Shown here: positions 1-64,000 of the stretch, piece after piece
Position numbering within the stretch: position 1 is the stretch's first letter
Layout of the letters: every line of letters starts with the position of its first letter
From: an uncultured Candidatus Saccharibacteria bacterium
GTDB lineage: Bacteria > Patescibacteriota > Minisyncoccia > Phycocordibacterales > UBA6899
Direction: 5' to 3'
DNA: 64,000 bases
Assembly (NCBI GenBank): GCA_964515375.1
Contig: CAZERF010000005.1
Coordinates: 22,482-86,481, forward strand
Made by a program: the position numbers and the translations under genes
The notes under the pieces: generated by a model
The model's database searches: none
The model's input: only the letters and a program-made list of their open reading frames with translations
Told to the model about the DNA's origin: nothing

Positions 1-1163
1 GTGAGTGCACGCTGACCCGCCTGTATCTTTCTTTCCTCGATAAAGCCGCGAAGCTTTCCTCGCGCGTTCTCAATGCGCCACTTCACGTGCCCCATATCGT
101 CGGAACGCAATCCTTCAGCAAGGTCGGCATCCGCATCGGCGTGCACGATCTCCACTTCGCCGAGACGTACCGGAATATCTTCCTGATGGGCAAGTGATTC
201 TTGCTTCTTTTTGAGCTGCTTTTCCTCGTACTCGATCATTCCTTCGATACGCCCGGCATTGCGAGAAAGTTCGTCATGGCGACGGCGCACGTCGCGCAAC
301 TTTGCTTCCACTTCAAGAAGCTGACGACTCTTTTCGTCCCCTACGCTCTCGCGTGCCAAAAGCTCTCGCGAATACGCGATCTTGATGTTAAGATCGGCAA
401 GTTCTTGCGCCGGACCCTTGCGTCGTTCCGCGATCTCTTCCCTTTTTCGTCCAAGATAGACCTCTTCGCGCTCGAGATACTCGCGATAGAGTCCGATAAG
501 GCGATCACGGAGCGCACGCCCTTCGTTCACCTTCTCCACTTGTTTCTTGAGGAAGCGCAAATGCGGAGCGATCTCACGACGCAGTGCCTCAGCATCTTTC
601 ATGTTCTCTTCGGTACGCTCCAGACGACGCTCGCTTTCAGCGCGCTTGTACTGGTAGACCTTGAGTCCGAGCGCGTCCTCGAGCATCTCGCGGCGCTCCT
701 TGGGGTTGGCGTTTAAGATACGGTCCGCCTCACCCTGAGAGATCATGTGGTGACCCGACGCGCCGATATGCACCGCCGCGAGAAGTTCAAAAACATCACG
801 CAAGCGCACTTGCGAACCATTGATGAAGTATTGATTGGAGCCGTCGCGATAGACCTCGCGCGCGATCGCGACCTCGTCGAAATCAAGCGCGAATTCACGC
901 TTTGAATTATCAAAGACGATCGTGACATTGGCGCGATTGGCGCGAGAAGCGGACTGAGAGCCGTTGAAGATCATATCTTCTCCACGCTTGCCGCGCATGG
1001 ATTTCATGGATTGCTCGCCGAGAACAAAACGGATCGATTCGGCAACGTTGGATTTGCCGGAACCGTTCGGTCCGACGATCGAGGTGATCTGCGAGTTGAA
1101 CTCCAAAGTCGCCTTTCTTCCAAAAGACTTGAATCCATAGATCTCCAATCGCTTGAGGCGCAT
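1..1163 (-). CDS. smc: Chromosome segregation protein SMC, N-terminal part (truncated by window edge)
   Basis: Minus-strand translation from ATG at 1163: MRLKRLEIYGFKSFGRKATLEFNSQITSIVGPNGSGKSNVAESIRFVLGEQSMKSMRG... (Walker A GPNGSGKS, then long coiled coil). Frame stays open to position 1. The rnc-smc linkage is conserved in many bacteria. Confidence 0.85.
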   Translation of the reverse strand, partial: MRLKRLEIYGFKSFGRKATLEFNSQITSIVGPNGSGKSNVAESIRFVLGEQSMKSMRGKRGEDMIFNGSQSASRANRANVTIVFDNSKREFALDFDEVAIAREVYRDGSNQYFINGSQVRLRDVFELLAAVHIGASGHHMISQGEADRILNANPKERREMLEDALGLKVYQYKRAESERRLERTEENMKDAEALRREIAPHLRFLKKQVEKVNEGRALRDRLIGLYREYLEREEVYLGRKREEIAERRKGPAQELADLNIKIAYSRELLARESVGDEKSRQLLEVEAKLRDVRRRHDELSRNAGRIEGMIEYEEKQLKKKQESLAHQEDIPVRLGEVEIVHADADADLAEGLRSDDMGHVKWRIENARGKLRGFIEERKIQAGQRAL

Positions 1164-1173
1164 TATCCTTCTA

Positions 1174-1182
1174 TTCTAGCAC
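1174..1182 (-). promoter_or_regulatory. Extended -10 element TGcTAGAAT 10 nt upstream of the smc ATG (leaderless-type promoter)
   Basis: Minus strand reads TGTGCTAGAATagaaggataaATG. An identical element with identical spacing precedes gatB. Confidence 0.45.
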
Positions 1183-1210
1183 AAGAATGCGCGAAAGAGA
1201 GCGGAGCAAT

Positions 1211-1945
1211 TCACACTCCCCACCCCTTCACACCAAGCGCCGCCTGAGCCGCCACTTGCTCCGCGTCTTGCTTGGAGCGACCGTGTCCTTTTGCGATCAA
1301 GTCACTTCCCACGTACACGCCCACTTCAAAGCTTTTGTCATGATCAGGGCCCGATTCCTTGGTGACCACATAATTTGGAGTGATTCCGATCCGCTCCTGT
1401 GCTTCCTCCTGAAAACGACTTTTTGCATCCTGCCAAAGGCGCTTTCCCACAATATCGTCGAGGCGCTTAAAAAGGCTTTTGCCGATGAAGTCGCGAGCGA
1501 TATCGTAACCCTGATCAAGGAAGATCGCGCCGATCACCGCCTCAAATGTGTTCGCCAAGATATATTGTCGCGCGCGCCCGGTATCCTTTGACTCCCCGCG
1601 CGAAAGCAAGAGGTATTCGTTCATATTCCACTCGGTCGCGGCATCGGAGATGGAGTTGGTATTCACGAGTGCGGAACGATATGCCGTGAGTCTTCCTTCC
1701 GGCTCTTCGGGATATTGCGCAAAGAGATATTCAGTGATGACAAGTTCGAGTACCGCGTCACCAAGAAATTCGAGACGTTCGTTGTGACGCATCCCCGTCC
1801 CACGGTGTTCATTCAAGTACGAACGATGTGTGAAGGCCTCACGCAACAGGGTGATGTCCTTGAACGCGACACCGATACGTGCCGCAAATTGCTCATAATC
1901 GAAAGTGGAGTGTTCCATGATGTGGAGCACCATTCTCAAAAGCAC
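1211..1945 (-). CDS. rnc: Ribonuclease III
   Basis: ERLEFLGDAVLELVITEYLF RNase III signature plus C-terminal dsRBD. The true start may be the internal Met at about 1924. Confidence 0.9.
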   Translation of the reverse strand: MLLRMVLHIMEHSTFDYEQFAARIGVAFKDITLLREAFTHRSYLNEHRGTGMRHNERLEFLGDAVLELVITEYLFAQYPEEPEGRLTAYRSALVNTNSISDAATEWNMNEYLLLSRGESKDTGRARQYILANTFEAVIGAIFLDQGYDIARDFIGKSLFKRLDDIVGKRLWQDAKSRFQEEAQERIGITPNYVVTKESGPDHDKSFEVGVYVGSDLIAKGHGRSKQDAEQVAAQAALGVKGWGV

Positions 1946-2090
1946 TCAAAATAATGATAAGGGAGTGTTTTTGAGAAAGGTCCTTACAAAAAAGACTAAC
2001 AAATCCAACCAACTTTGACAAGCGGCGCGCGCACGTGGTCAAATATCCATAGCGTACAACGAATACTTGATCTCGAAGAAAAAAGGGTGA

Positions 2091-3005
2091 TCACGCAGCC
2101 TTCTGCATGATGATCGTCAAACCCTTCGTAATGATCGGAAGAATGTCGTCGTAGATATTGAGATCAACGATCTCGGACGCCTTGAACCATCGTGCGTCAT
2201 CGAGTCCACCCTTCCCTTCCTCAAGCGCAAGCGCCTCAAGCGGTGCCGCCGCCAAGAAATAGGTCACATGCTTGCGGATCTTGCCGTTCTCGGGATGCGA
2301 GGCGATGTATTCATTCTCACCGAGTTTTTCTTCGATCACGATAGTGGCGTCAATCTCTTGTTTGATCAAACGAACAGTGCCGCTCTCGGGAGTCTCTCCT
2401 TCTTCCATATGCCCCTTCGAGAGTGTCCAGTGTCCAAAGATGTCATGTACGAGAGCAAGATAGATCTCCCCCCCGGTGCGCGAGTACACCACCGCGCCAC
2501 CCAGACGCTCGACAGGAAGTGTCGCGGGGTCAACGACCTGCTGAGCACGACGCTCTCGAGGCTGGGTCGTTTCGTCCTTCCCCGGCTCGCCGATCTCCTT
2601 GTAGACTGCCCCCAGGACACCATTGACGAATTTGCCACTGTTTTCGCCACCAAAGGTCTTGGCAAGCTCGATCGCCTCATTGATCGCAACCTTGGGAGGA
2701 ACCTCACCGCGATCGCCAAAAAGAAGCTCACAGAGGCCGATACGAAGCACATTGCGGTCGACAACGGAGATACGGTCAATAGGCCACGCAGGGGCGGCCT
2801 TTTCGATGATGCGATCGAGTTCGGGTTGCTTGGCGAGAACGTTTTTGAGTAACGTCTCGATGAATGTATTGTCATTGAGTCCGGGCGCAAACTCGGCAAC
2901 ATTGCGCGCAATGACCTCCTCGACACCTGAGGGGTTGCGACCATTGAAGTCCCATTCAAAAAGGGTTTGCAATACGATACTGCGTGAAAGGTGCCGATTT
3001 GCCAT
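2091..3005 (-). CDS. nusB: NusB antitermination domain fused to a C-terminal Nudix hydrolase domain
   Basis: N-terminal about 140 aa is NusB-like (LSRSIVLQTLFEWDF...AINEAIELAKTFGGENSGKFVNGVLG). After a linker comes a Nudix fold with box GHMEEGETPESGTVRLIKQEIDA, degenerate versus GX5EX7REUXEEXGU. Confidence 0.75.
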   Translation of the reverse strand: MANRHLSRSIVLQTLFEWDFNGRNPSGVEEVIARNVAEFAPGLNDNTFIETLLKNVLAKQPELDRIIEKAAPAWPIDRISVVDRNVLRIGLCELLFGDRGEVPPKVAINEAIELAKTFGGENSGKFVNGVLGAVYKEIGEPGKDETTQPRERRAQQVVDPATLPVERLGGAVVYSRTGGEIYLALVHDIFGHWTLSKGHMEEGETPESGTVRLIKQEIDATIVIEEKLGENEYIASHPENGKIRKHVTYFLAAAPLEALALEEGKGGLDDARWFKASEIVDLNIYDDILPIITKGLTIIMQKAA

Positions 3006-3028
3006 ATGATGAAGATCCTACAGAAAGC

Positions 3029-3057
3029 AGTATAGGTAAATTACCCTTTCAGGTCAA
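3029..3057 (-). promoter_or_regulatory. Sigma70-type promoter TTGACC-N17-TATACT for nusB-nudix
   Basis: Minus strand: TTGACC tgaaagggtaatttacc TATACT, about 23 nt upstream of the ATG at 3005. The same hexamers occur upstream of the thrS leader. Confidence 0.5.
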
Positions 3058-3092
3058 GGAAAAAAGAACGACCCGTTTTGTTCGGATCGTTC
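3057..3092. terminator. Hairpin terminator downstream of rpmF (T-run on minus strand)
   Basis: gaacgacccgttttgttcggatcgttc imperfect stem, followed by a T-run on the minus strand. Confidence 0.4.
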
Positions 3093-3099
3093 TTTTCGC

Positions 3100-3399
3100 C
3101 TATTCGGCTGCTTTTTCTTCTTTCTTTTTTGTCTCCTTCTTCTTTTCTTTCGTCTCCTTCACTTCCTCCGCGGGGGCGGCCTCTACGCCCTTCTTCTCCG
3201 CCTTCTTTGCTACACGGAGTGTTTTCTTCATCGTATCGACGACCTCACGGCCGCGATAGGTGCCACAATTTCCGCAAACACGATGCATCAAATGCTCTTT
3301 ATTGCACTTTTCGCAGACGACAAATCGTGCACCCTTGAGTGCATGATGTGAACGACGGTTCGCCGTGTGGCCCTTTGTGTGTCGCATTCTTACAACCAT
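3100..3399 (-). CDS. rpmF: 50S ribosomal protein L32 (zinc-ribbon form) with Lys/Glu-rich C-terminal tail
   Basis: RRSHHAL motif, CEKC...CGNC zinc ribbon. About 45-aa KKAEKKGVEAAPAEEVKETKEKKKETKKKEEKAAE extension. Confidence 0.85.
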   Translation of the reverse strand: MVVRMRHTKGHTANRRSHHALKGARFVVCEKCNKEHLMHRVCGNCGTYRGREVVDTMKKTLRVAKKAEKKGVEAAPAEEVKETKEKKKETKKKEEKAAE

Positions 3400-3448
3400 A
3401 ATTCCAACAGTATACGCAAAAGCCTAAAAATAGCAAGCGGGTGGTGGG

Positions 3449-4060
3449 TCACTTTTTCGCGTTGAGGAAATTGGCACAAAATGTCCTACGGTGCAAGGGG
3501 GAAAGCCCGTGTTTTGCAATCGCATGAATATGCTCGGCCGTCCCATAGCCCACATTACGCTCAAATCCGTACTGAGGATAACTGAGTGCTTCTTTCGACA
3601 TTTTCCGGTCACGAAGCACCTTGGCGACAACAGAAGCCATGGCGATCACGGTCTCTTGCGCGTCGCCGTGAATAATGGTCTTTTGGTGCGCATAGATATT
3701 CGGGGCACGCAATCCACCGTCCAAGAGTACTTCGACCGTACCAGGGTCAAGGGAAAGTTTTGCGAGTGAACGAGCGAGCGCGAGTCGTATCGCCGCACTG
3801 ATCCCCTTTTGATCAATGACCGACGCGGAGACAAATGAGGTTGCGAACAAAAGCTCAGGCCCTCGCGCGTGAAACAAACGCGCATACCATTCCTCACGCG
3901 CGCGCGGAGAAAGTTGTTTTGACTCCCTGATCTGCACGAAACTTTTGACCATCGCCGGAGATGCGGCGAGCGCGCAGACAGCAACGGGGCCCGCAAGTGG
4001 TCCGCGCCCCACTTCGTCAATGCCGACGATCTGCCGAATCTTGTGCATGCCCTTCAGCAT
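3449..4060 (-). CDS. rnhB: Ribonuclease HII
   Basis: GIDEVGRGPLAGPVAVCA signature. The ORF continues upstream to 4105, but a start at MLKGMHKIRQIVGIDE is more plausible. Confidence 0.85.
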   Translation of the reverse strand: MLKGMHKIRQIVGIDEVGRGPLAGPVAVCALAASPAMVKSFVQIRESKQLSPRAREEWYARLFHARGPELLFATSFVSASVIDQKGISAAIRLALARSLAKLSLDPGTVEVLLDGGLRAPNIYAHQKTIIHGDAQETVIAMASVVAKVLRDRKMSKEALSYPQYGFERNVGYGTAEHIHAIAKHGLSPLHRRTFCANFLNAKK

Positions 4061-4170
4061 AGTAATGAAGTGAAGAAATGACAACAAAAAAAAGATCCTT
4101 GACAAAACAACAAAAAACGTGCATTATCCCCAATAGAAGTACTCTATTCACAACCGTAAAGGAGAAAGCC

Positions 4171-4887
4171 GTGGACGTCCCCTCTTTTGGCGCAGGTGTG
4201 TTCGCCGGACTGAGCATCTGGTTCTGGGTGTTGCTCTTCATTGAGGCAGGCCTAGGGATCTTCTTAGTCCGTAGTGGATACGGACTGATAGGTGCGTTGT
4301 CGATCATCGCATTCTTTCTCGTCGCGCACTTTTTGACGGGGTTTGATGTCGTTGCCTTCGTCACGCTCTACTGGCACTGGATCATTCTCTGGTTTTTTCC
4401 TGTTGGGGTTTTCGTATCGTTTCTCAAATGGGATCGTTACGTAAAGCGAACACTCGCAGATGTCCAAAAAGATATTTCTTGCGCCATGAAGGAAGCAAGC
4501 CACGAACTTCGAACAACTCGCTGGGAAGACCAAGAAGAGACAACAAGGGTTGCGGGGAAAATAACCTTGCCAGATGATGTCCGCAAGGACCCGGAGAGAA
4601 TCGAAGCAATGGCGAGTGATCTAGACAAGGGAGTGACACCGGAGTGTCTTGTCACACATATTCGCCGGACCCTTCACTACCATCCCGACCTCATCAACTG
4701 GAAAGAGAACAAGAGCCGCATTGCAAGCTGGGTCATCTTCTGGCCGTTCGCACTGATCGGATATTTCTTCGACGACCTTCTTGATGTGATCATCGGCTTC
4801 TTTGGTAAGGCATACACCAAGATCGAAAAGAGGAACATCAGCAACTCCAACATTGACGTACGATTCATTGAGAGTGAAGTGAAATAA
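4171..4887 (+). CDS. Hypothetical polytopic membrane protein
   Basis: AAGGAGAAAGCC-GTG start context. Several hydrophobic helices. Ends TAA, followed by a hairpin plus T-run (4897-4930). Confidence 0.5.
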   Translation: MDVPSFGAGVFAGLSIWFWVLLFIEAGLGIFLVRSGYGLIGALSIIAFFLVAHFLTGFDVVAFVTLYWHWIILWFFPVGVFVSFLKWDRYVKRTLADVQKDISCAMKEASHELRTTRWEDQEETTRVAGKITLPDDVRKDPERIEAMASDLDKGVTPECLVTHIRRTLHYHPDLINWKENKSRIASWVIFWPFALIGYFFDDLLDVIIGFFGKAYTKIEKRNISNSNIDVRFIESEVK

Positions 4888-4896
4888 AAGAAAGTT

Positions 4897-4932
4897 CAGC
4901 AAAACCAAAGGGTTCGGAATGATTTCCGGACC
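4897..4932 (+). terminator. Rho-independent terminator
   Basis: gggttcggaatgatttccggaccc stem followed by TTTTTGTGT. Confidence 0.55.
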
Positions 4933-5013
4933 CTTTTTGTGTACAAAAAACATAACGGCAATGCAGTGACGCAAAAAAAATAGCGCGTTCTTTATAGAGA
5001 ACGCGCCCGGAGG

Positions 5014-5301
5014 TCAATGCAAATGATAATGGGAGCCGAATCTTTTGCAGAATAGCGCAAAGACATGCTGCTCGATCTTGTGATACCACATACCGACCCA
5101 TGCCCAGTACAGAACAGTCAAGAAAAAGAAAATGGCGATCGGAAAATTCCAAGCAGTAGAAAGGTCGGGATGAATCAGTCGAAGATGCACAAAAAGCACC
5201 ATCACGAGAAAAAGCGTAACCCTCAAGAATCGCACATGGGTCATGAGCGCACACATGGACGGGTCGCCGTAGAGCATTTTTCTCCACTCGAGATTAAGCA
5301 A
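5014..5301 (-). CDS. Hypothetical small membrane protein (2 TM helices)
   Basis: 95-aa ORF. Immediately 3' on the minus strand is a perfect hairpin gcgcgttct-ttata-gagaacgcgc followed by T8 (4975-5010), which supports a real transcription unit. Confidence 0.3.
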   Translation of the reverse strand: MLNLEWRKMLYGDPSMCALMTHVRFLRVTLFLVMVLFVHLRLIHPDLSTAWNFPIAIFFFLTVLYWAWVGMWYHKIEQHVFALFCKRFGSHYHLH

Positions 5302-5572
5302 AGCGAGGCGGGTCGCGTCGGTATCTTGCTCATCAAGAGCCCGAACCCGATCACGATTCCCGACAAAAACCGCAGGACGAAATGCGTTGTGAAACGCCGA
5401 TATGGCAATCCTGGCGACACGGTCAAAAAAAACGCGACTTCATGGATACTTCCCCCTTCAAAGAACTCTACTCATTACTCTAGCACCCGGAAAGACTTGT
5501 GGCGAAAAAATTCTTGCGTCTTTGCCGGAAAATCAGTAAAACACTCAATCCCCATCCGACTTCCGCCGACTC

Positions 5573-5581
5573 TGCTATAAT
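5573..5581 (+). promoter_or_regulatory. Extended -10 TGcTATAAT 7 nt upstream of the dnaE ATG (leaderless-type)
   Basis: gactcTGCTATAATagtgcgcATG. Confidence 0.5.
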
Positions 5582-5588
5582 AGTGCGC

Positions 5589-8500
5589 ATGAGTGAGGAA
5601 GTTCAAAAAACAGAGACAAAATTCGTTCACCTCCATACCCACACCCACTATTCCCTGCTTGACGGACTCTCAAAGCCGCATGAACTCGTCAAGATCGCGA
5701 AGGAAGAAGGCATGTCCGCGATCGCGATCACCGACCACGGCGCGATGTATGGAGTCATTGACTTCTACCAGGCCTGCAAAAAAGCAGAGGTCAAACCGAT
5801 CATCGGTATCGAGGCCTATGTCGCCAACCGCACGCGCTTTGACAAAGAACCAGGGATCGACAACAAGCGCTTCCACCTGACCCTTCTTGCCGAGAACATG
5901 ACGGGGTACAAGAACCTCATCAAACTCACCACCGCGGCGAACCTCGAAGGCTACTACTACAAACCCCGCATGGACAAAGACCTCTTACGCACGCATGCGG
6001 AAGGGATCATCGCGCTCTCGGGCTGCCCCGCGGGTGAGCTCGGCCGCGCGATCCTACGCGAACAAGACATGGATCATGCAAAAGAGATCATCGCCGAATA
6101 TCAGGAGATCTTCGGAAAAGAAAATTACTTCCTTGAGATCATGTGGCACGAGGATGTCGAAGGATTCGAGCAGTGGAAAAAAGCACTCATCGCCCTTTCA
6201 AGAGAAACCGGTGTTCCCCTCGTCGCAACACAAGACTCCCACTACCCCACGCTCGATCACGCCAAGGCACACCAAACACTCCTTGCGGTCTCGACCGGTT
6301 CCGATCTTGGCGAATCGGGTATCTTCCAAGGGGGTGGACGCTATCACTTCATGGGAGGTGAGGAAGCAATGACGCTCTTCCATGAGATCCCCGAAGCAGT
6401 CACCAATACCGTCATGATCGCAGATCGCTGCAATGTCGAACTCACACTGGGTAAATTTGTCTTTCCCGACTTCGATCTCCCCCCCGGAGTGACCGCAGAT
6501 GACGCGCTCGCCGAACTCACCACAAAAGGCATGAAGGAGCGAGGACTTTCAGGGGAAGAAGTTGAGGAGCGCCGTCGATACGAACTCGAGGTCATTAAAA
6601 ACAAAGGATATTCACCGTATTTTCTCGTCGTCGCCGACCTTCTTCGTTTTGCAAAAGAAGTCGGGATCTACACCACCGTCCGAGGGTCCGCCGCAGGATC
6701 GTTCGTTGCGTACCTTGCGGGGATCACCAACGTCAACCCGATCGAATTTCAACTTCCGTTCGAACGCTTCTTGAACCCCTTTCGACCCTCCGCGCCCGAT
6801 ATCGATATGGACTTCGCGGATAACCGTCGTGAAGAGGTGATCGAATATGCAAAACGCAAATATGGCGCCGACAAGGTGGCGCAGATCGGGACCTTCGGCA
6901 CAATGATGGCACGTGGTGCAGTACGCGATGTCGCCCGCGCGCTCGGCAAACCCTACGATGTCGGCGACCGCATCTCCAAGATGATCCCAATGGGCTCGCA
7001 AGGATTCCCAATGACGATCGACCACGCCATGGAACTCGAACCGGACCTGAAGAAAGTATATGACACGGAGCACGAAGCACGAGAGATCCTCGACATCGCG
7101 CGCAAGCTTGAAGGGACCGTACGGCATGTCTCGGTCCACGCGGCAGGAGTCGTGATCGCACCAAAGCCACTCGTCGAGTATGTCCCAACCCAGTTTGACC
7201 CCAAGGGTGGCAAACTCATCACGCAGTACGATATGTATACGGTCGGTGAGGACGGCGTTGGCCTCACCAAACTCGACTTCCTCGGGATCAGAAATCTTGC
7301 GATCTTGGGTGACGCGGTGCGACTCGTCAAAAAACATCGCAACATCGATATTGAGATCGAGAAGATCGACTTTGCCGACAAGAAAACATTTGCCATGCTT
7401 GCACGCGGTGAGACCGAAGGACTCTTTCAGTTGAACGGGAGCGGCATGACGAAACATTTGACAGAACTCCATCCCACGACCGTTCATGATATCAACGCCA
7501 TGGTGGCACTCTATCGCCCCGGACCGATGAACAATATTCCCGAATACATCGCGCGTAAACAGGGCAAGAAACGAATCACCTATTTTCACCCGAAAGCGGA
7601 AAAATTCCTCGCAAAATCCTATGGCGTGCTCGTCTATCAAGATGATCTTCTCTATACCGCACTCGAACTCGCCGGATACAACTGGGAATCCGTCGACAAA
7701 TTTCGCAAGGCGGTCGGAAAGAAGATCCCCGCGGAAATGGCCAAACAGCACGTTATTTTCGTCGAGGGATGCCAGTCGCACAGCAAGATGACCGCGGAGG
7801 AGGCCGAGGCGATCTGGGCACTCTTTGAACCCTTCCAAGGATACGGCTTCAACAAAGCGCACGCCGCGTGCTACGGTCGTGTCGCGTATCAGACCGCATT
7901 CATGAAGGCGAACTTTCCCGCCGAATATATGTGCGCGGTACTCACCGCGGAGTCCGGCGACACCGAGACGATCGCAACCATGATCGGCGAGTGTAAGCGC
8001 ATGAAGATCCCGGTGCTTCCTCCCGACATCAATGCCTCCGTTGCCGACTTTACTGTCGTGAAGGGAGAGACCGAAACAGAAGACCAAATTCGTTTTGGTT
8101 TGTATACGATCAAAAATCTCGGCGAAGCGATCTCCGACGCGATCATTACGGAACGTGAAGCGAACGGACACTATCGTTCCTTCACCGAATTTCTCGAACG
8201 TGTCACACACAAAGACCTCAACAAAAAATCCATGGAAGCACTCATCAAGGCGGGGGCATTCGACTCCTTCGGCGAAGACCGCGGCGCGCTCCTGCATAAT
8301 CTCGATGATGCACTCGAGTACCACAAGGCACACGCGAGAGAGAAAGAATCCTCCCAAGTCTCACTCTTTGCCGCAGTATCCGAAACGGCGCGACTCCCCT
8401 CCTTCCGCATGCGTCCCGCACCTGAAGCATCAAAGGACGATATGCTTCGCTGGGAAAAAGAGCTCCTGGGACTCTACATTTCCGGACACCCGCTCGAGAA

Positions 8501-8810
8501 ACATCGCGAGAAGATGGAAAAGGCCGGCGTGAACATCAAGAACCTTGCGGCAAACGGCTACGAAGGGACAAACACCGTGCTTGCCGGGATCATCGAAGAG
8601 GTGCGTATCGTCATCACAAAAAAGAACGAGCACATGGCATTCGTGAAGGTCGCCGACTTTACCGGTGCGATCGAAGTTGTCTTCTTCCCTCGCACATACA
8701 CCGAATGTAAGGAGCAGATCGTCCTCGACCGCTGTATCGCAGTGAAGGGACGTTTCTCCCGTCGCAACGACTCCCCCTCTGTGGTCGCCGAGAACGTGAA
8801 GGCCCTCTAA
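5589..8810 (+). CDS. dnaE: DNA polymerase III alpha subunit
   Basis: PHP domain HLHTHTHYSLLDG. Length about 1070 aa. The ORF opens at 5499, but the start is probably MSEEVQK at 5589. Confidence 0.9.
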   Translation: MSEEVQKTETKFVHLHTHTHYSLLDGLSKPHELVKIAKEEGMSAIAITDHGAMYGVIDFYQACKKAEVKPIIGIEAYVANRTRFDKEPGIDNKRFHLTLLAENMTGYKNLIKLTTAANLEGYYYKPRMDKDLLRTHAEGIIALSGCPAGELGRAILREQDMDHAKEIIAEYQEIFGKENYFLEIMWHEDVEGFEQWKKALIALSRETGVPLVATQDSHYPTLDHAKAHQTLLAVSTGSDLGESGIFQGGGRYHFMGGEEAMTLFHEIPEAVTNTVMIADRCNVELTLGKFVFPDFDLPPGVTADDALAELTTKGMKERGLSGEEVEERRRYELEVIKNKGYSPYFLVVADLLRFAKEVGIYTTVRGSAAGSFVAYLAGITNVNPIEFQLPFERFLNPFRPSAPDIDMDFADNRREEVIEYAKRKYGADKVAQIGTFGTMMARGAVRDVARALGKPYDVGDRISKMIPMGSQGFPMTIDHAMELEPDLKKVYDTEHEAREILDIARKLEGTVRHVSVHAAGVVIAPKPLVEYVPTQFDPKGGKLITQYDMYTVGEDGVGLTKLDFLGIRNLAILGDAVRLVKKHRNIDIEIEKIDFADKKTFAMLARGETEGLFQLNGSGMTKHLTELHPTTVHDINAMVALYRPGPMNNIPEYIARKQGKKRITYFHPKAEKFLAKSYGVLVYQDDLLYTALELAGYNWESVDKFRKAVGKKIPAEMAKQHVIFVEGCQSHSKMTAEEAEAIWALFEPFQGYGFNKAHAACYGRVAYQTAFMKANFPAEYMCAVLTAESGDTETIATMIGECKRMKIPVLPPDINASVADFTVVKGETETEDQIRFGLYTIKNLGEAISDAIITEREANGHYRSFTEFLERVTHKDLNKKSMEALIKAGAFDSFGEDRGALLHNLDDALEYHKAHAREKESSQVSLFAAVSETARLPSFRMRPAPEASKDDMLRWEKELLGLYISGHPLEKHREKMEKAGVNIKNLAANGYEGTNTVLAGIIEEVRIVITKKNEHMAFVKVADFTGAIEVVFFPRTYTECKEQIVLDRCIAVKGRFSRRNDSPSVVAENVKAL

Positions 8811-8821
8811 AAACCGCGAGT

Positions 8822-8850
8822 TTGACCTCTGAACGCGCGAGCGCTATACT
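8822..8850 (+). promoter_or_regulatory. Sigma70 promoter TTGACC-N17-TATACT driving the thrS leader
   Basis: tTTGACCtctgaacgcgcgagcgcTATACT. Confidence 0.5.
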
Positions 8851-8856
8851 CAAAAA

Positions 8857-9040
8857 GTTCACGAGATCGCTTTGGCAACCAACCGAAGGCGACGGGAGAC
8901 CGTCGCGGATCACATCCCCAATCAAGAACACAACAAAGAGTCCTTGGGAATACTCAAGGAAATCGAGGTGGAACCGCGGCACATCGCTCGCCCTCGCAAG
9001 TACATGACCAACGTCGTGTTCTCGCGAGGGCGTTTTTGTT
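8857..9040 (+). promoter_or_regulatory. T-box riboswitch leader of thrS with terminator/antiterminator
   Basis: Three lines of evidence. First, T-box motif AATCGAGGTGGAACCGCGG (8961-8979) versus consensus AATTAGGGTGGTACCGCGG. Second, CGAGG (8964-8968) can pair with CCTCG (8992-8996), flanking a tggaacc bulge, as an antiterminator. Third, a competing 9-bp terminator cgccctcgc (8989-8997) / gcgagggcg (9024-9032) followed by TTTTT. Confidence 0.6.
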
Positions 9041-9084
9041 CCCCCTTCGACACTGTTCGCATTATTCATTCATTACCACACATC

Positions 9085-10827
9085 ATGGCAACACTCGACG
9101 AAAAGCGTCACACGCTCGCACATCTCCTGGCATCGGCAGCAAAAGTATTCGATCCGAAGGTCAAACTCGGCATCGGTCCGACCACAGACGACGGATTTTA
9201 CTACGATATGCAGTTCTCAAAAATTCCGACACCGGAGGACCTCAAGGAAATAGAGCGCGCGATGCGCAAACTCGTGAACAAGAAACTTCCGATGGAAGGA
9301 CGCGAGATCACCAAGAGCGAAGGCGAGACGATCTTTGCCGACCAACCCTTCAAACTCGAACTCTTGAGCGAATATGCCGACACAAAGAAGACTCTCACGG
9401 CATACACCGTCGGCGAATTCACCGACCTCTGCAAGGGAGGCCATGCGGAGAATACGGGAGATATCGACCCTGACTCTTTTGCCCTCTCTCGTATTGCCGG
9501 GGCGTACTGGCGCGGTGACGAAAAGAACCCCATGCTCACGCGCATCTACGGACTCGCATTTGAGACAGGCGCGGACCTCACCGAACACCTCCGCATGCTC
9601 GAGGAGGCCAAGAAACGCGACCATCGCAAGCTCGGCAAGGAGCTCGGACTCTTTGTCTTCTCCGATCTCGTCGGCCCCGGACTTCCGCTATGGACACCAA
9701 AGGGAACCATTATGCGCGAAGTATTGAATGACTTCGTGTGGGAACTGCGCAAGGCAAAAGGATATCAGAAAGTGACGATCCCGCACATCACCAAACGTGA
9801 TCTCTATGAAACAAGCGGACATTGGACCAAATATGCCGACGATCTTTTCAAGGTCTCAACGCGAGAAAAGAAAGAATACGCAATGAAACCAATGAACTGC
9901 CCTCATCACACACAGATCTTTGCGGCAGAACCGCGCTCCTATCGCGACATGCCACAACGCTACGCCGAAACGACGATGGTCTATCGCGACGAGCAGTCCG
10001 GCGAGCTCTCGGGGCTCTCTCGTGTTCTCTCTATCACTCAAGACGACGCGCATGTCTTTTGTCGTGAAAATCAGATCGAGCAGGAAGTCTTCGCGATCTG
10101 GGATATCATTGATCGTTTCTATGGAACATTCGGCTTCACCAAACTCTCCGTACGCTTCTCGCGCCATGACCCCGAAGAGTTCCAAAAATATCTCGGAACA
10201 AAAGAAACATGGCAAAAGGCTGAGAGTGCCATTCTTGCACTCATGAAAAAACGCGGTATCGATGATTATATCGACGGCAAGGGCGAGGCGGCGATCTATG
10301 GACCAAAGATCGATTTCATTGCCAAAGATTCCATCGGTCGCACGCAACAGATCGCCACGATCCAGCTCGACTTCATTCAGCCCGAAAACTTCGGACTTGT
10401 CTGCGCAAATGAAAAGGGTGAGAAGGAACGCATCGTTATGATCCACTGTGCGATCATGGGCTCGATCGAACGTTTCCTCTCCGTCATGATCGAACACTTG
10501 GCCGGCAACTTCCCGCTCTGGCTCGCGCCGGTCCAGGTCGCGATCCTTCCGATCGGAGAAGCTCATCACGCTTTCGCAAAGGAGGTCGACGAGCGACTCC
10601 GCGCCGTAGATATTCGCACCGCGCTTCACCTCGAAAGCGACTCGCTCGGCAAGAAGATCCGCGACGTAAAGTCCTCCAAGATTCCCTACTCGCTCGTGAT
10701 CGGCGACGCCGAAGTTGCCGCAGGAGAAGCGACACTCGAGAGTCGCGATCAAGGCAAGATCGGAGCGCTTCCGATCGATGTCCTTGTTGAACGTCTTCAC
10801 AAAGAGAACTCAGAACGAACGCTCTGA
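9085..10827 (+). CDS. thrS: Threonyl-tRNA synthetase
   Basis: Class II aaRS motifs, MNCPHHTQIF, C-terminal anticodon-binding domain. The ORF opens at 8872 but overlaps the leader, so the start is likely MATLDEKRHT at 9085. Ends TGA. Confidence 0.9.
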   Translation: MATLDEKRHTLAHLLASAAKVFDPKVKLGIGPTTDDGFYYDMQFSKIPTPEDLKEIERAMRKLVNKKLPMEGREITKSEGETIFADQPFKLELLSEYADTKKTLTAYTVGEFTDLCKGGHAENTGDIDPDSFALSRIAGAYWRGDEKNPMLTRIYGLAFETGADLTEHLRMLEEAKKRDHRKLGKELGLFVFSDLVGPGLPLWTPKGTIMREVLNDFVWELRKAKGYQKVTIPHITKRDLYETSGHWTKYADDLFKVSTREKKEYAMKPMNCPHHTQIFAAEPRSYRDMPQRYAETTMVYRDEQSGELSGLSRVLSITQDDAHVFCRENQIEQEVFAIWDIIDRFYGTFGFTKLSVRFSRHDPEEFQKYLGTKETWQKAESAILALMKKRGIDDYIDGKGEAAIYGPKIDFIAKDSIGRTQQIATIQLDFIQPENFGLVCANEKGEKERIVMIHCAIMGSIERFLSVMIEHLAGNFPLWLAPVQVAILPIGEAHHAFAKEVDERLRAVDIRTALHLESDSLGKKIRDVKSSKIPYSLVIGDAEVAAGEATLESRDQGKIGALPIDVLVERLHKENSERTL

Positions 10828-10841
10828 AACATCTTCTCTCG

Positions 10842-10878
10842 CAAAAAAAACACCCGCGTAATGCGGGTGTTTTTTGCG
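10842..10878. terminator. Bidirectional rho-independent terminator between thrS and gyrB
   Basis: A8-cacccgc-gtaat-gcgggtg-T6. Confidence 0.7.
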
Positions 10879-10894
10879 AACAAGAGGCCACGAA

Positions 10895-12967
10895 TCACAC
10901 GTCCAAGCTTGCGTACTTTGCGTTAGACTGAATGAAACTTTTGCGCGGGGCAACCTCAGTTCCCATCAAAAGATCGAAAACAATATCGGCATCCTGAGCA
11001 TCCTCGACTGCAACTTGTTTCAAGATACGATTACCCGGATCCATTGTCGTTTCCCACAACTCTTCGGGATTCATCTCTCCAAGACCCTTGTAGCGTTGAA
11101 TATGAAGCTTTGCGGCCTTCTTTGCCTTGATCTCTTCTTTTTCCTCCTCTTCCACGGGCTCATCACCACTCTCTCCTTCCGCTCCTTCAACCTCAAGCTC
11201 CGACATGTCGATTCCCTGCTCCTTCAAGAAGGTGTTCTTCTGCTCGTCGGAATAGAAGTAATGCGTCTCCTTGCCTTGTTTGACCTTGTAGAGTGGCGGC
11301 TGGGCGATATAGACATGCCCTGCCTCGATGACCGGTCGGAAGTAACGATAGAACAATGTAAGCAAGAGGGTACGAATATGTTCTCCATCAACATCGGCAT
11401 CGGTTGCAATGATGATCTTGTGGTACCGCAACTTCGCGATATCAAAGACATCACCGATCGCAGTGCCGAGCGCGATCACGAGCGCCTTCACTTCATTCGA
11501 AGCAAGCATCTTGTCGAGACGCGCACGTTCCACATTCAATATCTTTCCCTTGAGCGGGAGGATCGCCTGCGTGCGACGGTCGCGACCCTGTTTTGACGAG
11601 CCACCGGCGGAGTCTCCCTCGACGATGAAGAGTTCGGATTCTTCGGCGCTACGACTTTGACAGTCCGCAAGCTTTCCAGGAAGCGTGAGCCCGTCGAGCA
11701 CCCCCTTACGAAGCACAGAATCCTTTGCCGCTTTCGCCGCCTTGCGCGCCTTGAGCGCGATCACAACCTTTTGAATGATCGCCTTGGCGTCGTCGGGATG
11801 CTCTTCCAGATACATAGCAAAAGCAGAACCGAACACCGCCTCAGTTGCACCGCGTGCCTCCACCGATCCAAGCTTCGCCTTGGTCTGACCCTCGAACTGG
11901 ATCTCCGGCATCTTGATCGAAATGACCACGGTCAGCCCTTCACGAACATCATCCCCCGTAAAGCTCTCATCCGCATCCTTTGCAAGACCGTTTCGCTTTG
12001 CGTAATCATTCAAGGTTCGCGTGAGCGCGGTGCGAAAGCCCGTTACATGCATACCCCCTTCGGAGTTGTAGGTATCATTGGCAAACGCGATCTCACGCGA
12101 CGAAATATCATCGATATACTGCAATGCCACCTCGACACTTACATTCCCCTCCTGCTTGTCGACATAAAAGATCTCCTTGTGGATGGGTTTCTGGAACTTG
12201 TTGTAGAATTTGATGAGCGAATACAACCCCCCCTCAAAGAAGAAGGAAGTGGAGGGGACATTGTACCCCGCGTCCTTGAGGTAAAAATTATTGTCGACAT
12301 CGATCTTGCCCGTGTAGTCTCGGAGGTCCAAGATGTTGATCTCGACACCCTTCACGAGATATGCCTGCTGACGCAAATGCGCGACGATCTGATTCCAGTT
12401 GAACTTGATCTCACTGAAGATCTCGGGATCGGGATCAAAGAGTACGATCGTTCCGCGCATGTCCGAGCTTGCCACACGCTTCACCTTTGCCTTCTGTTTT
12501 CCTCGCACATAATCTTGCATATGCGCACCTCCGTCACGATGAACGATCACTTTTGCGTATTGAGAAAGCGCGTTCACCACAGAAGCACCGACACCATGAA
12601 GGCCTCCGGAGACCTTGTATCCGCTCCCTTCGCCACCAAACTTTCCTCCCGCGTGAAGCGTGGTCATAACCGTCTCGAGCGCGGAAACCTTTGTGGTCTT
12701 GTGCACCTCAACAGGAATACCGCGACCATTGTCGACCACTCGTACCTGATTGCCGGGAAGGAACGCAACCTCAATCCGCGAGCAGTGTCCGCCCATCGCC
12801 TCGTCGCGCGAATTGTCGAAGATCTCCCAGATCAAATGATGAAGCCCCTCCACGCCCGTCGACCCGATATACATTCCGGGACGCTTCCGTACCGGCTCAA
12901 GCCCCTCGAGCACCTGGATCGCCTCCGCCCCGTATCCTTTTGTCTCTTTTTCGTTATTCTTTGCCAT
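10895..12967 (-). CDS. gyrB: DNA gyrase subunit B
   Basis: GHKL ATPase (GLHGVGASVVNALS), TOPRIM, C-terminal ...YASLDV. Confidence 0.95.
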   Translation of the reverse strand: MAKNNEKETKGYGAEAIQVLEGLEPVRKRPGMYIGSTGVEGLHHLIWEIFDNSRDEAMGGHCSRIEVAFLPGNQVRVVDNGRGIPVEVHKTTKVSALETVMTTLHAGGKFGGEGSGYKVSGGLHGVGASVVNALSQYAKVIVHRDGGAHMQDYVRGKQKAKVKRVASSDMRGTIVLFDPDPEIFSEIKFNWNQIVAHLRQQAYLVKGVEINILDLRDYTGKIDVDNNFYLKDAGYNVPSTSFFFEGGLYSLIKFYNKFQKPIHKEIFYVDKQEGNVSVEVALQYIDDISSREIAFANDTYNSEGGMHVTGFRTALTRTLNDYAKRNGLAKDADESFTGDDVREGLTVVISIKMPEIQFEGQTKAKLGSVEARGATEAVFGSAFAMYLEEHPDDAKAIIQKVVIALKARKAAKAAKDSVLRKGVLDGLTLPGKLADCQSRSAEESELFIVEGDSAGGSSKQGRDRRTQAILPLKGKILNVERARLDKMLASNEVKALVIALGTAIGDVFDIAKLRYHKIIIATDADVDGEHIRTLLLTLFYRYFRPVIEAGHVYIAQPPLYKVKQGKETHYFYSDEQKNTFLKEQGIDMSELEVEGAEGESGDEPVEEEEKEEIKAKKAAKLHIQRYKGLGEMNPEELWETTMDPGNRILKQVAVEDAQDADIVFDLLMGTEVAPRKSFIQSNAKYASLDV

Positions 12968-13245
12968 TGTGTTTTATACATGAAGTCCGCCCCGAAGACA
13001 TGTTCTCGCGTGCCCTTCCCTGCGAAGAACACTCAAGAAAAAGTCCCCGATGCGGACGTGCTGATGTCGCTCATTATACCAAGAAAAGCCCCACACTCAA
13101 AGAATATATGAGGATGGGCTTCTTCCTTTTTGGAAATAACCACTAAAAAATATCCTTATTTTTCAACATTATTTGAATCATCTCTTGTTCTCACCAAAAA
13201 AACATGGTACTACTGGTAAAGACCTCAACACACAAGGAAGACACC

Positions 13246-13362
13246 ATGAAAAAACGTAAGAAGAACAGCACCCACCCAGTCCGTGTCGGACTGGGCGCGC
13301 TTTTTGCCTCTGTCGCAATGCTCTCTTTCGGCTTTGCGGCAGGAGCACTGTTCCTTTCCTGA
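13246..13362 (+). CDS. Small hydrophobic peptide (38 aa), hypothetical
   Basis: AAGGAAG RBS 7 nt before the ATG. MKKRKKNSTHPVRVGLGALFASVAMLSFGFAAGALFLS. Followed by a hairpin terminator. Confidence 0.35.
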   Translation: MKKRKKNSTHPVRVGLGALFASVAMLSFGFAAGALFLS

Positions 13363-13371
13363 ATCACAAAA

Positions 13372-13400
13372 AAGGCCTCCGTGGTAAACACGGAGGCCTT
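13372..13400. terminator. Bidirectional terminator (serves pheT on the minus strand)
   Basis: aggcctccgtg-gtaaa-cacggaggcct, with TTTTTTGT on the minus strand. Confidence 0.6.
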
Positions 13401-13422
13401 TCCTGTATCTCTTATCCCATGA

Positions 13423-15378
13423 TCACGCGCGAACCTGCCAAGACGGCTGTGCCATGCGCAATGCGTCAACGACACGATCAGAAACACTGTTGGCCTCGTC
13501 GTCAGAAAGCGTCCGCTCGTCGGACTGCAGGAGCATACGAAACGCGAATGACTTGCGCGACTGCTCGGGTTGCTCAAAGACATCGATAAGGGTGAGGGCG
13601 CGAACCAGTGGACCCATCACATGACGGATCACCGTTTCAACCTCACGTGCGCGGGTCTCGATCGGAACAAAAAGAGACACATCACGAACCACCGACGGAT
13701 ACCGAGACGGCATCTTGAAAATGATCCGGTCGTCTGCACGTGCGACAAGGAGACTCATGTCAAGCTCAAGTCCGTTTAGGGTCATCGTACCGAGCACCTC
13801 ATCACCGACCATGATACTTGCGACAAGTTCTCCTCCCGCTTCTTCGAAATAAACACCAGAAACACCAAGCTCTTGAGTTATCGCCTCAATGACCCCCTTC
13901 AATACAAAAAAGTCCCGCTTCTGTTCTGACTCCTTGCGCTTGTGAAAGCCCATGCATATTGCAAAGGAACTTTCTTCAAGGAGCATCCCCTTTTCCCTTC
14001 CGAAGATGTGTCCAAACTCGAAGATACGGACATCGGAAGTATGCTTGAGGTTCTCGGCTACCGCACTCTTGAGTCCCGTCATAAGCGTGTTGCGAAGATA
14101 CTTCTTGTCCGCGGCAATCGGATTTGCAACCTCTATCTCACCCTTACCCATGAAGGCGTAGGTATAGACCTCGGAGAACCCCGCGCCAACCAGAATCGCG
14201 CGCATCAAGTCACGCACACGCCACTCGCGAGAAACGACAGGAGTTCCCGAGGTTTCGACCGGGAGCGTCGGAGTCAAGCGATGATACCCCATGAGTCGCC
14301 CCACCTCTTCGGCAAGATCCTCCGTGATGCGCAGATCGAGTCGTGGAGCAGGTATTGAAAGTGTGAACCGCGCCCCCCCTTCTTCCTGCTTTTTTATTGC
14401 GGGAATACCGAGACGCTTCCACACGCGCAGAACCTCACTTGCTGAAAAGTCGGTCCCGAGTATCCGATTGATCTCATCCGGAGTCACAGCGAGTGTGACC
14501 GGTCGTTCCTTTTTAGGATAGATGTCCACCACTCCGCCAACACGAGTTGAGGTTCCTCCTGCAAGTGAGAGAATGAGTGTCGCAACCTCAAGCAGCGCAG
14601 GAAGTGTCGCTTCGGACGTTCTCCCGGACTCGAAACGTTTTGATGCGTCGGTCTTGATCCCTAATCGCTGTGCGGTCATACGAATAGTACTTGCGTCAAA
14701 GTTCGCGGATTCGATAATGATCGTCGACGTAGCCATATCCACCTCCGCCCTTGTACCCCCCTTGATCCCGGCAAGCGCAAGCGGTGCTTCCTTGTCAGCA
14801 ATGACCATGATCGAAGGATCGAGCGAGACATACTTTCCGTCGAGTGTCGTCAAGGTCTCGGCCTCCTTTGCGGGGCGAACAATGATCGCACTCCCCGCAA
14901 CTTTTGCCTGATCGAACGCATGGAGGGGTTGCCCAGTCCGAAACATCACATAGTTTGTCGCATCCACGATATTGTTGATCGAACGCTGCCCCAATGTCTC
15001 AAGCGCCTCACGAAGCCATTTGGGAGAAGGACCGACTTTGATGCCTTGAATGATCACGCCCGAGTAGCGATGCGCGCGGGGATCACGGATCGTGACCGAG
15101 AGTTTTGGCACCTGCGCGGACGAACGAGGAAGTTTTGCTGTAGGAATACGCTTAAGCGGGAGTTCAAGTATTGCGGCAACCTCTCGAGCAACGCCCTCAT
15201 GAGAGAGGCAATCGTGCGTCCGATTAGGAAGCACCTTAAGATCGATCACAATATCACCTTTCACCTTGACGATCTCTTCGATCTCAAAGGCGTGAAAGGT
15301 CAGTGCCTCTCCCAACTTCTCGGGTTTTGGAAGCGGTGAGGCAAAATAAGACTGGAGCAGTTTGTATGAGATAAGCAT
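13423..15378 (-). CDS. pheT: Phenylalanyl-tRNA synthetase beta subunit (short form, 651 aa)
   Basis: B3/4 and B5 domain similarity (QPLHAFD..., LREALETLG). Lacks the N-terminal tRNA-binding domain. Confidence 0.9.
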   Translation of the reverse strand: MLISYKLLQSYFASPLPKPEKLGEALTFHAFEIEEIVKVKGDIVIDLKVLPNRTHDCLSHEGVAREVAAILELPLKRIPTAKLPRSSAQVPKLSVTIRDPRAHRYSGVIIQGIKVGPSPKWLREALETLGQRSINNIVDATNYVMFRTGQPLHAFDQAKVAGSAIIVRPAKEAETLTTLDGKYVSLDPSIMVIADKEAPLALAGIKGGTRAEVDMATSTIIIESANFDASTIRMTAQRLGIKTDASKRFESGRTSEATLPALLEVATLILSLAGGTSTRVGGVVDIYPKKERPVTLAVTPDEINRILGTDFSASEVLRVWKRLGIPAIKKQEEGGARFTLSIPAPRLDLRITEDLAEEVGRLMGYHRLTPTLPVETSGTPVVSREWRVRDLMRAILVGAGFSEVYTYAFMGKGEIEVANPIAADKKYLRNTLMTGLKSAVAENLKHTSDVRIFEFGHIFGREKGMLLEESSFAICMGFHKRKESEQKRDFFVLKGVIEAITQELGVSGVYFEEAGGELVASIMVGDEVLGTMTLNGLELDMSLLVARADDRIIFKMPSRYPSVVRDVSLFVPIETRAREVETVIRHVMGPLVRALTLIDVFEQPEQSRKSFAFRMLLQSDERTLSDDEANSVSDRVVDALRMAQPSWQVRA

Positions 15379-15390
15379 ACGCCAAAAAAA

Positions 15391-16236
15391 TTAGACCGAA
15401 GGGAATTGCCGAATAAGACGCAAGTCGCCGGTGTAGAGCATGCGCACATCGGGGATCCCGTATTTGAGCGCAACGAAACGATCGACCCCTCCACCGAATG
15501 CAAATCCCTGCCATTCGTCCGGATCGATCCCACCCGCGCGCAACACCTCGGGATGCACCATTCCCGCACCCATGACCTCGATCCACTTCTCTACTTTTCC
15601 TTTTGCGTCAGTCCAACCAATATCGATCTCAACCGACGGCTCCGTGAATGGGAAATAGCTGGGGCGAAAACGTACCTCCATCTTCCGACCGAACACCTGC
15701 TCAAAGAATGACGAGAGGATACCCTTGAGGTCCGAGAGTGCGACTCTTCGTCCGATCATGAGACCTTCGAATTGATAGAATTGCGTTTCGTGCGTCGCGT
15801 CGGTCGCTTCGTAACGATACACCTTCCCCGGAGCAATGATGCGGATCGGTGGTTCATGCTTCTCCATATGGCGGATCTGTACAGGGGAAGTATGGGTACG
15901 CAAAAGAAGTCGCTCCAGATTGTTCCTCCCCTTCCCGTCCGCCTTCTCCTCTGTAGGGCGGAGCCAAAACGTGTCCCACATATCACGCGCTGGGTGATCC
16001 TTCGGTATATTGAGTGCGTCAAAGTTGTAATGCTCTGTCTCCACCTCCGGTCCATCCGCAACCGAAAACCCCATTCCCCCAAAGATCGTCACGATGTCAC
16101 GCATCATGACCGTGACCGGATGTAGGTTCCCCCGTTCGGGGGGGATCCCGGGGACAGTCACGTCGATACCAAGTTTGGTGCTCATATTCATTCCGCCATT
16201 ATAGGCAAAAAGACCAAAAAGACCAAGCATTGCCAT
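15391..16236 (-). CDS. pheS: Phenylalanyl-tRNA synthetase alpha subunit (short, 281 aa)
   Basis: FDALNIPKDHPARDMWDTFW, FRPSYFPFTEPSVEID, GFAFGGGVDR class II motifs. Confidence 0.9.
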   Translation of the reverse strand: MAMLGLFGLFAYNGGMNMSTKLGIDVTVPGIPPERGNLHPVTVMMRDIVTIFGGMGFSVADGPEVETEHYNFDALNIPKDHPARDMWDTFWLRPTEEKADGKGRNNLERLLLRTHTSPVQIRHMEKHEPPIRIIAPGKVYRYEATDATHETQFYQFEGLMIGRRVALSDLKGILSSFFEQVFGRKMEVRFRPSYFPFTEPSVEIDIGWTDAKGKVEKWIEVMGAGMVHPEVLRAGGIDPDEWQGFAFGGGVDRFVALKYGIPDVRMLYTGDLRLIRQFPSV

Positions 16237-16277
16237 ACTTGGTCTTTTCTTCTACTAAACCGAAGAAAATAATTCTT

Positions 16278-19200
16278 CTAGCGTTCGATGTACTGGACGC
16301 TGGGAGGCACCCCGATGCCAGAAATGTCAAAATTTGCAAAAGAGAGTCCTGAGAGCGAGACTACTCCGCCAAACTTTCCCACCGCAGTTGGGGCAAAACG
16401 AATCACGATCGTTGTGTTCCCTTTTGAATCAAGGTGATAAGGGCATTTCCCATTAACAAGTGGCCCGGCAGAAGAAAAAATACATCTAAACATTCCACTT
16501 GCACTGTCGACGTCAAACAATCCAAATCCAAAATCAGCTGTTCCTGTATTTTGAATGGTCATTGATTGGTCGCGATATCTATTTACAACAGTTGCAGGGA
16601 ATGTTTGCCCAGAACCTAATATTGTGATGATCGACGTGAACAAACCCTCACCGTTCAGATTCATTTCAAGGGGTCCATTTATCGTATTTACTCCGGAAAA
16701 GCGAACTGTTCCGGGAAGCGACCCCGTATCCATCGGTAAGAACCGAAGCAATACATCTTTATAATTATCCTGAGAAACCGTAAACGCACACCCTGTTGCC
16801 GCCGGTTGACATGAATACGTATCACCACCATTGGAAAAGGTAACTCCGATCGACATATTACCAACTCCCACATTCCACAAACGAACATACTTCTCTTTCT
16901 CTGAAGCAAGATTTGAAGAGCCAAAATCAAGAAAATTATAAACTTCAGTATAACTATTCGGATCATCAACGCTCGTTGGCGTCAACTTCATGATCGGTGA
17001 ATTAATACCAACACCACTGATCGAACGTGATACAGAGTTATCCTCCCCATCAAATGTAATTGATGTATTAATAGGACCCGTTGCTGAAGGATAAAACGCG
17101 AAAGTAAATGAAGTGGTTGCGCCAGGCGCAAGAGAAACGACAAAACACGGAGAAGGATCGATGCACCTAAATACGGAAGTGTTCATGTATGCATCAAGAA
17201 ATACGTATGTCGCGCGGAGACCAACATTTTTGACCTCAAAAGATTTTTCAGGTGCATCACCACCCACCCTCGTCTCGGAAAAAATATGAGTAACGGGAGT
17301 GACCTCAATATACGACGAAGCGATTGAATCCCCTTCAACGTCGTAGCGTGTTGTCTTTGTCGCATAATCTCCAAAGTGATATTGGATAGTGATTTCACCA
17401 TCAAAACCACTGGCATAATTTGGTTCAAAAGCAATTTTTGCAATACGTTCTGTGTAAGTATCATTTAGAATGAACGGTCCGCAATTCTCGAAACATCTGA
17501 ATGTACTTGTTGAAGAAGTAACTTGATACCACACAGAAGTCCCCGAACTTCCTGAGCGTGCAACCCTTAATCTCAAAGACTTATTTTGAACAGGAGTATT
17601 GTAGTAAGTTGTTCCGTAATCGATAGTTCCCGAATAGACACCCGGAGTAGGAAGAGAGTACCACCCTTCATCCTCATCCTCCGCCGATATACTTACTCCT
17701 GGATTGATGCCAGTACCTTGAAACGTAACTGATGTTCCCACAATGGTGAATGACCCCGTGTGTAGACCCAGAGAGGTGGGTTTAAACGTGAATTGTGTTG
17801 TTGTTGATTGCCCTCCCCCCAGTTCAAAAGAACAGTTCTGAGCGCAAGAAAAGGCACTCGGCGTCCCAAAACTCGCGGCTGAAAGGGAGACAGTAGTTGT
17901 TCCAACTCCAATATTTCTTATCGCGTAGGATGTTGTTGCGGTTGTATTCAGTAAAACATTACCAAAATTGATCCTCGTACCTCCTGCCGCAACAAGCAAT
18001 GGTAGATCATTACCATTGGCACTTAAACTGATGCTAACTGACGGAAGTCCAGTTGGAAACTCGTTAGTCAGAGAAGCAACCGTTGATGTTGCGCCGGCGA
18101 CAAGTGGTGAAAAATGTATTGTCCCTACGAACCTATATCCCTGCGAGGGGGTCACAGAGGCGTAATGATGACCAATACCCGACACGGAGGCTGGCTCAAA
18201 CGAGAAGCCATTGCTTGGGAGACCGAGCATCCTCCCCGAAAGATCACTCAGGGAGGCTCCGCTATTTTTCACATAAACACTGATCGAAGATGTTGCGCCC
18301 ATATTCACAATACCTGCGTCCCATGAATTCCAACAAGTGTTTGACTGATAAAGACAGACCGTGAGAACAGGGATGTCCGAAACACTCGAACGCAATTCCG
18401 TTGTTGTTCCTCTACCAACCAGTGCTGTCAAAGTTGCACGATCAACGCGCGCAGGATTCGCAGATAATGGGATAAAATAAATATAAATAGCCTTTTCTTG
18501 ACCACCCAAGAGGGAGTAACGACAACCAGATATCCCACCCTGACACGAATATTCCCCTTCACCTGGAAGCACAATAGCCCCTTCAAGGAGTCCACCACCG
18601 GAGTTTTTTACCGTCAGTATCTCTGGTCCAAAATATGGGGGGTTACCCAAATAGCCAAAGCCAAAATCTACAGGACCCGAAGGAGTGATCGTTGCCTCTG
18701 GTAACACATCTTCTCCAACCGCTCTTAGTTGTATTCGCCTTGAAACAGTAGGATTGTCACATGCATAAGGAATGTTTGCAGTACAATTAAATATCACTTC
18801 CTGGTCCCATTCACCCTCTTCCACGGGGGCGATTTTTATTGTTACAGGAACATCAGTTTGCCCGGGAGCAAGCGTATCCGCACAACCAGCAGTACAATAA
18901 AACGGTGCCGAGAGCGTCGAGATATTATAATTAAGAGACCTCAAACCAGTATTGCTTACATAAAAAGTTTTTGTCTGGACATCGCCAGTAAGAATATTAT
19001 CAAAAATAGAATCTCCGGAAGGACTCACAATAAAGCGCGGGTTGTTGGGACGATCAACAGTATACTCACGACTAAGATAGAGTTGAGCCGAATAAAAATT
19101 CTTTTCTGTGGTTGCGCAAGTCTCAGAATCAGCATAAGTAGGAGGGAGGCCCCTTTTTTCTGCGGCAAGATTGATTTGATGCTTCACAGAACAGATCTCT

Positions 19201-19640
19201 CCGCCCCAAAATTCAATTTTCATCACGTGATCCCCGTCGGCCTGCCGTCCGATATTGTACGAAAAGGTACCGACAATAGCATTGTTCGGATCAGTATTTT
19301 CGGGAAGCTCAATATGACAACCCGCAGGGGCAGGACGTTGCATGCAATCAGCATCAGAATGTTCCTTATTAGGAACCTCAAAACCATCCTGCTTCACATA
19401 AATATTTCCCACCCACAACGGAGGTAGCATAAACTCTCCCGTCACAATAACATCATCCTCAAACCTGTAATCTTGCTCTCTCGCAGGAGTGATCCATTTT
19501 GTAATAATATCTCCTTCTGCAGCAACAGCATAAGAGGGAGAAATAAGACAGAGCAGTAAAACAAAAAAGAGGAGTGAAAAGAACCTCTTACGCAATTTCC
19601 TTAGTGGCAACATAATATTCTGAGAATTAAATAAGATCAC
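16278..19640 (-). CDS. Large secreted surface protein (1120 aa) with repeated beta-sandwich-like domains bearing paired cysteines
   Basis: Signal peptide; Ser/Thr/Gly/Asn-rich. Repeats of pattern F/Y-x-C-x(2-6)-C-x-F...L.PG...F.P...G...G (for example FSCAQNCSFELGGGQ, FRCFENCGPFILND, FRCIDPSPCFVVSLAPG, YSCQPAATGCAFTVS, FRCIFSSAGPLVNGKCPYHL). Clearly lower GC than flanking genes. Confidence 0.7.
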   Translation of the reverse strand: MILFNSQNIMLPLRKLRKRFFSLLFFVLLLCLISPSYAVAAEGDIITKWITPAREQDYRFEDDVIVTGEFMLPPLWVGNIYVKQDGFEVPNKEHSDADCMQRPAPAGCHIELPENTDPNNAIVGTFSYNIGRQADGDHVMKIEFWGGEICSVKHQINLAAEKRGLPPTYADSETCATTEKNFYSAQLYLSREYTVDRPNNPRFIVSPSGDSIFDNILTGDVQTKTFYVSNTGLRSLNYNISTLSAPFYCTAGCADTLAPGQTDVPVTIKIAPVEEGEWDQEVIFNCTANIPYACDNPTVSRRIQLRAVGEDVLPEATITPSGPVDFGFGYLGNPPYFGPEILTVKNSGGGLLEGAIVLPGEGEYSCQGGISGCRYSLLGGQEKAIYIYFIPLSANPARVDRATLTALVGRGTTTELRSSVSDIPVLTVCLYQSNTCWNSWDAGIVNMGATSSISVYVKNSGASLSDLSGRMLGLPSNGFSFEPASVSGIGHHYASVTPSQGYRFVGTIHFSPLVAGATSTVASLTNEFPTGLPSVSISLSANGNDLPLLVAAGGTRINFGNVLLNTTATTSYAIRNIGVGTTTVSLSAASFGTPSAFSCAQNCSFELGGGQSTTTQFTFKPTSLGLHTGSFTIVGTSVTFQGTGINPGVSISAEDEDEGWYSLPTPGVYSGTIDYGTTYYNTPVQNKSLRLRVARSGSSGTSVWYQVTSSTSTFRCFENCGPFILNDTYTERIAKIAFEPNYASGFDGEITIQYHFGDYATKTTRYDVEGDSIASSYIEVTPVTHIFSETRVGGDAPEKSFEVKNVGLRATYVFLDAYMNTSVFRCIDPSPCFVVSLAPGATTSFTFAFYPSATGPINTSITFDGEDNSVSRSISGVGINSPIMKLTPTSVDDPNSYTEVYNFLDFGSSNLASEKEKYVRLWNVGVGNMSIGVTFSNGGDTYSCQPAATGCAFTVSQDNYKDVLLRFLPMDTGSLPGTVRFSGVNTINGPLEMNLNGEGLFTSIITILGSGQTFPATVVNRYRDQSMTIQNTGTADFGFGLFDVDSASGMFRCIFSSAGPLVNGKCPYHLDSKGNTTIVIRFAPTAVGKFGGVVSLSGLSFANFDISGIGVPPSVQYIER

Positions 19641-20071
19641 TCCGAAACAACAGGCTTCCCGTCCTTAAAGGGAACCTTTCCGGTAACGACAACAGACTGA
19701 GACGAGGAGGAGAAATAGTCAAATCGTGAAAGATTTGAATCAAGCTCCAACATGCGTTGATCAAACACCTTTGCATTCTCTTCCGCTTGCTCAGGTGAAG
19801 GAGGAAGTGAACCAAAATCCTCTTCTGTTTCAGGTTGAGGCAAAAGGGGAAAAGGAAACTTTCTATTTCCCTGAAAATATACAAGCGTCATAACCGACAA
19901 AAGAACTAAAAAGGAGAACAGAAGGACATACTTGCAAACGCGACATTCCTTCATTTCGCCGATCTCGGAGTGCACATCCTGGGGTTCACTTACTCCCTCA
20001 CTAATGTTGTCTTTCATAGATTTTCTCATTATATCTCTGGGACCACACTTGAAGCAATGTTGTCTATCCAC
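19637..20071 (-). CDS. Small membrane protein with N-terminal Zn-ribbon-like CxxC...CxxC and one TM helix
   Basis: MDRQHCFKCG...ECRVCKYVLLFSFLVLLSVMTLVYF. Stop overlaps the start of the downstream giant gene (ATGA). Confidence 0.45.
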   Translation of the reverse strand: MDRQHCFKCGPRDIMRKSMKDNISEGVSEPQDVHSEIGEMKECRVCKYVLLFSFLVLLSVMTLVYFQGNRKFPFPLLPQPETEEDFGSLPPSPEQAEENAKVFDQRMLELDSNLSRFDYFSSSSQSVVVTGKVPFKDGKPVVSE

Positions 20072-20123
20072 AAAATGGCGAATGCGTCACGAATGAGCAG
20101 GTAGGGGGATCTTGTATCTCAGA

Positions 20124-20133
20124 ATTATAAGCA
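20124..20133 (-). promoter_or_regulatory. Extended -10 promoter TGcTTATAAT for the Zn-ribbon/giant-protein operon
   Basis: Minus strand: ttttttgTGCTTATAATtc. Nearly identical to the element at 38265-38273. Confidence 0.45.
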
Positions 20134-20182
20134 CAAAAAAGTAGTATCAGAAAGGCGGCAAACCCGAGGTTGGCCCGGTATC

Positions 20183-20300
20183 CATTTGAGTGTGCTCGTT
20201 CTGTGGAGCCGGCAGTCAGGCTTGAACTGACGACCTACGGTTTACAAAACCGTTGCTCTACCAACTGAGCTATGCCGGCATTACGCGAGCACACTCAAAT
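20183..20300. repeat. Perfect 16-bp inverted repeat (catttgagtgtgctcg / cgagcacactcaaatg) bracketing tRNA-Thr
   Basis: Arms at 20183-20198 and 20285-20300. The spacer contains the complete tRNA. Confidence 0.8.
20204..20280 (-). tRNA. tRNA-Thr (anticodon UGU), CCA encoded
   Basis: GCCGGCAUAGCUCAGUUGGUAGAGCAACGGUUUUGUAAACCGUAGGUCGUCAGUUCAAGCCUGACUGCCGGCUCCA folds as a cloverleaf: 7-bp acceptor stem, GCUC/GAGC D-stem, ACGGU/ACCGU anticodon stem, loop UUUGUAA, T-arm GUCAG-UUCAAGC-CUGAC. Confidence 0.9.
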
Positions 20301-20310
20301 GAATCCAACC

Positions 20311-20348
20311 TTACAAAACCGTTGCTCTACCAACTGAGCCATGCCGGC
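20311..20348 (-). pseudogene. Truncated copy of the tRNA-Thr 5' half (38 nt, 1 mismatch)
   Basis: GCCGGCAUGGCUCAGUUGGUAGAGCAACGGUUUUGUAA then diverges. No anticodon-stem 3' strand or T-arm. Confidence 0.55.
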
Positions 20349-20506
20349 ATTTATGAACCCATGACAAAATATCCAATCTCTCAAAAAAAACAACTACTCT
20401 GCAAATGCCCCGACTAACTTACAAGAGCATACCAAATAGTTCAAACCTTGCAACAAGACCACTCCGTAATACCGGAAATAAGCACAGTTGCAAAATAACT
20501 TGTTGC

Positions 20507-20896
20507 TCAGACCCCTCCGTCAGTGCGTCCTCGCGAGCGCATGCGGCGACGCAACAATTCCTGATGTTCGGCGATATGCTTCAAAAAGAAAGAGGATGCG
20601 CTGCGGCGATCAATGGTGATCCTTCCGAACACATGAGCAGAGAGACGTTCGCGCATCACACGGAAGACATGAAGAACCCTCTGTACCGGGGGGCGCAGCG
20701 CGAGAAACATCCGCGCGACAATGTAAAGCAAGCGGTGGCCCAGATCATACATCTCTCCCGAAAAAAATTCGGTAAAACTTTGCGGGATCGCAGACGTATT
20801 TCCGCGCAACGTGCGACGACGCAAAAGGACTCCGAGCGCAAGCGAGAGCGCAAGAACACCAAATGATATGATCCAACTGAGCGAAAGTGCTGACAT
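20507..20896 (-). CDS. Hypothetical small membrane protein downstream of tsf
   Basis: 129-aa ORF with an N-terminal TM segment. Only its operon position supports it. Confidence 0.25.
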   Translation of the reverse strand: MSALSLSWIISFGVLALSLALGVLLRRRTLRGNTSAIPQSFTEFFSGEMYDLGHRLLYIVARMFLALRPPVQRVLHVFRVMRERLSAHVFGRITIDRRSASSFFLKHIAEHQELLRRRMRSRGRTDGGV

Positions 20897-20956
20897 GTCG
20901 TCGTTATCTATTATAGCAGCTCAGGCGTCGAAGTTCGAGCGCGTGAGAAGCTTGAA

Positions 20957-21556
20957 CTACTTACCCACCGCGAAGCGCGCAAAACGAATGATCTCGGTAT
21001 TCTCTCCAAACTTCTGCACCGCACGCTTCACTAGATCGCCCACGGTAATATCCGGATCCTTCACGAAAGGTTGTTCAAGCAACACCGATTCCGCAAAATA
21101 CGCGGCGATCTTTCCTTCAAGTGCCTTCTTCTTGATCTCCTCGGGCTTTCCCGCCATGGTCTTCTCTACTTCCTCTTCAAAGAAGGAAGCAGCCTTTGCG
21201 CGATCTTCTTCCGTGATGTCATTCTGCGTACGATACTTGGGATTAAGCGCAACAACATGCATCGCGATCTCATAGGCAAGATGCTTGAATTCCTCGTTCT
21301 TTGCCACAAAATCAGTCTCACACGCAAGCTCCACGATAGCACCGACGGAGTTGTTGCCGTGAATATAGGACGCGACGACTCCCGAGCCAAGAGCACGGTC
21401 ACCCTTCTTTGCGGCGATCTCTCCGCTCTTCTTGCGCAACATCATGCGAGCCTTCTCCATGTCGCCTCCCGCCTCTTCGAGAGCCTTCTTGCATTGCATG
21501 ACCGAAACACCGGTCTCGTCACGAAGCTCCTTGATCGCATCCATGCTGATTTCCAT
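20957..21556 (-). CDS. tsf: Elongation factor Ts
   Basis: MEISMDAIKELRDETGVSVMQCKKALEEAGGDMEKA UBA-like N-terminus. Short (about 200 aa) form. Confidence 0.9.
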   Translation of the reverse strand: MEISMDAIKELRDETGVSVMQCKKALEEAGGDMEKARMMLRKKSGEIAAKKGDRALGSGVVASYIHGNNSVGAIVELACETDFVAKNEEFKHLAYEIAMHVVALNPKYRTQNDITEEDRAKAASFFEEEVEKTMAGKPEEIKKKALEGKIAAYFAESVLLEQPFVKDPDITVGDLVKRAVQKFGENTEIIRFARFAVGK

Positions 21557-21631
21557 ATGATTGAGAAAAGATAAGAACGAGTAAGACAAACGAAAACACC
21601 CTGAGGAAGGTAGGCCTTCCGTAGACGAGCA

Positions 21632-22342
21632 CTACGCGCGCGCGCGAACGCCCTCCTGATAGCTCTCCTTGAGCTCTTCGAGGAAATAGGCCACACTCTT
21701 CAATGCCGAATCATTGGCAAGGATCGGATGAGTGATCTCGTCCTTGTTGCAGTCGGAGTTGAGGATCGCAAAGGTTTCAACACGCATCTTCTTTGCTTCA
21801 GTGACGGCAATGTGTTCCGCGCGAGGATCAACGATCACGATCGCCCCGGGAATCCCCTCGAGGCTCGAGACTCCACCGAACTCGGCATGGAGTTTCGCCA
21901 TCTCACGCTCAAAGAGCAAGCGCTCTTTCTTGGTGTACTTTCCGAGATCTCCCTTTGCGAATTTGTCCGAGAGGTCCTTGAGGCGCGCAATGCGCTTCTT
22001 GATCTCATTCCAATTGGTGAGCATTCCACCGACCCACCGTTCATTGACGTACGGTGCGTTCATTGAATGAGCGACCGACTCCACTGTGCCGCGCACTTCA
22101 TCCTTGGTTCCGACAAAGAGGACAACCTTCCCCAACTTACCAAGCTCGACCATGCGCGCCTTTGCGGCGACAAGCATGCGCTGTGTCTCCTCGAGATTGA
22201 TGATATCGGCGCCATTCTTTGCGCCATAGAGATACCCCTTGACCGACGAGTGTCGGCGGGCGCGCGAGTATCCAAAGTGGGCGCCCACTTTGAACATTTC
22301 CTCGATCTGTGCGGTGTCTACGTGATTTTTTTCTTCAGTCAT
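21632..22342 (-). CDS. rpsB: 30S ribosomal protein S2
   Basis: MLVAAKARMVELGKLGKVVLFVGTK..., VIVDPRAEHIAVTEAKK. Conserved rpsB-tsf pair. Confidence 0.95.
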   Translation of the reverse strand: MTEEKNHVDTAQIEEMFKVGAHFGYSRARRHSSVKGYLYGAKNGADIINLEETQRMLVAAKARMVELGKLGKVVLFVGTKDEVRGTVESVAHSMNAPYVNERWVGGMLTNWNEIKKRIARLKDLSDKFAKGDLGKYTKKERLLFEREMAKLHAEFGGVSSLEGIPGAIVIVDPRAEHIAVTEAKKMRVETFAILNSDCNKDEITHPILANDSALKSVAYFLEELKESYQEGVRARA

Positions 22343-22425
22343 ACTAATTTTTATGATTTCGAGAGTCTAACAAAAAGAGAGGAGATTGGCAAGGCAGACG
22401 CGATGTATGCTCGTAATTTGACACC

Positions 22426-23445
22426 TTATTCGTCCTCAGGATCACCCTCTGCGGAAAACTCCCCTTCGCGCGCGCGATCAGTCAACGTGTCGACGATTTC
22501 GTCAATTCCCCCTTGAAATATTCCTTCAATATTGTGCCATGACTCGCGAATACGGTGATCGGTCACACGATCTTGGAGGGTGTTGTAAGTACGGATCTTT
22601 GCGGAACGATCAGCATTTCCGACACTACTCCGCAGGCTTTCGTTCTTTTTTGCTTCATCTTCTTCTTTCATCTGCTCGAGCTTGGCAACAAGAATACTCA
22701 TCGCCTTCTCTCGATTCTTCAACTGCGAGCGCTCAACAGAGCAATGCACATGAATCCCCGTCGGCTTGTGAACCAAGTGCACCGCGGTCTCCACTTTGTT
22801 CACATTCTGTCCACCCGCACCACCGGAGCGTGTAAAGGTCATTTCAAGATCCGCGGGATTGATGACGACCGAAGCTCGGGTGCGGATCGGCAAAACAAGG
22901 ACTGCGGCGGTTGAGGTATGAATACGCCCGGACTTTTCTGTCGCGGGAATGCGTTGAATACGATGCACTCCCGTTTCGTAACGCAACGCATCGTACACAC
23001 CCTGCCCTTCGATCTCAAATGTCGCTTCCTTGTATCCACCCAACTCACTCTCCGAGTCGTCGACAGAACGAAAACGCCAACCTTTTTTTGTGGCATACCG
23101 CTCGTACATGAGCGCAAGATCCTGCGCAAAGATCGCCGCCTCTTCGCCACCCACGCCGGCACGAACCTCAAGCACGACCTCCTTTGGTTTCTCCTCTTCA
23201 ACCTTCGCTTCCTCCGCGACCTGCTCCATCTTTAACAAAAGATCACTCATGGTCGTTACGAGTGACGCACGCTCCCCTTCGGCGAGTGCGTCAATTTCCG
23301 GATCGACCCCCATCATCGCCTCAAGCTCCGCAAGTTGCACGGAAAGACGCTCGTATTCTTCAGCGAGATACTTGGTACGATAATTCTCTTTGTATGGAAT
23401 AAGATCGACGCTTGTCATGGTGTCCTGCAAACAAAAACCCGCCAA
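22426..23445 (-). CDS. prfA: Peptide chain release factor 1
   Basis: GGQ motif ([16 protein letters not shown]). RF1-type PAT tripeptide ([14 protein letters not shown]) rather than RF2 SPF. Confidence 0.85.
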
Positions 23446-23475
23446 ACAAGAAGCGGGTCGTTGTATCCTAAAGGG

Positions 23476-23694
23476 TTACTTCTTCTTCGCAGCCGCCGTG
23501 CGTGCCTTGAATTTCTCAATGCGTCCCGCCGTGTCGGCGATCTTCTCCGTTCCGGTGAAGAGCGGGTGACACTGCGAACAGATCTCAACCTCGATCTTCT
23601 CCATGGTCGATCCGACCGTAAACTCGGCGCCGCACGCGCAGGTGACCGCCGCGGACGTGAAATAGGTAGGGTGTGTTTCAGTCTTCATAGGCAC
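23476..23694 (-). CDS. rpmE: 50S ribosomal protein L31
   Basis: MKTETHPTYFTSAAVTCACG...CSQCHPLFTG. Confidence 0.9.
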   Translation of the reverse strand: MPMKTETHPTYFTSAAVTCACGAEFTVGSTMEKIEVEICSQCHPLFTGTEKIADTAGRIEKFKARTAAAKKK

Positions 23695-23739
23695 ACACTC
23701 TAGCAGAAAGAGCTTAAATTGACAAGAAGCGCGAGGTAC

Positions 23740-24918
23740 TCATGCCGCCTCGCGCCATCCGTCTCCGAGAAGATTCTCTTCAATATCATGTCGAATACAA
23801 GCGAGCGCGTGACGAACAAAACGAAGATCGTCCCGATCGGAAGAAGTGAACTCCTCTCGATCAAGAACAGAATGAAGCTCATCATCCACCCAAAGATACG
23901 CCGCTTCAGGGTCAATGCGCCCCATTTGTGCCTCCTCCATAATGATCCGCAAGACTCGCGGCATGGAAAATCCCTTTTTGTACGAACGACAAGCGGAGAG
24001 CGCTTGCTCAATATCCGCAATATGGAGCAGCTCCGCAACATCAACGCTCGAATGAAGTGCGCCAAGTGCGATCGGGTAGTGTGTTCCTTCTTTGTGGTAA
24101 TTGTGGTGTGCTCCGGCAAGCTCGCTCTCCACGCGCAGTCCTTCTGACTCGAGGATCTGACGAGAATGGAGTTCGTGCTCCTTGATGATATCCATCAGGG
24201 ATAAGTCTCCGCTGAATCCGCGCGTCTCAAGCTCTATTAGCTCTTCGGAAGAAAGAACGAGTCGCGACGGGACAAAGTGAACCGCCCGCAAATGATGCTC
24301 GCGAAGATACTCACTGATGGCACTAGATTCCTCGGGAAGAGGAGCACCCCCCGCTCGTTCAACTCGCGTGACGACATGAGAGTCCTGTTCTTCGAAAAGA
24401 AGATCACGCAGATAGAGATCCATGGCGGAATCGTTCATTGGGTGATCGATAACAAAGCGAGGGATCTCAACCTTGCCAATATCATGAAGCAAGCACGCGC
24501 GAAAGAACTCCTCAGGAGAGACAAGCTCACGGGCAAAAAGTTCCTCAAGGATGATCCCGGAAGAAAGGCGCTTCGTCACCTTCTCCCGTGCAATACGAAA
24601 TGTTTCGACACAATGTGAAGCGGTCCCGGGATCGTAGAGATCGAGGATCGTAAGCATCTCCATATCGCGCTCGGTCAACTCTCCCATTTCGGAAAGTTCA
24701 TCGTGATACCGCTTCATCACCCGCGCGACCTCATCAGAAAGAAGCCCTTCCATTTGAAGTTCATGATGAATAGATCGGAAATTACCCTTCCTTGCGATAG
24801 CACGAGCGCGCTCATCACCCTCCATTTCAATATGCGAGTATGCACCGTTATGTTCAAGACTTTGCGCTTCGTGCGGGGATATCATGATAGGTTCGACGAG
24901 TGAGGAATTGGCTTGCAA
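23740..24918 (-). CDS. HD-domain phosphohydrolase, HD-GYP-like (possibly degenerate)
   Basis: LLHDIGK...; AGAHHNYHKEGTHYP resembles HHExxDGxGYP. Confidence 0.55.
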   Translation of the reverse strand: MQANSSLVEPIMISPHEAQSLEHNGAYSHIEMEGDERARAIARKGNFRSIHHELQMEGLLSDEVARVMKRYHDELSEMGELTERDMEMLTILDLYDPGTASHCVETFRIAREKVTKRLSSGIILEELFARELVSPEEFFRACLLHDIGKVEIPRFVIDHPMNDSAMDLYLRDLLFEEQDSHVVTRVERAGGAPLPEESSAISEYLREHHLRAVHFVPSRLVLSSEELIELETRGFSGDLSLMDIIKEHELHSRQILESEGLRVESELAGAHHNYHKEGTHYPIALGALHSSVDVAELLHIADIEQALSACRSYKKGFSMPRVLRIIMEEAQMGRIDPEAAYLWVDDELHSVLDREEFTSSDRDDLRFVRHALACIRHDIEENLLGDGWREAA

Positions 24919-24924
24919 AAATAA

Positions 24925-24975
24925 AGAAAAGGGCCAAGGCCCTCCTCACCTATACCCTCATTATACCACAAAATG
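24925..24975 (-). terminator. Terminator after the lytic transglycosylase gene
   Basis: Minus strand gaGGGCCttGGCCCttttctttattttt. Confidence 0.4.
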
Positions 24976-25019
24976 AGTCACTTTGTCTTGAGTTATACAC
25001 AACCAAAAAAAGCATGCTC

Positions 25020-26402
25020 TTAGGTGTTTTGAAGAGGATCGATCATTGTCGTCTGAATAACCTCCGCCTTTTGCATGACCTGTGTACCATACGTTGCGGC
25101 CCAACTCGACTGACTACAACGACTTCCGGAGAAATAACGACACGCCGCGTCGCGTTCGGCGCTATAGGAGTTTGGCTTCGCACCAAGATCGGTCAAATAG
25201 AACGCTGCAGCCATAAAGGCGTCACGAGGATTCCACGGATCGGCATATGAAGTACCAAGCGCTGAAGTGATACGCTTCGTGAAGAGTACCCACGTTGAGG
25301 GAATGAACTGGGCGGGTCCCATCGCCCCTCCCCAACCAATCTCCTGAGGACATGACACGCGCGTCTTGAAGGGGTCGCGCCCGAGTGCTTCCGTGATCTG
25401 GAGGAAAGGCTCCACATCGCGACCCGGTTTCATGACCCGATCAAAAGCACGACCGGTATTCATACCTACTCCGGCACCGGTCTTTGTATTACGCAAATAA
25501 CACGAACCGACATTCTTTCCAAAACTCGACTCCTGCTGGAACACCGCGAGAAGGAAGGCGGGGCGAATTCCGGTACGTGCAGAAACCACATTCGCGTAAT
25601 CAAGCGCTTGTCCGAACGGAATACCGCCCGAGTCGGAGTCACGGAGTGCAAAGAGCGCGGCACGGATCTCGGCGGCACGCTTTTGCCGATCGGCAAGAAC
25701 ACTCTGATATTCCTTGGTCTTGTTGTTGGTGATCGCGAGTAACTTCTTTTTCTCCGCCTGATTAGACTGAACGAGTTGCTTGTTGCGCTCGAGTTCTGCC
25801 TTGGCGTCGATCTGGGCACGCTGACGTTCTTCCAATTCTTCCTGTGCCGCTTCCGTTTCAGCGCGCGCATTCCTCAAGGCATCCGAGGAATCCTTGAGCG
25901 CGAGACGGAGCGCTTCGTAGGAATCAAGATCGGTAAAGAATTCCGAGATGGAAGAACCGGAAAGAATGCTTTCCGTTAAGGATGCTTGAGAAAGTTCGTT
26001 GGTCTTGCGGATCAGCTGCGCAAGAGAACGTCGCTCGTTCTCAAGACGCGTAGAGAGATCCTTTACTGTTTGAGACTTCTCGGAGATCGACGAAGAAAGG
26101 CGTGCGATCTCGAGATTCCTCGCTTTGATATTGAGATTTGCCTTGTCGATGTTGGCGTTGAGGAGCTTGATGTCCCGGTCAAGAGTGTTCTTTTGCCCTT
26201 TGAGACCCGTGATCGTGTTGTTGAGTCCGCTGATCTCAAGATTGATGGCATTAAGCTCTTGCTCAAGTGCGGCCTGACGATCCACCGTGCTTGCCGCAGT
26301 CTGCGCATACGCGTACTCAGGTAGAGAAAAGCATACCCCAAGCAGGAAGAGCGTCGTCATAAAGAAAAGGGCGGCGTTTTGCTGCACACGTTGCATACAC
26401 TT
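25020..26402 (-). CDS. Secreted coiled-coil protein with C-terminal lytic transglycosylase (MltB/SLT_2-like) domain
   Basis: Signal peptide, about 200 aa of heptad-rich coiled coil, then LLAVFQQESSFG...GAMGPAQFIPSTW. Confidence 0.6.
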   Translation of the reverse strand, partial: KCMQRVQQNAALFFMTTLFLLGVCFSLPEYAYAQTAASTVDRQAALEQELNAINLEISGLNNTITGLKGQKNTLDRDIKLLNANIDKANLNIKARNLEIARLSSSISEKSQTVKDLSTRLENERRSLAQLIRKTNELSQASLTESILSGSSISEFFTDLDSYEALRLALKDSSDALRNARAETEAAQEELEERQRAQIDAKAELERNKQLVQSNQAEKKKLLAITNNKTKEYQSVLADRQKRAAEIRAALFALRDSDSGGIPFGQALDYANVVSARTGIRPAFLLAVFQQESSFGKNVGSCYLRNTKTGAGVGMNTGRAFDRVMKPGRDVEPFLQITEALGRDPFKTRVSCPQEIGWGGAMGPAQFIPSTWVLFTKRITSALGTSYADPWNPRDAFMAAAFYLTDLGAKPNSYSAERDAACRYFSGSRCSQSSWAATYGTQVMQKAEVIQTTMIDPLQNT

Positions 26403-26462
26403 CATATAACGATTATACCCCGATTGCATGACACAATTCAACACGTTTTTCCCATTCTGCCA

Positions 26463-26492
26463 AAAAAACCGCGTAAAACGCGGTGTTTTTGG
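26463..26492. terminator. Bidirectional terminator downstream of rplY
   Basis: A7-accgcgt-aaa-acgcggt-T5. Confidence 0.6.
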
Positions 26493-26515
26493 CAGAACTG
26501 ATCGAGAGCGAGATG

Positions 26516-27147
26516 CTATGCCGTCTCTTCGTCCTCCTTCTTTCCCTTCTTTTCTACCTCAATAGAGGCAAGATCGGGTTCAGTCGTGACTGCTTCGGAC
26601 TCCTCGGACGGGCGAGAAACCACCGCCACCAACTCCGTCAAGGCAACATGAGTACTCACACCTTCACCGAGATCGAGGTCGGCAAGCGTGATCTGCGCAT
26701 CAAGCGTTGAGAGAGTTTCAAGATCAACGGTGATCTGAGCCGGGAGCTTCTCCGGGAGCGCGCTGATGCGCACTTCGTGAAGCACACGGACAACAATGCC
26801 GCCTTCCTTCTCGACCGGTGCGGTACCAACGAAGTGAAGCGGGACATCAACCTCAATTTTGTGGTCTTTCGCGGTGATGTAGAAGTCCACGTGGACCGGA
26901 TCACCGAGTACCGGGTCGAGCGCGACATCATGAATGAGCGCGTTGAAGGTCCCCTTCGGAGTCACTAATGAAAAGATCGTAGACTCCCCCGCTTGCTCCA
27001 AGAGCTTGATAAAAGGAAGCCGTTCGACGCTCACTGAGGTCGATTCCTGGCCCTGTCCATAGAACACCGCGGGAATCTTCCCCTGCTTGCGGATGATCTT
27101 TGGATTTACTTTCACGTCTCGCGTTTCCGCGTGTAGCGTTATCATAA
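26516..27147 (-). CDS. rplY: 50S ribosomal protein L25 / general stress protein Ctc
   Basis: MITLHAETRDVKV...IPAVFYGQGQE..., acidic C-terminal tail. Start taken at MITLHAE rather than the ORF start at 27316. Confidence 0.8.
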
Positions 27148-27209
27148 TCGCAAAAATTATCGTGTAATCCGTACACCCTACCACGCCCCGGCGAATATGC
27201 GCAAGTATA

Positions 27210-28415
27210 TTAGCGCGCGGCGGACTGCAACCGGGCGATCTCCCGCTCAAGTTCTGCGATGAGCGCGACGATCTGTTCCATGATCTTTGCAATAAGTGCG
27301 CGACGTTCGGTCTCATTCAAGGAAGAAGAGGTCGAGGGTGTCGGTGTCGCCGGGACGGAGGGCGCGACCACCTCTCCGGAGAAACGTATCTCTGCGGAAG
27401 ATGACACCGAACCCCGAGCGCCTGTGCAAGAAATACCGAACGTCATGTCTTTGGTGATCTGAGGGAAAAAGTGCGTTCCGGAAAGCGCGAGTGTTCCTTC
27501 CCAATCTCCGGTCGCACTGCACTGATCGACATTCGCGCTTGTCCATTCGATCGTAACTCCTTCACCTGTTCCAAGTACATCCTTCGGTGAAGTTATGCTC
27601 ACACGCGGACGCGCCGCGACCGGAATAGTCGGCTCACCAACATTCCCCGCCGCGTAGAGCGCAACGATCTCGTCACCGGAAAGTGTGCGGCCATAGATAC
27701 GGAGGTCGTCGATATATCCGTTCCAAGAACCTGACCGAGGAGAGGCATCGGAGAAGCCAATGCGGTACATCAACTCATGGTTTGTGAGATTCGGAAACCA
27801 TCGTCCGATATTGTCTCCGGCAATATCAAGCGCGATCCCATTCACGTACATACGATAACCGACGCCGTTTGCCGTAAAGACGAGGTGCACCCACTCATTG
27901 CGCGGGATGAGATACACTCCTTGCGCCTTGCGATCGTTCCCGTCCGTGCGGTCGCGAAACTGGAGATACGGACGTCCGTCGTTGTCGACCGCCAAAAGCA
28001 TATACACACTGCGATCTGACGTTGACCGGGCGGAGAACAAGATATTTCGCTCTGAGAGTTCGTTCATCTTGAGCCAGACCGCAAGCGTCCCTTCTCCACC
28101 AAGGAGAAATTCATTAGGAAGCGCGACCCCCTGCTCACCGACTCCGTCCATTGCAAGCGCTGTTCCGATCTTGCCGGACGCCCAGCCAAAATCGGTCGAA
28201 GATCCCATGAACGCTCCGTTCGCACCGCCCATATCTCCGGCCGAACGTCCTCCTCCTTCGTCGAACTTAAAGTGATGGGTCGGACCCTCTGTTTCCGCAA
28301 ATGCGATCGCTCCGAAGGAGAGCATGACCACACTCAAGACGGCAACACCGACCGCTGAAATACGTTTGTTTTGCATGATGTTCATAGTGAACGAATAATG
28401 ATTCATAAATTTCAC
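27210..28415 (-). CDS. Secreted concanavalin-A-like / LamG-type lectin-fold protein
   Basis: Signal peptide; LRIYGRTLSGDEIVALYAAGN jelly-roll signature; C-terminal coiled coil. Confidence 0.5.
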   Translation of the reverse strand: MKFMNHYSFTMNIMQNKRISAVGVAVLSVVMLSFGAIAFAETEGPTHHFKFDEGGGRSAGDMGGANGAFMGSSTDFGWASGKIGTALAMDGVGEQGVALPNEFLLGGEGTLAVWLKMNELSERNILFSARSTSDRSVYMLLAVDNDGRPYLQFRDRTDGNDRKAQGVYLIPRNEWVHLVFTANGVGYRMYVNGIALDIAGDNIGRWFPNLTNHELMYRIGFSDASPRSGSWNGYIDDLRIYGRTLSGDEIVALYAAGNVGEPTIPVAARPRVSITSPKDVLGTGEGVTIEWTSANVDQCSATGDWEGTLALSGTHFFPQITKDMTFGISCTGARGSVSSSAEIRFSGEVVAPSVPATPTPSTSSSLNETERRALIAKIMEQIVALIAELEREIARLQSAAR

Positions 28416-29455
28416 AGGTCCTGACTTTGTGAGACAAACTCATCCCCTAACGCATCTTCCGCAAGCATTCCTCCGCGCGCCGCGACCGCAACGGCGAGTT
28501 GTCGCGCAAAAAGTCGTTCGGCACCGGAACGATCGTCGGGATGAGCGGCAAAATAGCGGAGCACCGGATCTTGAAGCGCGCGAGAGAATGAGAACGTTAC
28601 ACCCCAAGGGAACGATCCCTGAAGCGCGATGGCATTCAGGTTGCGAAATGCCTGTACCGGTGTTTGTCCTCCGGAGAGGAAGACCACACCGCCCAACTCC
28701 GAAGGAACATGCGCGCGAAAGACACGTGCCGTCCGCGTTGCCACATCGGCGGGGTCGATCTCGTATCCGCTTTCCTTTCCCGGAAGGATCATGCCAGTCT
28801 TGAGGACGACGCCGGGCAAGTGAGCACGTGCGTCGCGCAACGCAGTAAAGAGTGCATCGTAAACCCGCGCCGTTACTTCCTCGCAACGCTCCGATGTGTG
28901 CGTGCCGTCAAAGAGGACCTCGGGTTCGACAATGGGGACAATGTCGGTATCCTGGGAGATGCGCGCGTAGCGAGCGAGCACAAATGCGTTCGCGTGAATA
29001 GCGTAATCAGTCGGAGTATGCTCACCGATCACAATGACCGCACGCCACTTTGCGAAACGAGCTCCCGCATCGCGGTATGCTGCCATGCGCTCGGGAAGTG
29101 TATCAAGTCCTTTTGAGATCTTCTCGTCGGGAAATCCGGGAAGATCAACAAGTCCTTCGTCGACCTTGATACCGGGAAGGATGCCTCGTTCAAGAACCGA
29201 CTGCACAAGAGACTTCCCTTCATCATTCGCTTGTTGGAATGTTTCGTCAAAAAAGATGACACCGGAGAGTGCCGACTCGGTTCCCGGGGTCTCGACAAGG
29301 ATGGTGCGATATTTGCGGCGGTTCTCTTCGGTCTCCGCAAGTCCGACCGCCTGAAAGCGCTTGTTCGCACTTGCGGTCGATTCGTCCGCGGCAAGAATAC
29401 CTCGGGATGGAGCGACGAGCTGTCGTGCTGTTGTTTCAAGTAATGTAGTGTTCAT
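28412..29455 (-). CDS. fba: Fructose-bisphosphate aldolase, class I (eukaryote-type)
   Basis: GILAADESTASANKRFQAVGLAETEENRRKYR aligns closely to the class I FBA active-site region. Confidence 0.9.
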   Translation of the reverse strand: MNTTLLETTARQLVAPSRGILAADESTASANKRFQAVGLAETEENRRKYRTILVETPGTESALSGVIFFDETFQQANDEGKSLVQSVLERGILPGIKVDEGLVDLPGFPDEKISKGLDTLPERMAAYRDAGARFAKWRAVIVIGEHTPTDYAIHANAFVLARYARISQDTDIVPIVEPEVLFDGTHTSERCEEVTARVYDALFTALRDARAHLPGVVLKTGMILPGKESGYEIDPADVATRTARVFRAHVPSELGGVVFLSGGQTPVQAFRNLNAIALQGSFPWGVTFSFSRALQDPVLRYFAAHPDDRSGAERLFARQLAVAVAARGGMLAEDALGDEFVSQSQDL

Positions 29456-29608
29456 GCGTCATCGGTTACGTCCGGCTAATATGTCCGTCCATTATAACAC
29501 AGAAGCAACGGTGTCGAAGGGACGGGAAAAAGAGACATTATCAACACAAAAAACGAGCGACACTTCACCTCCATGGTATACTGGACGGAAATTAGATAAT
29601 ACCAGCAC

Positions 29609-30626
29609 CATGCACGAAGAATTCGATTTCATCGCAGTGGGAGACACGGTCACGGACGCGTTCATTCGCATCAAACAGGCCAGTGTATACTCCATCGAAA
29701 ATCCCGACGGAACAACTGAGGAAGAGTTGTGTCTCGTCAACGGAACAAAGATCCCTTACGAGTTTGCCGTTGTCCTTGCGGGAGTTGGAAACGCCGCAAA
29801 CGCGGCGGTATCCTCGTCACGACTCGGACTCAAGACCGGACTCGTGACCGATATCGGCGCGGACGATCATGGCAAAGAGATCCTCGCTTCTTTTGCCGAA
29901 AAAGGAGTCGACTCATCTTTCGTACGTGTCCACGAAAACAAGGTCTCCAACTACCATTACGTACTCTGGCATAATGCGGAACGCACGATCTTGATCAAGC
30001 ATGAAGAGTACCCCTATGCACTCCCCGCGATCGGAAAACCTCGCTGGCTCTACTTCAGTTCGGTCGGAGATAATTCGCTTCCCTACCACGAGGAGATCGC
30101 GCGCTACCTTGTCGCAAATCCTGAAGTGAAGCTTGCCTTCCAGCCGGGAACCTTCCAGATCAAACTCGGGAAAGAAGCACTGAAAGACCTCTACACGCAC
30201 ACCGAGATCTTTTTCTGCAATGTCGAGGAAGCACGTCTCATTCTTGGCGTCTCTGAACCCGAGCCCGCAAAACTCCCCAAGATGATGAGTGCGATCGGAC
30301 CCAAGATCTCCGTCATTACCGATGGACCGAAGGGTGCTTACGCATACGACAGTCGGACCGATACCACATACTTCATGCCCCCCTACCCCGACCCGAAGCC
30401 GCCCTACGAGCGAACCGGCGCGGGAGACGCCTGCGCATCAACGATCACCGTAGCCCTCGCGCTCGGACTTCCTCTTGAAACAGCGCTTGCGTGGGGTCCG
30501 ATCAATTCGATGTCGGTCGTTCAGTCTATCGGCGCACAAGAAGGACTTCTTCATCGCGATGCGCTTGAAAAGTATCTCGCCGAAAGACCCGAAAACTACA
30601 CTGCGACGGTTCTCACGCTTGAATAG
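29609..30626 (+). CDS. PfkB-family carbohydrate kinase (candidate phosphofructokinase/sugar kinase)
   Basis: Ribokinase-like fold, TGAGDA motif. Divergent from fba. Start at MHEEFDF. Confidence 0.75.
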
Positions 30627-30639
30627 AGATCGCGCGCAG

Positions 30640-30675
30640 CGAAAAGCACCTTCATTACGAAGGTGCTTTTTTGTT
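30640..30675 (+). terminator. Terminator after pfkB-family gene
   Basis: aaaagcaccttc-attac-gaaggtgctttt-ttgtt. Confidence 0.6.
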
Positions 30676-30695
30676 CACAAAAAAAAACGAATGAC

Positions 30696-31073
30696 CTAAG
30701 AGAAGAATATTGTGATCCTCGAAAAAGAGAGTGTCACAACGACAATGATCGCAAAGACGAAAGCCAAAAGTACCGCCCCTGCGCCCATATCCTTGCTCAT
30801 CCCGATCAGCTCATGGTCTTCAGGGTGAACGCGTTCCAACATTGTCTCAAATGCTGTATTGACCAGTTCAACAATAAGGATCAGCGCATAAGAGAGCACA
30901 AAGAAGAGTAACTCCCATGGCGCAAAAGGCCACAAAAGAATACCGACGAGAAAGTATGCCGGGAGCCCATACACGACTTCCATATGAAAACTCTTGTCGG
31001 TGCGAAACGCATGACGAAGCCCCTTTGCACCGAACCGCACACTCCGAATGATCTTGGTGATATCTTTTTTCAT
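30696..31073 (-). CDS. dgkA: Diacylglycerol/undecaprenol kinase family (DgkA-like, 125 aa)
   Basis: Three TM helices; ELVNTAFE...MSKDMGAGAV motif. Confidence 0.75.
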   Translation of the reverse strand: MKKDITKIIRSVRFGAKGLRHAFRTDKSFHMEVVYGLPAYFLVGILLWPFAPWELLFFVLSYALILIVELVNTAFETMLERVHPEDHELIGMSKDMGAGAVLLAFVFAIIVVVTLSFSRITIFFS

Positions 31074-31089
31074 GACATGCTCTGAAATA

Positions 31090-31674
31090 TTATCGAAGGA
31101 CCTTCAGTTCTTTCCACCAATCCGACGAATGAGTGGTTTGCAATGCTTCCCACAAACGCTTCGCGGAATCGGTCCGAAGTGCCTGACCGGTGTTCACGAT
31201 CCAGTCGTCCGCACGCTCGTATCCTTCATCACGATACTCCTTCGCGGTAAACGCGCAATCGAGATAGTCGGCGTCCTTTGCGATGATTCCCGCGGTATCG
31301 GAACGCTCTTCAACGCGCATCCATAATCTACGAATACTCTCACCCATATCATGAAGCGGAGAGGTCTGTTCCGCGACCGCTTCCTTTCCGTGTTCTTCGA
31401 TAATATAACGGCGCGCGATCTTGTGAATGTCGCCGATGCGTGTCTCACTCATATCGTGAAAGACAAGCATCGCCGCGACCTCTTCAGGGTTCTGGTACCC
31501 CTCCATGAGCGCGAGGATATAGCCGATCTGTGCCGCGCGCAGCGAATGTTCCGCGACCGTCTCTTTTTCCGCGACGCGAATGAGCTTCCATCCTGAACGT
31601 CTCTCTTCGCGCAATTGCCCCATCTCAAAAACAAAGTTCGTGATCGCGCGTAATTCTTCGGAATGTTGTTCCAT
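31090..31674 (-). CDS. HD-domain hydrolase, YfbR-like 5'-deoxynucleotidase family
   Basis: VAEHSLRAAQIGYILA...FHDMSETRIGDI. Confidence 0.65.
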   Translation of the reverse strand: MEQHSEELRAITNFVFEMGQLREERRSGWKLIRVAEKETVAEHSLRAAQIGYILALMEGYQNPEEVAAMLVFHDMSETRIGDIHKIARRYIIEEHGKEAVAEQTSPLHDMGESIRRLWMRVEERSDTAGIIAKDADYLDCAFTAKEYRDEGYERADDWIVNTGQALRTDSAKRLWEALQTTHSSDWWKELKVLR

Positions 31675-31694
31675 AGCAGTTCGAGATTATTTGA

Positions 31695-33998
31695 TCATAA
31701 ATGCGCATGACGACCGCGTTCGAGATGTGCGATATAACGTTCGTTTTTCTTGCGATGGCGGAGGAAGAGACCGAAGGCAGAGAGTCCGATGCCGACTGAT
31801 GCCAAGAAAAGCGCGAAGGAGAGGACGGGCACGAGCGAGCGAGTAGGTTTGGTCGTCTCAAGCGTGCGCGCAACAACGACCCCTGAAAGGTCCTTTGTAA
31901 AGGAGACCGGGGAGGAGCGAGCAAGGATCCTTCCCTTTCCATCCGCAAGTGACACAATAGCCTCATGCGTACCAAGAGGAAGAGTTTCGTCAAGCACAAG
32001 AGACCATGTTCCCGACGCATTCGCCTGCACAACACGAATGATGGGGTCAGAAAAGACAAACAAAGAAACAAAAGAATACGACGGTGCCGATCCAGCAAAA
32101 CGAAGTGGTGCATTAGATCCGGAATCAGGCGCGCGTTCGATCTCGGTGATCTCAAGAATGTCGGGACGAGTAATTCCCGAAAGACGTGGATCATCGTCGA
32201 CCAACTGCTCGGAAAGCGCGGGGTCGGAAGCCTGATCACCGCGCGGATCGGTGCGTGAAACGATCTCTTCTCCGTCAAGTGCGCCGTCCTCGTCGGAATC
32301 CTTTCGTTCAGGGTCGGTGCCGTATATATGCACCTCGTCAAAATCCATCACCGCATCCCCGTCACTATCAACAAACACACGAACACCAGAACGCGACGAG
32401 AGATACTCACCGATCGCGGCGGTGCGGAGTGCCACGGAATCCGCCCGGTCTTCGATCGTCTCCAAGGAAGCGAGGTCTGCACGTGTGAGCACGCGCGTAC
32501 AGAGCGCGCGCTGTTCTTCTTGTCCGCAGAACGAGACAAGGTCGGTCGCGGAACGCACGATCATGGGAATGTCTTTCGGACGGCGAGTATGATCGGAGAG
32601 CAATCGCTCGATACGGTCGAAGGAGACTCCATCTGCAAGTGATACCGGCGCGAGTGCCTCGAGTGAAACAACCATACGCTGTGCACTCGCACGACACGAT
32701 GAACCCACCGCGTGCTCACACAGCAAAAGACACGCCACCTCATCAGGACACGCAAGCAATTCTCCATCCGAAACGATCGTTGTTGTCACAGAGGTGCCGT
32801 GTACCAAAACCGAGGTCGCGAGATCAGAGGTTAGCTGAGAAACCTGAAGAGAGCTGGATGAGCTTTGAGGAACAAGTGCAACACTAACCATATTGCTCTC
32901 TTTTGTCTTCCCGTCACGCGCAGAGATGCGAGCACGCACGTGATACACCCCCGGAGAAAGCACTCTTGTGTCCCACATGAACATCCACACCTCCTGTCCG
33001 GAAAAAGAAAGTAGATCATCATAAACCCCGAATCCAAGCGTGCTCGTCGCACCCTTCTCCCCCTCCGAAACAATGAACTCAACCTTGCGCGCGGAAGGAG
33101 TGATGACACGTAACTCCAAGTCTGTTCCCGTCGTGCGAGAACCCCCTTCCGCGACAAACACATTATCATCAAAGACCTTGAGCACTGAGGTAGGAAGAGG
33201 CGGGGGGATCACGCCTGAAACGGAAGACGAGGAGATCGTTTCCTTTGTTGAAGGTTGATCAAAAGGTGTTCCAGGGATCACCGTGATAGAGGTTGAGCTC
33301 GATGACGCGCCGTCACAAGTACCTGCTATTGAAAAAGAACCCGCGGAAGCACCCTCGGGAACGAAACCCGTTACCGGAACTCCCTGCCACTCATAATCCC
33401 CGGCCGGCAAGACCGTCCTTCCCCATTCGATCCTTTTTGCGGAGATGTCACGGAGTGACCGAAGAAGAAAATATCCCCCACCCGGTTCCGAGATACCAAA
33501 AAAGACCTCACGATGAAGTACACCCGAAGTGCAATCATTGACCGGAGCAGGCGTCACGCTGAAGGAGATTCTCGAGGAAATATCAATACCCTCCGGAATG
33601 ACCGCGACCGCCGGTTCACTTAAAAATGAAGAATTTCCGGCCGCATCCACCGCGGCAACGACATATTCAACACGCGTTCCCGGGGGAAAGAAAGTAGGGT
33701 CTGTAAAGATGTTGGAGCGTGAACGAGCAAAAAGTGTTCCATTGCGAAAAATTCGATATTCTGCGATCGCAGAAATAGACTCGGGGATACTCCATGAAAG
33801 TGCGATCCCCCCCCCAGAGACACGCTCAACACGCAGTATCGGCTCAAGTATCGAGACTCGCTCCGCGATACGACGCGCGCCTTCTTGAGGAACAGAGAAC
33901 AAGAACGAGAGCGTTGCGATCGCGCAGATCGCAACGATCGCGACCATGTGTTCTGTCATGTATACGAACACTCCTAATTTCTTGCTCCATTTCCGCAT
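31695..33998 (-). CDS. Cell-surface protein with FN3-like domains, thrombospondin-type-3-like Ca-binding Asp repeats and C-terminal TM anchor
   Basis: N-terminal TM/signal; DSDGDAVMDFDE...DSDEDGALDGEE repeats; C-terminal LVPVLSFALFLASVGIGLSAFGLFLRHRKKN anchor. Confidence 0.55.
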   Translation of the reverse strand: MRKWSKKLGVFVYMTEHMVAIVAICAIATLSFLFSVPQEGARRIAERVSILEPILRVERVSGGGIALSWSIPESISAIAEYRIFRNGTLFARSRSNIFTDPTFFPPGTRVEYVVAAVDAAGNSSFLSEPAVAVIPEGIDISSRISFSVTPAPVNDCTSGVLHREVFFGISEPGGGYFLLRSLRDISAKRIEWGRTVLPAGDYEWQGVPVTGFVPEGASAGSFSIAGTCDGASSSSTSITVIPGTPFDQPSTKETISSSSVSGVIPPPLPTSVLKVFDDNVFVAEGGSRTTGTDLELRVITPSARKVEFIVSEGEKGATSTLGFGVYDDLLSFSGQEVWMFMWDTRVLSPGVYHVRARISARDGKTKESNMVSVALVPQSSSSSLQVSQLTSDLATSVLVHGTSVTTTIVSDGELLACPDEVACLLLCEHAVGSSCRASAQRMVVSLEALAPVSLADGVSFDRIERLLSDHTRRPKDIPMIVRSATDLVSFCGQEEQRALCTRVLTRADLASLETIEDRADSVALRTAAIGEYLSSRSGVRVFVDSDGDAVMDFDEVHIYGTDPERKDSDEDGALDGEEIVSRTDPRGDQASDPALSEQLVDDDPRLSGITRPDILEITEIERAPDSGSNAPLRFAGSAPSYSFVSLFVFSDPIIRVVQANASGTWSLVLDETLPLGTHEAIVSLADGKGRILARSSPVSFTKDLSGVVVARTLETTKPTRSLVPVLSFALFLASVGIGLSAFGLFLRHRKKNERYIAHLERGRHAHL

Positions 33999-34002
33999 AA
34001 TA

Positions 34003-34995
34003 TCAGGACTGCGCGATCACGCGTTTGACCGCCGCGACGATCGCCGTGACTCCGAGTCCGTAATGTTCGACCAATTCTTCGGGTGTCCCGGACTGCCCGA
34101 AACGATCATCGATACCAACGAAAGCCTGCCGGGTCGGGTGTGTCTTCGAGAGGAATTCCGCGATCGCACTGCCAAGCCCTCCCGTTTGCTGGTGATCCTC
34201 GACAGAAACAACAGCTCCCGCTTCCTTGGCAACCGCAAGGACAGCCTCTTCGTCAAACGGCTTAATGGTCGCCATGTGGAGCACCGAGACTCCGACTCCG
34301 TCACGTTCAAGCGCGCGGGCAGCAAGGAGTGTGTTGTACGCCATTCCCCCGGTCGTGATCAAGGCCGCCTGAGGAGAAAATCCAACCTTCGGAACAAAAA
34401 GTACTCTCGCTTTCCCGATCTCAAAAGGTGTCGAATCGGTCGTAATGATCGGTGTCGCTTCTCGAACCAAACGCAAATAGACCGGACCGGAGAAGGCCGC
34501 GATGGCAAGCGTCGCCTTCTTTGCTTCAATGGAATCACACGGAGCGATGACCGTCATGCGCGGAATGACCCGCATGAGCGCAATGTCTTCGAGTGCTTGA
34601 TGTGTCCCTCCGTCGGGGCCGACAACGATCCCCGAGTGGCTCCCCACGATCTTGCAGTTCGTGTCATTATAGGCAATGGTCGTGCGGATCTGCTCCCAAT
34701 TGCGGCCTGGAGAGAACGCAGCATAAGAGGAGAGGAACGGGATCTTCCCCATCGCTGCCATTCCGGACGCAACAGAAGCCATTGATTGTTCCGCGATCCC
34801 TGCCTGAACGAATCGCTCAGGGAAACGCTTTGCAAAAAGATGCATCATCGTCGACTCGGTAAGGTCTGCAGAAAGACCAACGATCCGGTGGTCGCGCTCG
34901 GCGGCATCGAGCAATCCTTCGCCGAACCCCTTTCGGATCGGCGCGCGCTCCACATCGTCGTCAAAAAGTTTTGGGTTGAGGGGTACGGTATTCAT
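34003..34995 (-). CDS. tktB: Transketolase, C-terminal (pyrimidine-binding) subunit of split enzyme
   Basis: FVQAGIAEQSMASVASGMA...GPDGGTHQALEDIALMRVIP. Confidence 0.9.
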   Translation of the reverse strand: MNTVPLNPKLFDDDVERAPIRKGFGEGLLDAAERDHRIVGLSADLTESTMMHLFAKRFPERFVQAGIAEQSMASVASGMAAMGKIPFLSSYAAFSPGRNWEQIRTTIAYNDTNCKIVGSHSGIVVGPDGGTHQALEDIALMRVIPRMTVIAPCDSIEAKKATLAIAAFSGPVYLRLVREATPIITTDSTPFEIGKARVLFVPKVGFSPQAALITTGGMAYNTLLAARALERDGVGVSVLHMATIKPFDEEAVLAVAKEAGAVVSVEDHQQTGGLGSAIAEFLSKTHPTRQAFVGIDDRFGQSGTPEELVEHYGLGVTAIVAAVKRVIAQS

Positions 34996-35903
34996 AGGTG
35001 TTCGGGAGTATGTTCGCTTTTGATCGAACCTCGTAATGTGCGTAACTCTGCAAGCGCCTCGTCGCCTTGCTTGTCCTTGGCAATAACATCCGCCGGACCC
35101 TTACCAGGAGGATTGCCGTGCCATGCCGGGCGACGCTCCATAAAGCTCACCCCCTTCCCGGGGACCGTGTGTGCAATAATGACCGATGGCTTACTAAAGA
35201 ACGAACGAGCTTCATTGATCGCATTGTTGACCTCGGAAAGATCGTGCCCGTCCACTTCCTGAACATGCCATCCGAACGCCGTCCACTTTTCGGCGAGCGG
35301 TTCGAGCGGCATGACGTCCTCGGTATACCCGTCGATCTGAATATTGTTGCGGTCGACGATCGCGGTCACATTGTGAAGTCGTTCTTTCCCGGCAAGCATC
35401 ATTGCTTCCCAGTTCTGTCCCTCGTCGAGCTCTCCGTCACCCATGATGCAATAATAAGAGCGATTGGATTCGGGTCCGCGGTCCATGCGGTCCGCGAGCG
35501 CCATGCCGACCGTCTGTGAGAGACCTGAACCGAGCGGCCCCGAAGAGGTCTCGAGTCCCGGCAACCATTCACGATGAGGGTGCCCCTGCAAACGCGAGCC
35601 GAACTTGCGCAAGGTTCTCTTTGCTTCCTCAACGGAAAAATACCCCGAATGCGCCATTGCTGCATAGAGGACGGGGCAAATGTGACCATTCGAAAGCACG
35701 AGACGATCACGGTCCTCCCATTCGGGATTCTTGGGATCGTGATGAAGGACGTGGAAATAAAGGAGCGTAAAGATATCCGCCATGCCAAGCGGTCCGGCCG
35801 TATGCCCCGATCCCGCTTCAAGTAACATTTCGATCACCGTCTGACGCACGTCATTGGCAATAAGCTCAAGCTCCTTCAACTTCTGGTCGTGGAGGTGTTC
35901 CAT
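34992..35903 (-). CDS. tktA: Transketolase, N-terminal (TPP-binding) subunit of split enzyme
   Basis: GSGHTAGPLGMADI...GDGELDEGQNWEA. Start taken at MEHLHDQ; 4-nt overlap with the downstream subunit. Confidence 0.9.
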   Translation of the reverse strand: MEHLHDQKLKELELIANDVRQTVIEMLLEAGSGHTAGPLGMADIFTLLYFHVLHHDPKNPEWEDRDRLVLSNGHICPVLYAAMAHSGYFSVEEAKRTLRKFGSRLQGHPHREWLPGLETSSGPLGSGLSQTVGMALADRMDRGPESNRSYYCIMGDGELDEGQNWEAMMLAGKERLHNVTAIVDRNNIQIDGYTEDVMPLEPLAEKWTAFGWHVQEVDGHDLSEVNNAINEARSFFSKPSVIIAHTVPGKGVSFMERRPAWHGNPPGKGPADVIAKDKQGDEALAELRTLRGSIKSEHTPEHL

Positions 35904-35967
35904 AGTATCTCTATTGTATACCAGAACAGAGAAATCCCCATCCACTAATCCCCAACCAAGGAACGTG

Positions 35968-36678
35968 TCAGCACGCTTCGAGCGCGCGCACCGCGGCTTC
36001 GACGTCTTCCGCACCAAATATCGCCGAACCTGCGACCAGACGAGTCGCTCCCGCCGCGACGAGATCTCCGGCAGTATCCATGCTCACTCCTCCATCGATA
36101 CTGATCGGAAGATTCGAATACGCGTTGCGGATCGTGTTGACCATAACAAGAACTCGCTCATCAAAAGGCTGCCCCTGATACCCGATCCGAGAGATGCCCA
36201 TGCACTGAATGAAGTCGACGTGATCGCAATAAGGCAACACCGACTCGAGCGGAGTCCCCGGGGTGATCGCGAGTCCGATCTCGACGACCTTTTGCCCTCC
36301 GATATCACGCGCGCCCTCCTTCCAAATGTCATGCGCCCAAAAAAGTTCGTGATCCTTGATCGCTTCAATATGAAAGATAAGTCGCGATGCGCCCAAGGGG
36401 AGCCACTCGTCAATGTGACGTTCCGGCTCTGCGATCATGAGATCGATCTCATAGTCGAGCTCATCAAAGAACGGAAGCTCTTCCTCTTGCGCCGCCATGG
36501 AGACAAAGTGCGGATCAGAGGGTGTTCCCGCTTCACGATACGGCCAACTTTTTGATGCGACAAATTTTCCGTCCATAATGTCGATCTGCGCCAAAGGGAC
36601 AAGCTCACGCACACGTGTCGCCTTCAACATCAAATCATCGTAATTTTCAGGCATTATTGCCGGTATTATTTCGAGCAT
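35968..36678 (-). CDS. rpe: Ribulose-phosphate 3-epimerase family protein
   Basis: IDIMDGKFV..., TIM-barrel RPE-like motifs. Contains insertions. Confidence 0.7.
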   Translation of the reverse strand: MLEIIPAIMPENYDDLMLKATRVRELVPLAQIDIMDGKFVASKSWPYREAGTPSDPHFVSMAAQEEELPFFDELDYEIDLMIAEPERHIDEWLPLGASRLIFHIEAIKDHELFWAHDIWKEGARDIGGQKVVEIGLAITPGTPLESVLPYCDHVDFIQCMGISRIGYQGQPFDERVLVMVNTIRNAYSNLPISIDGGVSMDTAGDLVAAGATRLVAGSAIFGAEDVEAAVRALEAC

Positions 36679-36704
36679 AGAAGATAAGTTAGTGCTTTCA
36701 TTTA

Positions 36705-36713
36705 TCGATTATC
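36705..36713 (-). promoter_or_regulatory. Extended -10 TGcGATAAT upstream of rpe
   Basis: Minus strand gtagcttttgTGCGATAATcg, about 27 nt before the ATG. Confidence 0.35.
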
Positions 36714-36896
36714 GCACAAAAGCTACTTTCTCAACAATATCCAAACACAATACTTCCAACGTAAAAAGTAGGGCAGAATTTCCATCCCAAGCGAGATGTT
36801 GCTTTTTGAGTGACTACGGAGCACGACAGTGCGAGTCTGAGCAAAAAGTCAGCAGACTTTTATGCGTGCACTCAAAAAAGCAATGTCGAGTGAGCT

Positions 36897-37358
36897 TTAC
36901 CGGTACGGCCAGATCTGCTCGATCTTCTTGATCCGTCGCACGTGACGCTCTTCGTCGAGAAATTGCGTCTCGAGCCACAGCTTCACCGCCGCCTTCGCTT
37001 CATCAAGCGAAAGGAAGCGTGCACCGAGCGAGAGCACATTCGCATTATTGTGTTCGCGCGAGAGTTTGATGAGATCGAGCGGCCCGCCGTAGTAGAGGGC
37101 GCAACGCACGTTCGGATAGCGATTCGCCACGATCGCCTCTCCCTGCCCCGATCCACCGAGTACCACCGCACGCGAAGAAGAAGGGTCATGCGAAACTTCC
37201 TGCGCGGCGAGCGTAATGAAGTCCGGGTAGTCATCTTCGGGATCATTCTGATGCGCCCCCATGTCGGCGACCGTATACCCGAGATCTTTCTCGATATACG
37301 AGGCCAATGCTTCCTTCATATCATATCCCGCATGATCGGTTGCAATATATATTTTCAT
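36897..37358 (-). CDS. rpiB: Ribose-5-phosphate isomerase B
   Basis: MKIYIATDHAGYDMKEAL..., RpiB/LacAB family. Confidence 0.9.
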   Translation of the reverse strand: MKIYIATDHAGYDMKEALASYIEKDLGYTVADMGAHQNDPEDDYPDFITLAAQEVSHDPSSSRAVVLGGSGQGEAIVANRYPNVRCALYYGGPLDLIKLSREHNNANVLSLGARFLSLDEAKAAVKLWLETQFLDEERHVRRIKKIEQIWPYR

Positions 37359-37449
37359 GCATCAATTGTACCCGCGGATAGTGTTTTGGAAAAGATACTC
37401 ACATAAACACGACATGTTTCGATACCAAAAAACTTGCGATCCATTCTTG

Positions 37450-37480
37450 TACAACAAAAAGCCCTTACCGAAGTAAGGGC
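37450..37480 (-). terminator. Terminator after hypothetical gene 37531-38196
   Basis: agcccttac-cgaa-gtaagggct with T5 on the minus strand. Confidence 0.6.
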
Positions 37481-37530
37481 TCCAAGGGTCAAAGACCCAG
37501 ATTTGAAACAAGGTACCAAGCGACCAAGGG

Positions 37531-38196
37531 CTATAAGTCGCAGAAGCACAACAGGCAGAAGTCGCCGCTCCAGTCAAACTCGAAGTAACCGAGGTAGAAC
37601 TCCCAGCCACCGTCCGAGTGGCGGTACACGAACGGCACCCCGTGGTAGCCGACGGAGTCGGTCCAGAGCGCATCCTTCTCGTCGAAGGACACAGTCCATT
37701 TACCGACAGGGAATTCGTCCGCCTTCTGGTCCTGCAACAGCGTCACGCCCTGCCCGCCCACGAGGATGGCTCCCTGCTTCTTCAGGAAGGTCATGCAGTC
37801 TTCACTGGTGACCGTCGAGAGGATTGGGAAGATTCGCACGCGGTACTTCTTGCCCGGCTCCAGCTTGTTCGTCGCCTTGGCGAAGTTCTTGCTGTTCAGG
37901 TCATCGTTGAAGTAGTAGGTGGTCGGGAGCTTCTTGGTCTTCTTGGCGAAGGTGTCGAGCTGGGTGTCGTGCTTGTAGTCTGCCGGCACCGTGAACTCGA
38001 AGTCCTTGACCGCCGGACCGAAGCGCTGGTCCACCATGGCGAGTTTCTGAAGGATGGGCTTCACTTGCTCTTGCAACGCGCACCCCTCCGCAATGACCCT
38101 TTCCGCTTCATCTTCCGAGAGTTCGAGCGTGTCGACCGCAACCTCAAAGATCCTCGCGATGCGAGCCCCTTGTATCGACTTCATCTTTTTCATCAT
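37531..38196 (-). CDS. Hypothetical protein with strikingly GC3-rich codon usage
   Basis: 221 aa, no recognisable motif. Codons dominated by GAG/CTC/GTC/CGC, unlike neighbours. Antisense ORF artefact 37618-38271 is typical of high-GC3 genes. Confidence 0.5.
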   Translation of the reverse strand: MMKKMKSIQGARIARIFEVAVDTLELSEDEAERVIAEGCALQEQVKPILQKLAMVDQRFGPAVKDFEFTVPADYKHDTQLDTFAKKTKKLPTTYYFNDDLNSKNFAKATNKLEPGKKYRVRIFPILSTVTSEDCMTFLKKQGAILVGGQGVTLLQDQKADEFPVGKWTVSFDEKDALWTDSVGYHGVPFVYRHSDGGWEFYLGYFEFDWSGDFCLLCFCDL

Positions 38197-38264
38197 GATC
38201 TTTCTTCCTCAATGTACGATCCGGAGTCTGCCGGAGCAGTTACAAGGTTATGTTGCTATCTTTT

Positions 38265-38273
38265 ATTATAGCA
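38265..38273 (-). promoter_or_regulatory. Extended -10 promoter TGcTATAAT with T-rich upstream tract
   Basis: Minus strand ttcttttttgTGCTATAATaaaag, about 70 nt upstream of the 38196 ATG. Confidence 0.45.
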
Positions 38274-38543
38274 CAAAAAAGAAAAACTTGCAACTATTTG
38301 TATAACCTCACCTCTTTCTGCACTTCCTGCTCTTGTGCCACTCTGTAGTGAGACGACAATAATATCAAATGGTCTTTTCAAAAAATTTTCTTTTTTGCCT
38401 CTACCTTTTGGAAGACACGCATAATTTTCTGCTGAAAATTTGCTCCTCTCGCGCCGCCGCGCTCCGAAAGTCTTCCAAAAGCTAAGGCAGTGTTCGCGTG
38501 ACACAAAAAGTATGGGCGTTTCGGGGGCACACAAAGTTTCTTT

Positions 38544-39626
38544 CTATTTTCCAGATTTTGTGCGATTGTCTTGCTTGCAGAGCATCTGACAATTCCCCGC
38601 GATCGTTTTTCCTCCCTCGTGCCACGGCATGACATGGTCGGCCTCCATTTCGTCTATCGAAAAATGCTTCTGACACTTCACACAAATACCTTTTTGTTTT
38701 TCATATGCTTCACGTTTCTGGTTTTCCGTGAAAGCGCGAATGCTTAAGTATCGTTCATTACGCGTGAGCACATACTCATAAATACCGGACTTCTTCGTCA
38801 CGTCCTCATCCTGCATGAGCCTTGCGATCTCGATCTCAATACTCTTTGAAGCGATCTTTGCATCCTTGAATGCATTATAGAGTGGGCCAAATGAGACCCC
38901 CTTCATTTCTTTGCGATAATTCGGGAAGGTCGTCTGTATCCAATTGATGACACCCTGAAAATATAGCCATAATTCATTTGCATTCGGTTCATGCTGATGT
39001 GTTGCCATGTACTGCTCGATGTTTCCGCCACTTACCCAATCAATAGCGGTCTCCAAATAATCCTGCCGTATCGGCGAGCCGGCCAAATAATTACTCCCAA
39101 TCGCATAAGCGGGACACCCTGATTTGCTAAAATACTTCTTTGCTTCAGTGAGCCATGTGCCGGTATAGATTGCATTGCGGAGTTCTTGGTCAGTCAGTTT
39201 TTCTCCTGCAATATTTATAGTCTTGAACCAATCCAGTTTTTCCTTGTCGTTCCCCTCACAAAAATAGACCATCAATTTATACGCAAGAATCTGTTCCCTC
39301 TCAACGTCTTCGAGGTTGTGAAAGTATTGATAGTTGATCGAGAAGTTTCCGGTCACATATTCACAAATACTAATCGTTCGCTGCTGTCCGTCGAGCACCT
39401 CGAACGAATCATTGCTATTTTTCACCCAATACATGACGTTGAGGGGGAAATTTTTACGCACCGTTTCGATCACCGCATCACGTTGTTTATCCTTGTAGAC
39501 AAACTCGCGCTGATATTTGGGGCGAATATTTAGTCTTCCGCAATAACCCACCACGCCTTCTTCGTTGCTGTTAACGTATTTATCAACAACTTCTCGAATC
39601 GTTATTTCTTTCAGTTCGATTTTCAT
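38544..39626 (-). CDS. DUF262 (ParB-like, DGQQR) + C-terminal HNH nuclease; GmrSD-like / type IV restriction-type enzyme
   Basis: VLDGQQRTISI motif. C-terminal HNH: EADHVMPWHEGGKTIAGNCQMLCKQDNRTK. Low-GC region. Confidence 0.8.
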   Translation of the reverse strand: MKIELKEITIREVVDKYVNSNEEGVVGYCGRLNIRPKYQREFVYKDKQRDAVIETVRKNFPLNVMYWVKNSNDSFEVLDGQQRTISICEYVTGNFSINYQYFHNLEDVEREQILAYKLMVYFCEGNDKEKLDWFKTINIAGEKLTDQELRNAIYTGTWLTEAKKYFSKSGCPAYAIGSNYLAGSPIRQDYLETAIDWVSGGNIEQYMATHQHEPNANELWLYFQGVINWIQTTFPNYRKEMKGVSFGPLYNAFKDAKIASKSIEIEIARLMQDEDVTKKSGIYEYVLTRNERYLSIRAFTENQKREAYEKQKGICVKCQKHFSIDEMEADHVMPWHEGGKTIAGNCQMLCKQDNRTKSGK

Positions 39627-39629
39627 TTT

Positions 39630-40650
39630 TTATATTTGCTTTCTTGCCTTAATAATTATTCTTGAAAATGGGCACTTTGTCTGACCATTCACAGTCACAG
39701 AAATATCTGTTCGTCCACGATAATTCTTCTCCACACCCAAAGTTTTACCTAAATCTCCAAAAGGTATACCAACAAGTTCAAATTGTTTCGGGTTGTATTT
39801 ATCAAGAAAGGTATCTGGAACACCCATAGCACCCTTGTAGTCAATCGGAATATCTGACACTCTTCCAACTTCAATAGCATCGTAGTTGTCATACTTAGGA
39901 TAGTCATCAGGAGAGTATCTTTTGTAAAGAATTAATTCCTCGTGCCTCTTTGGAGTATCAAGATTGGTGAACCAACTTGTATTCCCCATCGGCATATATT
40001 TTTGTCCTTCAATAACAACAATACTTTTGCTCTCATAATTATCTGGTACAAGGTATTTTTTTGGACCATTATTTATACCCAAGCCACAACTTATTATCTT
40101 GAATCAACGGAAAAATTTCCTTGTAGTGTATGGCGTTATTTGTGCCAATAATCAGAAATTTCTTTTTATGCTCAAATAGCTGTGCAAGATACTCACGAAA
40201 GAGAGAGAACGGAGGATTCGTCACAACAATATCAGCCTCCTTCAGGATCGCAACACACTCATCGCTACGAAAATCACCATTTTGCTTGAGAGGTGTTTTA
40301 ATAACATCGTCGTCATTGATCTTGCCGTTCTCATCCATATCACCGGTCAATTCGAGTTTATACGTGGGCTTTTCGTAATCAAAATGCGTTGTAACTAATT
40401 TCTTGATACCGAGATAAGAAAAATTAAGCGCAAAATAACGCCAAAAGTTGCTTTCGAGAGGATCGTCACAATTACAGAAGATCACCTTCCCTTTCAAGTG
40501 GTGCTTGTAGTGACTCACTTCTTTTTCAATATCGGCGAGTTGTGTGTAAAACTCGTCCTTTTTTGCCTGACTTGCCTTGTGGAGATTCTTGTTTGACGCT
40601 TTCGTTTCCATATCTTCGCAGTGCTCACAAGTGATGATTATGAGTATCAC
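39630..40650 (-). pseudogene. EcoRI-methylase-family N6-adenine DNA methyltransferase, interrupted by a +1 frameshift near 40070-40082
   Basis: N-terminal ORF (40069-40650) has DEFYTQ, CNCDDP, DIVVTNPPFSLFREY, HYKEIFPLIQDNKLWLGYK*. The C-terminal continuation is in another frame (39630-40082). Deleting one nt in 'tataaataatgg' restores about 340 aa. Confidence 0.65.
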
Positions 40651-40687
40651 TTATTGGCAATCTACCACAAAAAATATGATACTCATA
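40638..40687. promoter_or_regulatory. 11-bp perfect inverted repeat (tatgagtatca ... tgatactcata) in the divergent MTase/XRE intergenic region; candidate operator
   Basis: Arms at 40638-40648 and 40677-40687. Confidence 0.4.
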
Positions 40688-40727
40688 GTCCGTCGACTTA
40701 TAAGCATCATCGCCCTACGCTGAAGGG

Positions 40728-40943
40728 GTGAAGAAAAAGAGCAACATCTTAATGCAATTTGGAGAAAGAGTACGCGCATTACGCAAGCAAAAAGGTATCA
40801 GCTCTCAATTGGAGCTTGCACTCAAGACCGGTCTCGACCGCACCTACATCGGCGGGATTGAACGTGGCGAAAGAAATGTTGCTCTCATCAACATCGAAAA
40901 AATAGCAAAAGCCCTCGGAGTGAAGATCGAGGAGCTTTTCTGA
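40728..40943 (+). CDS. XRE-family helix-turn-helix transcriptional regulator (C-protein-like)
   Basis: FGERVRALRKQKGISSQLELALKTGLDRTYIGGIERGERNVALINIEKIAKAL. Confidence 0.85.
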   Translation: MKKKSNILMQFGERVRALRKQKGISSQLELALKTGLDRTYIGGIERGERNVALINIEKIAKALGVKIEELF

Positions 40944-41004
40944 TTCTCAAAAAATGGCGATATTTTGCACCTGTGGGCTCCCCTGTGGCGCAAGGAAGGG
41001 CGGT

Positions 41005-41526
41005 TCACTTGCCGGTGATTCTCCCAACCAGAAGCAAGTCCGAGTACGAACCCGAGATCGAAGGAAATTGTTCGAGTAAAAGCAGATCTTTCACTTTATT
41101 GTGCTCCGCCATATATTGCGTATCATCCCCCTCTTCCCGCATTACGGTTTCAAGCTCAATAAATGTCCCGAGTTTTGCTACGGTGTCAAGATGTATTCTT
41201 GTATTTTTAAAAAGATAGAGATCGCGTCGTTTTTCCACAACAATTTTAACGCCATAGCTTATATCAAGGAGGAATTTAAGGATAGGAACGAAAAATTGGT
41301 AGACTTTTAACATTCGATACGAGGATTCTCTTGTTCCGTTTTTGTTCACCCTGGAATAAAAAATGATTTCCGATCGCCCTCCTTCTTCCCGAATTTTCAG
41401 TCGTTTTGCACCAAGAAGATAGTAGGTATCCTTTTGTTCAAGGACGCCTTGGAATACCGCAAAACCAAGACGGCCCCGCAAAGAAGAGAGTGCGTCGACG
41501 CGTACCTTGATTTCAAGATTTCTCAT
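41005..41526 (-). CDS. CYTH-domain protein (class IV adenylyl cyclase / triphosphate tunnel metalloenzyme family)
   Basis: MRNLEIKVRV N-terminal strand; RLKIREEGG; C-terminal DTVAKLGTFIELE. Overlaps the upstream radical SAM gene by 14 nt. Confidence 0.7.
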   Translation of the reverse strand: MRNLEIKVRVDALSSLRGRLGFAVFQGVLEQKDTYYLLGAKRLKIREEGGRSEIIFYSRVNKNGTRESSYRMLKVYQFFVPILKFLLDISYGVKIVVEKRRDLYLFKNTRIHLDTVAKLGTFIELETVMREEGDDTQYMAEHNKVKDLLLLEQFPSISGSYSDLLLVGRITGK

Positions 41527-42355
41527 GCTTGCTCTTATTTCTTAAAAATTCAATCGCATCTGCTGCTCCCTCAAAAAACTCCCTCCCGCTATTTTGTACG
41601 AGAGAAGAAAGAAATTCCATTTGACCATCTCTCTTGACCATTTGAAAAGAATTTCCAGGAAGCATCCATTGAGGCTGCAGCTCAGATTCTATTTTTGAAA
41701 CATAGTCTGGGAGAAGAATCCTCACCTTGTCTTCCTTCAGGTAAAGAGGTCCTGAGTAGTAGCCAAAACAATAATCCTTTGTTTTATTAATAATATCTTC
41801 TAATTCATGATCAGAAACATCAGGAAGTAACGGGCGTATCGCGGTAGTAGTCGGAATTCCCCTCTGAAAAACAGAGGAGAGGGTTTCGATTCTTTTTTCA
41901 GGGTGAGGCACCCTTGGTTCATATTTTTCTAATAGAGACTCATCTAGACAAGGTAGAGATATGGAAAATGAAAAAATATTTCCATTTTCCTGCATTCTCA
42001 CATTAATCTCTCCTAATGCATCCACAAAACCCTCGGGCAGTGACAACTTTGTAATAACCGAGATATCTCTTCCGTATGTGCTTAATATTTCAAGAATCCT
42101 TAAGGACTCTTGCTTGTTCTGAAAGAACTCAGTATCACAACCAAGCATGATGAGGCGGATATGCTCCGGAAGATTTTGAAGCAACTCAAATTGTTGCTCA
42201 TTGAGATAGGCAACTTTTCGAGATTGCTCCTGAGACATCTCCTCAGCAAAACAATAAGTGCACTCGAGAGGACAACTGAGTTTTGAATACGTTAAAACCC
42301 TTTCTTTGTCCAATTTAAGACCTTGACTCTCAAATGACTCAATCGGATTCTCCAT
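41513..42355 (-). CDS. Radical SAM enzyme, spore-photoproduct-lyase-like (COG1533-type) family
   Basis: CPLECTYCF = CX3CX2C cluster motif 27 aa from the N-terminus. Own TATAAT and AAGGTGA start context at 42360-42395. Confidence 0.7.
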   Translation of the reverse strand: MENPIESFESQGLKLDKERVLTYSKLSCPLECTYCFAEEMSQEQSRKVAYLNEQQFELLQNLPEHIRLIMLGCDTEFFQNKQESLRILEILSTYGRDISVITKLSLPEGFVDALGEINVRMQENGNIFSFSISLPCLDESLLEKYEPRVPHPEKRIETLSSVFQRGIPTTTAIRPLLPDVSDHELEDIINKTKDYCFGYYSGPLYLKEDKVRILLPDYVSKIESELQPQWMLPGNSFQMVKRDGQMEFLSSLVQNSGREFFEGAADAIEFLRNKSKHEKS

Positions 42356-42411
42356 GTGTTCACCTTAATTCGTCTGGATTATACAAGTAGGGCACCTCTA
42401 ACAAATTCATA

Positions 42412-43461
42412 TTAAAGATGTCGCGCCACTTCTTCGACGTGCTTGACGAGCGTATTGGTATACCCCATCTCGTTGTCATACCATGCGAGGACCTTCACCA
42501 GGTCACCTCCAACAACGCGAGTGAGCGCGAGGTCGGCGATCGACCCTTCGAGGCGGCCGACAATATCGGAGGAGACAAGGTCTTCTTCGGTCACCGCAAA
42601 AAGTCCGCTCCAGCGTGCTTCCTTGGCGGCGTCGCGAAGGATCTGATTGACCTCTTCGACCGATGTCGGGCGCTTGGCGATAAAGGTCACATCCGCGATC
42701 GAGCCGGTGATGACCGGAACACGAATTGAAATTCCATCAAAGTTCCCCTTCATGTCGGTAATAACTTCCCCCACGGAGATCGCGGCTCCGGTCGAAGCGG
42801 GGATCATGTTTGCCGATGCCGCGCGACCACCGCGCGCATCCTTGCCGCCGGGTCCGTCGACAACGGCTTGCGTTCCCGTCATTGCATGCGTGGTGTTCAA
42901 AAGTGCCTTGGCGATACCGATCTTCTCGTGCAAGATCTGAATGACCGGAGAGACCGCATTGGTCGTACACGATGCGTTCGACGAGATCTGACATCCGGAG
43001 AGTACATCGTGATTGATTCCCATCAGCACCATCGCGCTTGTCACTCCGTCCGTCGGGGTACCCTTGGCGGGAGCGGTGATCACGACACGTTTTGCGCCGG
43101 AAGCAAGGTGCACCTGCGCTTTGTCGTATGCGGTGAAGTGTCCTGTCGATTCGATCACAATGTCGATATTCAAGCGCGCCCACGGAAGTTTCGTCGCGTC
43201 TTTCTCTTGCACCAAGATCACTTTCTTTCCATCGACGACAAACCCCGCTTCTTCCGTCTCGGTCGCGGGAACAAAAGAAACAGCAAATCCTGTTCTTCCA
43301 TATGCGGTGTCATATTTCAAAAGATACGCCATGTTCTCGGGATCACCGAGATCGTTGACCGCAATGACCTCAATATCCTCACGGTCCTTCACGAGCTTGT
43401 AGAACGCGCGTCCAATGCGTCCGAATCCGTTAATGGCGATACGTACTTTTCTCTCTGACAT
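42412..43461 (-). CDS. gap: Glyceraldehyde-3-phosphate dehydrogenase
   Basis: INGFGRIGR; SNASCTTNAVSP active-site Cys. Confidence 0.95.
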   Translation of the reverse strand: MSERKVRIAINGFGRIGRAFYKLVKDREDIEVIAVNDLGDPENMAYLLKYDTAYGRTGFAVSFVPATETEEAGFVVDGKKVILVQEKDATKLPWARLNIDIVIESTGHFTAYDKAQVHLASGAKRVVITAPAKGTPTDGVTSAMVLMGINHDVLSGCQISSNASCTTNAVSPVIQILHEKIGIAKALLNTTHAMTGTQAVVDGPGGKDARGGRAASANMIPASTGAAISVGEVITDMKGNFDGISIRVPVITGSIADVTFIAKRPTSVEEVNQILRDAAKEARWSGLFAVTEEDLVSSDIVGRLEGSIADLALTRVVGGDLVKVLAWYDNEMGYTNTLVKHVEEVARHL

Positions 43462-43571
43462 AGGAAAATAAGGTTAATGAATATTGAGAAACGCATAGCG
43501 GTGACAACACACTACACGTCGAGTACATTATACCTCAAGACGGGAAGAAACGTCATGTCACGCGAACAGCA

Positions 43572-46505
43572 TCACACCAAAAGATCACTCTTTTGCACAC
43601 CGCCGGAAAGAGTTCGCGGCTCGGTGCGCAATACCTCTTTATAAGTTCCGTCCAACTGTTTCGCCTCAACGGTAATGAAATACTCGCCGGGAGGAACAAG
43701 GAAGTAAAAGCGTCCGAACTCGTCAGCGACCGTCTTTTTCATGATCGTATTCAACCCGGGAAGCCACACCTTCACAAGAGCAAACGGAACGGGCTTGCCA
43801 GTCGCCTTGTCCTTCACGAAGGTGATCTTGTGTGTCACCTTCCACGCAAGTTGGAAGATGAGAATCGCAAGATAGATGCCAACAACAACCATATTCAAGA
43901 CTGAAGGCGTGACCAACAAAGATCCGAGCGAGAAGAGCAATCCGACATAAAAGAGAATATTGAAGATCCACAGACGAACATTCTTGCGACGCGAATAAAC
44001 CTTGAAGACTTGATCTTGATTCTTGGCAAACTCGTTCCAGTCAAACTCTACCGGATCAAGCGGAATATTGTATTGCACCACACCCCCCTCTCGGACATGG
44101 AACGGGTCACCGAAATACAAATTCTCGTAAAACTCATCACGCGCCTTCCCTTTTAATTTGTCGGAGGGGAATTTGTAGTGTGTCTTGTTGGCCTCAATGA
44201 TATATTCGCCGGGATTCAAGAAAAATCCATATCGCCCGTCGAGGTCGGTGATCGCTTCTCCCTTTGACTGTGCTCCATCGCGGATCCGAGCAAGCACGTA
44301 TGCGGGGTCAAGTGGTCGTTTCGTTACCGAGTCATACACGACACCCCACGGCTCATTCTTCTTGCGTCGAAAGATACCGGTCAAAAGTCCGAGGAATTTG
44401 AGGAGGAGGAGATAAAGGTCATAGGCCGACGCGACGTTGGTCGAAAGAAGAATGACCTGAGAGGCACCGACCGCAACGCCGACCGGCGTCGCGACAGGGG
44501 CGACAGTATTGACGGGGTTTTCGATGGTCTCGGTAACCTGCGTCACCACTTGGGCGACGGAAGGAGGGAGGATCTCGGTAAATCTGATCTCGCGGAAGAC
44601 GTCAAAGAAACCCTGGAGTTGTGTAACATTGCCACGCTCCGTATCCAAGACGCGGATCACAAAGGCGCGACTTCCCGCATCTCCGAGCCCGGGAAGGATC
44701 GCATCATAGGCGGTGCGTTCGACGTTGAGTGAAAGTAAAAATGACTGAGTCCCCTTCGCGCCGGAATTTACTGAAAGTGCGATGGTCACAATGCGCGCGG
44801 GGAGCTTTTCGACCGGAATCGAGACGAGGAGCGCGCGTTCTCCGTTCACGCGCACGACACCGTTGCGAGAAAAAAGACGTTTACGCACTTCTCCGATCTC
44901 GAAGAAATTCACATCAGAAAGCGTCAAAGAGGACACTTTCACATCAGGGGTTCCGGTCCCAACAAAGCCAATGAAGGGGTCAGTCGATGTGGGGAGTACG
45001 GGTGGCGGTATCGTAGGTGATGATGTTGACGTAGATCCGGGGATCGTTGTTGTCCCTATTCCACCTCCTCCCGGCGGAGGAGTCTCTCCACCGGGAGGAG
45101 GTGGGGGTGGTGGAGGAGGTGGTGGCGGAGGGGGTGGGGGTGGTGGCGGAGGGGGTGGTGGGTCGATCACCCCCGTCTCGGTCACACCGGAATAGATCGC
45201 GCCCGAAGAGTAATTACCCGAGGTGTCACGCGCGAACGCAGTGTAATAATACCGCGTTCCCGTCGCAAGTCCCACATCGACGACCGATGTCGCGCCTCCG
45301 TCATAAACAAGAACACCATCAAAAGGATCCACAGGATAACCGGTCGTGCCACGCACGACACGCACCGTCGCAAAATCGGAATCAAGCGGATTCACCCACG
45401 AGAGCGCGATTGAATTTAAACTTGGTGTTCCTGAAAAACTTGCAGGGTTTGCAGGCGGGGTCGTATCAGGCGGAGGCGGAGGCGTGAGTGTTCCAAACGA
45501 ACCGGTCACGGGAGCGCTCACATTCCCGGAAAAATCACTTGCGGTAAGACGGTAATAGTACAGAGTTCCCGTCGCAAGCCCACCGATACCCATCGCATGT
45601 GTTGCCCCGTAAGCGATCTCGTTCGCGATCCCGAGTCCATACACCGTTGATGTCCCCCACTCGATCGTTGCGAGTGCCGGCTCATTCGTCAAAAAACTCA
45701 CCGTTGCTGATGTGTACGTCGTACTCGCCAAAACTCCGGAGATAACAGGGGGCGTCGCGTCGATCGTTGCAAAGACCCACGAAGAGTTTCCCGCGATGCC
45801 ACCAAAGTTGTTGCCCGCCTGATCGGCAAATGTCCCTCCGTCTACAGTGACATAATACGTCGTCGCGCTTACCAAAGGAGATGGCAGTGTGATCGTCACA
45901 ATGTTGCCCGACACGCTCACTCCCGACTCCGCGACCGGGATCGTCGCGACAAGTGTATCATCGGAAAGACGGCGAACAACAACATTCCCCGACACCTTAT
46001 TCACAAGTTCGGACATAGCGATAGAGAGCGTCGTATTGAGCACCACTCCAGTTGCACCGTTGGCGGGAGAAAGGGACGAAACAGTCGGAGGATTGGTGTC
46101 GCCTCCGCCACCCCCCGAAGGCGGATCGGTCGTTGCAGAATCACCCGCCGAAGGAACGGAATAATTAAAAGAAGTATCGAAGGCGCGGATCACATATGCA
46201 TAGGTGGTATCACCCGTGAGTCCGGAATCTTGATACGAGATCGCTGTTGTCGTCGCGATCGAAATGCCGTCACGATAAACAACGTAGCCGGAAACCGAAA
46301 CATTATCGGTCGACGACGCCCACACAAGGTTGATCTGCGAAGACGACACAGCGGTCGCGGAGAGGCCGGAAGGAGCGGACGGGGGGACAACATCAGAAAG
46401 CACTGAAAGGCCGATATTGAACTGCTGAGCGGCGACAACAGACCCCGATCCAAAAAAGAACGAGAGCAAGAGGAGTATCGAAAATATACGCGTCAATATC
46501 TTCAT
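43572..46505 (-). CDS. Large surface protein: signal peptide, FN3-like repeats, 25-residue poly-proline tract, C-terminal TM segments and carboxypeptidase-regulatory-like domains
   Basis: Several FN3-type motifs (INLVWASSTDNVSVSGYVVYRDG, TTYAYVIRAFD); P25; GVVYDSVTKRPL...DGRYGF and FALVKVWLPG...GRFYFLVPPGEYFITVEA. Confidence 0.65.
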   Translation of the reverse strand: MKILTRIFSILLLLSFFFGSGSVVAAQQFNIGLSVLSDVVPPSAPSGLSATAVSSSQINLVWASSTDNVSVSGYVVYRDGISIATTTAISYQDSGLTGDTTYAYVIRAFDTSFNYSVPSAGDSATTDPPSGGGGGDTNPPTVSSLSPANGATGVVLNTTLSIAMSELVNKVSGNVVVRRLSDDTLVATIPVAESGVSVSGNIVTITLPSPLVSATTYYVTVDGGTFADQAGNNFGGIAGNSSWVFATIDATPPVISGVLASTTYTSATVSFLTNEPALATIEWGTSTVYGLGIANEIAYGATHAMGIGGLATGTLYYYRLTASDFSGNVSAPVTGSFGTLTPPPPPDTTPPANPASFSGTPSLNSIALSWVNPLDSDFATVRVVRGTTGYPVDPFDGVLVYDGGATSVVDVGLATGTRYYYTAFARDTSGNYSSGAIYSGVTETGVIDPPPPPPPPPPPPPPPPPPPPPPPGGETPPPGGGGIGTTTIPGSTSTSSPTIPPPVLPTSTDPFIGFVGTGTPDVKVSSLTLSDVNFFEIGEVRKRLFSRNGVVRVNGERALLVSIPVEKLPARIVTIALSVNSGAKGTQSFLLSLNVERTAYDAILPGLGDAGSRAFVIRVLDTERGNVTQLQGFFDVFREIRFTEILPPSVAQVVTQVTETIENPVNTVAPVATPVGVAVGASQVILLSTNVASAYDLYLLLLKFLGLLTGIFRRKKNEPWGVVYDSVTKRPLDPAYVLARIRDGAQSKGEAITDLDGRYGFFLNPGEYIIEANKTHYKFPSDKLKGKARDEFYENLYFGDPFHVREGGVVQYNIPLDPVEFDWNEFAKNQDQVFKVYSRRKNVRLWIFNILFYVGLLFSLGSLLVTPSVLNMVVVGIYLAILIFQLAWKVTHKITFVKDKATGKPVPFALVKVWLPGLNTIMKKTVADEFGRFYFLVPPGEYFITVEAKQLDGTYKEVLRTEPRTLSGGVQKSDLLV
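45080..45160. repeat. CCN/GGN microsatellite encoding P25
   Basis: Plus strand (ggn) about 27 repeats. Potential slippage-prone tract inside a surface-protein gene. Confidence 0.7.
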
Positions 46506-46523
46506 GTGAACAAATTACTCCGT

Positions 46524-47276
46524 CTAAAGCGCCATGACCGTCAAGGAAACGACGGCTTGATACGAACCGGCGGGCTGCACATACGCGGCGTCCGCTTGCG
46601 CACGAAAACGGAGTGTCGTCAGTGACCCTGTCGGGTGATTCGGAGTAGCGCGAGAGACAACAGAGAGCGGTGCCGTCGAAAGCCCCTGCCAACATGCTGA
46701 GGGGGTATCTCCTCCTCCAACACCACACAAAACTCCATTGTCACGAAAGGAAGAAATGATATCGGACCCTTCGGGGGTGAACCCGAAACGAGAAGATGCG
46801 GGAGGTGTGACGAAAGAGAGATCGGGAAATGCCCCCAAGGGGACATAATCCGCAAAACTATCGCCACCTGAAGCGAGCGCGGGAGAGGTTGAGGCGCGGA
46901 TGGTCATCGCATAACCCGAAAGGTTGTCCGTTGTTACCGTGACGCCGGTCGTTCCGTCCGCGATTCCACCACCGACCGAAGGAATATTCGGCAATAATGT
47001 CACATTGCCCGGAAGCGTAACAGAGAGATACACGTCACGCATTTGCTGATAACCCGCCTTCACCGCATAAGACGCACTTGCCGATGCTCCCACACCCGAC
47101 TCGCCCACAGTATCTTCGATCGAATACGAAGGCGACACGGAAAGTCCGCCGCCCGAGTTCACACTATCGGCTTCAATGACATAATTCGTGCTTGAAGCTA
47201 CATAGGCAGAAACAATCGGAACGCAAACAACCGAGCAAAAAAGGAACGACAAAAGAATGAAGAAGGAATTTCTCAT
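46524..47276 (-). CDS. Secreted hypothetical protein
   Basis: Signal peptide MRNSFFILLSFLFCSVVCVPIVSA; Gly/Ser/Thr-rich. Confidence 0.45.
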   Translation of the reverse strand: MRNSFFILLSFLFCSVVCVPIVSAYVASSTNYVIEADSVNSGGGLSVSPSYSIEDTVGESGVGASASASYAVKAGYQQMRDVYLSVTLPGNVTLLPNIPSVGGGIADGTTGVTVTTDNLSGYAMTIRASTSPALASGGDSFADYVPLGAFPDLSFVTPPASSRFGFTPEGSDIISSFRDNGVLCGVGGGDTPSACWQGLSTAPLSVVSRATPNHPTGSLTTLRFRAQADAAYVQPAGSYQAVVSLTVMAL

Positions 47277-48226
47277 GATGCGGAAATAGAGTTTCGAGAA
47301 AGACGCAATGAGCGCCAAATGAGGTATCCCAAAAAAAGCACGAAAAGAAGAATGAGGGCAAGTGTTATGACTCCGGGAAGTACGAAGAATTGCACCGCGA
47401 GCGTATCAATATCTTCTCCATACCCACGCGCGAGCGAAAGCGTTGCGGTGTAGGGACCGGGAGGCAACGTGTCCGTAAGGAAGACCTCGCGGAGGCGTGT
47501 TGAGCCGGGCAAGACCGCGTAGGGATCGACGAGTACGTGGGATGGTTCTCCCCAAAATCCGGAGATACTGATCGTTCCGTGAGGATTCAAATACACATCA
47601 CCCGAATTAAGAAATGAGAGGTGGAAACGGATCGGGCGGTCTTCGTCGGGAGAAGAAAGAAAACGTTCCGCATTGAGAATCCCAAAGGCGACAAGCTTCC
47701 CTTCTTCCTTGACCGCCCCTTCGATCCGCACAAAGAGAGGTACAGCGATACGACTTTCAACCGCAACTTCTCCACCAAGCGACGAGTCAGTGGGAGACAC
47801 ACGAAAGACCACCGAACCATAACGACCGCCGGGGAGTATCTCGCTCGGTACCGCAACACGCACGGAGACACTCTCCTCTCTCCCCGGTCGCAACATGAGA
47901 TCCGTGCGCACAGTCGAAAGAAAGGGGCGCAATGAGTTTGTCCCACTATCGGAACCAAGCAGACGCACTGGGGAATCTTGCGGACCCTGCTGAGCTTCCG
48001 CTGCAATATCTTCAAAAGCAACATCGACGCGCAACAAGGAAAGTGTGCCGTTCTTGATCGTCAAGACGACCTCGCGTTCTTCGCCCGGAGCAAGCGTAAC
48101 CTCGGCGCGTGCGGGAGAGACCGTGATCGTCCCGGAGAGGTTGTTCTCCGCAGACGCCTCATGAAAAGAAAAGAACATCAAGGGCAACAAAAACAAGGAC
48201 ACCGCTCTTCGGAAGTGATTCTTCAT
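47273..48226 (-). CDS. Secreted protein with C-terminal TM anchor (DUF916-like topology)
   Basis: Signal peptide MKNHFRRAVSLFLLPLMFFSFHEASA. C-terminal VITLALILLFVLFLGYLIWRSLR anchor. Confidence 0.45.
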   Translation of the reverse strand: MKNHFRRAVSLFLLPLMFFSFHEASAENNLSGTITVSPARAEVTLAPGEEREVVLTIKNGTLSLLRVDVAFEDIAAEAQQGPQDSPVRLLGSDSGTNSLRPFLSTVRTDLMLRPGREESVSVRVAVPSEILPGGRYGSVVFRVSPTDSSLGGEVAVESRIAVPLFVRIEGAVKEEGKLVAFGILNAERFLSSPDEDRPIRFHLSFLNSGDVYLNPHGTISISGFWGEPSHVLVDPYAVLPGSTRLREVFLTDTLPPGPYTATLSLARGYGEDIDTLAVQFFVLPGVITLALILLFVLFLGYLIWRSLRLSRNSISAS

Positions 48227-48276
48227 GTTCTTTATTATAGGCCAAAAATGGGCAAGCGTCACACCCGGAAAGAGTA

Positions 48277-50073
48277 TCACTCTTCCGCGACCGGAGGAGT
48301 GGAAGTCGACTGCACAACTTCCAAGGGAAGTTCTGAAGGAGCCGTTTCGTGTCGAGAATTGAGTAATTCAAGGAAACCCTTCAGATGCGATCCTTCTTCC
48401 TTTTCGGGGAATTCAAGTTCTCCATTCCCCATCTCGGAACCGACCGATGCGACATAGAGTGTACTGTTGAGATCGAGACTGAGGTTTCCCAAGAGGACGC
48501 CTCCAAACACGACCATTCCCACGAGGCCCAGAGCACCGCTCACGATCATTCCGAATGATTCGCGTGATACAAGCGAATGATCAACATATGGGAGTAATTC
48601 GTGCGCCTCTCTTGACGCGAGTTCATGCGAAAGCGTATTCCCGATTGATGAAGAAGCGGAGAAGGGAGAAGGGAGACGCCCGTCGACATGAAGCGGGGAC
48701 GGTATGCGTGTCGAGAGTGACGCGCTCAAAGAAGTGGAGCCGGAAGATGCGACCGAAGGTGCGAGAGATCCATGATCGCCGGGAAGAGACTGATCACCTT
48801 GTGTGCTTATCGTCCGCTCGGGAGCTTTCGGGATCGCCTCCGACCCGGGCTTCGGCAAGGGTGAGATGAGCGGATCAATGCGACGTTTCTCAAACTGAGG
48901 AGGGAGCTTCACTCCGACTTTCGGTTCAAACACGACCACCTTTTGTCCGGGAGGGGGAACAAAGGCGGAGACCCGCGTCGGAGCACGAGGAGGAAGATTA
49001 TCTTTAGAGAGCGGAGGGAGGAGCGGAGCATCGTCGTGGTGCACGCTCGCATCAACCGACGTCTTGATCGGTCGATATACCGATGGTCGATTCGCGAGCG
49101 GAAGGAAGGGTGCCTCTTCGCGTACAGGCAATGATGCCTCACTCGGAGTCGAGGACGGAGGAACCGCCTGCGATATGGTCTCCGAAAGAGTGAGCACAGG
49201 AAGTTCCGATGTGTTTGAAGCAGGAGGCGCATCGTGTGCGACCTTTTCTCCTCCGAAGAGCAAACGATCCCATTCATCAAGCGGAGCGGTGGTCTCGGGT
49301 AAGGAGAGAGTTGCCGTTGCAACATCAACACGATGAGACTCTTTGGTGTCCTCGAGAGCATTCTTTTCTTCATGGGCATGAACACGAATCTCTTCCTCTT
49401 GATCGAGGTCGGAAATCGGGAGATGAAGTGACGAATGTGATACCGATGAACGCGCACTATCAGTTGCAACGAACGCGGTCGAAGCGGGTGGCGGCGGAGG
49501 GGGTGAAGGAGGTATCTCCTTCAACGATAAAGATGCTATAGGAGAGATCTCTTCTTTCGGAGAAGAGGATTCGCCCGTGACGCCAACGGGGATGCGAATT
49601 TCTTTTTTCGATACGGGGTCGGGAGAAGTTCCGTCAGAGATGACCGAACGCCCCACGTAGGCGAATGGGTTTTCGGCGGAAAGACGCGCGTTGAGGTCGT
49701 GTGATTCTCCAAAACGAGGGACCTGCTTGACGAATTCAGGACGCGAGGGGGCCTCACTCTCATCTGTTGTGTCAACTTGTTCTGAGGACAAGAATGCATC
49801 GCTCGCGCTTTCTTCGCGGAGAGTAGAGCGATCGACAAAATCGACCCCTTCATACGAAAGCAGGATCGTGTGTGTCTCACGCAAGAGTGACTCGAGTTCG
49901 ATCGCGTGTTCATTGTTCTCGCGTAACAAATATTCGACCTTCTGAAGTCGACAAAGACGCTCGAGGTAATCACGTGTATACCCCGACACCTTGCTCCCGA
50001 CATCAAGGGTCACGTACTTCTTCTCCTTCCCTTCTTCGGCAAGCTGCGCAAGAGACTTTGAACCAGTATCCAT
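48277..50073 (-). CDS. Membrane protein: N-terminal HTH-like segment, long Pro/Ser-rich disordered region, C-terminal TM helix
   Basis: KYVTLDVGSKVSGYTRDYLERLCRLQ (MerR/XRE-like). PPSPPPPPPAS; MIVSGALGLVGMVVFGGVLLG. Confidence 0.45.
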   Translation of the reverse strand: MDTGSKSLAQLAEEGKEKKYVTLDVGSKVSGYTRDYLERLCRLQKVEYLLRENNEHAIELESLLRETHTILLSYEGVDFVDRSTLREESASDAFLSSEQVDTTDESEAPSRPEFVKQVPRFGESHDLNARLSAENPFAYVGRSVISDGTSPDPVSKKEIRIPVGVTGESSSPKEEISPIASLSLKEIPPSPPPPPPASTAFVATDSARSSVSHSSLHLPISDLDQEEEIRVHAHEEKNALEDTKESHRVDVATATLSLPETTAPLDEWDRLLFGGEKVAHDAPPASNTSELPVLTLSETISQAVPPSSTPSEASLPVREEAPFLPLANRPSVYRPIKTSVDASVHHDDAPLLPPLSKDNLPPRAPTRVSAFVPPPGQKVVVFEPKVGVKLPPQFEKRRIDPLISPLPKPGSEAIPKAPERTISTQGDQSLPGDHGSLAPSVASSGSTSLSASLSTRIPSPLHVDGRLPSPFSASSSIGNTLSHELASREAHELLPYVDHSLVSRESFGMIVSGALGLVGMVVFGGVLLGNLSLDLNSTLYVASVGSEMGNGELEFPEKEEGSHLKGFLELLNSRHETAPSELPLEVVQSTSTPPVAEE

Positions 50074-50106
50074 CCACTTCAGGATACTACAAAAAGACAG
50101 TATCCA

Positions 50107-50120
50107 GAAGTGTATAAATA
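50107..50120. promoter_or_regulatory. Perfect 14-bp palindrome GTGTATAAATACAC upstream of the HTH-membrane gene
   Basis: Seen directly. Overlaps a TATAAAT -10-like sequence. Confidence 0.35.
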
Positions 50121-50143
50121 CACAGAGAAGATAGCGGGCTCTT

Positions 50144-51553
50144 CTACGAGAGAAGTTCGGAAAAGAGTTCAGCCAACACTTTCGGATTCGCAGAACCCTT
50201 GCTCGCCTTCATTCCCTGCCCGATCAAATACTGAAGAGACGCTTGTTTGCCCGCCTTGTACTCGGAGACGACTTTCTCATTCTCGGCAATGATCGTTCGT
50301 GCGATCGCGCGCAATGCTTCCATATCGCTTTTCTGAATGAGACCCGCGGCCTTAGCGATCGCTTCGGGATCTCCACCTTGCTCATACATAAGCGCAAGCG
50401 TGTCTTTCGCGCCACGGGAAGAGACATCACCTCGTATGGTCATACGCATCAACGCAAGGAAATTTTCGGGCTTAAGTTTCTTCATGTCGCCCCCGTTCTG
50501 CTTCAAAAGCGCAGCAACGTCAGAAGAGATGTAGTTGGACGCCAACGTAATGAGCGCCTTGTCTTTGTCTGATGCGGCAACAACACGATCAAAAAAGGCA
50601 CCGAGCGTTGCGTCGCCGATATAGATCTCGGTCACATGCTCAACAAAGCCATACTCTCCCTGCAGACGGGCACGTTTCTCCCACGGAAGCTCGGGAAGTG
50701 CGGGAAGTTTCTCATACGACCCGCCGAACACCTCGGTCACCACCATCTTCGGAAGGTCGGGGTCGGGGAAATAGCGATAATCATTGGCGCTCTCTTTCTT
50801 GCGCTGGCTGAAAGTCTTGCCTTTGTTCTCGTCCCATCCGCGCGTCTCCTGAACGACCTTCTCTCCACGAGAAAGGACTTCTTCTTGACGCTTGAGTTCG
50901 TAGGCGATCGCGTCACCAACCGACTTAAAGGAATTCAAATTCTTGACCTCAACCTTTGTGCCGAACGTCTCCGTCTCGGAAATAGAAATGTTCGCTTCGA
51001 CGCGCATCTCCCCTTTCTCCATGTTCGCATCGGACGCGCCAAGGTAACGCAAAAGCAATTGCAATTCCTTCGCGAAATTCATCGCCGTCACCGCATCATG
51101 AATGACTGGTTCAGTCACAAGTTCCATAAGCGGAACACCCGCGCGATTGTAATCCACAAGTGAATAATCCCCTGCGTCATGACGCGAACTTCCGGTATCC
51201 TCTTCGAGATGGATACGTGTGAGTGCAACACCCGCGATCACGCCCCCTTCGACGAGCGGGTATTTGTACTGCGTGATCTGATAGCCCTTGGGAATATCGG
51301 GGTAAAAATAATTCTTGCGATCCCATTCGGTAAAATCAGCAAGACGTGAGCCCGCCGCCTTTCCGACGCGAAGCACATGTTCGACCGCTTTTTCATTGAT
51401 GACCGGAAGAGTACCGGGCTGAGCGGTGCAAACGGGGCAAATGTTCCAATTTGGGCGCGTTTCGTCGGGGTCGTTCTTGCACCGACAGAACATCTTGGTC
51501 GCCGTCTTCAATTCCGCGTGGATCTCAAGTCCGATAGTTGCAGTGTATGCCAT
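50144..51553 (-). CDS. gatB: Asp/Glu-tRNA amidotransferase subunit B
   Basis: MAYTATIGLEIHAEL...CRCKNDP...CPVC. Confidence 0.95.
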   Translation of the reverse strand: MAYTATIGLEIHAELKTATKMFCRCKNDPDETRPNWNICPVCTAQPGTLPVINEKAVEHVLRVGKAAGSRLADFTEWDRKNYFYPDIPKGYQITQYKYPLVEGGVIAGVALTRIHLEEDTGSSRHDAGDYSLVDYNRAGVPLMELVTEPVIHDAVTAMNFAKELQLLLRYLGASDANMEKGEMRVEANISISETETFGTKVEVKNLNSFKSVGDAIAYELKRQEEVLSRGEKVVQETRGWDENKGKTFSQRKKESANDYRYFPDPDLPKMVVTEVFGGSYEKLPALPELPWEKRARLQGEYGFVEHVTEIYIGDATLGAFFDRVVAASDKDKALITLASNYISSDVAALLKQNGGDMKKLKPENFLALMRMTIRGDVSSRGAKDTLALMYEQGGDPEAIAKAAGLIQKSDMEALRAIARTIIAENEKVVSEYKAGKQASLQYLIGQGMKASKGSANPKVLAELFSELLS

Positions 51554-51563
51554 AATAAAGCGA

Positions 51564-51572
51564 TTCTAGCAC
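51564..51572 (-). promoter_or_regulatory. Extended -10 TGcTAGAAT 10 nt upstream of the gatB ATG
   Basis: Minus strand cgctttgTGCTAGAATcgctttattATG. Confidence 0.45.
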
Positions 51573-51608
51573 AAAGCGAGTAAAGGAGAAAATCCACTCT
51601 AAAAAAGG

Positions 51609-52118
51609 TCAGATGGAAAGATCCGACAGCACGCACTCCGCGTGTCCTTCGGGCTTGACCTTGCGATATACTGACGACAATTTCCCTTGAGGATCGATCA
51701 CGAAGGTGCTCCGTTCGATGCCCATATATTTCTTGCCGTACATACTCTTTTCGACCCAGACGCCGTATTTCTCGGCAACCGCATGATCCGGATCGGAAAG
51801 AAGCGCAAAAGTGATCCCCTCTTTTGCAATGAATTTCTCGTGACTTTCGATCGAATCGGGGCTTATTCCGAATATCAGCGTGTCGTGTGCGGCAAAATCC
51901 TCCGCGATCGCGGAGAATTCATGCGCCTCAACCGTGCACCCGCTCGTCATGTCCTTGGGGTAGAAATAGAGCACAACGCGTTTTCCCTTTAATTCCGAGA
52001 GTGTCACCTTTGCGCCGTCCGAAGACATAAGCGTAAAAAGAGGTGCGCGATCACCCGGTGCAAGCACCGACAAGGACGCATGCTCCTCAGATGTTGTAGT
52101 TTTTTGGTCTTTTTTCAT
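51609..52118 (-). CDS. bcp: Peroxiredoxin, Bcp/PrxQ type
   Basis: YFYPKDMTSGCTVEAHEF. Confidence 0.85.
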   Translation of the reverse strand: MKKDQKTTTSEEHASLSVLAPGDRAPLFTLMSSDGAKVTLSELKGKRVVLYFYPKDMTSGCTVEAHEFSAIAEDFAAHDTLIFGISPDSIESHEKFIAKEGITFALLSDPDHAVAEKYGVWVEKSMYGKKYMGIERSTFVIDPQGKLSSVYRKVKPEGHAECVLSDLSI

Positions 52119-52161
52119 AGACCATCAGTATAACAATTTGCGGAAACAAGGAGAAACAGGT

Positions 52162-53136
52162 TCACTTCCCCGCGCGCAAATGCTTCACCAGTTCATCGCC
52201 AAAATGTTTGAGTGAGGCATCGTCGATGACCGAGATGGCAAAGGTTGGCTTCTTGAACTTCGCAAGCACCTTGGTTGCCTTCGCGACATGTTCCTCGTCG
52301 GTGACGTCGGTCTTGGTAAGGACAATGATCTCGTCCTTCGTACCGAGCTCTTCGTCGTATGCTTCGAGTTCGCGACGGATCGCCTGATAGTCGGCAACAA
52401 CATCCTCACTCTCGAGTGAGATCAAATGCGCGATCATCTTGGTCCGCTTGATGTGACGGAGGAATTTGTAGCCAAGACCCTTGCCTTCGGACGCACCCTC
52501 GATGAGTCCGGGGATGTCCGCAATGATGTAGCCGTAAAATGCGCCAAGGTTCGGCTCAAGCGTGGTGAATTGGTACGCCCCGATCTTCGCGCTTGCGTTT
52601 GTAAGCGCGTTCAAAAGCGACGACTTCCCCGCATTCGGAAATCCGACAAGTCCGATATCAACGACGAGCTGCAATTCGATAAAGAAATCTCCCTCTTCCG
52701 CCGGATACCCCGGGGTTGTCTTGGTCGGCGCTTGGTTCGTGGAACTCTTGAAATGTTCGTTCCCAAAACCTCCGTCTCCACCTGAAAGCAAGAGGATCGG
52801 TTCGTCTTCGGAGAGAACCTGGATCTCTTTTCCGGTTACGAGGTTGCGAAGAACGCTTCCGATCGGAAACTTGATTGTCAAATCTTCTCCGTTCTTCCCG
52901 TGCAAACTATCTTTCTTGCCGGGACCACCGTCTTCGGCATGGAATTCCTTCTCGTGGCGATATTTATATAAAAGCCCCAGGTCGCGAGAGCCGACCACGT
53001 ACACACTTCCACCGCGACCACCGTTTCCTCCGGATGGCCCCGCGAATTCCTTTCCCTTTTCGTGGCGCCAGCGCTCAACGCCATCGCCGCCCTTTCCCGC
53101 ACTGATATGAATCGTAAGTTCGTCTACAAAAGCCAT
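52162..53136 (-). CDS. obg: GTPase Obg
   Basis: Obg fold Gly-rich N-terminus; GLVGFPNAGKSSLL G1; DIPGLIEGA. Confidence 0.9.
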   Translation of the reverse strand: MAFVDELTIHISAGKGGDGVERWRHEKGKEFAGPSGGNGGRGGSVYVVGSRDLGLLYKYRHEKEFHAEDGGPGKKDSLHGKNGEDLTIKFPIGSVLRNLVTGKEIQVLSEDEPILLLSGGDGGFGNEHFKSSTNQAPTKTTPGYPAEEGDFFIELQLVVDIGLVGFPNAGKSSLLNALTNASAKIGAYQFTTLEPNLGAFYGYIIADIPGLIEGASEGKGLGYKFLRHIKRTKMIAHLISLESEDVVADYQAIRRELEAYDEELGTKDEIIVLTKTDVTDEEHVAKATKVLAKFKKPTFAISVIDDASLKHFGDELVKHLRAGK

Positions 53137-53146
53137 GATGAAAAAA

Positions 53147-54046
53147 TTATGCCTCTACCGCGAGCTCTGCGAGTCGTAGTGCGCCTTCCTTTGAGCGCGT
53201 GACCGCGACATAGCGACGATTGTGGCAAAAGACCACATCGGAAACACCGGTGAGCTCGGGCAATACACCGTCACCCTCAAGATGACCGGCCCATGCCTCG
53301 GGTAATGGTTTGCGGTTCTCGAATCCGTAGGGGTTGTCACGCACACATTCAACCTCCCAATGTGTCCCAACACTTTTGGGCTTCACAACATAAAGCGGTT
53401 CAGGGTGCGCGGCAAGCACATCGTGCCACGGATACGGCCGATCAAGGACAATGATCCGTTTATCCTCGGTCTTTTCATAGATCTCCTCAACGAAGTGACT
53501 GCCTTCAAGATTGTCCTGCTCCACCTCGATCGCGAGCTGAAGAAAGCGTCGCATAAAGATCAGTAATTCCGAGAAACGTTCGTCGTGATGCGTGGTCGTC
53601 GAATTCCATGTCGGACGAAATTTTGCCGTCACGAATTGGAGAATGAGCGGCTCGGTGTCCTGACGGATAAGACCGTAATAATCAAAGCCGTTGTCTCCCA
53701 TGTCGACGGGATAACCGACCTGTTCGTCGATCGCTTTTGCGACCGCGGAGGAACCACTGATCGCTTCGCCGTAATGTTTCCACACAAGACCGAACGACGA
53801 ATACGGAATACCATTCTCACGCGCGCCCGCGCCGCCCCCCTGATGGTGGTCATATCGACGCGTCGCATGATCATACGTGCCTCCCACATCCACAACATAG
53901 TCCGCCGAATCAATGATCGCGCGGTCTCGCGTACGGATCACTTCGTAAGGTTTTCCGTCCAAAAAGATCTGGAGCGTGGCGACAGCGAGGAGTTCATCAG
54001 TATGAAAGACCCCATCATGGGTCACAATGCGTATCTTCTTATCCAT
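53147..54046 (-). CDS. MYG1/UPF0160 family metal-dependent hydrolase
   Basis: HDGVFHTDE...DVGGTYDHATRRYDHHQ. Confidence 0.7.
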   Translation of the reverse strand: MDKKIRIVTHDGVFHTDELLAVATLQIFLDGKPYEVIRTRDRAIIDSADYVVDVGGTYDHATRRYDHHQGGGAGARENGIPYSSFGLVWKHYGEAISGSSAVAKAIDEQVGYPVDMGDNGFDYYGLIRQDTEPLILQFVTAKFRPTWNSTTTHHDERFSELLIFMRRFLQLAIEVEQDNLEGSHFVEEIYEKTEDKRIIVLDRPYPWHDVLAAHPEPLYVVKPKSVGTHWEVECVRDNPYGFENRKPLPEAWAGHLEGDGVLPELTGVSDVVFCHNRRYVAVTRSKEGALRLAELAVEA

Positions 54047-54077
54047 TATATTATTTTGATTCTCTTCATCGTAAGTG

Positions 54078-54449
54078 TTATCGATTCACAAATGTCACAT
54101 CGCGCGGAGTCTTCAAAAAGAAGCGCTCTCCGACCGTTGTGATCGCCGAAACAATAAGCGCGCCGAGTACCGCCCACCAGAACCCGTCGACACGAAAGGA
54201 GTCGACAAGCGCACTCGTCAACCAAAAAAGGAGTCCGTTCACAACGAATGTGAACAATCCGAGCGTCAAAATATTGACCGGGAGAGTTATCAAAAGAAGG
54301 ATCGGGCGAATAAACACATTGACGACACCAAGCAAAAGCGCGACCCACAGTGCGGTCATATAATCCGGTACGTGAATACCCGGCAAAAAATTCCCCACAA
54401 AAAATATCGCGAGCGCAACGATGAGCCATTTGACGACGATGTCAGCCAT
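54078..54449 (-). CDS. DUF360 / YvlD-like (phage-holin-4 superfamily) membrane protein
   Basis: VNVFIRPILLLITLPVNILTLGLFTFVVNGLLFWLTSAL. Confidence 0.55.
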   Translation of the reverse strand: MADIVVKWLIVALAIFFVGNFLPGIHVPDYMTALWVALLLGVVNVFIRPILLLITLPVNILTLGLFTFVVNGLLFWLTSALVDSFRVDGFWWAVLGALIVSAITTVGERFFLKTPRDVTFVNR

Positions 54450-54479
54450 ATGGCGTGTTGTATCACGTTTTCACCTTTT

Positions 54480-55361
54480 TCACAATGCACTCACGCCAAA
54501 AAGAGCGATGCGGGCGCCGTGTCGAGAAACAAGATGCTCGGACAATAGGTCCTCGACGATGTCTTCAGTCTCTTCACGAGATAGACCGATGCGAAGGGCG
54601 ATCGCGCGCATGGTCATGGAACCCTCGTCGATCAGCAGTCGAATGATCTTGCCGCGATACGCGCGACGAGAACCCGCGAAACGTGATTGGGGTTTCTTGT
54701 ACACGAAATCATCTACCGGACCATGGAGCTCTTGAAGAGGGCACGTCGGGTCATGGCGTCGAGCGGTGCACCGAGTCGCACCAACATCGAGCATCGCATA
54801 GTTCCACTCGCGCCCCTTCCCTTTCGGGATGATCGAAACAGCAAATCGATACAGCTCCGCGTCACTCGGGCGCGGTGAGGCATCCGCAAAGAAGACTCGC
54901 GTCAAGATGCGCCTGATGTTCGTGTCGATCATCGGAGTATCCGCGCCGAACGCGAACGAAAGAAGTGCTCCCGCGGTTGAACGACCGATCCCCGGGAGTG
55001 CCACCAGATCTTCATACGTACAAGGGAACACTCCGCCATGCTTTTGCACAACAACACGCGCGCATTCATGAAGGTATCCCGCGCGGCGATTGTAACCGAG
55101 TCCGGACCATGCGCGAAGCACGTCCGCCCGCGGTGCGCGTGCGAGTGTCGTTACATCGGGAAAAAGCGAGAGGAAAAGATCATATTTCTCACGCACGCGA
55201 TTGACCTGTGTCTGTTGCAACATGATCTCGGAAACGAGAATACGATACGGATCAAAAGTCTCCCTCCATGCCATGTCTCGACGAGAGTGACGAAACCACG
55301 AAAACAGCGCGCGGTTGAACTTGTGAACACGTTCATCATTCATATATGGCGACGTGGTCAC
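54480..55361 (-). CDS. HhH-GPD DNA glycosylase, MutY-like, with atypical C-terminal domain
   Basis: ILVSEIMLQQTQVNRV, LPGIGRSTAGA HhH. Only two Cys where a 4-Cys cluster is expected. Confidence 0.7.
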   Translation of the reverse strand: MTTSPYMNDERVHKFNRALFSWFRHSRRDMAWRETFDPYRILVSEIMLQQTQVNRVREKYDLFLSLFPDVTTLARAPRADVLRAWSGLGYNRRAGYLHECARVVVQKHGGVFPCTYEDLVALPGIGRSTAGALLSFAFGADTPMIDTNIRRILTRVFFADASPRPSDAELYRFAVSIIPKGKGREWNYAMLDVGATRCTARRHDPTCPLQELHGPVDDFVYKKPQSRFAGSRRAYRGKIIRLLIDEGSMTMRAIALRIGLSREETEDIVEDLLSEHLVSRHGARIALFGVSAL

Positions 55362-57415
55362 AAAAGTCCCGTCTCGCGCAAAAGCGCGTCCTCCGATGGT
55401 GCTCGACCGCGAAACCGCTTGAAACTTTCCAAGAACGCGCGTGACGCGCCCAGTTCAAGCACTTCATGCAAAAGTCGTGTTCCGGTACGAGGATCACAAG
55501 AACCCCCCTCTTCAAGGAACGCCTCATAAAGATCAGCCGCGAGTACTTCCGCCCATTTGTAACTGTAATAGCCCGCAGCATACCCGCCTGAAAAAATATG
55601 CTGAAAACTATTTAAGAAACGATCGTTCGCATAGACCGGCGCCACACGCACCCGTGAGCGCACCGCAGAAAGCACATCACGTGGGGTACGCGGATCGGTC
55701 GTTTCTTTTGCGTGAAGTTCTATATCGGTAATGGCAAATTCAAGTTGACGCACACTCGCCATACCGCTTCCAAAATTTTTGGCACGCTTCAAACGCTCAC
55801 AAATCTCCGCGGGGAGAGGTGCTCCAGTCTCAGGATGAGCGGACAATCCTTGAAGGACATCTTTCTCCCAACACCAATATTCGAGAAGCTGACTCGGGCA
55901 CTCGATCGCATCCCATTCCACGTGAGACATCGAACTTCCAAGATATCGAGAAAGACCGAGTACATGGTGGAACATATGCCCCGCCTCGTGAAAGAGTGTC
56001 TCGATCTCACTATGCACGAGGTATCCCTCCTCACCGTCCTTTGGTGCGGCAAAATTGCAGTTGAGATACGCGATCGGAAGCTGTGTCCCCATCTCGGGAA
56101 TCACGCGTCGCGCGACACAATCATCCATCCATGCTCCTCCGCGCTTTTTTTCTCTTGAGTAGAGATCGGCATAGAACCCTCCTCGCAACGCTCCGCTCCG
56201 GTCGTACACCAAAAAGAACTTCACTCCGTCGTGCCAAACAGAGGCCGTGCGATCCTCCTCGATGCGAAGCCCGTAAAGTCGTCCCATAAGGATAAAAAGT
56301 CCTGAAAAGACACGCGATGCGGGGAAATAAGGACGTAGGGCTTCTTCGGAAATATCAAAACGCTCCATACGCAATCGCTCAGAAACGAAAGCAATATCCC
56401 ACGGCAAAAGCTCGTCGATAGACAGTCGCTCTCGCGCGAACGCGGAAAGATCGGCAAACTCTCGCCTTGCAGCGGGAAGACTCTTCGCGACAAGACGGTC
56501 AAGAAATTCCGTTACCGCGAGAAGCGACGGGGCAGACTTGTCGTCCACGGAAAACTCGGCAAAATTCTTAAACCCAAGCATTCGCGCTTTCTTTTCACGC
56601 AACATCAGGATCTGTTCGATAAGCGGGGTGTTGTCAAGCTCCACACGTCGGCCCAATTCCGACGCGCGGGTGTTGTTCGCAACAAAGACGCGCTCACGCA
56701 GACCGCGATCGGTCGCATGGGTCAATATCGCCACAACGACCGGCTGCTTGAGTGTCACAAGATACCCTTCACACCCTCTCTCGAGAGCATCCCGTCGCAT
56801 ACCTTCTACAACATCCTCGGGAACTCCAGAAAGCGAAGAGCGATCGGGGAGCACATGTGTCCACTCCCCCTCCGCGTCAAGCACATGATCAGAGAACTCC
56901 TCTTCAAGAGCGGACAACTCGGCGTTCAGCTTCTTGAGCTCTTCTTTTTTTTCAATGGAAAGCGCAACGCCCTCGCGACGGAAATCGCGGAGGGTATGAG
57001 TAATGATCGTACGCTCCTCCTCTGAGAATGCACGGAACGCATCGCTTGTCGCGACATATTCATATGCACGGAAAAGCCCTTCGTGATGAGTCATATCGGA
57101 CGCATAGTCGGAGAGGATAAGAGTCCCCTCTTTGACAACGGCACGCAATTCCTCCGTTTGCGCGACTGCATTCAAATGCGCGATCGGACCCCACAGTTTG
57201 TGGATACGATCGTCGAGTTCTTCCTGTGCGAGTACGAATGACACAAGATCGGGTTCCGTCATTTCCGCGATCCGATCGGCGAGTTGTCTTCCCTCCGCGA
57301 CAAGCGCGCGAAGCATAGGAAGGACATCTTCCGTGGCAATAGAATTCCAATCAAGGCGCGTGAGCAACGCACGCGTTCCGTCGGGTAACAAAATGGTCGT
57401 TGTGCTCCAATTCAT
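55358..57415 (-). CDS. M3-family oligoendopeptidase
   Basis: HEAGHMFHH zinc site; 685 aa. Confidence 0.85.
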   Translation of the reverse strand: MNWSTTTILLPDGTRALLTRLDWNSIATEDVLPMLRALVAEGRQLADRIAEMTEPDLVSFVLAQEELDDRIHKLWGPIAHLNAVAQTEELRAVVKEGTLILSDYASDMTHHEGLFRAYEYVATSDAFRAFSEEERTIITHTLRDFRREGVALSIEKKEELKKLNAELSALEEEFSDHVLDAEGEWTHVLPDRSSLSGVPEDVVEGMRRDALERGCEGYLVTLKQPVVVAILTHATDRGLRERVFVANNTRASELGRRVELDNTPLIEQILMLREKKARMLGFKNFAEFSVDDKSAPSLLAVTEFLDRLVAKSLPAARREFADLSAFARERLSIDELLPWDIAFVSERLRMERFDISEEALRPYFPASRVFSGLFILMGRLYGLRIEEDRTASVWHDGVKFFLVYDRSGALRGGFYADLYSREKKRGGAWMDDCVARRVIPEMGTQLPIAYLNCNFAAPKDGEEGYLVHSEIETLFHEAGHMFHHVLGLSRYLGSSMSHVEWDAIECPSQLLEYWCWEKDVLQGLSAHPETGAPLPAEICERLKRAKNFGSGMASVRQLEFAITDIELHAKETTDPRTPRDVLSAVRSRVRVAPVYANDRFLNSFQHIFSGGYAAGYYSYKWAEVLAADLYEAFLEEGGSCDPRTGTRLLHEVLELGASRAFLESFKRFRGRAPSEDALLRETGLL

Positions 57416-57471
57416 ATGTGACCATTAGACACGAAAAACATTTCCGGCGCAATCATGGCCGCGCGCGAAAA

Positions 57472-58518
57472 TCACTGGATCTCCTTTCCGGTCACGATAT
57501 CAGGATAGATATTGAGTAAGACAAAGAAAAAAGCGAGCACGATCGGACCGGCGAGGAAACCAATAGGTCCAAAATAGACAAGTCCGCCAAAGACCGAAAG
57601 AAGGATGAGGAAAGAGTGGATGTGCATACCGCGGTTCATGAGAATGGGTCGCAGAACATTGTCGAGCAATCCGACGATGAGAACTCCCCACAAGAGGAGG
57701 CCAATACCGGGGAGAAGACTTCCCGTCGCAATAAGATAAAAGGCGGCGGGAAACGTCACGATTCCCGTCCCTATCATAGGAATAAGCGCCGCGATCGTCG
57801 CGACAAGGCTCCAGAGTACAGGACTTGGCACACCAAAGATCAAGAACCCAATACCGACGAACGCGCCTTGTGCGATGGCGGTCACCAATGTTCCGCGCAC
57901 GACGGAAGTTACCGCGACCTCAAGCTTGCTAATGATACTCTCGTCATAGCGATCAGACATCGGACTCCACTTGATCGCAAAGTCACGGAGTTTTTGTCCG
58001 TCACGAAAGAAAAAGAAGAGTGCGATAACAACAAGGAACACATCAAGAAAGAAGGACATGATCCCCGAAAAGAAACTATCGAGATTTCCTGACATCCACG
58101 AGAGAAAAGTGAGGAGTGACGAATAGATATCGAATTCGAGACGAAAATCTGGGACAAAGCGTTGGATGTGAGACTCAACGACCGCAGTCCACGCATCAAT
58201 CGAAAGAAGGATCGACGAATCCCCCGAAGAAAGACTCTTCAAGATCATTGCGACCTCTTCGAACAACACCGCACCAATAAAGAGGAGCGGAACAAGAAGC
58301 GTAAAGAGGACGAGGATCACCGTCGCAAGTGCCGCACGAGACTCATTCAATTTGAAGGCGCGTCGCAGATACCGAAAAACAGGCGCAAACAACACACCAA
58401 AGATGAGCGAAAGAAAAAGCGCGGTGAAGTAAGGGCTCATGATCGAGAACGTCAAATAACCCACGATAGCGAAGAGGACCCAAAAGAAAACAAGTTCACC
58501 GATATGTGTCTTTGCCAT
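57472..58518 (-). CDS. AI-2E (PerM/UPF0118) family transporter
   Basis: Eight predicted TM helices; typical length about 350 aa. Confidence 0.6.
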   Translation of the reverse strand: MAKTHIGELVFFWVLFAIVGYLTFSIMSPYFTALFLSLIFGVLFAPVFRYLRRAFKLNESRAALATVILVLFTLLVPLLFIGAVLFEEVAMILKSLSSGDSSILLSIDAWTAVVESHIQRFVPDFRLEFDIYSSLLTFLSWMSGNLDSFFSGIMSFFLDVFLVVIALFFFFRDGQKLRDFAIKWSPMSDRYDESIISKLEVAVTSVVRGTLVTAIAQGAFVGIGFLIFGVPSPVLWSLVATIAALIPMIGTGIVTFPAAFYLIATGSLLPGIGLLLWGVLIVGLLDNVLRPILMNRGMHIHSFLILLSVFGGLVYFGPIGFLAGPIVLAFFFVLLNIYPDIVTGKEIQ

Positions 58519-58528
58519 ATATCAGGGA

Positions 58529-59836
58529 TTATACACCATCTTTCTCTCCGCGTTGAGCAAGCTTGAGCCGCTTCAGATACATAAGCGTGAGGAAGGAAAG
58601 TAGTCCGACAAGCAAGACAAGTGCGATATTGAGATAAAAAGAAGAGGTGTCATCAGGAATTTCTTTTGGTAGAGGTGTAACGAAAAGCGGGTTCTCTTCG
58701 GCTTCCCCCGCTTGAGCGTTGGGGAGTTCCGCACTTTCGATATACTGCGCGTAGCGCGCAATATCGTACACAGGAGCACGCAAAGAAGAATCACCCAAAT
58801 AGAGCATGTAGGAGTCTCCGGGGCGGACAGGAAAGATCGCGGCACGGACAGGACCCGCGAGAACGACGCGAGATGTCCACTCCACCGGCGCATCATCCTC
58901 ATTAAAGACGATCACACGCACATACCGCGCCTGAGTCTCAGGGAAAGATACCCCAAGAGAAGATCCGGAAAAGAGCGGGGTCACCAAAGAAGAAACATAC
59001 CCTTCACCGAGGGGTCGCCATGTTGTTCCATCTGCCGATGATTGCACCGAAACCCGCCGATCAAAATTCCGCTCATCCTCTTCTTCGAGCAAAAGTCGAT
59101 TAATGGGAATACCCGAACCACCCATATCAACAACGATCTCGGTTGTACGAAACTGAACATTTTGAGTGATCATTGCGGAAAGAGTACGCACATCTTCCAA
59201 ACGAGAGCGAGTGCGAACCTGAGAAATACTCGCACTTGCCACGTCGATCGCATCATGATCGGCCCCTGAGATCACAACCTTTAGGTAGCGAGCTGTGCTC
59301 TGCGGATAGAAGACATCTCCGCGCGCGACACGTGTTCCGGTCCGAAGATCCGAGAGATCGAAGACATATCCGGAATCGGTCAGCATTCGCCAAGAGGGAT
59401 CAGAGAGCGTGAGGGGAACGTCGGAAGCATAAACGGATACTTGCTTCTTGAAGTTTTGAGAGGAACTTTGGATCCGGATTCTGTCATGGATCCTCCCCTC
59501 TTCTCCAACATCAAGAAGAAAGAGAGTCTGATCAAGAACACGAGAAAGATCGGAGAGTTCGACCGTTTGTTCATATCGCACATTTTCTTCACTACTGCGA
59601 ATGATCCGATATGGAACTTCCCCGCCGGAGGGATCAACAATGCGCACATCAGAAAGATCGGGGCGTGCCAAATAGGAAACCTCGTCATCAAAGATGACTC
59701 GAGCGTATCCAGGTGCGGTCACCTCAGAGGGAAGCGCGAGCTCCTTCCGATGTTCAAAACGAGAAAGATCGAGTGTGGCTGAGGCAATAAAGGGAGCGAC
59801 GGCAAACACCGCGACAATGTAGGGTAGCTTATTCAT
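58529..59836 (-). CDS. Secreted protein with C-terminal TM anchor, DUF3999-like partner of DUF2339
   Basis: Signal peptide MNKLPYIVAVFAVAPFIASA; C-terminal FYLNIALVLLVGLLSFLTLMYL. Overlaps the upstream gene end by 8 nt. Confidence 0.4.
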   Translation of the reverse strand: MNKLPYIVAVFAVAPFIASATLDLSRFEHRKELALPSEVTAPGYARVIFDDEVSYLARPDLSDVRIVDPSGGEVPYRIIRSSEENVRYEQTVELSDLSRVLDQTLFLLDVGEEGRIHDRIRIQSSSQNFKKQVSVYASDVPLTLSDPSWRMLTDSGYVFDLSDLRTGTRVARGDVFYPQSTARYLKVVISGADHDAIDVASASISQVRTRSRLEDVRTLSAMITQNVQFRTTEIVVDMGGSGIPINRLLLEEEDERNFDRRVSVQSSADGTTWRPLGEGYVSSLVTPLFSGSSLGVSFPETQARYVRVIVFNEDDAPVEWTSRVVLAGPVRAAIFPVRPGDSYMLYLGDSSLRAPVYDIARYAQYIESAELPNAQAGEAEENPLFVTPLPKEIPDDTSSFYLNIALVLLVGLLSFLTLMYLKRLKLAQRGEKDGV

Positions 59837-62141
59837 TGATGATACGATCCTTAAAGCGTAGATAAAGAAATGATGCACCGAGCGCGAACAATCCGAAAAC
59901 GATCGAGACAATGATACGTCCGAGCTCGTCCATACTCGAGAATACCTGACCGAAGATCCGAATCGCGGTGACAAAGAAGAACGCGAGCCCAAAAAGACGA
60001 AATTCGCGGCTTCTCCGAACAAAGCCCATGACTGTCACAAGGATCGAGTAGAAGATCCAGAAGAGTGAGACAGCGATCTCGCGTTGCTGCTTCAATTTCT
60101 CGACCTTTAATGATGTTTCCCTCCGTACCTCTTCAATAGTATTCACGGCAGAACTATTCCCTCTGATTTCGCCATAATATGAATACAATTCCTTTTGCGC
60201 GTTTTCTCTTTCAGAGTACGCATGGGTGATCTGTCTGTCGAAGACATACGCGAGCTCAGAAGAGAAGCTCATCACGAAAATGATGTTCGCGAGAATAAGG
60301 AGGGCGCCGGTCGCCTTCTTGACATCGATGACTCCCTCCCGCTGCATTCCACGATAAAGAAGCACGAAGGCGAGCGGGGTGAATGTCGCAATGACCAAGA
60401 AGAATGTCCCCAGATTCAAGAACGGAATCCCTCCCGCCTCAACACTCGCGCGCATTTGATCCAGATCAGAACCGAGCGCAAAAAGCGTGATGAATGAGAC
60501 AAACCACGCGAGCACCTCAAGAAACCGGGAACGATGATACAGCCCAGCCCACAACAGAGCGGGTGCAAGGAACATCCAAGGAAGGAGCTCGAGATGATCC
60601 ACGAGACGGCCAAACTCCGGAGCAAGCGCCCATGCTCCGAAAAAGAACGCGAGCATGAGCGGAAAGACAAAGAAGAGATGGGGCGATCCGGGAGTATCAT
60701 TCTCATCATAGAGACGCCGAGCGGTCCACGCGACCACCGCGAGTGCCGCCGATGAGGCAAGCATGAGGAATACGCCCATGTTAAAGAACGGCGTAACGTC
60801 ATACACGTTCCTGATTTTTTCCGCGTCGCTGATCGCACCAACAACGCCGAACGCGACAAACACACTGCCGAAGATCTGTATCACGCGGTCACGAAGACTT
60901 GCTCCGATCAGGGCGATTACCACACCTTCCGCGATCCACGCAAGAGAGATCCAATAACCGGAAAGCTGAAGTGGTATCGCGATCGCGAGAAATATACTCG
61001 CAATGCCCGGAAGAGCGAGATTGAGGTAGCGATTTCTCGAGTCAAAGGAAAACGCGAGATACGCAAGAGCAAGATGAAGGACGGAGAGCGCGAAGGAGAA
61101 GAACCCAAGAAGATGGTCCGCGCGAATATCGATCATATATGCCCCGAGCCCAAAATAAGCCGCCGCATTCAAGAGAAGAAGCAGCAGGTCGCCCGATGAG
61201 CTCTGCTCCCTCCGAACAAAATGCTGCGCGAGAGACATGGCCAAAAAGACCACGAAGAAGAGCGTCGCAAAAACAAACGCAATCCCGAACATCATGTCCG
61301 AATACTGTGTCGCGATGAAACTCCCAAAGAGCACGTACGTTCCAAAAAAGGAAAGGAAGTGCAGCGTGATCCATCTCCGGAAAAGTGCGATCAGGAAAGC
61401 ACCGATATCGAGAACAAGAAGGTAGGTGGAGAGGACGACAATATCGCCACTACCATTGGAGAGGAGCAGCGGCGTCAGAAAACCTCCTGCAAAAGAGAAG
61501 AGTGCCAATCGAACACGTGACCCCGCGAGCGCAAGCACGATCCCAAAGAGTGTCACAAGTATCATGAGCGGGAACGCGACCGTGCTCGTAAATAATTCAT
61601 AAAAATAATATCCCGCAAAGATGGAGAGGTACAGCACGCCGACACCGGATGAAACGACAAGATCCGAAAAATTGAGATACTTGCCCTGAAGGCGTTCTCC
61701 CACACCAACAAGCGCCAATCCAAACAAAAGCCCAAAAATGACACGCCATGTCTCGGTGATCCACCCCGAATCAACGGCATACTTGAAGAAAAAGACAAAA
61801 CCGATAAATATTGCCACGGCACCGATAATACCGAGCCAGCGAGCACCGCTCTCTTCGCTTGTTCGCACCTCTTTCTTTGCGGTCACAGGCTCAACCTCTT
61901 CAAAAGAAGACATCGGCATCGGAGCGGGGGCGGGCGGAACAAAGGAGTGTCGGTCTTGCTCAAGACGCTCGCTCTCGGACAAAGAGAAAGAAAGAGGAGG
62001 AGTCGTCTCTTCCCGAACAGACACATGGGCACGATCTTGCTGCTCAAATGTGTTCACTCTCTTTTCAAGCGCAAGCAAACGACCGTGCAGGTGCCACACA
62101 TAAAGCCCCACCGCAATAAGAATGAGTAATTCCATGATCAA
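59829..62141 (-). CDS. Large polytopic membrane protein, DUF2339-like (about 20 TM)
   Basis: N-terminal TM + coiled coil (LALEKRVNTFEQQ), then many hydrophobic helices. Confidence 0.5.
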   Translation of the reverse strand: MIMELLILIAVGLYVWHLHGRLLALEKRVNTFEQQDRAHVSVREETTPPLSFSLSESERLEQDRHSFVPPAPAPMPMSSFEEVEPVTAKKEVRTSEESGARWLGIIGAVAIFIGFVFFFKYAVDSGWITETWRVIFGLLFGLALVGVGERLQGKYLNFSDLVVSSGVGVLYLSIFAGYYFYELFTSTVAFPLMILVTLFGIVLALAGSRVRLALFSFAGGFLTPLLLSNGSGDIVVLSTYLLVLDIGAFLIALFRRWITLHFLSFFGTYVLFGSFIATQYSDMMFGIAFVFATLFFVVFLAMSLAQHFVRREQSSSGDLLLLLLNAAAYFGLGAYMIDIRADHLLGFFSFALSVLHLALAYLAFSFDSRNRYLNLALPGIASIFLAIAIPLQLSGYWISLAWIAEGVVIALIGASLRDRVIQIFGSVFVAFGVVGAISDAEKIRNVYDVTPFFNMGVFLMLASSAALAVVAWTARRLYDENDTPGSPHLFFVFPLMLAFFFGAWALAPEFGRLVDHLELLPWMFLAPALLWAGLYHRSRFLEVLAWFVSFITLFALGSDLDQMRASVEAGGIPFLNLGTFFLVIATFTPLAFVLLYRGMQREGVIDVKKATGALLILANIIFVMSFSSELAYVFDRQITHAYSERENAQKELYSYYGEIRGNSSAVNTIEEVRRETSLKVEKLKQQREIAVSLFWIFYSILVTVMGFVRRSREFRLFGLAFFFVTAIRIFGQVFSSMDELGRIIVSIVFGLFALGASFLYLRFKDRIINE

Positions 62142-62258
62142 CGGTTATTGATAGTTCCTCCATTATAGGGCATATTTCCGAACAAAAATACTTCTTCTGC
62201 ACAGGTGTGCTTTAAAAAAATGTTCCACAAAAAAGACGAGCGGGGTACAATAGGATAT

Positions 62259-62726
62259 ATGCCCACATGGACCATCTACGCGTTTCTTGCCGCCATCTCC
62301 GCAGCCCTCGTTGGGATCTTTAGCAAGATCGGGATCAAAGGAATCGACGCGACCGTCGCAACCGCGATCCGCGGAGTGACCATCGCCATCGCGATGGGCG
62401 GTGCGGCATTCTTCTTCGGAAAATGGGACACACTTGCAACCACGAGCGGAAAAGCGCTCTTCTTCATCATCCTCGCTGGACTCTTCGGCGGACTTTCTTG
62501 GTTGTGGGGATTCCTCGCGCTCCAAGGCGGCGGCGAAGCAACCGCAGTCAACGCGATCGATCGCTTGAGCATCGTCTTTATTCTCATCTTTGCCGCGCTC
62601 TTTCTCGGAGAATCATTTACCTGGCAAAAGTTCTTTGGCGTCTCACTGATCTCTCTCGGAGTTGTTCTTGTCACCATGTCGCGCGCGCAGATCGTCACGC
62701 TCATCCGATCACTCATACCGTCTTGA
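62259..62726 (+). CDS. Small 4-TM EamA/DMT-like membrane protein
   Basis: TACAAT 7 nt upstream of the ATG. About 155 aa with four hydrophobic helices. Ends TGA. Confidence 0.4.
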   Translation: MPTWTIYAFLAAISAALVGIFSKIGIKGIDATVATAIRGVTIAIAMGGAAFFFGKWDTLATTSGKALFFIILAGLFGGLSWLWGFLALQGGGEATAVNAIDRLSIVFILIFAALFLGESFTWQKFFGVSLISLGVVLVTMSRAQIVTLIRSLIPS

Positions 62727-62750
62727 TCTCACAGAGAGGACAGATGCTCC

Positions 62751-63998
62751 CTACCGTTGTCGCACTCTTCTTTCTGCAACAGAGAAATATATCCCGGCGC
62801 CGATGATCAAAAGCGCCGCGCAAAGTATCGGTGCCGATGGCGAGAATGTCGCAACCAGCACTCCGGAGACGAGAGGTGGGATGGACTGTGCCATTGCATT
62901 GACGCTTCCGTTGATACCCAAGATCTCACCCTGCACCTCGTCCGAAGCAGACCGAGAGATCGCGCCGACCATATTCGCTTGGGTCAATCCGATCGCGATC
63001 GAAAAGAAGGGCGCAACAAAGTAAAGAAACGAGACATTCGGAACAACAAGAAAAAGGAGGAGAACAACGCCGGCCATCACGAGCGAATAACGAAGCACGC
63101 GCAATTCGGAATATCGGGCCGCTACCACCCGCGTCACAAAGCCTTGAGTAAAGACGATCCAAAGACCGACAAAAGCAAAATAATTGCCGATCTGACCCTC
63201 CGAGAGACCAAACCGCGAAAGCAAGAAAAGTGCCGAAAATGTCGTATAAAAAGCAAAACCGACCTGAAAAAAGAGATTCGTAAGAAGAAGCGAGCGCAGT
63301 GAGGTGAGTCGTGTCGCGCGCGCGATATTCTGAAGCGAGCGATGCCATTCGATGACCTGTTCGCGTCGAGGACTTGGATGAGTCTCCCGAAGGAAGAAGA
63401 TCACAAAAAGTCCGTTCACAAGAGAAAGTGTCGCCGCAAACCAGAACGGGGTTGAGGCGGAGAACCACCCCACACGCGATGGGTCAGCAAAAAGTCCTCC
63501 GAGAAATGGTCCGAAGATGAATCCGAGACCGAACGCAGCCCCGATCATGCCAAAATTCTTGGCACGGTCTGCGGGTGGCGTAATATCCGCGATGGCCGCC
63601 TGCGCGACAACGATATTTCCGCCAGCGACCCCGGCCAAAAAGCGCGCGACGAACAAAAGAGGGATGTTCCCGACAAAAAGCGCAAACGCAAACAATGCAT
63701 GTCCGAGCGCGGTGCCGAAAACCCCATACGCGAGCAGATATTTCCTCCCAAACTTATCCGAAAATTGACCGATGATCGGCGCTGCGATGAACTGTCCGAT
63801 CGAATACAACGCGAGAAGTATACCGAGCAGAAGGTAACCAACGCGCTCTGACGTTTCCGGAGCAAGGAGGTAATGCGTCGATGTCGGCTCCGCGAACAGC
63901 ATCGGAATGACCGGTATCAAGATTCCCACCCCGAGCATATCGAGGAAGATCGTAAAGAAGAGTGTCGAGAGATCCCTCTTTCTGTTTTTCATCAACAC
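62751..63998 (-). CDS. MFS transporter (drug:H+ antiporter-like)
   Basis: 12 TM; FFTIFLDMLGVGILIPVIP; GQFSDKFGRK motif. Confidence 0.8.
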   Translation of the reverse strand: MLMKNRKRDLSTLFFTIFLDMLGVGILIPVIPMLFAEPTSTHYLLAPETSERVGYLLLGILLALYSIGQFIAAPIIGQFSDKFGRKYLLAYGVFGTALGHALFAFALFVGNIPLLFVARFLAGVAGGNIVVAQAAIADITPPADRAKNFGMIGAAFGLGFIFGPFLGGLFADPSRVGWFSASTPFWFAATLSLVNGLFVIFFLRETHPSPRREQVIEWHRSLQNIARATRLTSLRSLLLTNLFFQVGFAFYTTFSALFLLSRFGLSEGQIGNYFAFVGLWIVFTQGFVTRVVAARYSELRVLRYSLVMAGVVLLLFLVVPNVSFLYFVAPFFSIAIGLTQANMVGAISRSASDEVQGEILGINGSVNAMAQSIPPLVSGVLVATFSPSAPILCAALLIIGAGIYFSVAERRVRQR

Positions 63999-64000
63999 AG

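Follow-up and report, generated by a model that had tools for sequence, protein, structure and literature searches.

Defence hotspots and variable regions flanked by core genes have been described in Escherichia, Pseudomonas and Vibrio. Type II restriction-modification (R-M) systems of the PvuII type (the C.PvuII, C.BamHI and C.Esp1396I class) combine separate methyltransferase (M) and endonuclease (R) genes with a small helix-turn-helix controller (C) protein, in cassettes that are mobile among phyla, plasmids and phages. The PvuII-class operator, or C-box, has the consensus GACT-N3-AGTC-N4-GACT-N3-AGTC, with a conserved central GT in its spacer (PMC2175313), and a C protein with a C-box is a hallmark of systems whose nuclease is toxic absent the methylase. 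In every characterised case that reviews cite, DUF262 is an NTPase sensor of DNA modification; GmrSD, BrxU and SspE carry it with a DGQQR motif, and a His-Me finger nuclease follows within the same polypeptide. Members of the GmrSD family further possess a C-terminal DUF1524 and act alone on modified DNA, without a cognate methyltransferase.

The locus described here lies in a window of 64,000 nt, the whole stretch of DNA analysed, from a Paceibacteria (Patescibacteria) genome. Positions 37359-42411 are a lineage-specific accessory insert in the gap-rpiB-rpe-tktN-tktC cluster, made up of three unrelated modules: an R-M cassette, a radical SAM (rSAM)-CYTH pair and a gene termed orf221. Its features are as follows.

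37359..42411 (5,053 nt): whole insert, filling the gap between the start codon of rpiB (37358) and the stop codon of gap (42412)
37458..37483, minus strand: hairpin resembling an intrinsic terminator, downstream of orf221 (11-bp stem, then a T run)
37531..38196, minus strand: orf221, from a Patescibacteria family of variable proteins targeted by diversity-generating retroelements (DGRs); C-terminal ~45 aa hypervariable
38265..38293, minus strand: promoter-like site for orf221, TTGCAA-17-TATAAT with a TG extension, a consensus match only
38544..39626, minus strand: R, predicted restriction endonuclease, 360 aa, DUF262/ParB-like NTPase (DGQQR) with a C-terminal zinc-finger HNH
39630..40611, minus strand: M, EcoRI-family N6-adenine DNA methyltransferase, 326 aa after removal of one A from 40072-40074
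40072..40074, minus strand: frameshift site in M, a single-base insertion (AAA versus AA) in this assembly only
40636..40649, minus strand: putative half-operator, one inverted copy of half the C-box (reverse complement TGATACTCATAATC), 25-38 nt ahead of the M start codon
40654-40683: promoter-like site overlapping the C-box, from a promoter scan
40680..40705, plus strand: C-box operator with the sequence TACT-CAT-AGTC-CGTC-GACT-TAT-AAGC, 22 nt before the C start codon
40728..40943, plus strand: C (controller) protein, 71 aa, divergent from M-R (PADLOC Control_protein PDLC03665, 1.8e-24; Pfam HTH_3, 6e-15)
41005..41526, minus strand: CYTH (triphosphate tunnel) protein, 173 aa, with a 14-nt overlap with the rSAM stop
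41513..42355, minus strand: radical SAM enzyme, 280 aa, CxxxCxxC at C28/C32/C35, distantly SPL/PA0069-like

A preliminary description had placed an island of lower-GC DNA at 38200-42400 (about 4.2 kb), interrupting the core sugar-metabolism genes by its position between rpiB and gap. Both composition and synteny confirmed the interruption, and the limits move outward to take in orf221. GC content is 0.36-0.46 over 38.2-42.4 kb versus about 0.55 in the flanks. Gene by gene, composition was not uniform: island genes had GC z scores of -3.2 to -5.2 relative to 46 other window genes (mean 0.527, sd 0.029), and orf221 had a GC3 of 0.847 (z=+4.2). In 62 related Patescibacteria genomes, gap is followed by rpiB within a conserved gap-rpiB-rpe-tkt cluster. 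The two genes lie 5-25 nt apart in the four closest relatives (L001, L002, L067 and L003), which belong to a group of 22 of the 62, drawn from several Paceibacteria lineages, with spacers of at most 100 nt; the longest spacer in any relative was 3,979 nt versus 5,053 nt here. Island genes were found at none of the 80 related loci examined, nor at this position in any of the 62 genomes that keep the gap-rpiB pair, which marks the block as accessory.

Metagenome-assembled genomes are prone to chimeras, and the nearest available relative has a GAPDH identity of only 75%, circumstances that would suit an assembly or binning chimera, or an ancestral block lost in relatives. Either origin is scarcely credible against the short spacers of 22 relatives from several Paceibacteria lineages, an island GC displaced by 3-5 sd, and junctions that recur elsewhere. 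Six other sequencing runs gave assemblies with the gap/rSAM junction (L210-L215), and the orf221/rpiB junction is present in two further assemblies (L208 and L209). Both are reproduced in independent assemblies (L210, L211 and L208), and identity is 99.8-100% outside orf221 in all of L208-L215.

The gap-rpiB junction is a naturally variable spot. Toxin-antitoxin and Abi genes occupy it in other relatives, where the cargo includes HepT/MNT, two AbiEii genes, a split Abi_2 and DUF3800; non-defence cargo (RsgA, CBS, helicase and surface proteins) is found there elsewhere. The site resembles core-gene-flanked hotspots in its constant core junction, in cargo that varies by genome (R-M, toxin-antitoxin, Abi) and in having no integrase. 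It differs from them in that the cargo is not purely defensive and the host has a reduced Patescibacteria genome, compared here with a sample of 62 divergent genomes rather than a one-species pangenome. Absence from the locus in relatives and deviant composition are traits the insert shares with integrative elements, but their machinery is missing. As first reported, the window ORFs and a profile search revealed no integrase-like ORF and no direct repeats flank the island; neither is there a tRNA nearby, the only one in the window being at 20204-20279. Because integrase and repeats were not found, we infer that homologous recombination may have brought the insert in via the core genes on either side.

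From its gene content and operator, the R-M cassette is predicted to be a complete, controller-regulated Type II system with a PvuII-class C protein. It comprises a methyltransferase with the (N/D)PP(F/Y) motif (NPPF, as VTNPPFS), a linked gene of an REase family, and a C protein with a C-box; when the defence predictor PADLOC was run, it matched REase_II, MTase_II and Control_protein. The divergent XRE gene of the preliminary description is present and divergent as stated, and by PADLOC PDLC03665 it is an R-M controller rather than a generic regulator. The C-box agrees with the PvuII-class consensus at 13 of 16 symmetry positions and keeps the central spacer GT. The putative half-operator coincides with I15, an inverted repeat whose 14 nt are 93% complementary to 40677-40690. 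The cassette resembles PvuII-type systems in its separate M and R genes, its small HTH controller, its mobility among phyla, plasmids and phages, and a bipartite C-box, likewise with the central GT, that immediately precedes the C gene. Unlike in those systems, C diverges from a co-transcribed M-R operon instead of standing ahead of R, a single additional half-operator precedes M, and R is a DUF262+HNH protein, not PD-(D/E)XK.

In the proposed mechanism, M would methylate adenine at its own target sites in host DNA, and R, on the same transcript, would use its HNH active site to cut incoming DNA that is unmethylated, cleavage presumably being blocked by M methylation. Within the divergent promoter region of 116 nt, C would bind the C-box and time expression on entry to a new cell. 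The M stop codon (39630-39632) precedes the R ATG (39626) by 3 nt in the same orientation, exactly as noted before. A palindrome-avoidance test for the R-M target yielded no single candidate site.

The original proposal was different: R as Type IV/GmrSD-like, beside a frameshifted methyltransferase. On this reading R would be a stand-alone, modification-dependent nuclease and M decayed, the pair constituting a degraded R-M remnant. R does follow the domain logic of GmrSD, BrxU and SspE, with an N-terminal GmrSD_N/DUF262 (PF03235; 4e-20, 73 bits) whose DGQQR lies in LDGQQRT at residues 78-84, followed by a His-Me finger nuclease in the same chain (HNH, 2e-10, profile search). Its C-terminal domain, however, is a classical HNH: the nuclease region matches PF01844 HNH and HNH_5 only, with no DUF1524 at E<=0.01. 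R is also far shorter than those proteins, and its full length, residues 1-360, aligns with a Type II REase model (PADLOC REase_II PDLC03418, profile 1-372, E 2.3e-143). Homologues number at least 8000, all about 360 aa (the best 120 at 76-89% identity), and occur also on plasmids and in 31 viral contigs.

Gene order argues against solitary action as well. About 100 homologous loci extend far enough upstream to be judged, and all of them except L139 and L150 have M directly ahead of R on the same strand. Complete pairs number 78; in 63 of these no more than 25 nt separate the M stop from the R start, and the stop and start codons often overlap. R is therefore most probably not a Type IV/GmrSD enzyme, because the M-to-R operon recurs in about 100 loci of many phyla, plasmids and phages; its link to an m6A methyltransferase is obligate, and in some cases a C protein accompanies it. 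The C protein and C-box, as marks of a nuclease toxic absent its methylase, point the same way.

Decay of M is the other half of that reading, and M is indeed split in the window. ORFs 40069-40650 and 39630-40082 correspond to EcoRI_methylase (PF13651) profile positions 1-192 and 193-344 (4e-77 and 6.5e-45; 260 and 154 bits), and PADLOC assigns them to MTase_II. The extra A responsible is truly in the window sequence. Three independent same-strain assemblies (L081, L210 and L211), otherwise 99.8-100% identical over this stretch, nevertheless read GGGTATAATAATGG at this site and encode an intact 326-aa gene. The R-M system is therefore not decayed, and a degraded remnant with a solitary Type IV nuclease is quite improbable. 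A genuine but rare variant, instead of an assembly error, could account for the extra A.

In 94% of locus pairs, conservation is higher for R than for M (means of 0.686 and 0.577 identity, respectively), a pattern unusual for Type II systems that leaves room for a less conventional DUF262 role. R might, for instance, sense the m6A mark of M through DUF262, in the way that SspE recognises host phosphorothioate. In that case M would have a licensing role beyond mere protection, and the cassette would be a modification-sensing defence, not a classical Type II system. The sensor role of DUF262 in the characterised cases, the much stronger constraint on R, and the tandem pairs of M genes at some loci (L140, L175 and L207) would all fit. 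Control by a C protein suits classical toxicity logic, though, and the PADLOC model names the family of R a Type II REase; we regard m6A sensing as unlikely and retain the classical Type II assignment.

The second module, orf221, has a hypervariable C-terminus and appears from sequence comparison to belong to a DGR-target family. It has 230 homologues, and the three gene contexts compared were unrelated. An alignment of 25 members (A3) reveals hypervariable C-terminal positions on a conserved scaffold, as in the DGR variable proteins of candidate-phyla bacteria. In one homologue (L093), a template repeat (TR) is the counterpart of the final 125 nt, 20 of 23 mismatches fall at template adenines, and bAvd and RVT_1 are adjacent. 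In contrast to such proteins, orf221 has no cognate TR, Avd or RT within the 64-kb window, and its strain variation, seen as an allele replacement confined to orf221 in L208, spans about 560 nt, beyond the variable repeat (VR) alone. The GC3 bias of 37531-38196 had been taken to suggest a different donor. The bias itself is evident; it is not evidence of a different donor, because orf221 homologues are GC3-rich relative to the host in every host checked, making this a family trait.

The third module, the rSAM-CYTH pair, was correctly recognized at the outset (Pfam Radical_SAM, 1e-12; CYTH, 2.7e-9). The rSAM protein falls short of a family-level match: it scores 67 bits against the NCBIfam PA0069 model (cut-off 360), and its PADLOC match to the prokaryotic viperins (pVip) is weak (9e-4) and limited to residues 27-102. 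A search of PDB sequences gave no match; the AF2 model (pLDDT 91.6) is closest in fold to SkfB and spore photoproduct lyase (SPL), at a TM of 0.57. Identification as pVip or spore photoproduct lyase was rejected on these values. The enzyme does share the rSAM core and CxxxCxxC motif with SPL/COG1533 enzymes, and its ties to nucleotide-phosphate enzymes recall viperin logic, but it falls far below both family cut-offs and, unlike either group, has an obligatory CYTH partner. That partner exceeds the Pfam CYTH cut-off (37.6 versus 23.2 bits), matches PDB 2dc4 (3e-7) and has no PADLOC match. In the six members aligned, N3-x-E5-x-K7, K44, R46, E47, R59, K99, R101, E124 and E126 are invariant; all six thus carry an N-terminal N-x-E-x-K, versus ExExK in the family, along with invariant basic and acidic tunnel residues.

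Every organism-named rSAM homologue (263 homologues in all) is from Patescibacteria, and none was found in viral contigs. The pair also occurs in five other Patescibacteria lineages without the other island modules, giving six lineages in which the overlapping genes are strictly conserved. Some rSAM relatives are fused to NUDIX (four proteins), a 2H phosphoesterase or a 'GT4-conflict' glycosyltransferase, and a NUDIX gene directly follows one rSAM-CYTH pair. Full-text literature searches listed no description of a radical SAM and CYTH pair. The operon, typical of Patescibacteria, probably acts on a nucleotide triphosphate or related substrate. More tentatively, it may be an undescribed nucleotide-modifying module in which rSAM alters a nucleoside triphosphate or related nucleotide and CYTH processes its triphosphate, in a viperin-like conflict or defence role or else in nucleotide damage repair or salvage.

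Physical adjacency raises the question of whether all six or seven genes are one functional defence island or system, in which rSAM-CYTH and orf221 would work together with the R-M cassette. The fusions of rSAM relatives and the Abi and toxin-antitoxin genes at the same junction in other genomes would accord with cooperation. Elsewhere, however, the three modules were never together among the loci examined: rSAM, CYTH or orf221 lay beside none of 115 R-M loci, and no R-M system occurred in five rSAM-CYTH or three orf221 contexts. PADLOC detects neither CYTH nor, beyond the weak pVip match, rSAM, and viral contigs hold no rSAM relative. A single cooperating system is accordingly very improbable. 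The earlier term mosaic holds for these independent modules, minus the different-donor reading of orf221 GC3. The whole is probably best explained as a lineage-specific insert that unites a controller-regulated Type II R-M system, an rSAM/CYTH operon and a gene of a DGR-target family, and it would have been assembled from three independent modules at a variable junction. The island is real and mostly of a known kind: an R-M system that is ordinary and, by prediction, complete, an uncharacterised enzyme pair, and one hypervariable gene.

The DNA separating gap from rpiB (window 37359-42411) is a genuine, mosaic island of about 5 kb. It lies in a Patescibacteria (Paceibacteria) genome with an overall GC of 0.515, and all island genes except that of the XRE/HTH controller protein are on the minus strand. 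The preliminary description had recognized an accessory, mosaic block here, which is borne out, and had put its extent at about 4.2 kb, which is too short since orf221, a member of a diversity-generating retroelement (DGR) target protein family, belongs to it.

Genes of the gap-rpiB interval and its borders, by window coordinates
42412-43461, minus strand, gap, first in transcription order
41513-42355, minus strand, radical SAM enzyme (rSAM)
41005-41526, minus strand, CYTH triphosphate tunnel protein
40728-40943, plus strand, XRE controller protein (C)
39630-40611, minus strand, EcoRI-family m6A methyltransferase (M)
38544-39626, minus strand, restriction endonuclease (R)
37531-38196, minus strand, orf221
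36897-37358, minus strand, rpiB, upstream of rpe and a split transketolase

Between 38.2 and 42.4 kb, GC drops to 0.36-0.46 versus roughly 0.55 in both flanks. Measured against the 46 other window genes (GC 0.527 ± 0.029, GC3 0.572 ± 0.065), the five low-GC island genes fall 3.2 to 5.2 standard deviations under the mean GC, and orf221, with a GC3 of 0.847, lies 4.2 standard deviations over the mean. The earlier observation of anomalous composition is therefore correct. A second low-GC patch (window 16278-20279; GC 0.44, GC3 0.37-0.43, z about -3) holds a 130-aa ORF and the gene of a 1111-aa Ig-like/ASH-domain surface protein, adjoins tRNA-Thr (20204-20279), and may be another acquired segment. 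Adjoining gap is a large Big_5/fn3 surface protein with a poly-proline tract (window 43572-46505; 977 aa), whose 970-aa counterpart in an otherwise near-identical assembly (L210:3872-6784) suggests repeat-length variation.

A GAPDH protein scan, restricted to one genome per species, yielded 80 loci for synteny comparison. Patescibacteria loci with gap followed by rpiB-rpe-tktN-tktC, the order of the window, numbered 62. Of their gap-rpiB spacers, 22 measured at most 100 nt, 17 were 100-500 nt, 11 were 0.5-1.5 kb and 12 exceeded 1.5 kb; the longest was 3,979 nt, versus 5,053 nt in the window. The four closest relatives (L001, L002, L067 and L003) have spacers of only 25, 11, 10 and 5 nt, respectively; GAPDH of the nearest, L001, is 75% identical. 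Homologues of R, M, CYTH, rSAM and orf221 were found in none of the 80 loci, and the sole island-protein match, at a weak 38% identity, was to C and lies in L022 on the far side of gap, about 3.6 kb away. Thus, the insert is lineage-specific, orf221 included, and the block is missing from this position in the 62 gap-rpiB relatives. Larger spacers in other relatives carry defense-type cargo, such as HepT/MNT (L045), two AbiEii genes (L023), a split Abi_2 (L025) and DUF3800 (L027), along with RsgA, CBS, DEAD helicase and surface proteins. The gap-rpiB junction is better described as a variable spot than as a pure defense hotspot.

ORF and repeat checks of the window agreed with the preliminary description in detecting no integrase at the island and no flanking repeats at its borders beyond short, chance-level matches. 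There is no tRNA near the island, the only one in the window being that at 20204-20279, and 0 Rfam matches were obtained in 36.5-43.7 kb. The likeliest route of acquisition would be recombination via the conserved flanks. A 40-nt inverted repeat, 75% complementary, between the rpe-rpiB intergenic region (36839-36878) and the R-orf221 spacer (38406-38445), and a perfect 13-nt inverted match (38491-38503 and 43556-43568), may be due to chance. Island junctions were recovered in independent assemblies (L208-L215) at 99.8-100% identity, which rules out an assembly chimera. L210, a 40-kb Logan contig, extends from beyond gap into M, L211 spans gap to R, and the gap/rSAM end is also covered by L212-L215. 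At the opposite end, L208 and L209 extend from R, across orf221, into rpiB and are the same as the window outside orf221, with L208 reaching the transketolase genes.

The centerpiece of the island is, by its sequence, an intact, ordinary and widely travelled C-regulated Type II restriction-modification (R-M) system, already known in kind. R consists of DUF262 (DGQQR motif) and a C-terminal HNH domain, lacks DUF1524, and aligns over its full length with PDLC03418, a PADLOC model for Type II REases (E 2.3e-143). PADLOC scored it as REase_II, M as MTase_II, and the XRE protein as Control_protein (1.8e-24). R has at least 8000 homologues, the best 120 of which are about 360 aa in length and 76-89% identical; named hosts among these 120 are Flavobacteria and several Patescibacteria groups. 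The sample comprised 80 metagenome, 31 viral and 4 Flavobacterium loci; of those with sufficient upstream sequence, only two lack a same-strand EcoRI-family M upstream of R. No more than 25 nt separates the M stop from the R start in 63 of 78 complete pairs, and the two frequently overlap. The M-R pair also resides on plasmids of Firmicutes, Proteobacteria, Actinobacteria and Bacteroidetes. Seven other loci have a C gene beside the pair, six co-directional and one divergent as in the window.

The M and C start codons are 116 nt apart, and between them is a C-box, TACT-CAT-AGTC-CGTC-GACT-TAT-AAGC (40680-40705). It agrees at 13 of 16 symmetry positions with the PvuII-class consensus GACT-N3-AGTC-N4-GACT-N3-AGTC, in which the central GT is conserved (PMC2175313). 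Half-box 1A in its TACT variant and a CAT spacer are common to PvuII (PMC2175313) and this box, and a putative single inverted half-operator is located ahead of M (40636-40649). Conserved M-R linkage, the C protein and the C-box identify the cassette, at the level of sequence, as a probable conventional C-regulated Type II system and not a Type IV enzyme. Together with the lack of DUF1524 and the Type II model match, they overturn the initial Type IV/GmrSD-like assignment, and illustrate that a DUF262+HNH protein is not automatically Type IV. Some 120 nt upstream of C, six co-directional C-M-R loci (L097, L098, L100, L108, L118 and L171) share a conserved operator-like palindrome of another kind, CTTGCAAAAGAATGCAAG, and four of them (L097, L098, L100 and L171) also have a conserved G-rich, hairpin-like leader, AAATGGAAAAGGAGGGGTTTGGGGAGGAATTTTCCATTT. 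These operators would make up a second class of controller for this M-R pair.

M was originally described as frameshifted. The window indeed has an extra A, reading GGGTATAAATAATGG with AAA at 40072-40074 and leading to an in-frame TAA stop. Three assemblies from different sequencing runs, L081 (SRR36123268), L210 (SRR35539484) and L211 (DRR784957), read GGGTATAATAATGG; over the M-R stretch they are otherwise the same as the window or differ by one base, and encode an intact M of 326 aa. Therefore, the split is an error or rare variant of this one assembly, and the system is intact in the population. A programmed frameshift is ruled out by the same DNA occurring without the extra A in the three assemblies. 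A system should not be declared decayed on a single-base frameshift in a metagenome-assembled genome until other assemblies have been consulted.

Across 3,081 locus pairs, conservation of R exceeds that of M in 94% (mean identity 0.686 versus 0.577), the reverse of what is usual. Because of this conservation, and because DUF262 domains have a sensor role known from reviews, there is a small chance that the cassette operates by a non-classical mechanism. Two or more tandem M genes precede R in L140, L175 and L207. R homologues in L139 (728-1810) and L150 (1756-2859) have no methyltransferase anywhere on the contig, the former being surrounded by small phage-like ORFs; they are possible solitary or homing-type derivatives. 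Palindrome avoidance in 747 kb of R-M-family loci versus 1.1 Mb of control loci gave no single distinct candidate recognition site; depletion affected many palindromes, among them GGCC, CTAG, CATG and GATC (O/E 0.55-0.61). Literature searches for a characterized prototype of DUF262+HNH Type II enzymes or PF13651 returned only GmrSD, SspE and Menshen papers or methods lists. A shallow alignment (76-100% identity) left the AF2 model of R with a pLDDT of 51.7.

The orf221 family comprises about 230 Patescibacteria proteins. orf221 has no Pfam domain, and an alignment of 25 family members shows hypervariability in the C-terminal ~45 residues, carried on a fixed scaffold. A homologue with 71% identity is a DGR target in L093, a Pacebacteria genome (JAIPIY010000001) with a complete DGR. 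Its last 125 nt form a variable repeat (VR; L093:5540-5664) that pairs with a template repeat (TR; 6007-6131) 340 nt downstream, with 20 of 23 mismatches at TR adenines, and a minus-strand bAvd accessory gene and RVT_1 reverse transcriptase lie after the TR. No TR, Avd or reverse transcriptase for orf221 is present within the window. The GC3 bias of orf221, opposite to that of its neighbors, had been read as the mark of a different donor. That reading fails: among the homologues examined (L093, L094, L096 and L208), GC3 is consistently far higher than in the host genome, for example 0.63, 0.71 and 0.80 at locus GC of 0.38, 0.42 and 0.49, respectively. The bias is a family trait, and a GC3 anomaly can reflect the gene family rather than the donor. 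Two orf221 alleles occur in otherwise 100% identical genomes (the window compared with L208, L209 and L081). To either side of orf221, L208 matches the window at 100% identity, and all 79 differing positions fall in 38066-37542, altering 32 codons synonymously and 33 non-synonymously; another contig, L082, ends exactly at the left breakpoint, 38066. This looks like recombination having replaced one allele by another within a single strain background. Speculatively, frequent recombination with GC-biased repair or gene conversion may underlie the GC3 excess.

rSAM has 263 homologues, and every organism-named one is from Patescibacteria. CYTH overlaps or abuts the rSAM 3' end in about five lineages (L087, L088, L089 with L216, L091 with L092, and the window strain). 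In the other lineages the surroundings are always different housekeeping genes, with no R-M system nearby; directly after the pair in L088 lies a NUDIX gene. rSAM missed family models by wide margins and matched nothing in a PDB sequence search. Its confident AF2 model (pLDDT 91.6) has no close structural relative, the best matches being SkfB and spore photoproduct lyase (TM 0.57). The CYTH proteins keep basic and acidic tunnel residues, with N-x-E-x-K in place of ExExK. Among 1.84 billion representatives, a profile search recovered 304 rSAM relatives at E<=1e-10, the longer ones including fusions to NUDIX (four), 2H phosphoesterase (one) and 'GT4-conflict' glycosyltransferase (one). In these fusions (P0379, P0386, P0405, P0436, P0363 and P0443), NUDIX is at either end, and the 2H domain is 2'-5' RNA-ligase-like; P0363, a possible gene-call artifact, is without the CxxxCxxC segment. 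CYTH fusion was rejected for relatives of 395-434 aa, whose C-terminal extensions show no CYTH-profile similarity (hhalign probability 0.1). No phage relative of rSAM-CYTH turned up in IMG/VR, and full-text searches combining radical SAM with CYTH listed no description of such a pair. The most economical reading is that rSAM-CYTH is a predicted nucleotide-directed two-enzyme module and an island passenger, not part of the R-M system.

The less ordinary parts of the island, worth experimental follow-up, are the rSAM-CYTH operon and the DGR-target gene with an allele swapped in otherwise identical genomes. The R-M cassette is broadly mobile, being common to Flavobacteria, Firmicutes plasmids and phages, and reaches the small genomes of Patescibacteria. 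Even these very small genomes keep variable cargo at fixed core-gene junctions without an integrase.

Follow-up and report, generated by a model that had tools for sequence, protein, structure and literature searches.

The radical SAM (rSAM) enzyme spore photoproduct lyase (SPL) is a DNA-repair enzyme, and the prokaryotic viperins (pVips), which form a different rSAM branch, are often encoded together with a nucleotide kinase. We know of no report in which SPL or PA0069 is paired with a CYTH protein. Within the CYTH/triphosphate tunnel metalloenzyme (TTM) superfamily, SaTTM works as a stand-alone enzyme, with inorganic PPPi as its preferred substrate (PMC8233210). The same source separates the classes of this superfamily by their motifs: true class IV adenylate cyclases carry HFxxxxExExK, an Ala where ExE would have its second Glu and a small residue at the centre of xRxR; thiamine triphosphatases (ThTPases) carry W/YxRxR; and hydrolytic TTMs retain ExE and DxY (PMC8233210). 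A described system composed of an rSAM and a CYTH protein was found in none of PADLOC, NCBIfam, Pfam, and the searchable literature, which bears out the original prediction that no system of an SPL-like rSAM enzyme with a CYTH protein was known; in the eLife 2020 paper on conflict systems, rSAM appears in a different context. The locus described here encodes such a pair. Both domains come from well-known superfamilies, and no characterised family includes either protein.

The window, that is, the whole stretch of DNA that was analysed, comprised 64,000 nucleotides of an uncultured Candidatus Saccharibacteria bacterium (assembly GCA_964515375.1, contig CAZERF010000005.1, positions 22,482 to 86,481 of the forward strand). 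Its relevant features are as follows.

41513 to 42355, minus strand: rSAM gene, an open reading frame of 280 amino acids from a small family without a name, a relative of the COG1533/SPL branch
41005 to 41526, minus strand: CYTH/TTM gene, an open reading frame of 173 amino acids with a hydrolase-type motif set
41513 to 41526, minus strand: overlap of 14 nt between the rSAM stop and the CYTH start, read from the sequence (predicted translational coupling)
42251 to 42274, minus strand: codons of the CX3CX2C motif for the [4Fe-4S]/SAM cluster, C28-P-L-E-C32-T-Y-C35, read from the translation
41506 to 41520, minus strand: codons of N3-L-E5-I-K7, which departs from the ExExK hallmark of CYTH proteins by an Asn at the first Glu
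41149 to 41157, minus strand: codons of E124-L-E126, the metal-binding ExE motif, in which neither glutamate is lost (role from PMC8233210)
42360 to 42383, minus strand: putative -10 box TATAAT (42378-42383) and Shine-Dalgarno sequence AAGGTGA (42360-42366) before the rSAM start codon
38544 to 40943: type II restriction-modification (R-M) cassette called by PADLOC, with a C-protein, an EcoRI-like methyltransferase (MTase) in two open reading frames and a DUF262-HNH restriction endonuclease (REase)

Both open reading frames and their 14-nt overlap were present where the original prediction had placed them. The overlap reads ATGAGAAATCTTGA; CYTH begins there, 14 nt before the rSAM gene ends. Inspection of the sequence showed a spacing of 4 nt between AAGGTGA and the rSAM ATG. 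Of the promoter and ribosome-binding block that had been claimed for the pair, the TATAAT and AAGGTGA letters were indeed present, whereas a consensus scan upstream of the rSAM gene called no full sigma-70 promoter, the -35 hexamer being absent; judged from these elements, a separate promoter for the pair is plausible. The lower GC content ascribed to this segment was also real, but the estimate of about 45-48% was too high, because GC content was 40.6% in the pair and 41.3% in the R-M genes, whereas the remainder of the window had 52.3%. The low-GC segment as a whole (approximately 38.2-42.4 kb) had a GC content of 41%, compared with 52% elsewhere in the window, and neither flanking direct repeats nor a tRNA was found at its edges.

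The 280-aa protein passed the gathering cut-off of the Pfam Radical_SAM model (PF04055; 48.9 bits against 29.5) and contained the expected cluster motif CPLECTYCF with C28, C32, and C35, so that its assignment as an rSAM protein stood. Together with Y34 and F36, these three cysteines were invariant among 28 members of the rSAM family. In a fold test, the protein shared the partial TIM-barrel of solved rSAM enzymes, and SPL ranked as the best match with generic rSAM cores close behind. The COG1533-type models of NCBIfam gave only partial matches, all far under their cut-offs; PA0069 scored 67 bits against 360 and covered only residues 65-194, and Rv2578c scored 34 bits against 430. When PDB sequences were searched with the rSAM family profile, SPL was not recovered, and chance matches only, without any rSAM enzyme, were obtained. 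The family was also acidic, with a median pI of 5.25 and a negative net charge in 24 of 28 members (range -18 to +6), which speaks against an rSAM protein that binds DNA directly, as far as pI, a proxy only, can indicate. The description of the enzyme as SPL-like is consequently true only in a weak sense: it holds for the top fold match, but the partial COG1533-type matches far below cut-off and the acidity of the protein stand against it. C73 is another invariant residue of the family, and by their spacing C73 and Y34 may be candidate equivalents of the hydrogen-donor Cys and the Tyr relay of SPL, respectively. The PADLOC pVip profile PDLC02903 matched residues 27-102, which form the cluster region, with 16.8 bits and an E-value of 9e-4; this match was attributed to generic rSAM similarity, and membership of the pVips was rejected.

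The 173-aa partner exceeded the cut-off of the Pfam CYTH model (PF01928; 37.6 bits against 23.2), confirming its predicted domain, and showed the closed barrel of eight strands that defines the CYTH/TTM superfamily. Its first hallmark deviated from the canonical ExExK, reading N3-x-E5-x-K7 with the second Glu and the Lys retained, and N3, E5, and K7 were invariant among 38 CYTH family members as well as in all partners derived from the loci. E124-L-E126 was invariant in the family, and this motif, D33-T-Y35, and R42-L-K44-I-R46 can be described together as invariant or nearly so. E5 and E124 correspond to E7 and E135, the metal-1 ligands of SaTTM (PMC8233210). By inference from this correspondence, the change from Glu to Asn would leave metal site 1 intact and fall in the metal-2, water-activating site; hence the protein could be a poor hydrolase or a binding subunit only. 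Class IV adenylate cyclase was rejected as an identity, as the HF element was absent (the motif starts two residues from the N-terminus), ExE was intact, and the central residue was Lys; TIGR00318 scored 29.4 bits against a cut-off of 57.95. Thiamine triphosphatase was rejected as well, the aromatic residue of W/YxRxR being replaced by R42, and a signalling reading was ruled out by the motifs. Judging from the retention of DxY, RLKIR, and ExE and the absence of the HF motif, the protein is built like a hydrolytic TTM and not like a cyclase. The public label of class IV adenylate cyclase on its homologues is probably wrong, and correcting it would be a useful annotation fix, since these proteins carry the name without any cyclase signature.

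Relatives of the CYTH protein outside the CPR were also inspected. The NxExK variant occurred in stand-alone proteins labelled Ktedonobacterales, Thermomicrobiales, and Bathyarchaeota, and relatives of this type were found fused to a cytidine deaminase of the homotetrameric type. One of these fusions lay in an operon with upp, a PNP/UDP phosphorylase, a pyrimidine-nucleoside phosphorylase, an adenosine deaminase, and Bmp. No rSAM neighbour was found for the four non-CPR relatives that were examined. The placement of that fusion in a salvage operon links the CYTH subfamily with free nucleosides and nucleotides.

One check proposed for the locus was whether the two genes recur side by side in other genomes, and they did so without exception: CYTH directly followed rSAM on the same strand in all 46 loci with downstream DNA. 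With distances measured from the conserved CYTH start, the junction fell between -35 and +10 nt in 41 of 42 non-redundant loci, 32 of which overlapped, and the lone exception had a disrupted rSAM open reading frame. There was no third conserved gene, the most frequent flanking family occurring in 6 loci; a flank cluster of 16 loci was discarded as an antisense open reading frame inside the rSAM gene. The two genes are an obligate pair. Such strict pairing, together with strongly constrained motifs, suggests that a defined chemistry awaits discovery. A search of 5.8 billion clustered proteins yielded 263 rSAM homologues at E <= 1e-3, those with names belonging to Patescibacteria lineages (Nomura-, Yanofsky-, Staskawicz-, and Falkowbacteria). 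The species-level genome collection contained 40 loci, mostly from CPR of the Paceibacteria type with a few bins labelled otherwise; nearly all members of the pair belonged to Patescibacteria bins, and viral contigs yielded none.

An exhaustive profile search with the rSAM protein returned 1819 proteins at E <= 1e-3, only 41 representatives (50% identity) of which were at E <= 1e-30. Beneath the CPR family lay a second tier of diverse full-length relatives with E-values from 1e-45 to 1e-17, and both share the skeleton CxxxCxYCF, xCDxE, SFATK, EPxxPSPxxR, IRPxLP, and GYxxGPxY; none of the second-tier proteins tested had an NCBIfam name. Fusions in this tier joined the rSAM domain to NUDIX in either order (rSAM-NUDIX and NUDIX-rSAM), to a GT4-conflict glycosyltransferase, or to a GFO/IDH/MocA oxidoreductase. 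Where the second-tier rSAM protein stood alone, a NUDIX gene began 2-5 nt downstream in all three contexts fetched by identity, and one such relative with NUDIX was located beside SIR2_2, a gene resembling nucleoside deoxyribosyltransferase, and a RES-Xre toxin-antitoxin pair. The rSAM-NUDIX fusion was present in 6 of 22 metagenome loci. All six, and a seventh locus with its rSAM gene cut at the contig end, had an overlapping upstream gene of 190-212 aa, and the copy that was scanned was a P-loop kinase-like protein (AAA_18/AAA_33 in Pfam). For these kinase + rSAM-NUDIX operons, too, neither the searchable literature nor PADLOC, NCBIfam, or Pfam gave a description. Another relative was encoded between a nucleotidyltransferase and a protein with a pyruvate-kinase barrel, and one adjoined a NERD gene. 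Within the CPR, a NUDIX gene abutted the CYTH stop at locus L038. Neither a NUDIX nor a CYTH neighbour was detected for several second-tier relatives (L066-L073 and L075). These genomic contexts suggest a recurrent theme, frequent but not universal, in which an rSAM protein of this clade is combined with an enzyme that cleaves nucleotide phosphoanhydrides, and CYTH would be the Patescibacteria version of the latter. The earlier idea that the pair modifies nucleotides thereby gained independent support from two sides, namely the NUDIX and kinase partners of the rSAM relatives and the cytidine deaminase fusions of the CYTH relatives.

The reading we favour, with confidence that is evenly balanced, is that the pair forms a translationally coupled two-enzyme module with a nucleotide substrate, most probably a free NTP or a closely related organic triphosphate. 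In such a module, the closed eight-strand tunnel of the CYTH protein would grip the triphosphate tail, and the acidic rSAM enzyme would generate a 5'-deoxyadenosyl radical that abstracts a hydrogen atom from the nucleoside, which would thereby be modified. The CYTH protein might then strip phosphate from the modified nucleotide or, alternatively, might ready the substrate first. Physiologically, the module may produce an antiviral or antimetabolite nucleotide, or it may serve in the salvage or clean-up of a damaged one. The data show the identities of the domains, the strict adjacency and coupling of the genes, the state of their motifs, the anomalous composition, and the repeated NUDIX, kinase, and deaminase partners of the relatives; the substrate class, the reaction order, the physical complex of the two proteins, and the biological role we infer. 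The GT4-conflict and GFO/IDH/MocA fusions would also fit a nucleotide-sugar or a macromolecule as the substrate.

The charge of the two proteins bears both on the proposed complex and on an alternative substrate. The CYTH family is basic, with a median pI of 9.6 compared with 5.25 for the rSAM family, and an acidic rSAM protein with a basic CYTH protein is compatible with a physical complex. A strongly basic CYTH protein might also bind nucleic acid, for example a 5'-triphosphate end in the manner of the Cet1-type RNA triphosphatases, while an SPL-related rSAM enzyme reverses or adds a lesion or modification on DNA or RNA. The fold ranking is compatible with such repair or modification of nucleic acid, and the fact that SPL, a DNA-repair enzyme, is the best fold match counts against the free-nucleotide model. 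However, the rSAM protein itself is acidic and its relatives have small-molecule partners, and we regard a nucleic acid substrate as quite unlikely.

Next to its conserved arrangement, the pair showed a distinct composition. In 38 of 40 loci its AT content exceeded that of the flanks, the mean difference being 9.0 points. Third codon positions showed the effect most strongly, with a GC3 deficit of 13.2 points relative to the neighbours, seen in 38 of 41 loci (Wilcoxon 6e-11). The effect correlated only in part with host GC3 (r = 0.57), and the genomic position of the pair varied between loci. Low GC3, variable sites, and rarity point to repeated transfer rather than to a vertically inherited housekeeping operon; on this sequence evidence, the pair bears the signature of an accessory cassette spread by horizontal transfer among Patescibacteria. 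The same composition and positions could instead reflect gain and loss within lineages, if the pair served ordinary Patescibacteria metabolism, such as the salvage or biosynthesis of nucleosides or cofactors, and had no role in conflict. CPR bacteria rely on nucleotide salvage, a CYTH relative lies inside a salvage operon, the flanks consist mostly of housekeeping genes, and the upstream synteny is common to the closely related loci L004 and L006. An ordinary metabolic role nevertheless seems quite unlikely to us, because very few species-level genomes (40) have the pair, other pathway genes are not linked to it, and the GC3 deficit in nearly all hosts favours repeated transfer over a stable metabolic role.

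The neighbourhood of the pair in the window had been regarded as a classic defence-island context on account of a DUF262-HNH nuclease, an XRE regulator, and a decayed MTase. All three components were indeed present; they proved to be parts of a single type II R-M cassette with its C-protein. PADLOC matched the cassette with E-values of 2e-143 for REase_II and 2e-24 for Control_protein, and MTase_II matched the two MTase halves at 1e-71 and 2e-42. The enzyme with DUF262/GmrSD_N and HNH domains covered the type II REase model from end to end (2e-143). The MTase cannot be called decayed: in the same genome recovered from another sample, the EcoRI-type adenine methyltransferase was a single open reading frame of 326 aa, and one extra A near position 40074 of the window, causing a 1-nt frameshift, was the sole difference from this intact copy across approximately 1 kb. 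The R-M genes are one complete, self-contained type II system separate from the rSAM-CYTH pair, and the cassette was found in none of the other rSAM-CYTH loci examined.

To place the window among its counterparts, the two nearest genes on each side were scanned with PADLOC and Pfam in 42 non-redundant loci, giving 142 proteins. The commonest PADLOC family had 3 matches among them, although the small CPR genomes of roughly 1 Mb weaken this test in both directions. The Pfam census was led by housekeeping families (HATPase_c/GyrB, SecDF, PheS, Mur ligases, and ABC transporters). Cytidylate kinase was considered as a recurrent neighbour and set aside, since it occurred in three related loci only, in convergent orientation, and probably represents one synteny block. 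Apart from the 16.8-bit pVip match, no PADLOC model fitted either protein of the pair. As indicated by the neighbour scan and by the PADLOC scan of the pair, the defence-island argument does not appear to generalise beyond the window, whose island amounts to one R-M system that is missing from the other loci examined.

These data bear on a viperin-type anti-phage role, in which the rSAM enzyme would turn an NTP into an analogue that terminates chains or is toxic in some other way, and the CYTH protein would tune or activate the product or protect the host. Such a role would suit a pair that is accessory, patchy, compositionally foreign, and inserted at variable sites, and that adjoins an R-M system in the window. 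Its rSAM relatives, moreover, include GT4-conflict fusions, a NERD neighbour, and a neighbourhood with SIR2_2 and RES-Xre, and the layout of kinase, rSAM, and nucleotide hydrolase in the sister operons recalls the viperin with its nucleotide kinase. However, the PADLOC models do not fit (pVip included, at E 9e-4), the mostly housekeeping neighbours yield no PADLOC family beyond 3 of 142 in a test that genome size weakens both ways, the R-M cassette is missing from the other loci, a sensor or regulator gene is absent, and viral contigs lack the pair. Anti-phage defence is possible but, in our judgement, rather unlikely. A wider proposal is similarly tentative and rather unlikely: the rSAM-CYTH pair and the sister kinase + rSAM-NUDIX operons may together constitute an unrecognised branch of nucleotide-based immunity or antagonism, derived from SPL/COG1533 independently of the viperins, in which the rSAM enzyme would make a modified, possibly cytidine-derived, nucleotide that the tunnel enzyme or NUDIX would process into an active or a harmless form.

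Returning to the coupled nucleotide module that we favour, its consequences would extend beyond this locus. If the pair modifies nucleotides, it would represent a second, independently evolved lineage of nucleotide-modifying rSAM enzymes besides viperin, MoaA, and QueE, assign a function to a coupled CYTH enzyme for the first time, and show how ultra-small CPR bacteria that live on salvaged nucleotides manipulate their nucleotide pools. The sister kinase + rSAM-NUDIX operons widen the choice of experimental targets to organisms that are perhaps more tractable.

Compared with described systems, the rSAM protein shares 11-12% identity with SplB, PA0069, and Rv2578c and is approximately 60-70 residues shorter. 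Its family is acidic, unlike one suited to binding DNA, and its gene is always paired with a CYTH gene, an arrangement not known to us for SPL or PA0069. Viperin and the pVips belong to a different rSAM branch, and their partner is often a nucleotide kinase, whereas the partner here is a CYTH protein of the hydrolase type. The CYTH protein has full-length relatives in both sequence and fold in SaTTM (Saci_0718), PH1012, and PH1819, and like the small archaeal TTMs it conserves the eight-strand tunnel, DxY, ExE, and the basic tunnel residues. It differs from the SaTTM-type enzymes in that an invariant Asn takes the place of the first Glu in ExExK and in that its gene is obligately coupled to an rSAM gene. 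The rSAM + NUDIX operons and fusions, which form the nearest out-group to the rSAM family, resemble the present pair in having a nucleotide-phosphate hydrolase directly downstream of, or fused to, the rSAM protein, as CYTH is here; they differ from it in using NUDIX instead of CYTH and, in the fusion-type loci, in carrying an extra kinase-like gene.

In three related loci, the rSAM-CYTH gene pair is closely followed by a cytidylate kinase gene in convergent orientation:

L010:4254-4928, convergent, cytidylate kinase adjoining the rSAM-CYTH pair
L011:1923-2777, convergent, cytidylate kinase adjoining the rSAM-CYTH pair
L012:7933-8742, convergent, cytidylate kinase adjoining the rSAM-CYTH pair

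These three loci probably represent a single shared synteny block. The adjacency is nonetheless suggestive in view of the fusions with cytidine deaminase among the CYTH relatives. CYTH fused to a homotetrameric-type cytidine deaminase was found at locus L049:1941-2834 and in proteins P0180, P0185, P0187, P0212, and others, and the CYTH domains of these fusions carried the same NxExK variant as the pair. One fusion was located within a nucleoside-salvage operon that contained upp, PNP/UDP phosphorylase, pyrimidine-nucleoside phosphorylase, adenosine deaminase, and Bmp.

A few rSAM-CYTH loci (L032, L040, L041, L043, and L020) came from bins with labels outside Patescibacteria, namely Eggerthellaceae, Oscillospiraceae, Micrarchaeota, Elusimicrobia, or Gammaproteobacteria. 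They may be CPR contigs that were binned or labelled wrongly, or the pair may really have been transferred beyond Patescibacteria.

The methyltransferase of the restriction-modification cassette beside the pair was compared with its intact, otherwise identical counterpart in L053, which is the same genome from another sample. Two features of the window lie in this cassette:

39630-40650, EcoRI-like methyltransferase, frameshifted near 40074
40636-40649 and 40677-40690, inverted repeat with arms GATTATGAGTATCA / TGATACTCATAGTC, in the methyltransferase/C-protein divergent region

The methyltransferase was split only by a single extra A (TATAAATAA vs TATAATAA in the intact copy). With the adjoining restriction endonuclease apparently intact, the extra A reflects an error of assembly or else a mutation that arose very recently and is possibly lethal or phase-variable. 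The methyltransferase and C-protein starts diverge with 77 nt between them, and the inverted repeat inside this region could be the controller protein's C-box operator.

Elsewhere in the window, the minus strand at 43572-46505 encodes a 977-aa secreted or membrane protein with approximately 25 prolines in an unbroken run and Gly-rich tracts; Pfam Big_5 was present in its homologue at locus L052. A second low-GC stretch (16000-21000; 43.6-48.8% vs about 52-53%) surrounds the sole tRNA found in the window (tRNA-Thr, 20204-20279) and may likewise have been acquired as an island.

NUDIX genes were also observed at two individual loci. The gene row was rSAM-CYTH-NUDIX in one bin labelled Moranbacteria (L038:5986-7773), where only 2 nt separate the CYTH stop from the NUDIX start. 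At locus L080 (1-2645 and 5001-6453), the surroundings of a second-tier rSAM and NUDIX pair resemble a defence island: a few kb away are SIR2_2, a nucleoside 2-deoxyribosyltransferase-like gene, and a toxin-antitoxin pair of the RES-Xre type.

Finally, metagenome loci L057, L058, and L061-L065 share a conserved operon. Its first gene, which is P-loop kinase-like (AAA_18/AAA_33; 190-212 aa), overlaps the beginning of the second, an rSAM-NUDIX fusion (about 431-440 aa) with an rSAM portion distantly related to the rSAM in the window. This combination of kinase-like and rSAM-NUDIX genes is apparently undescribed.
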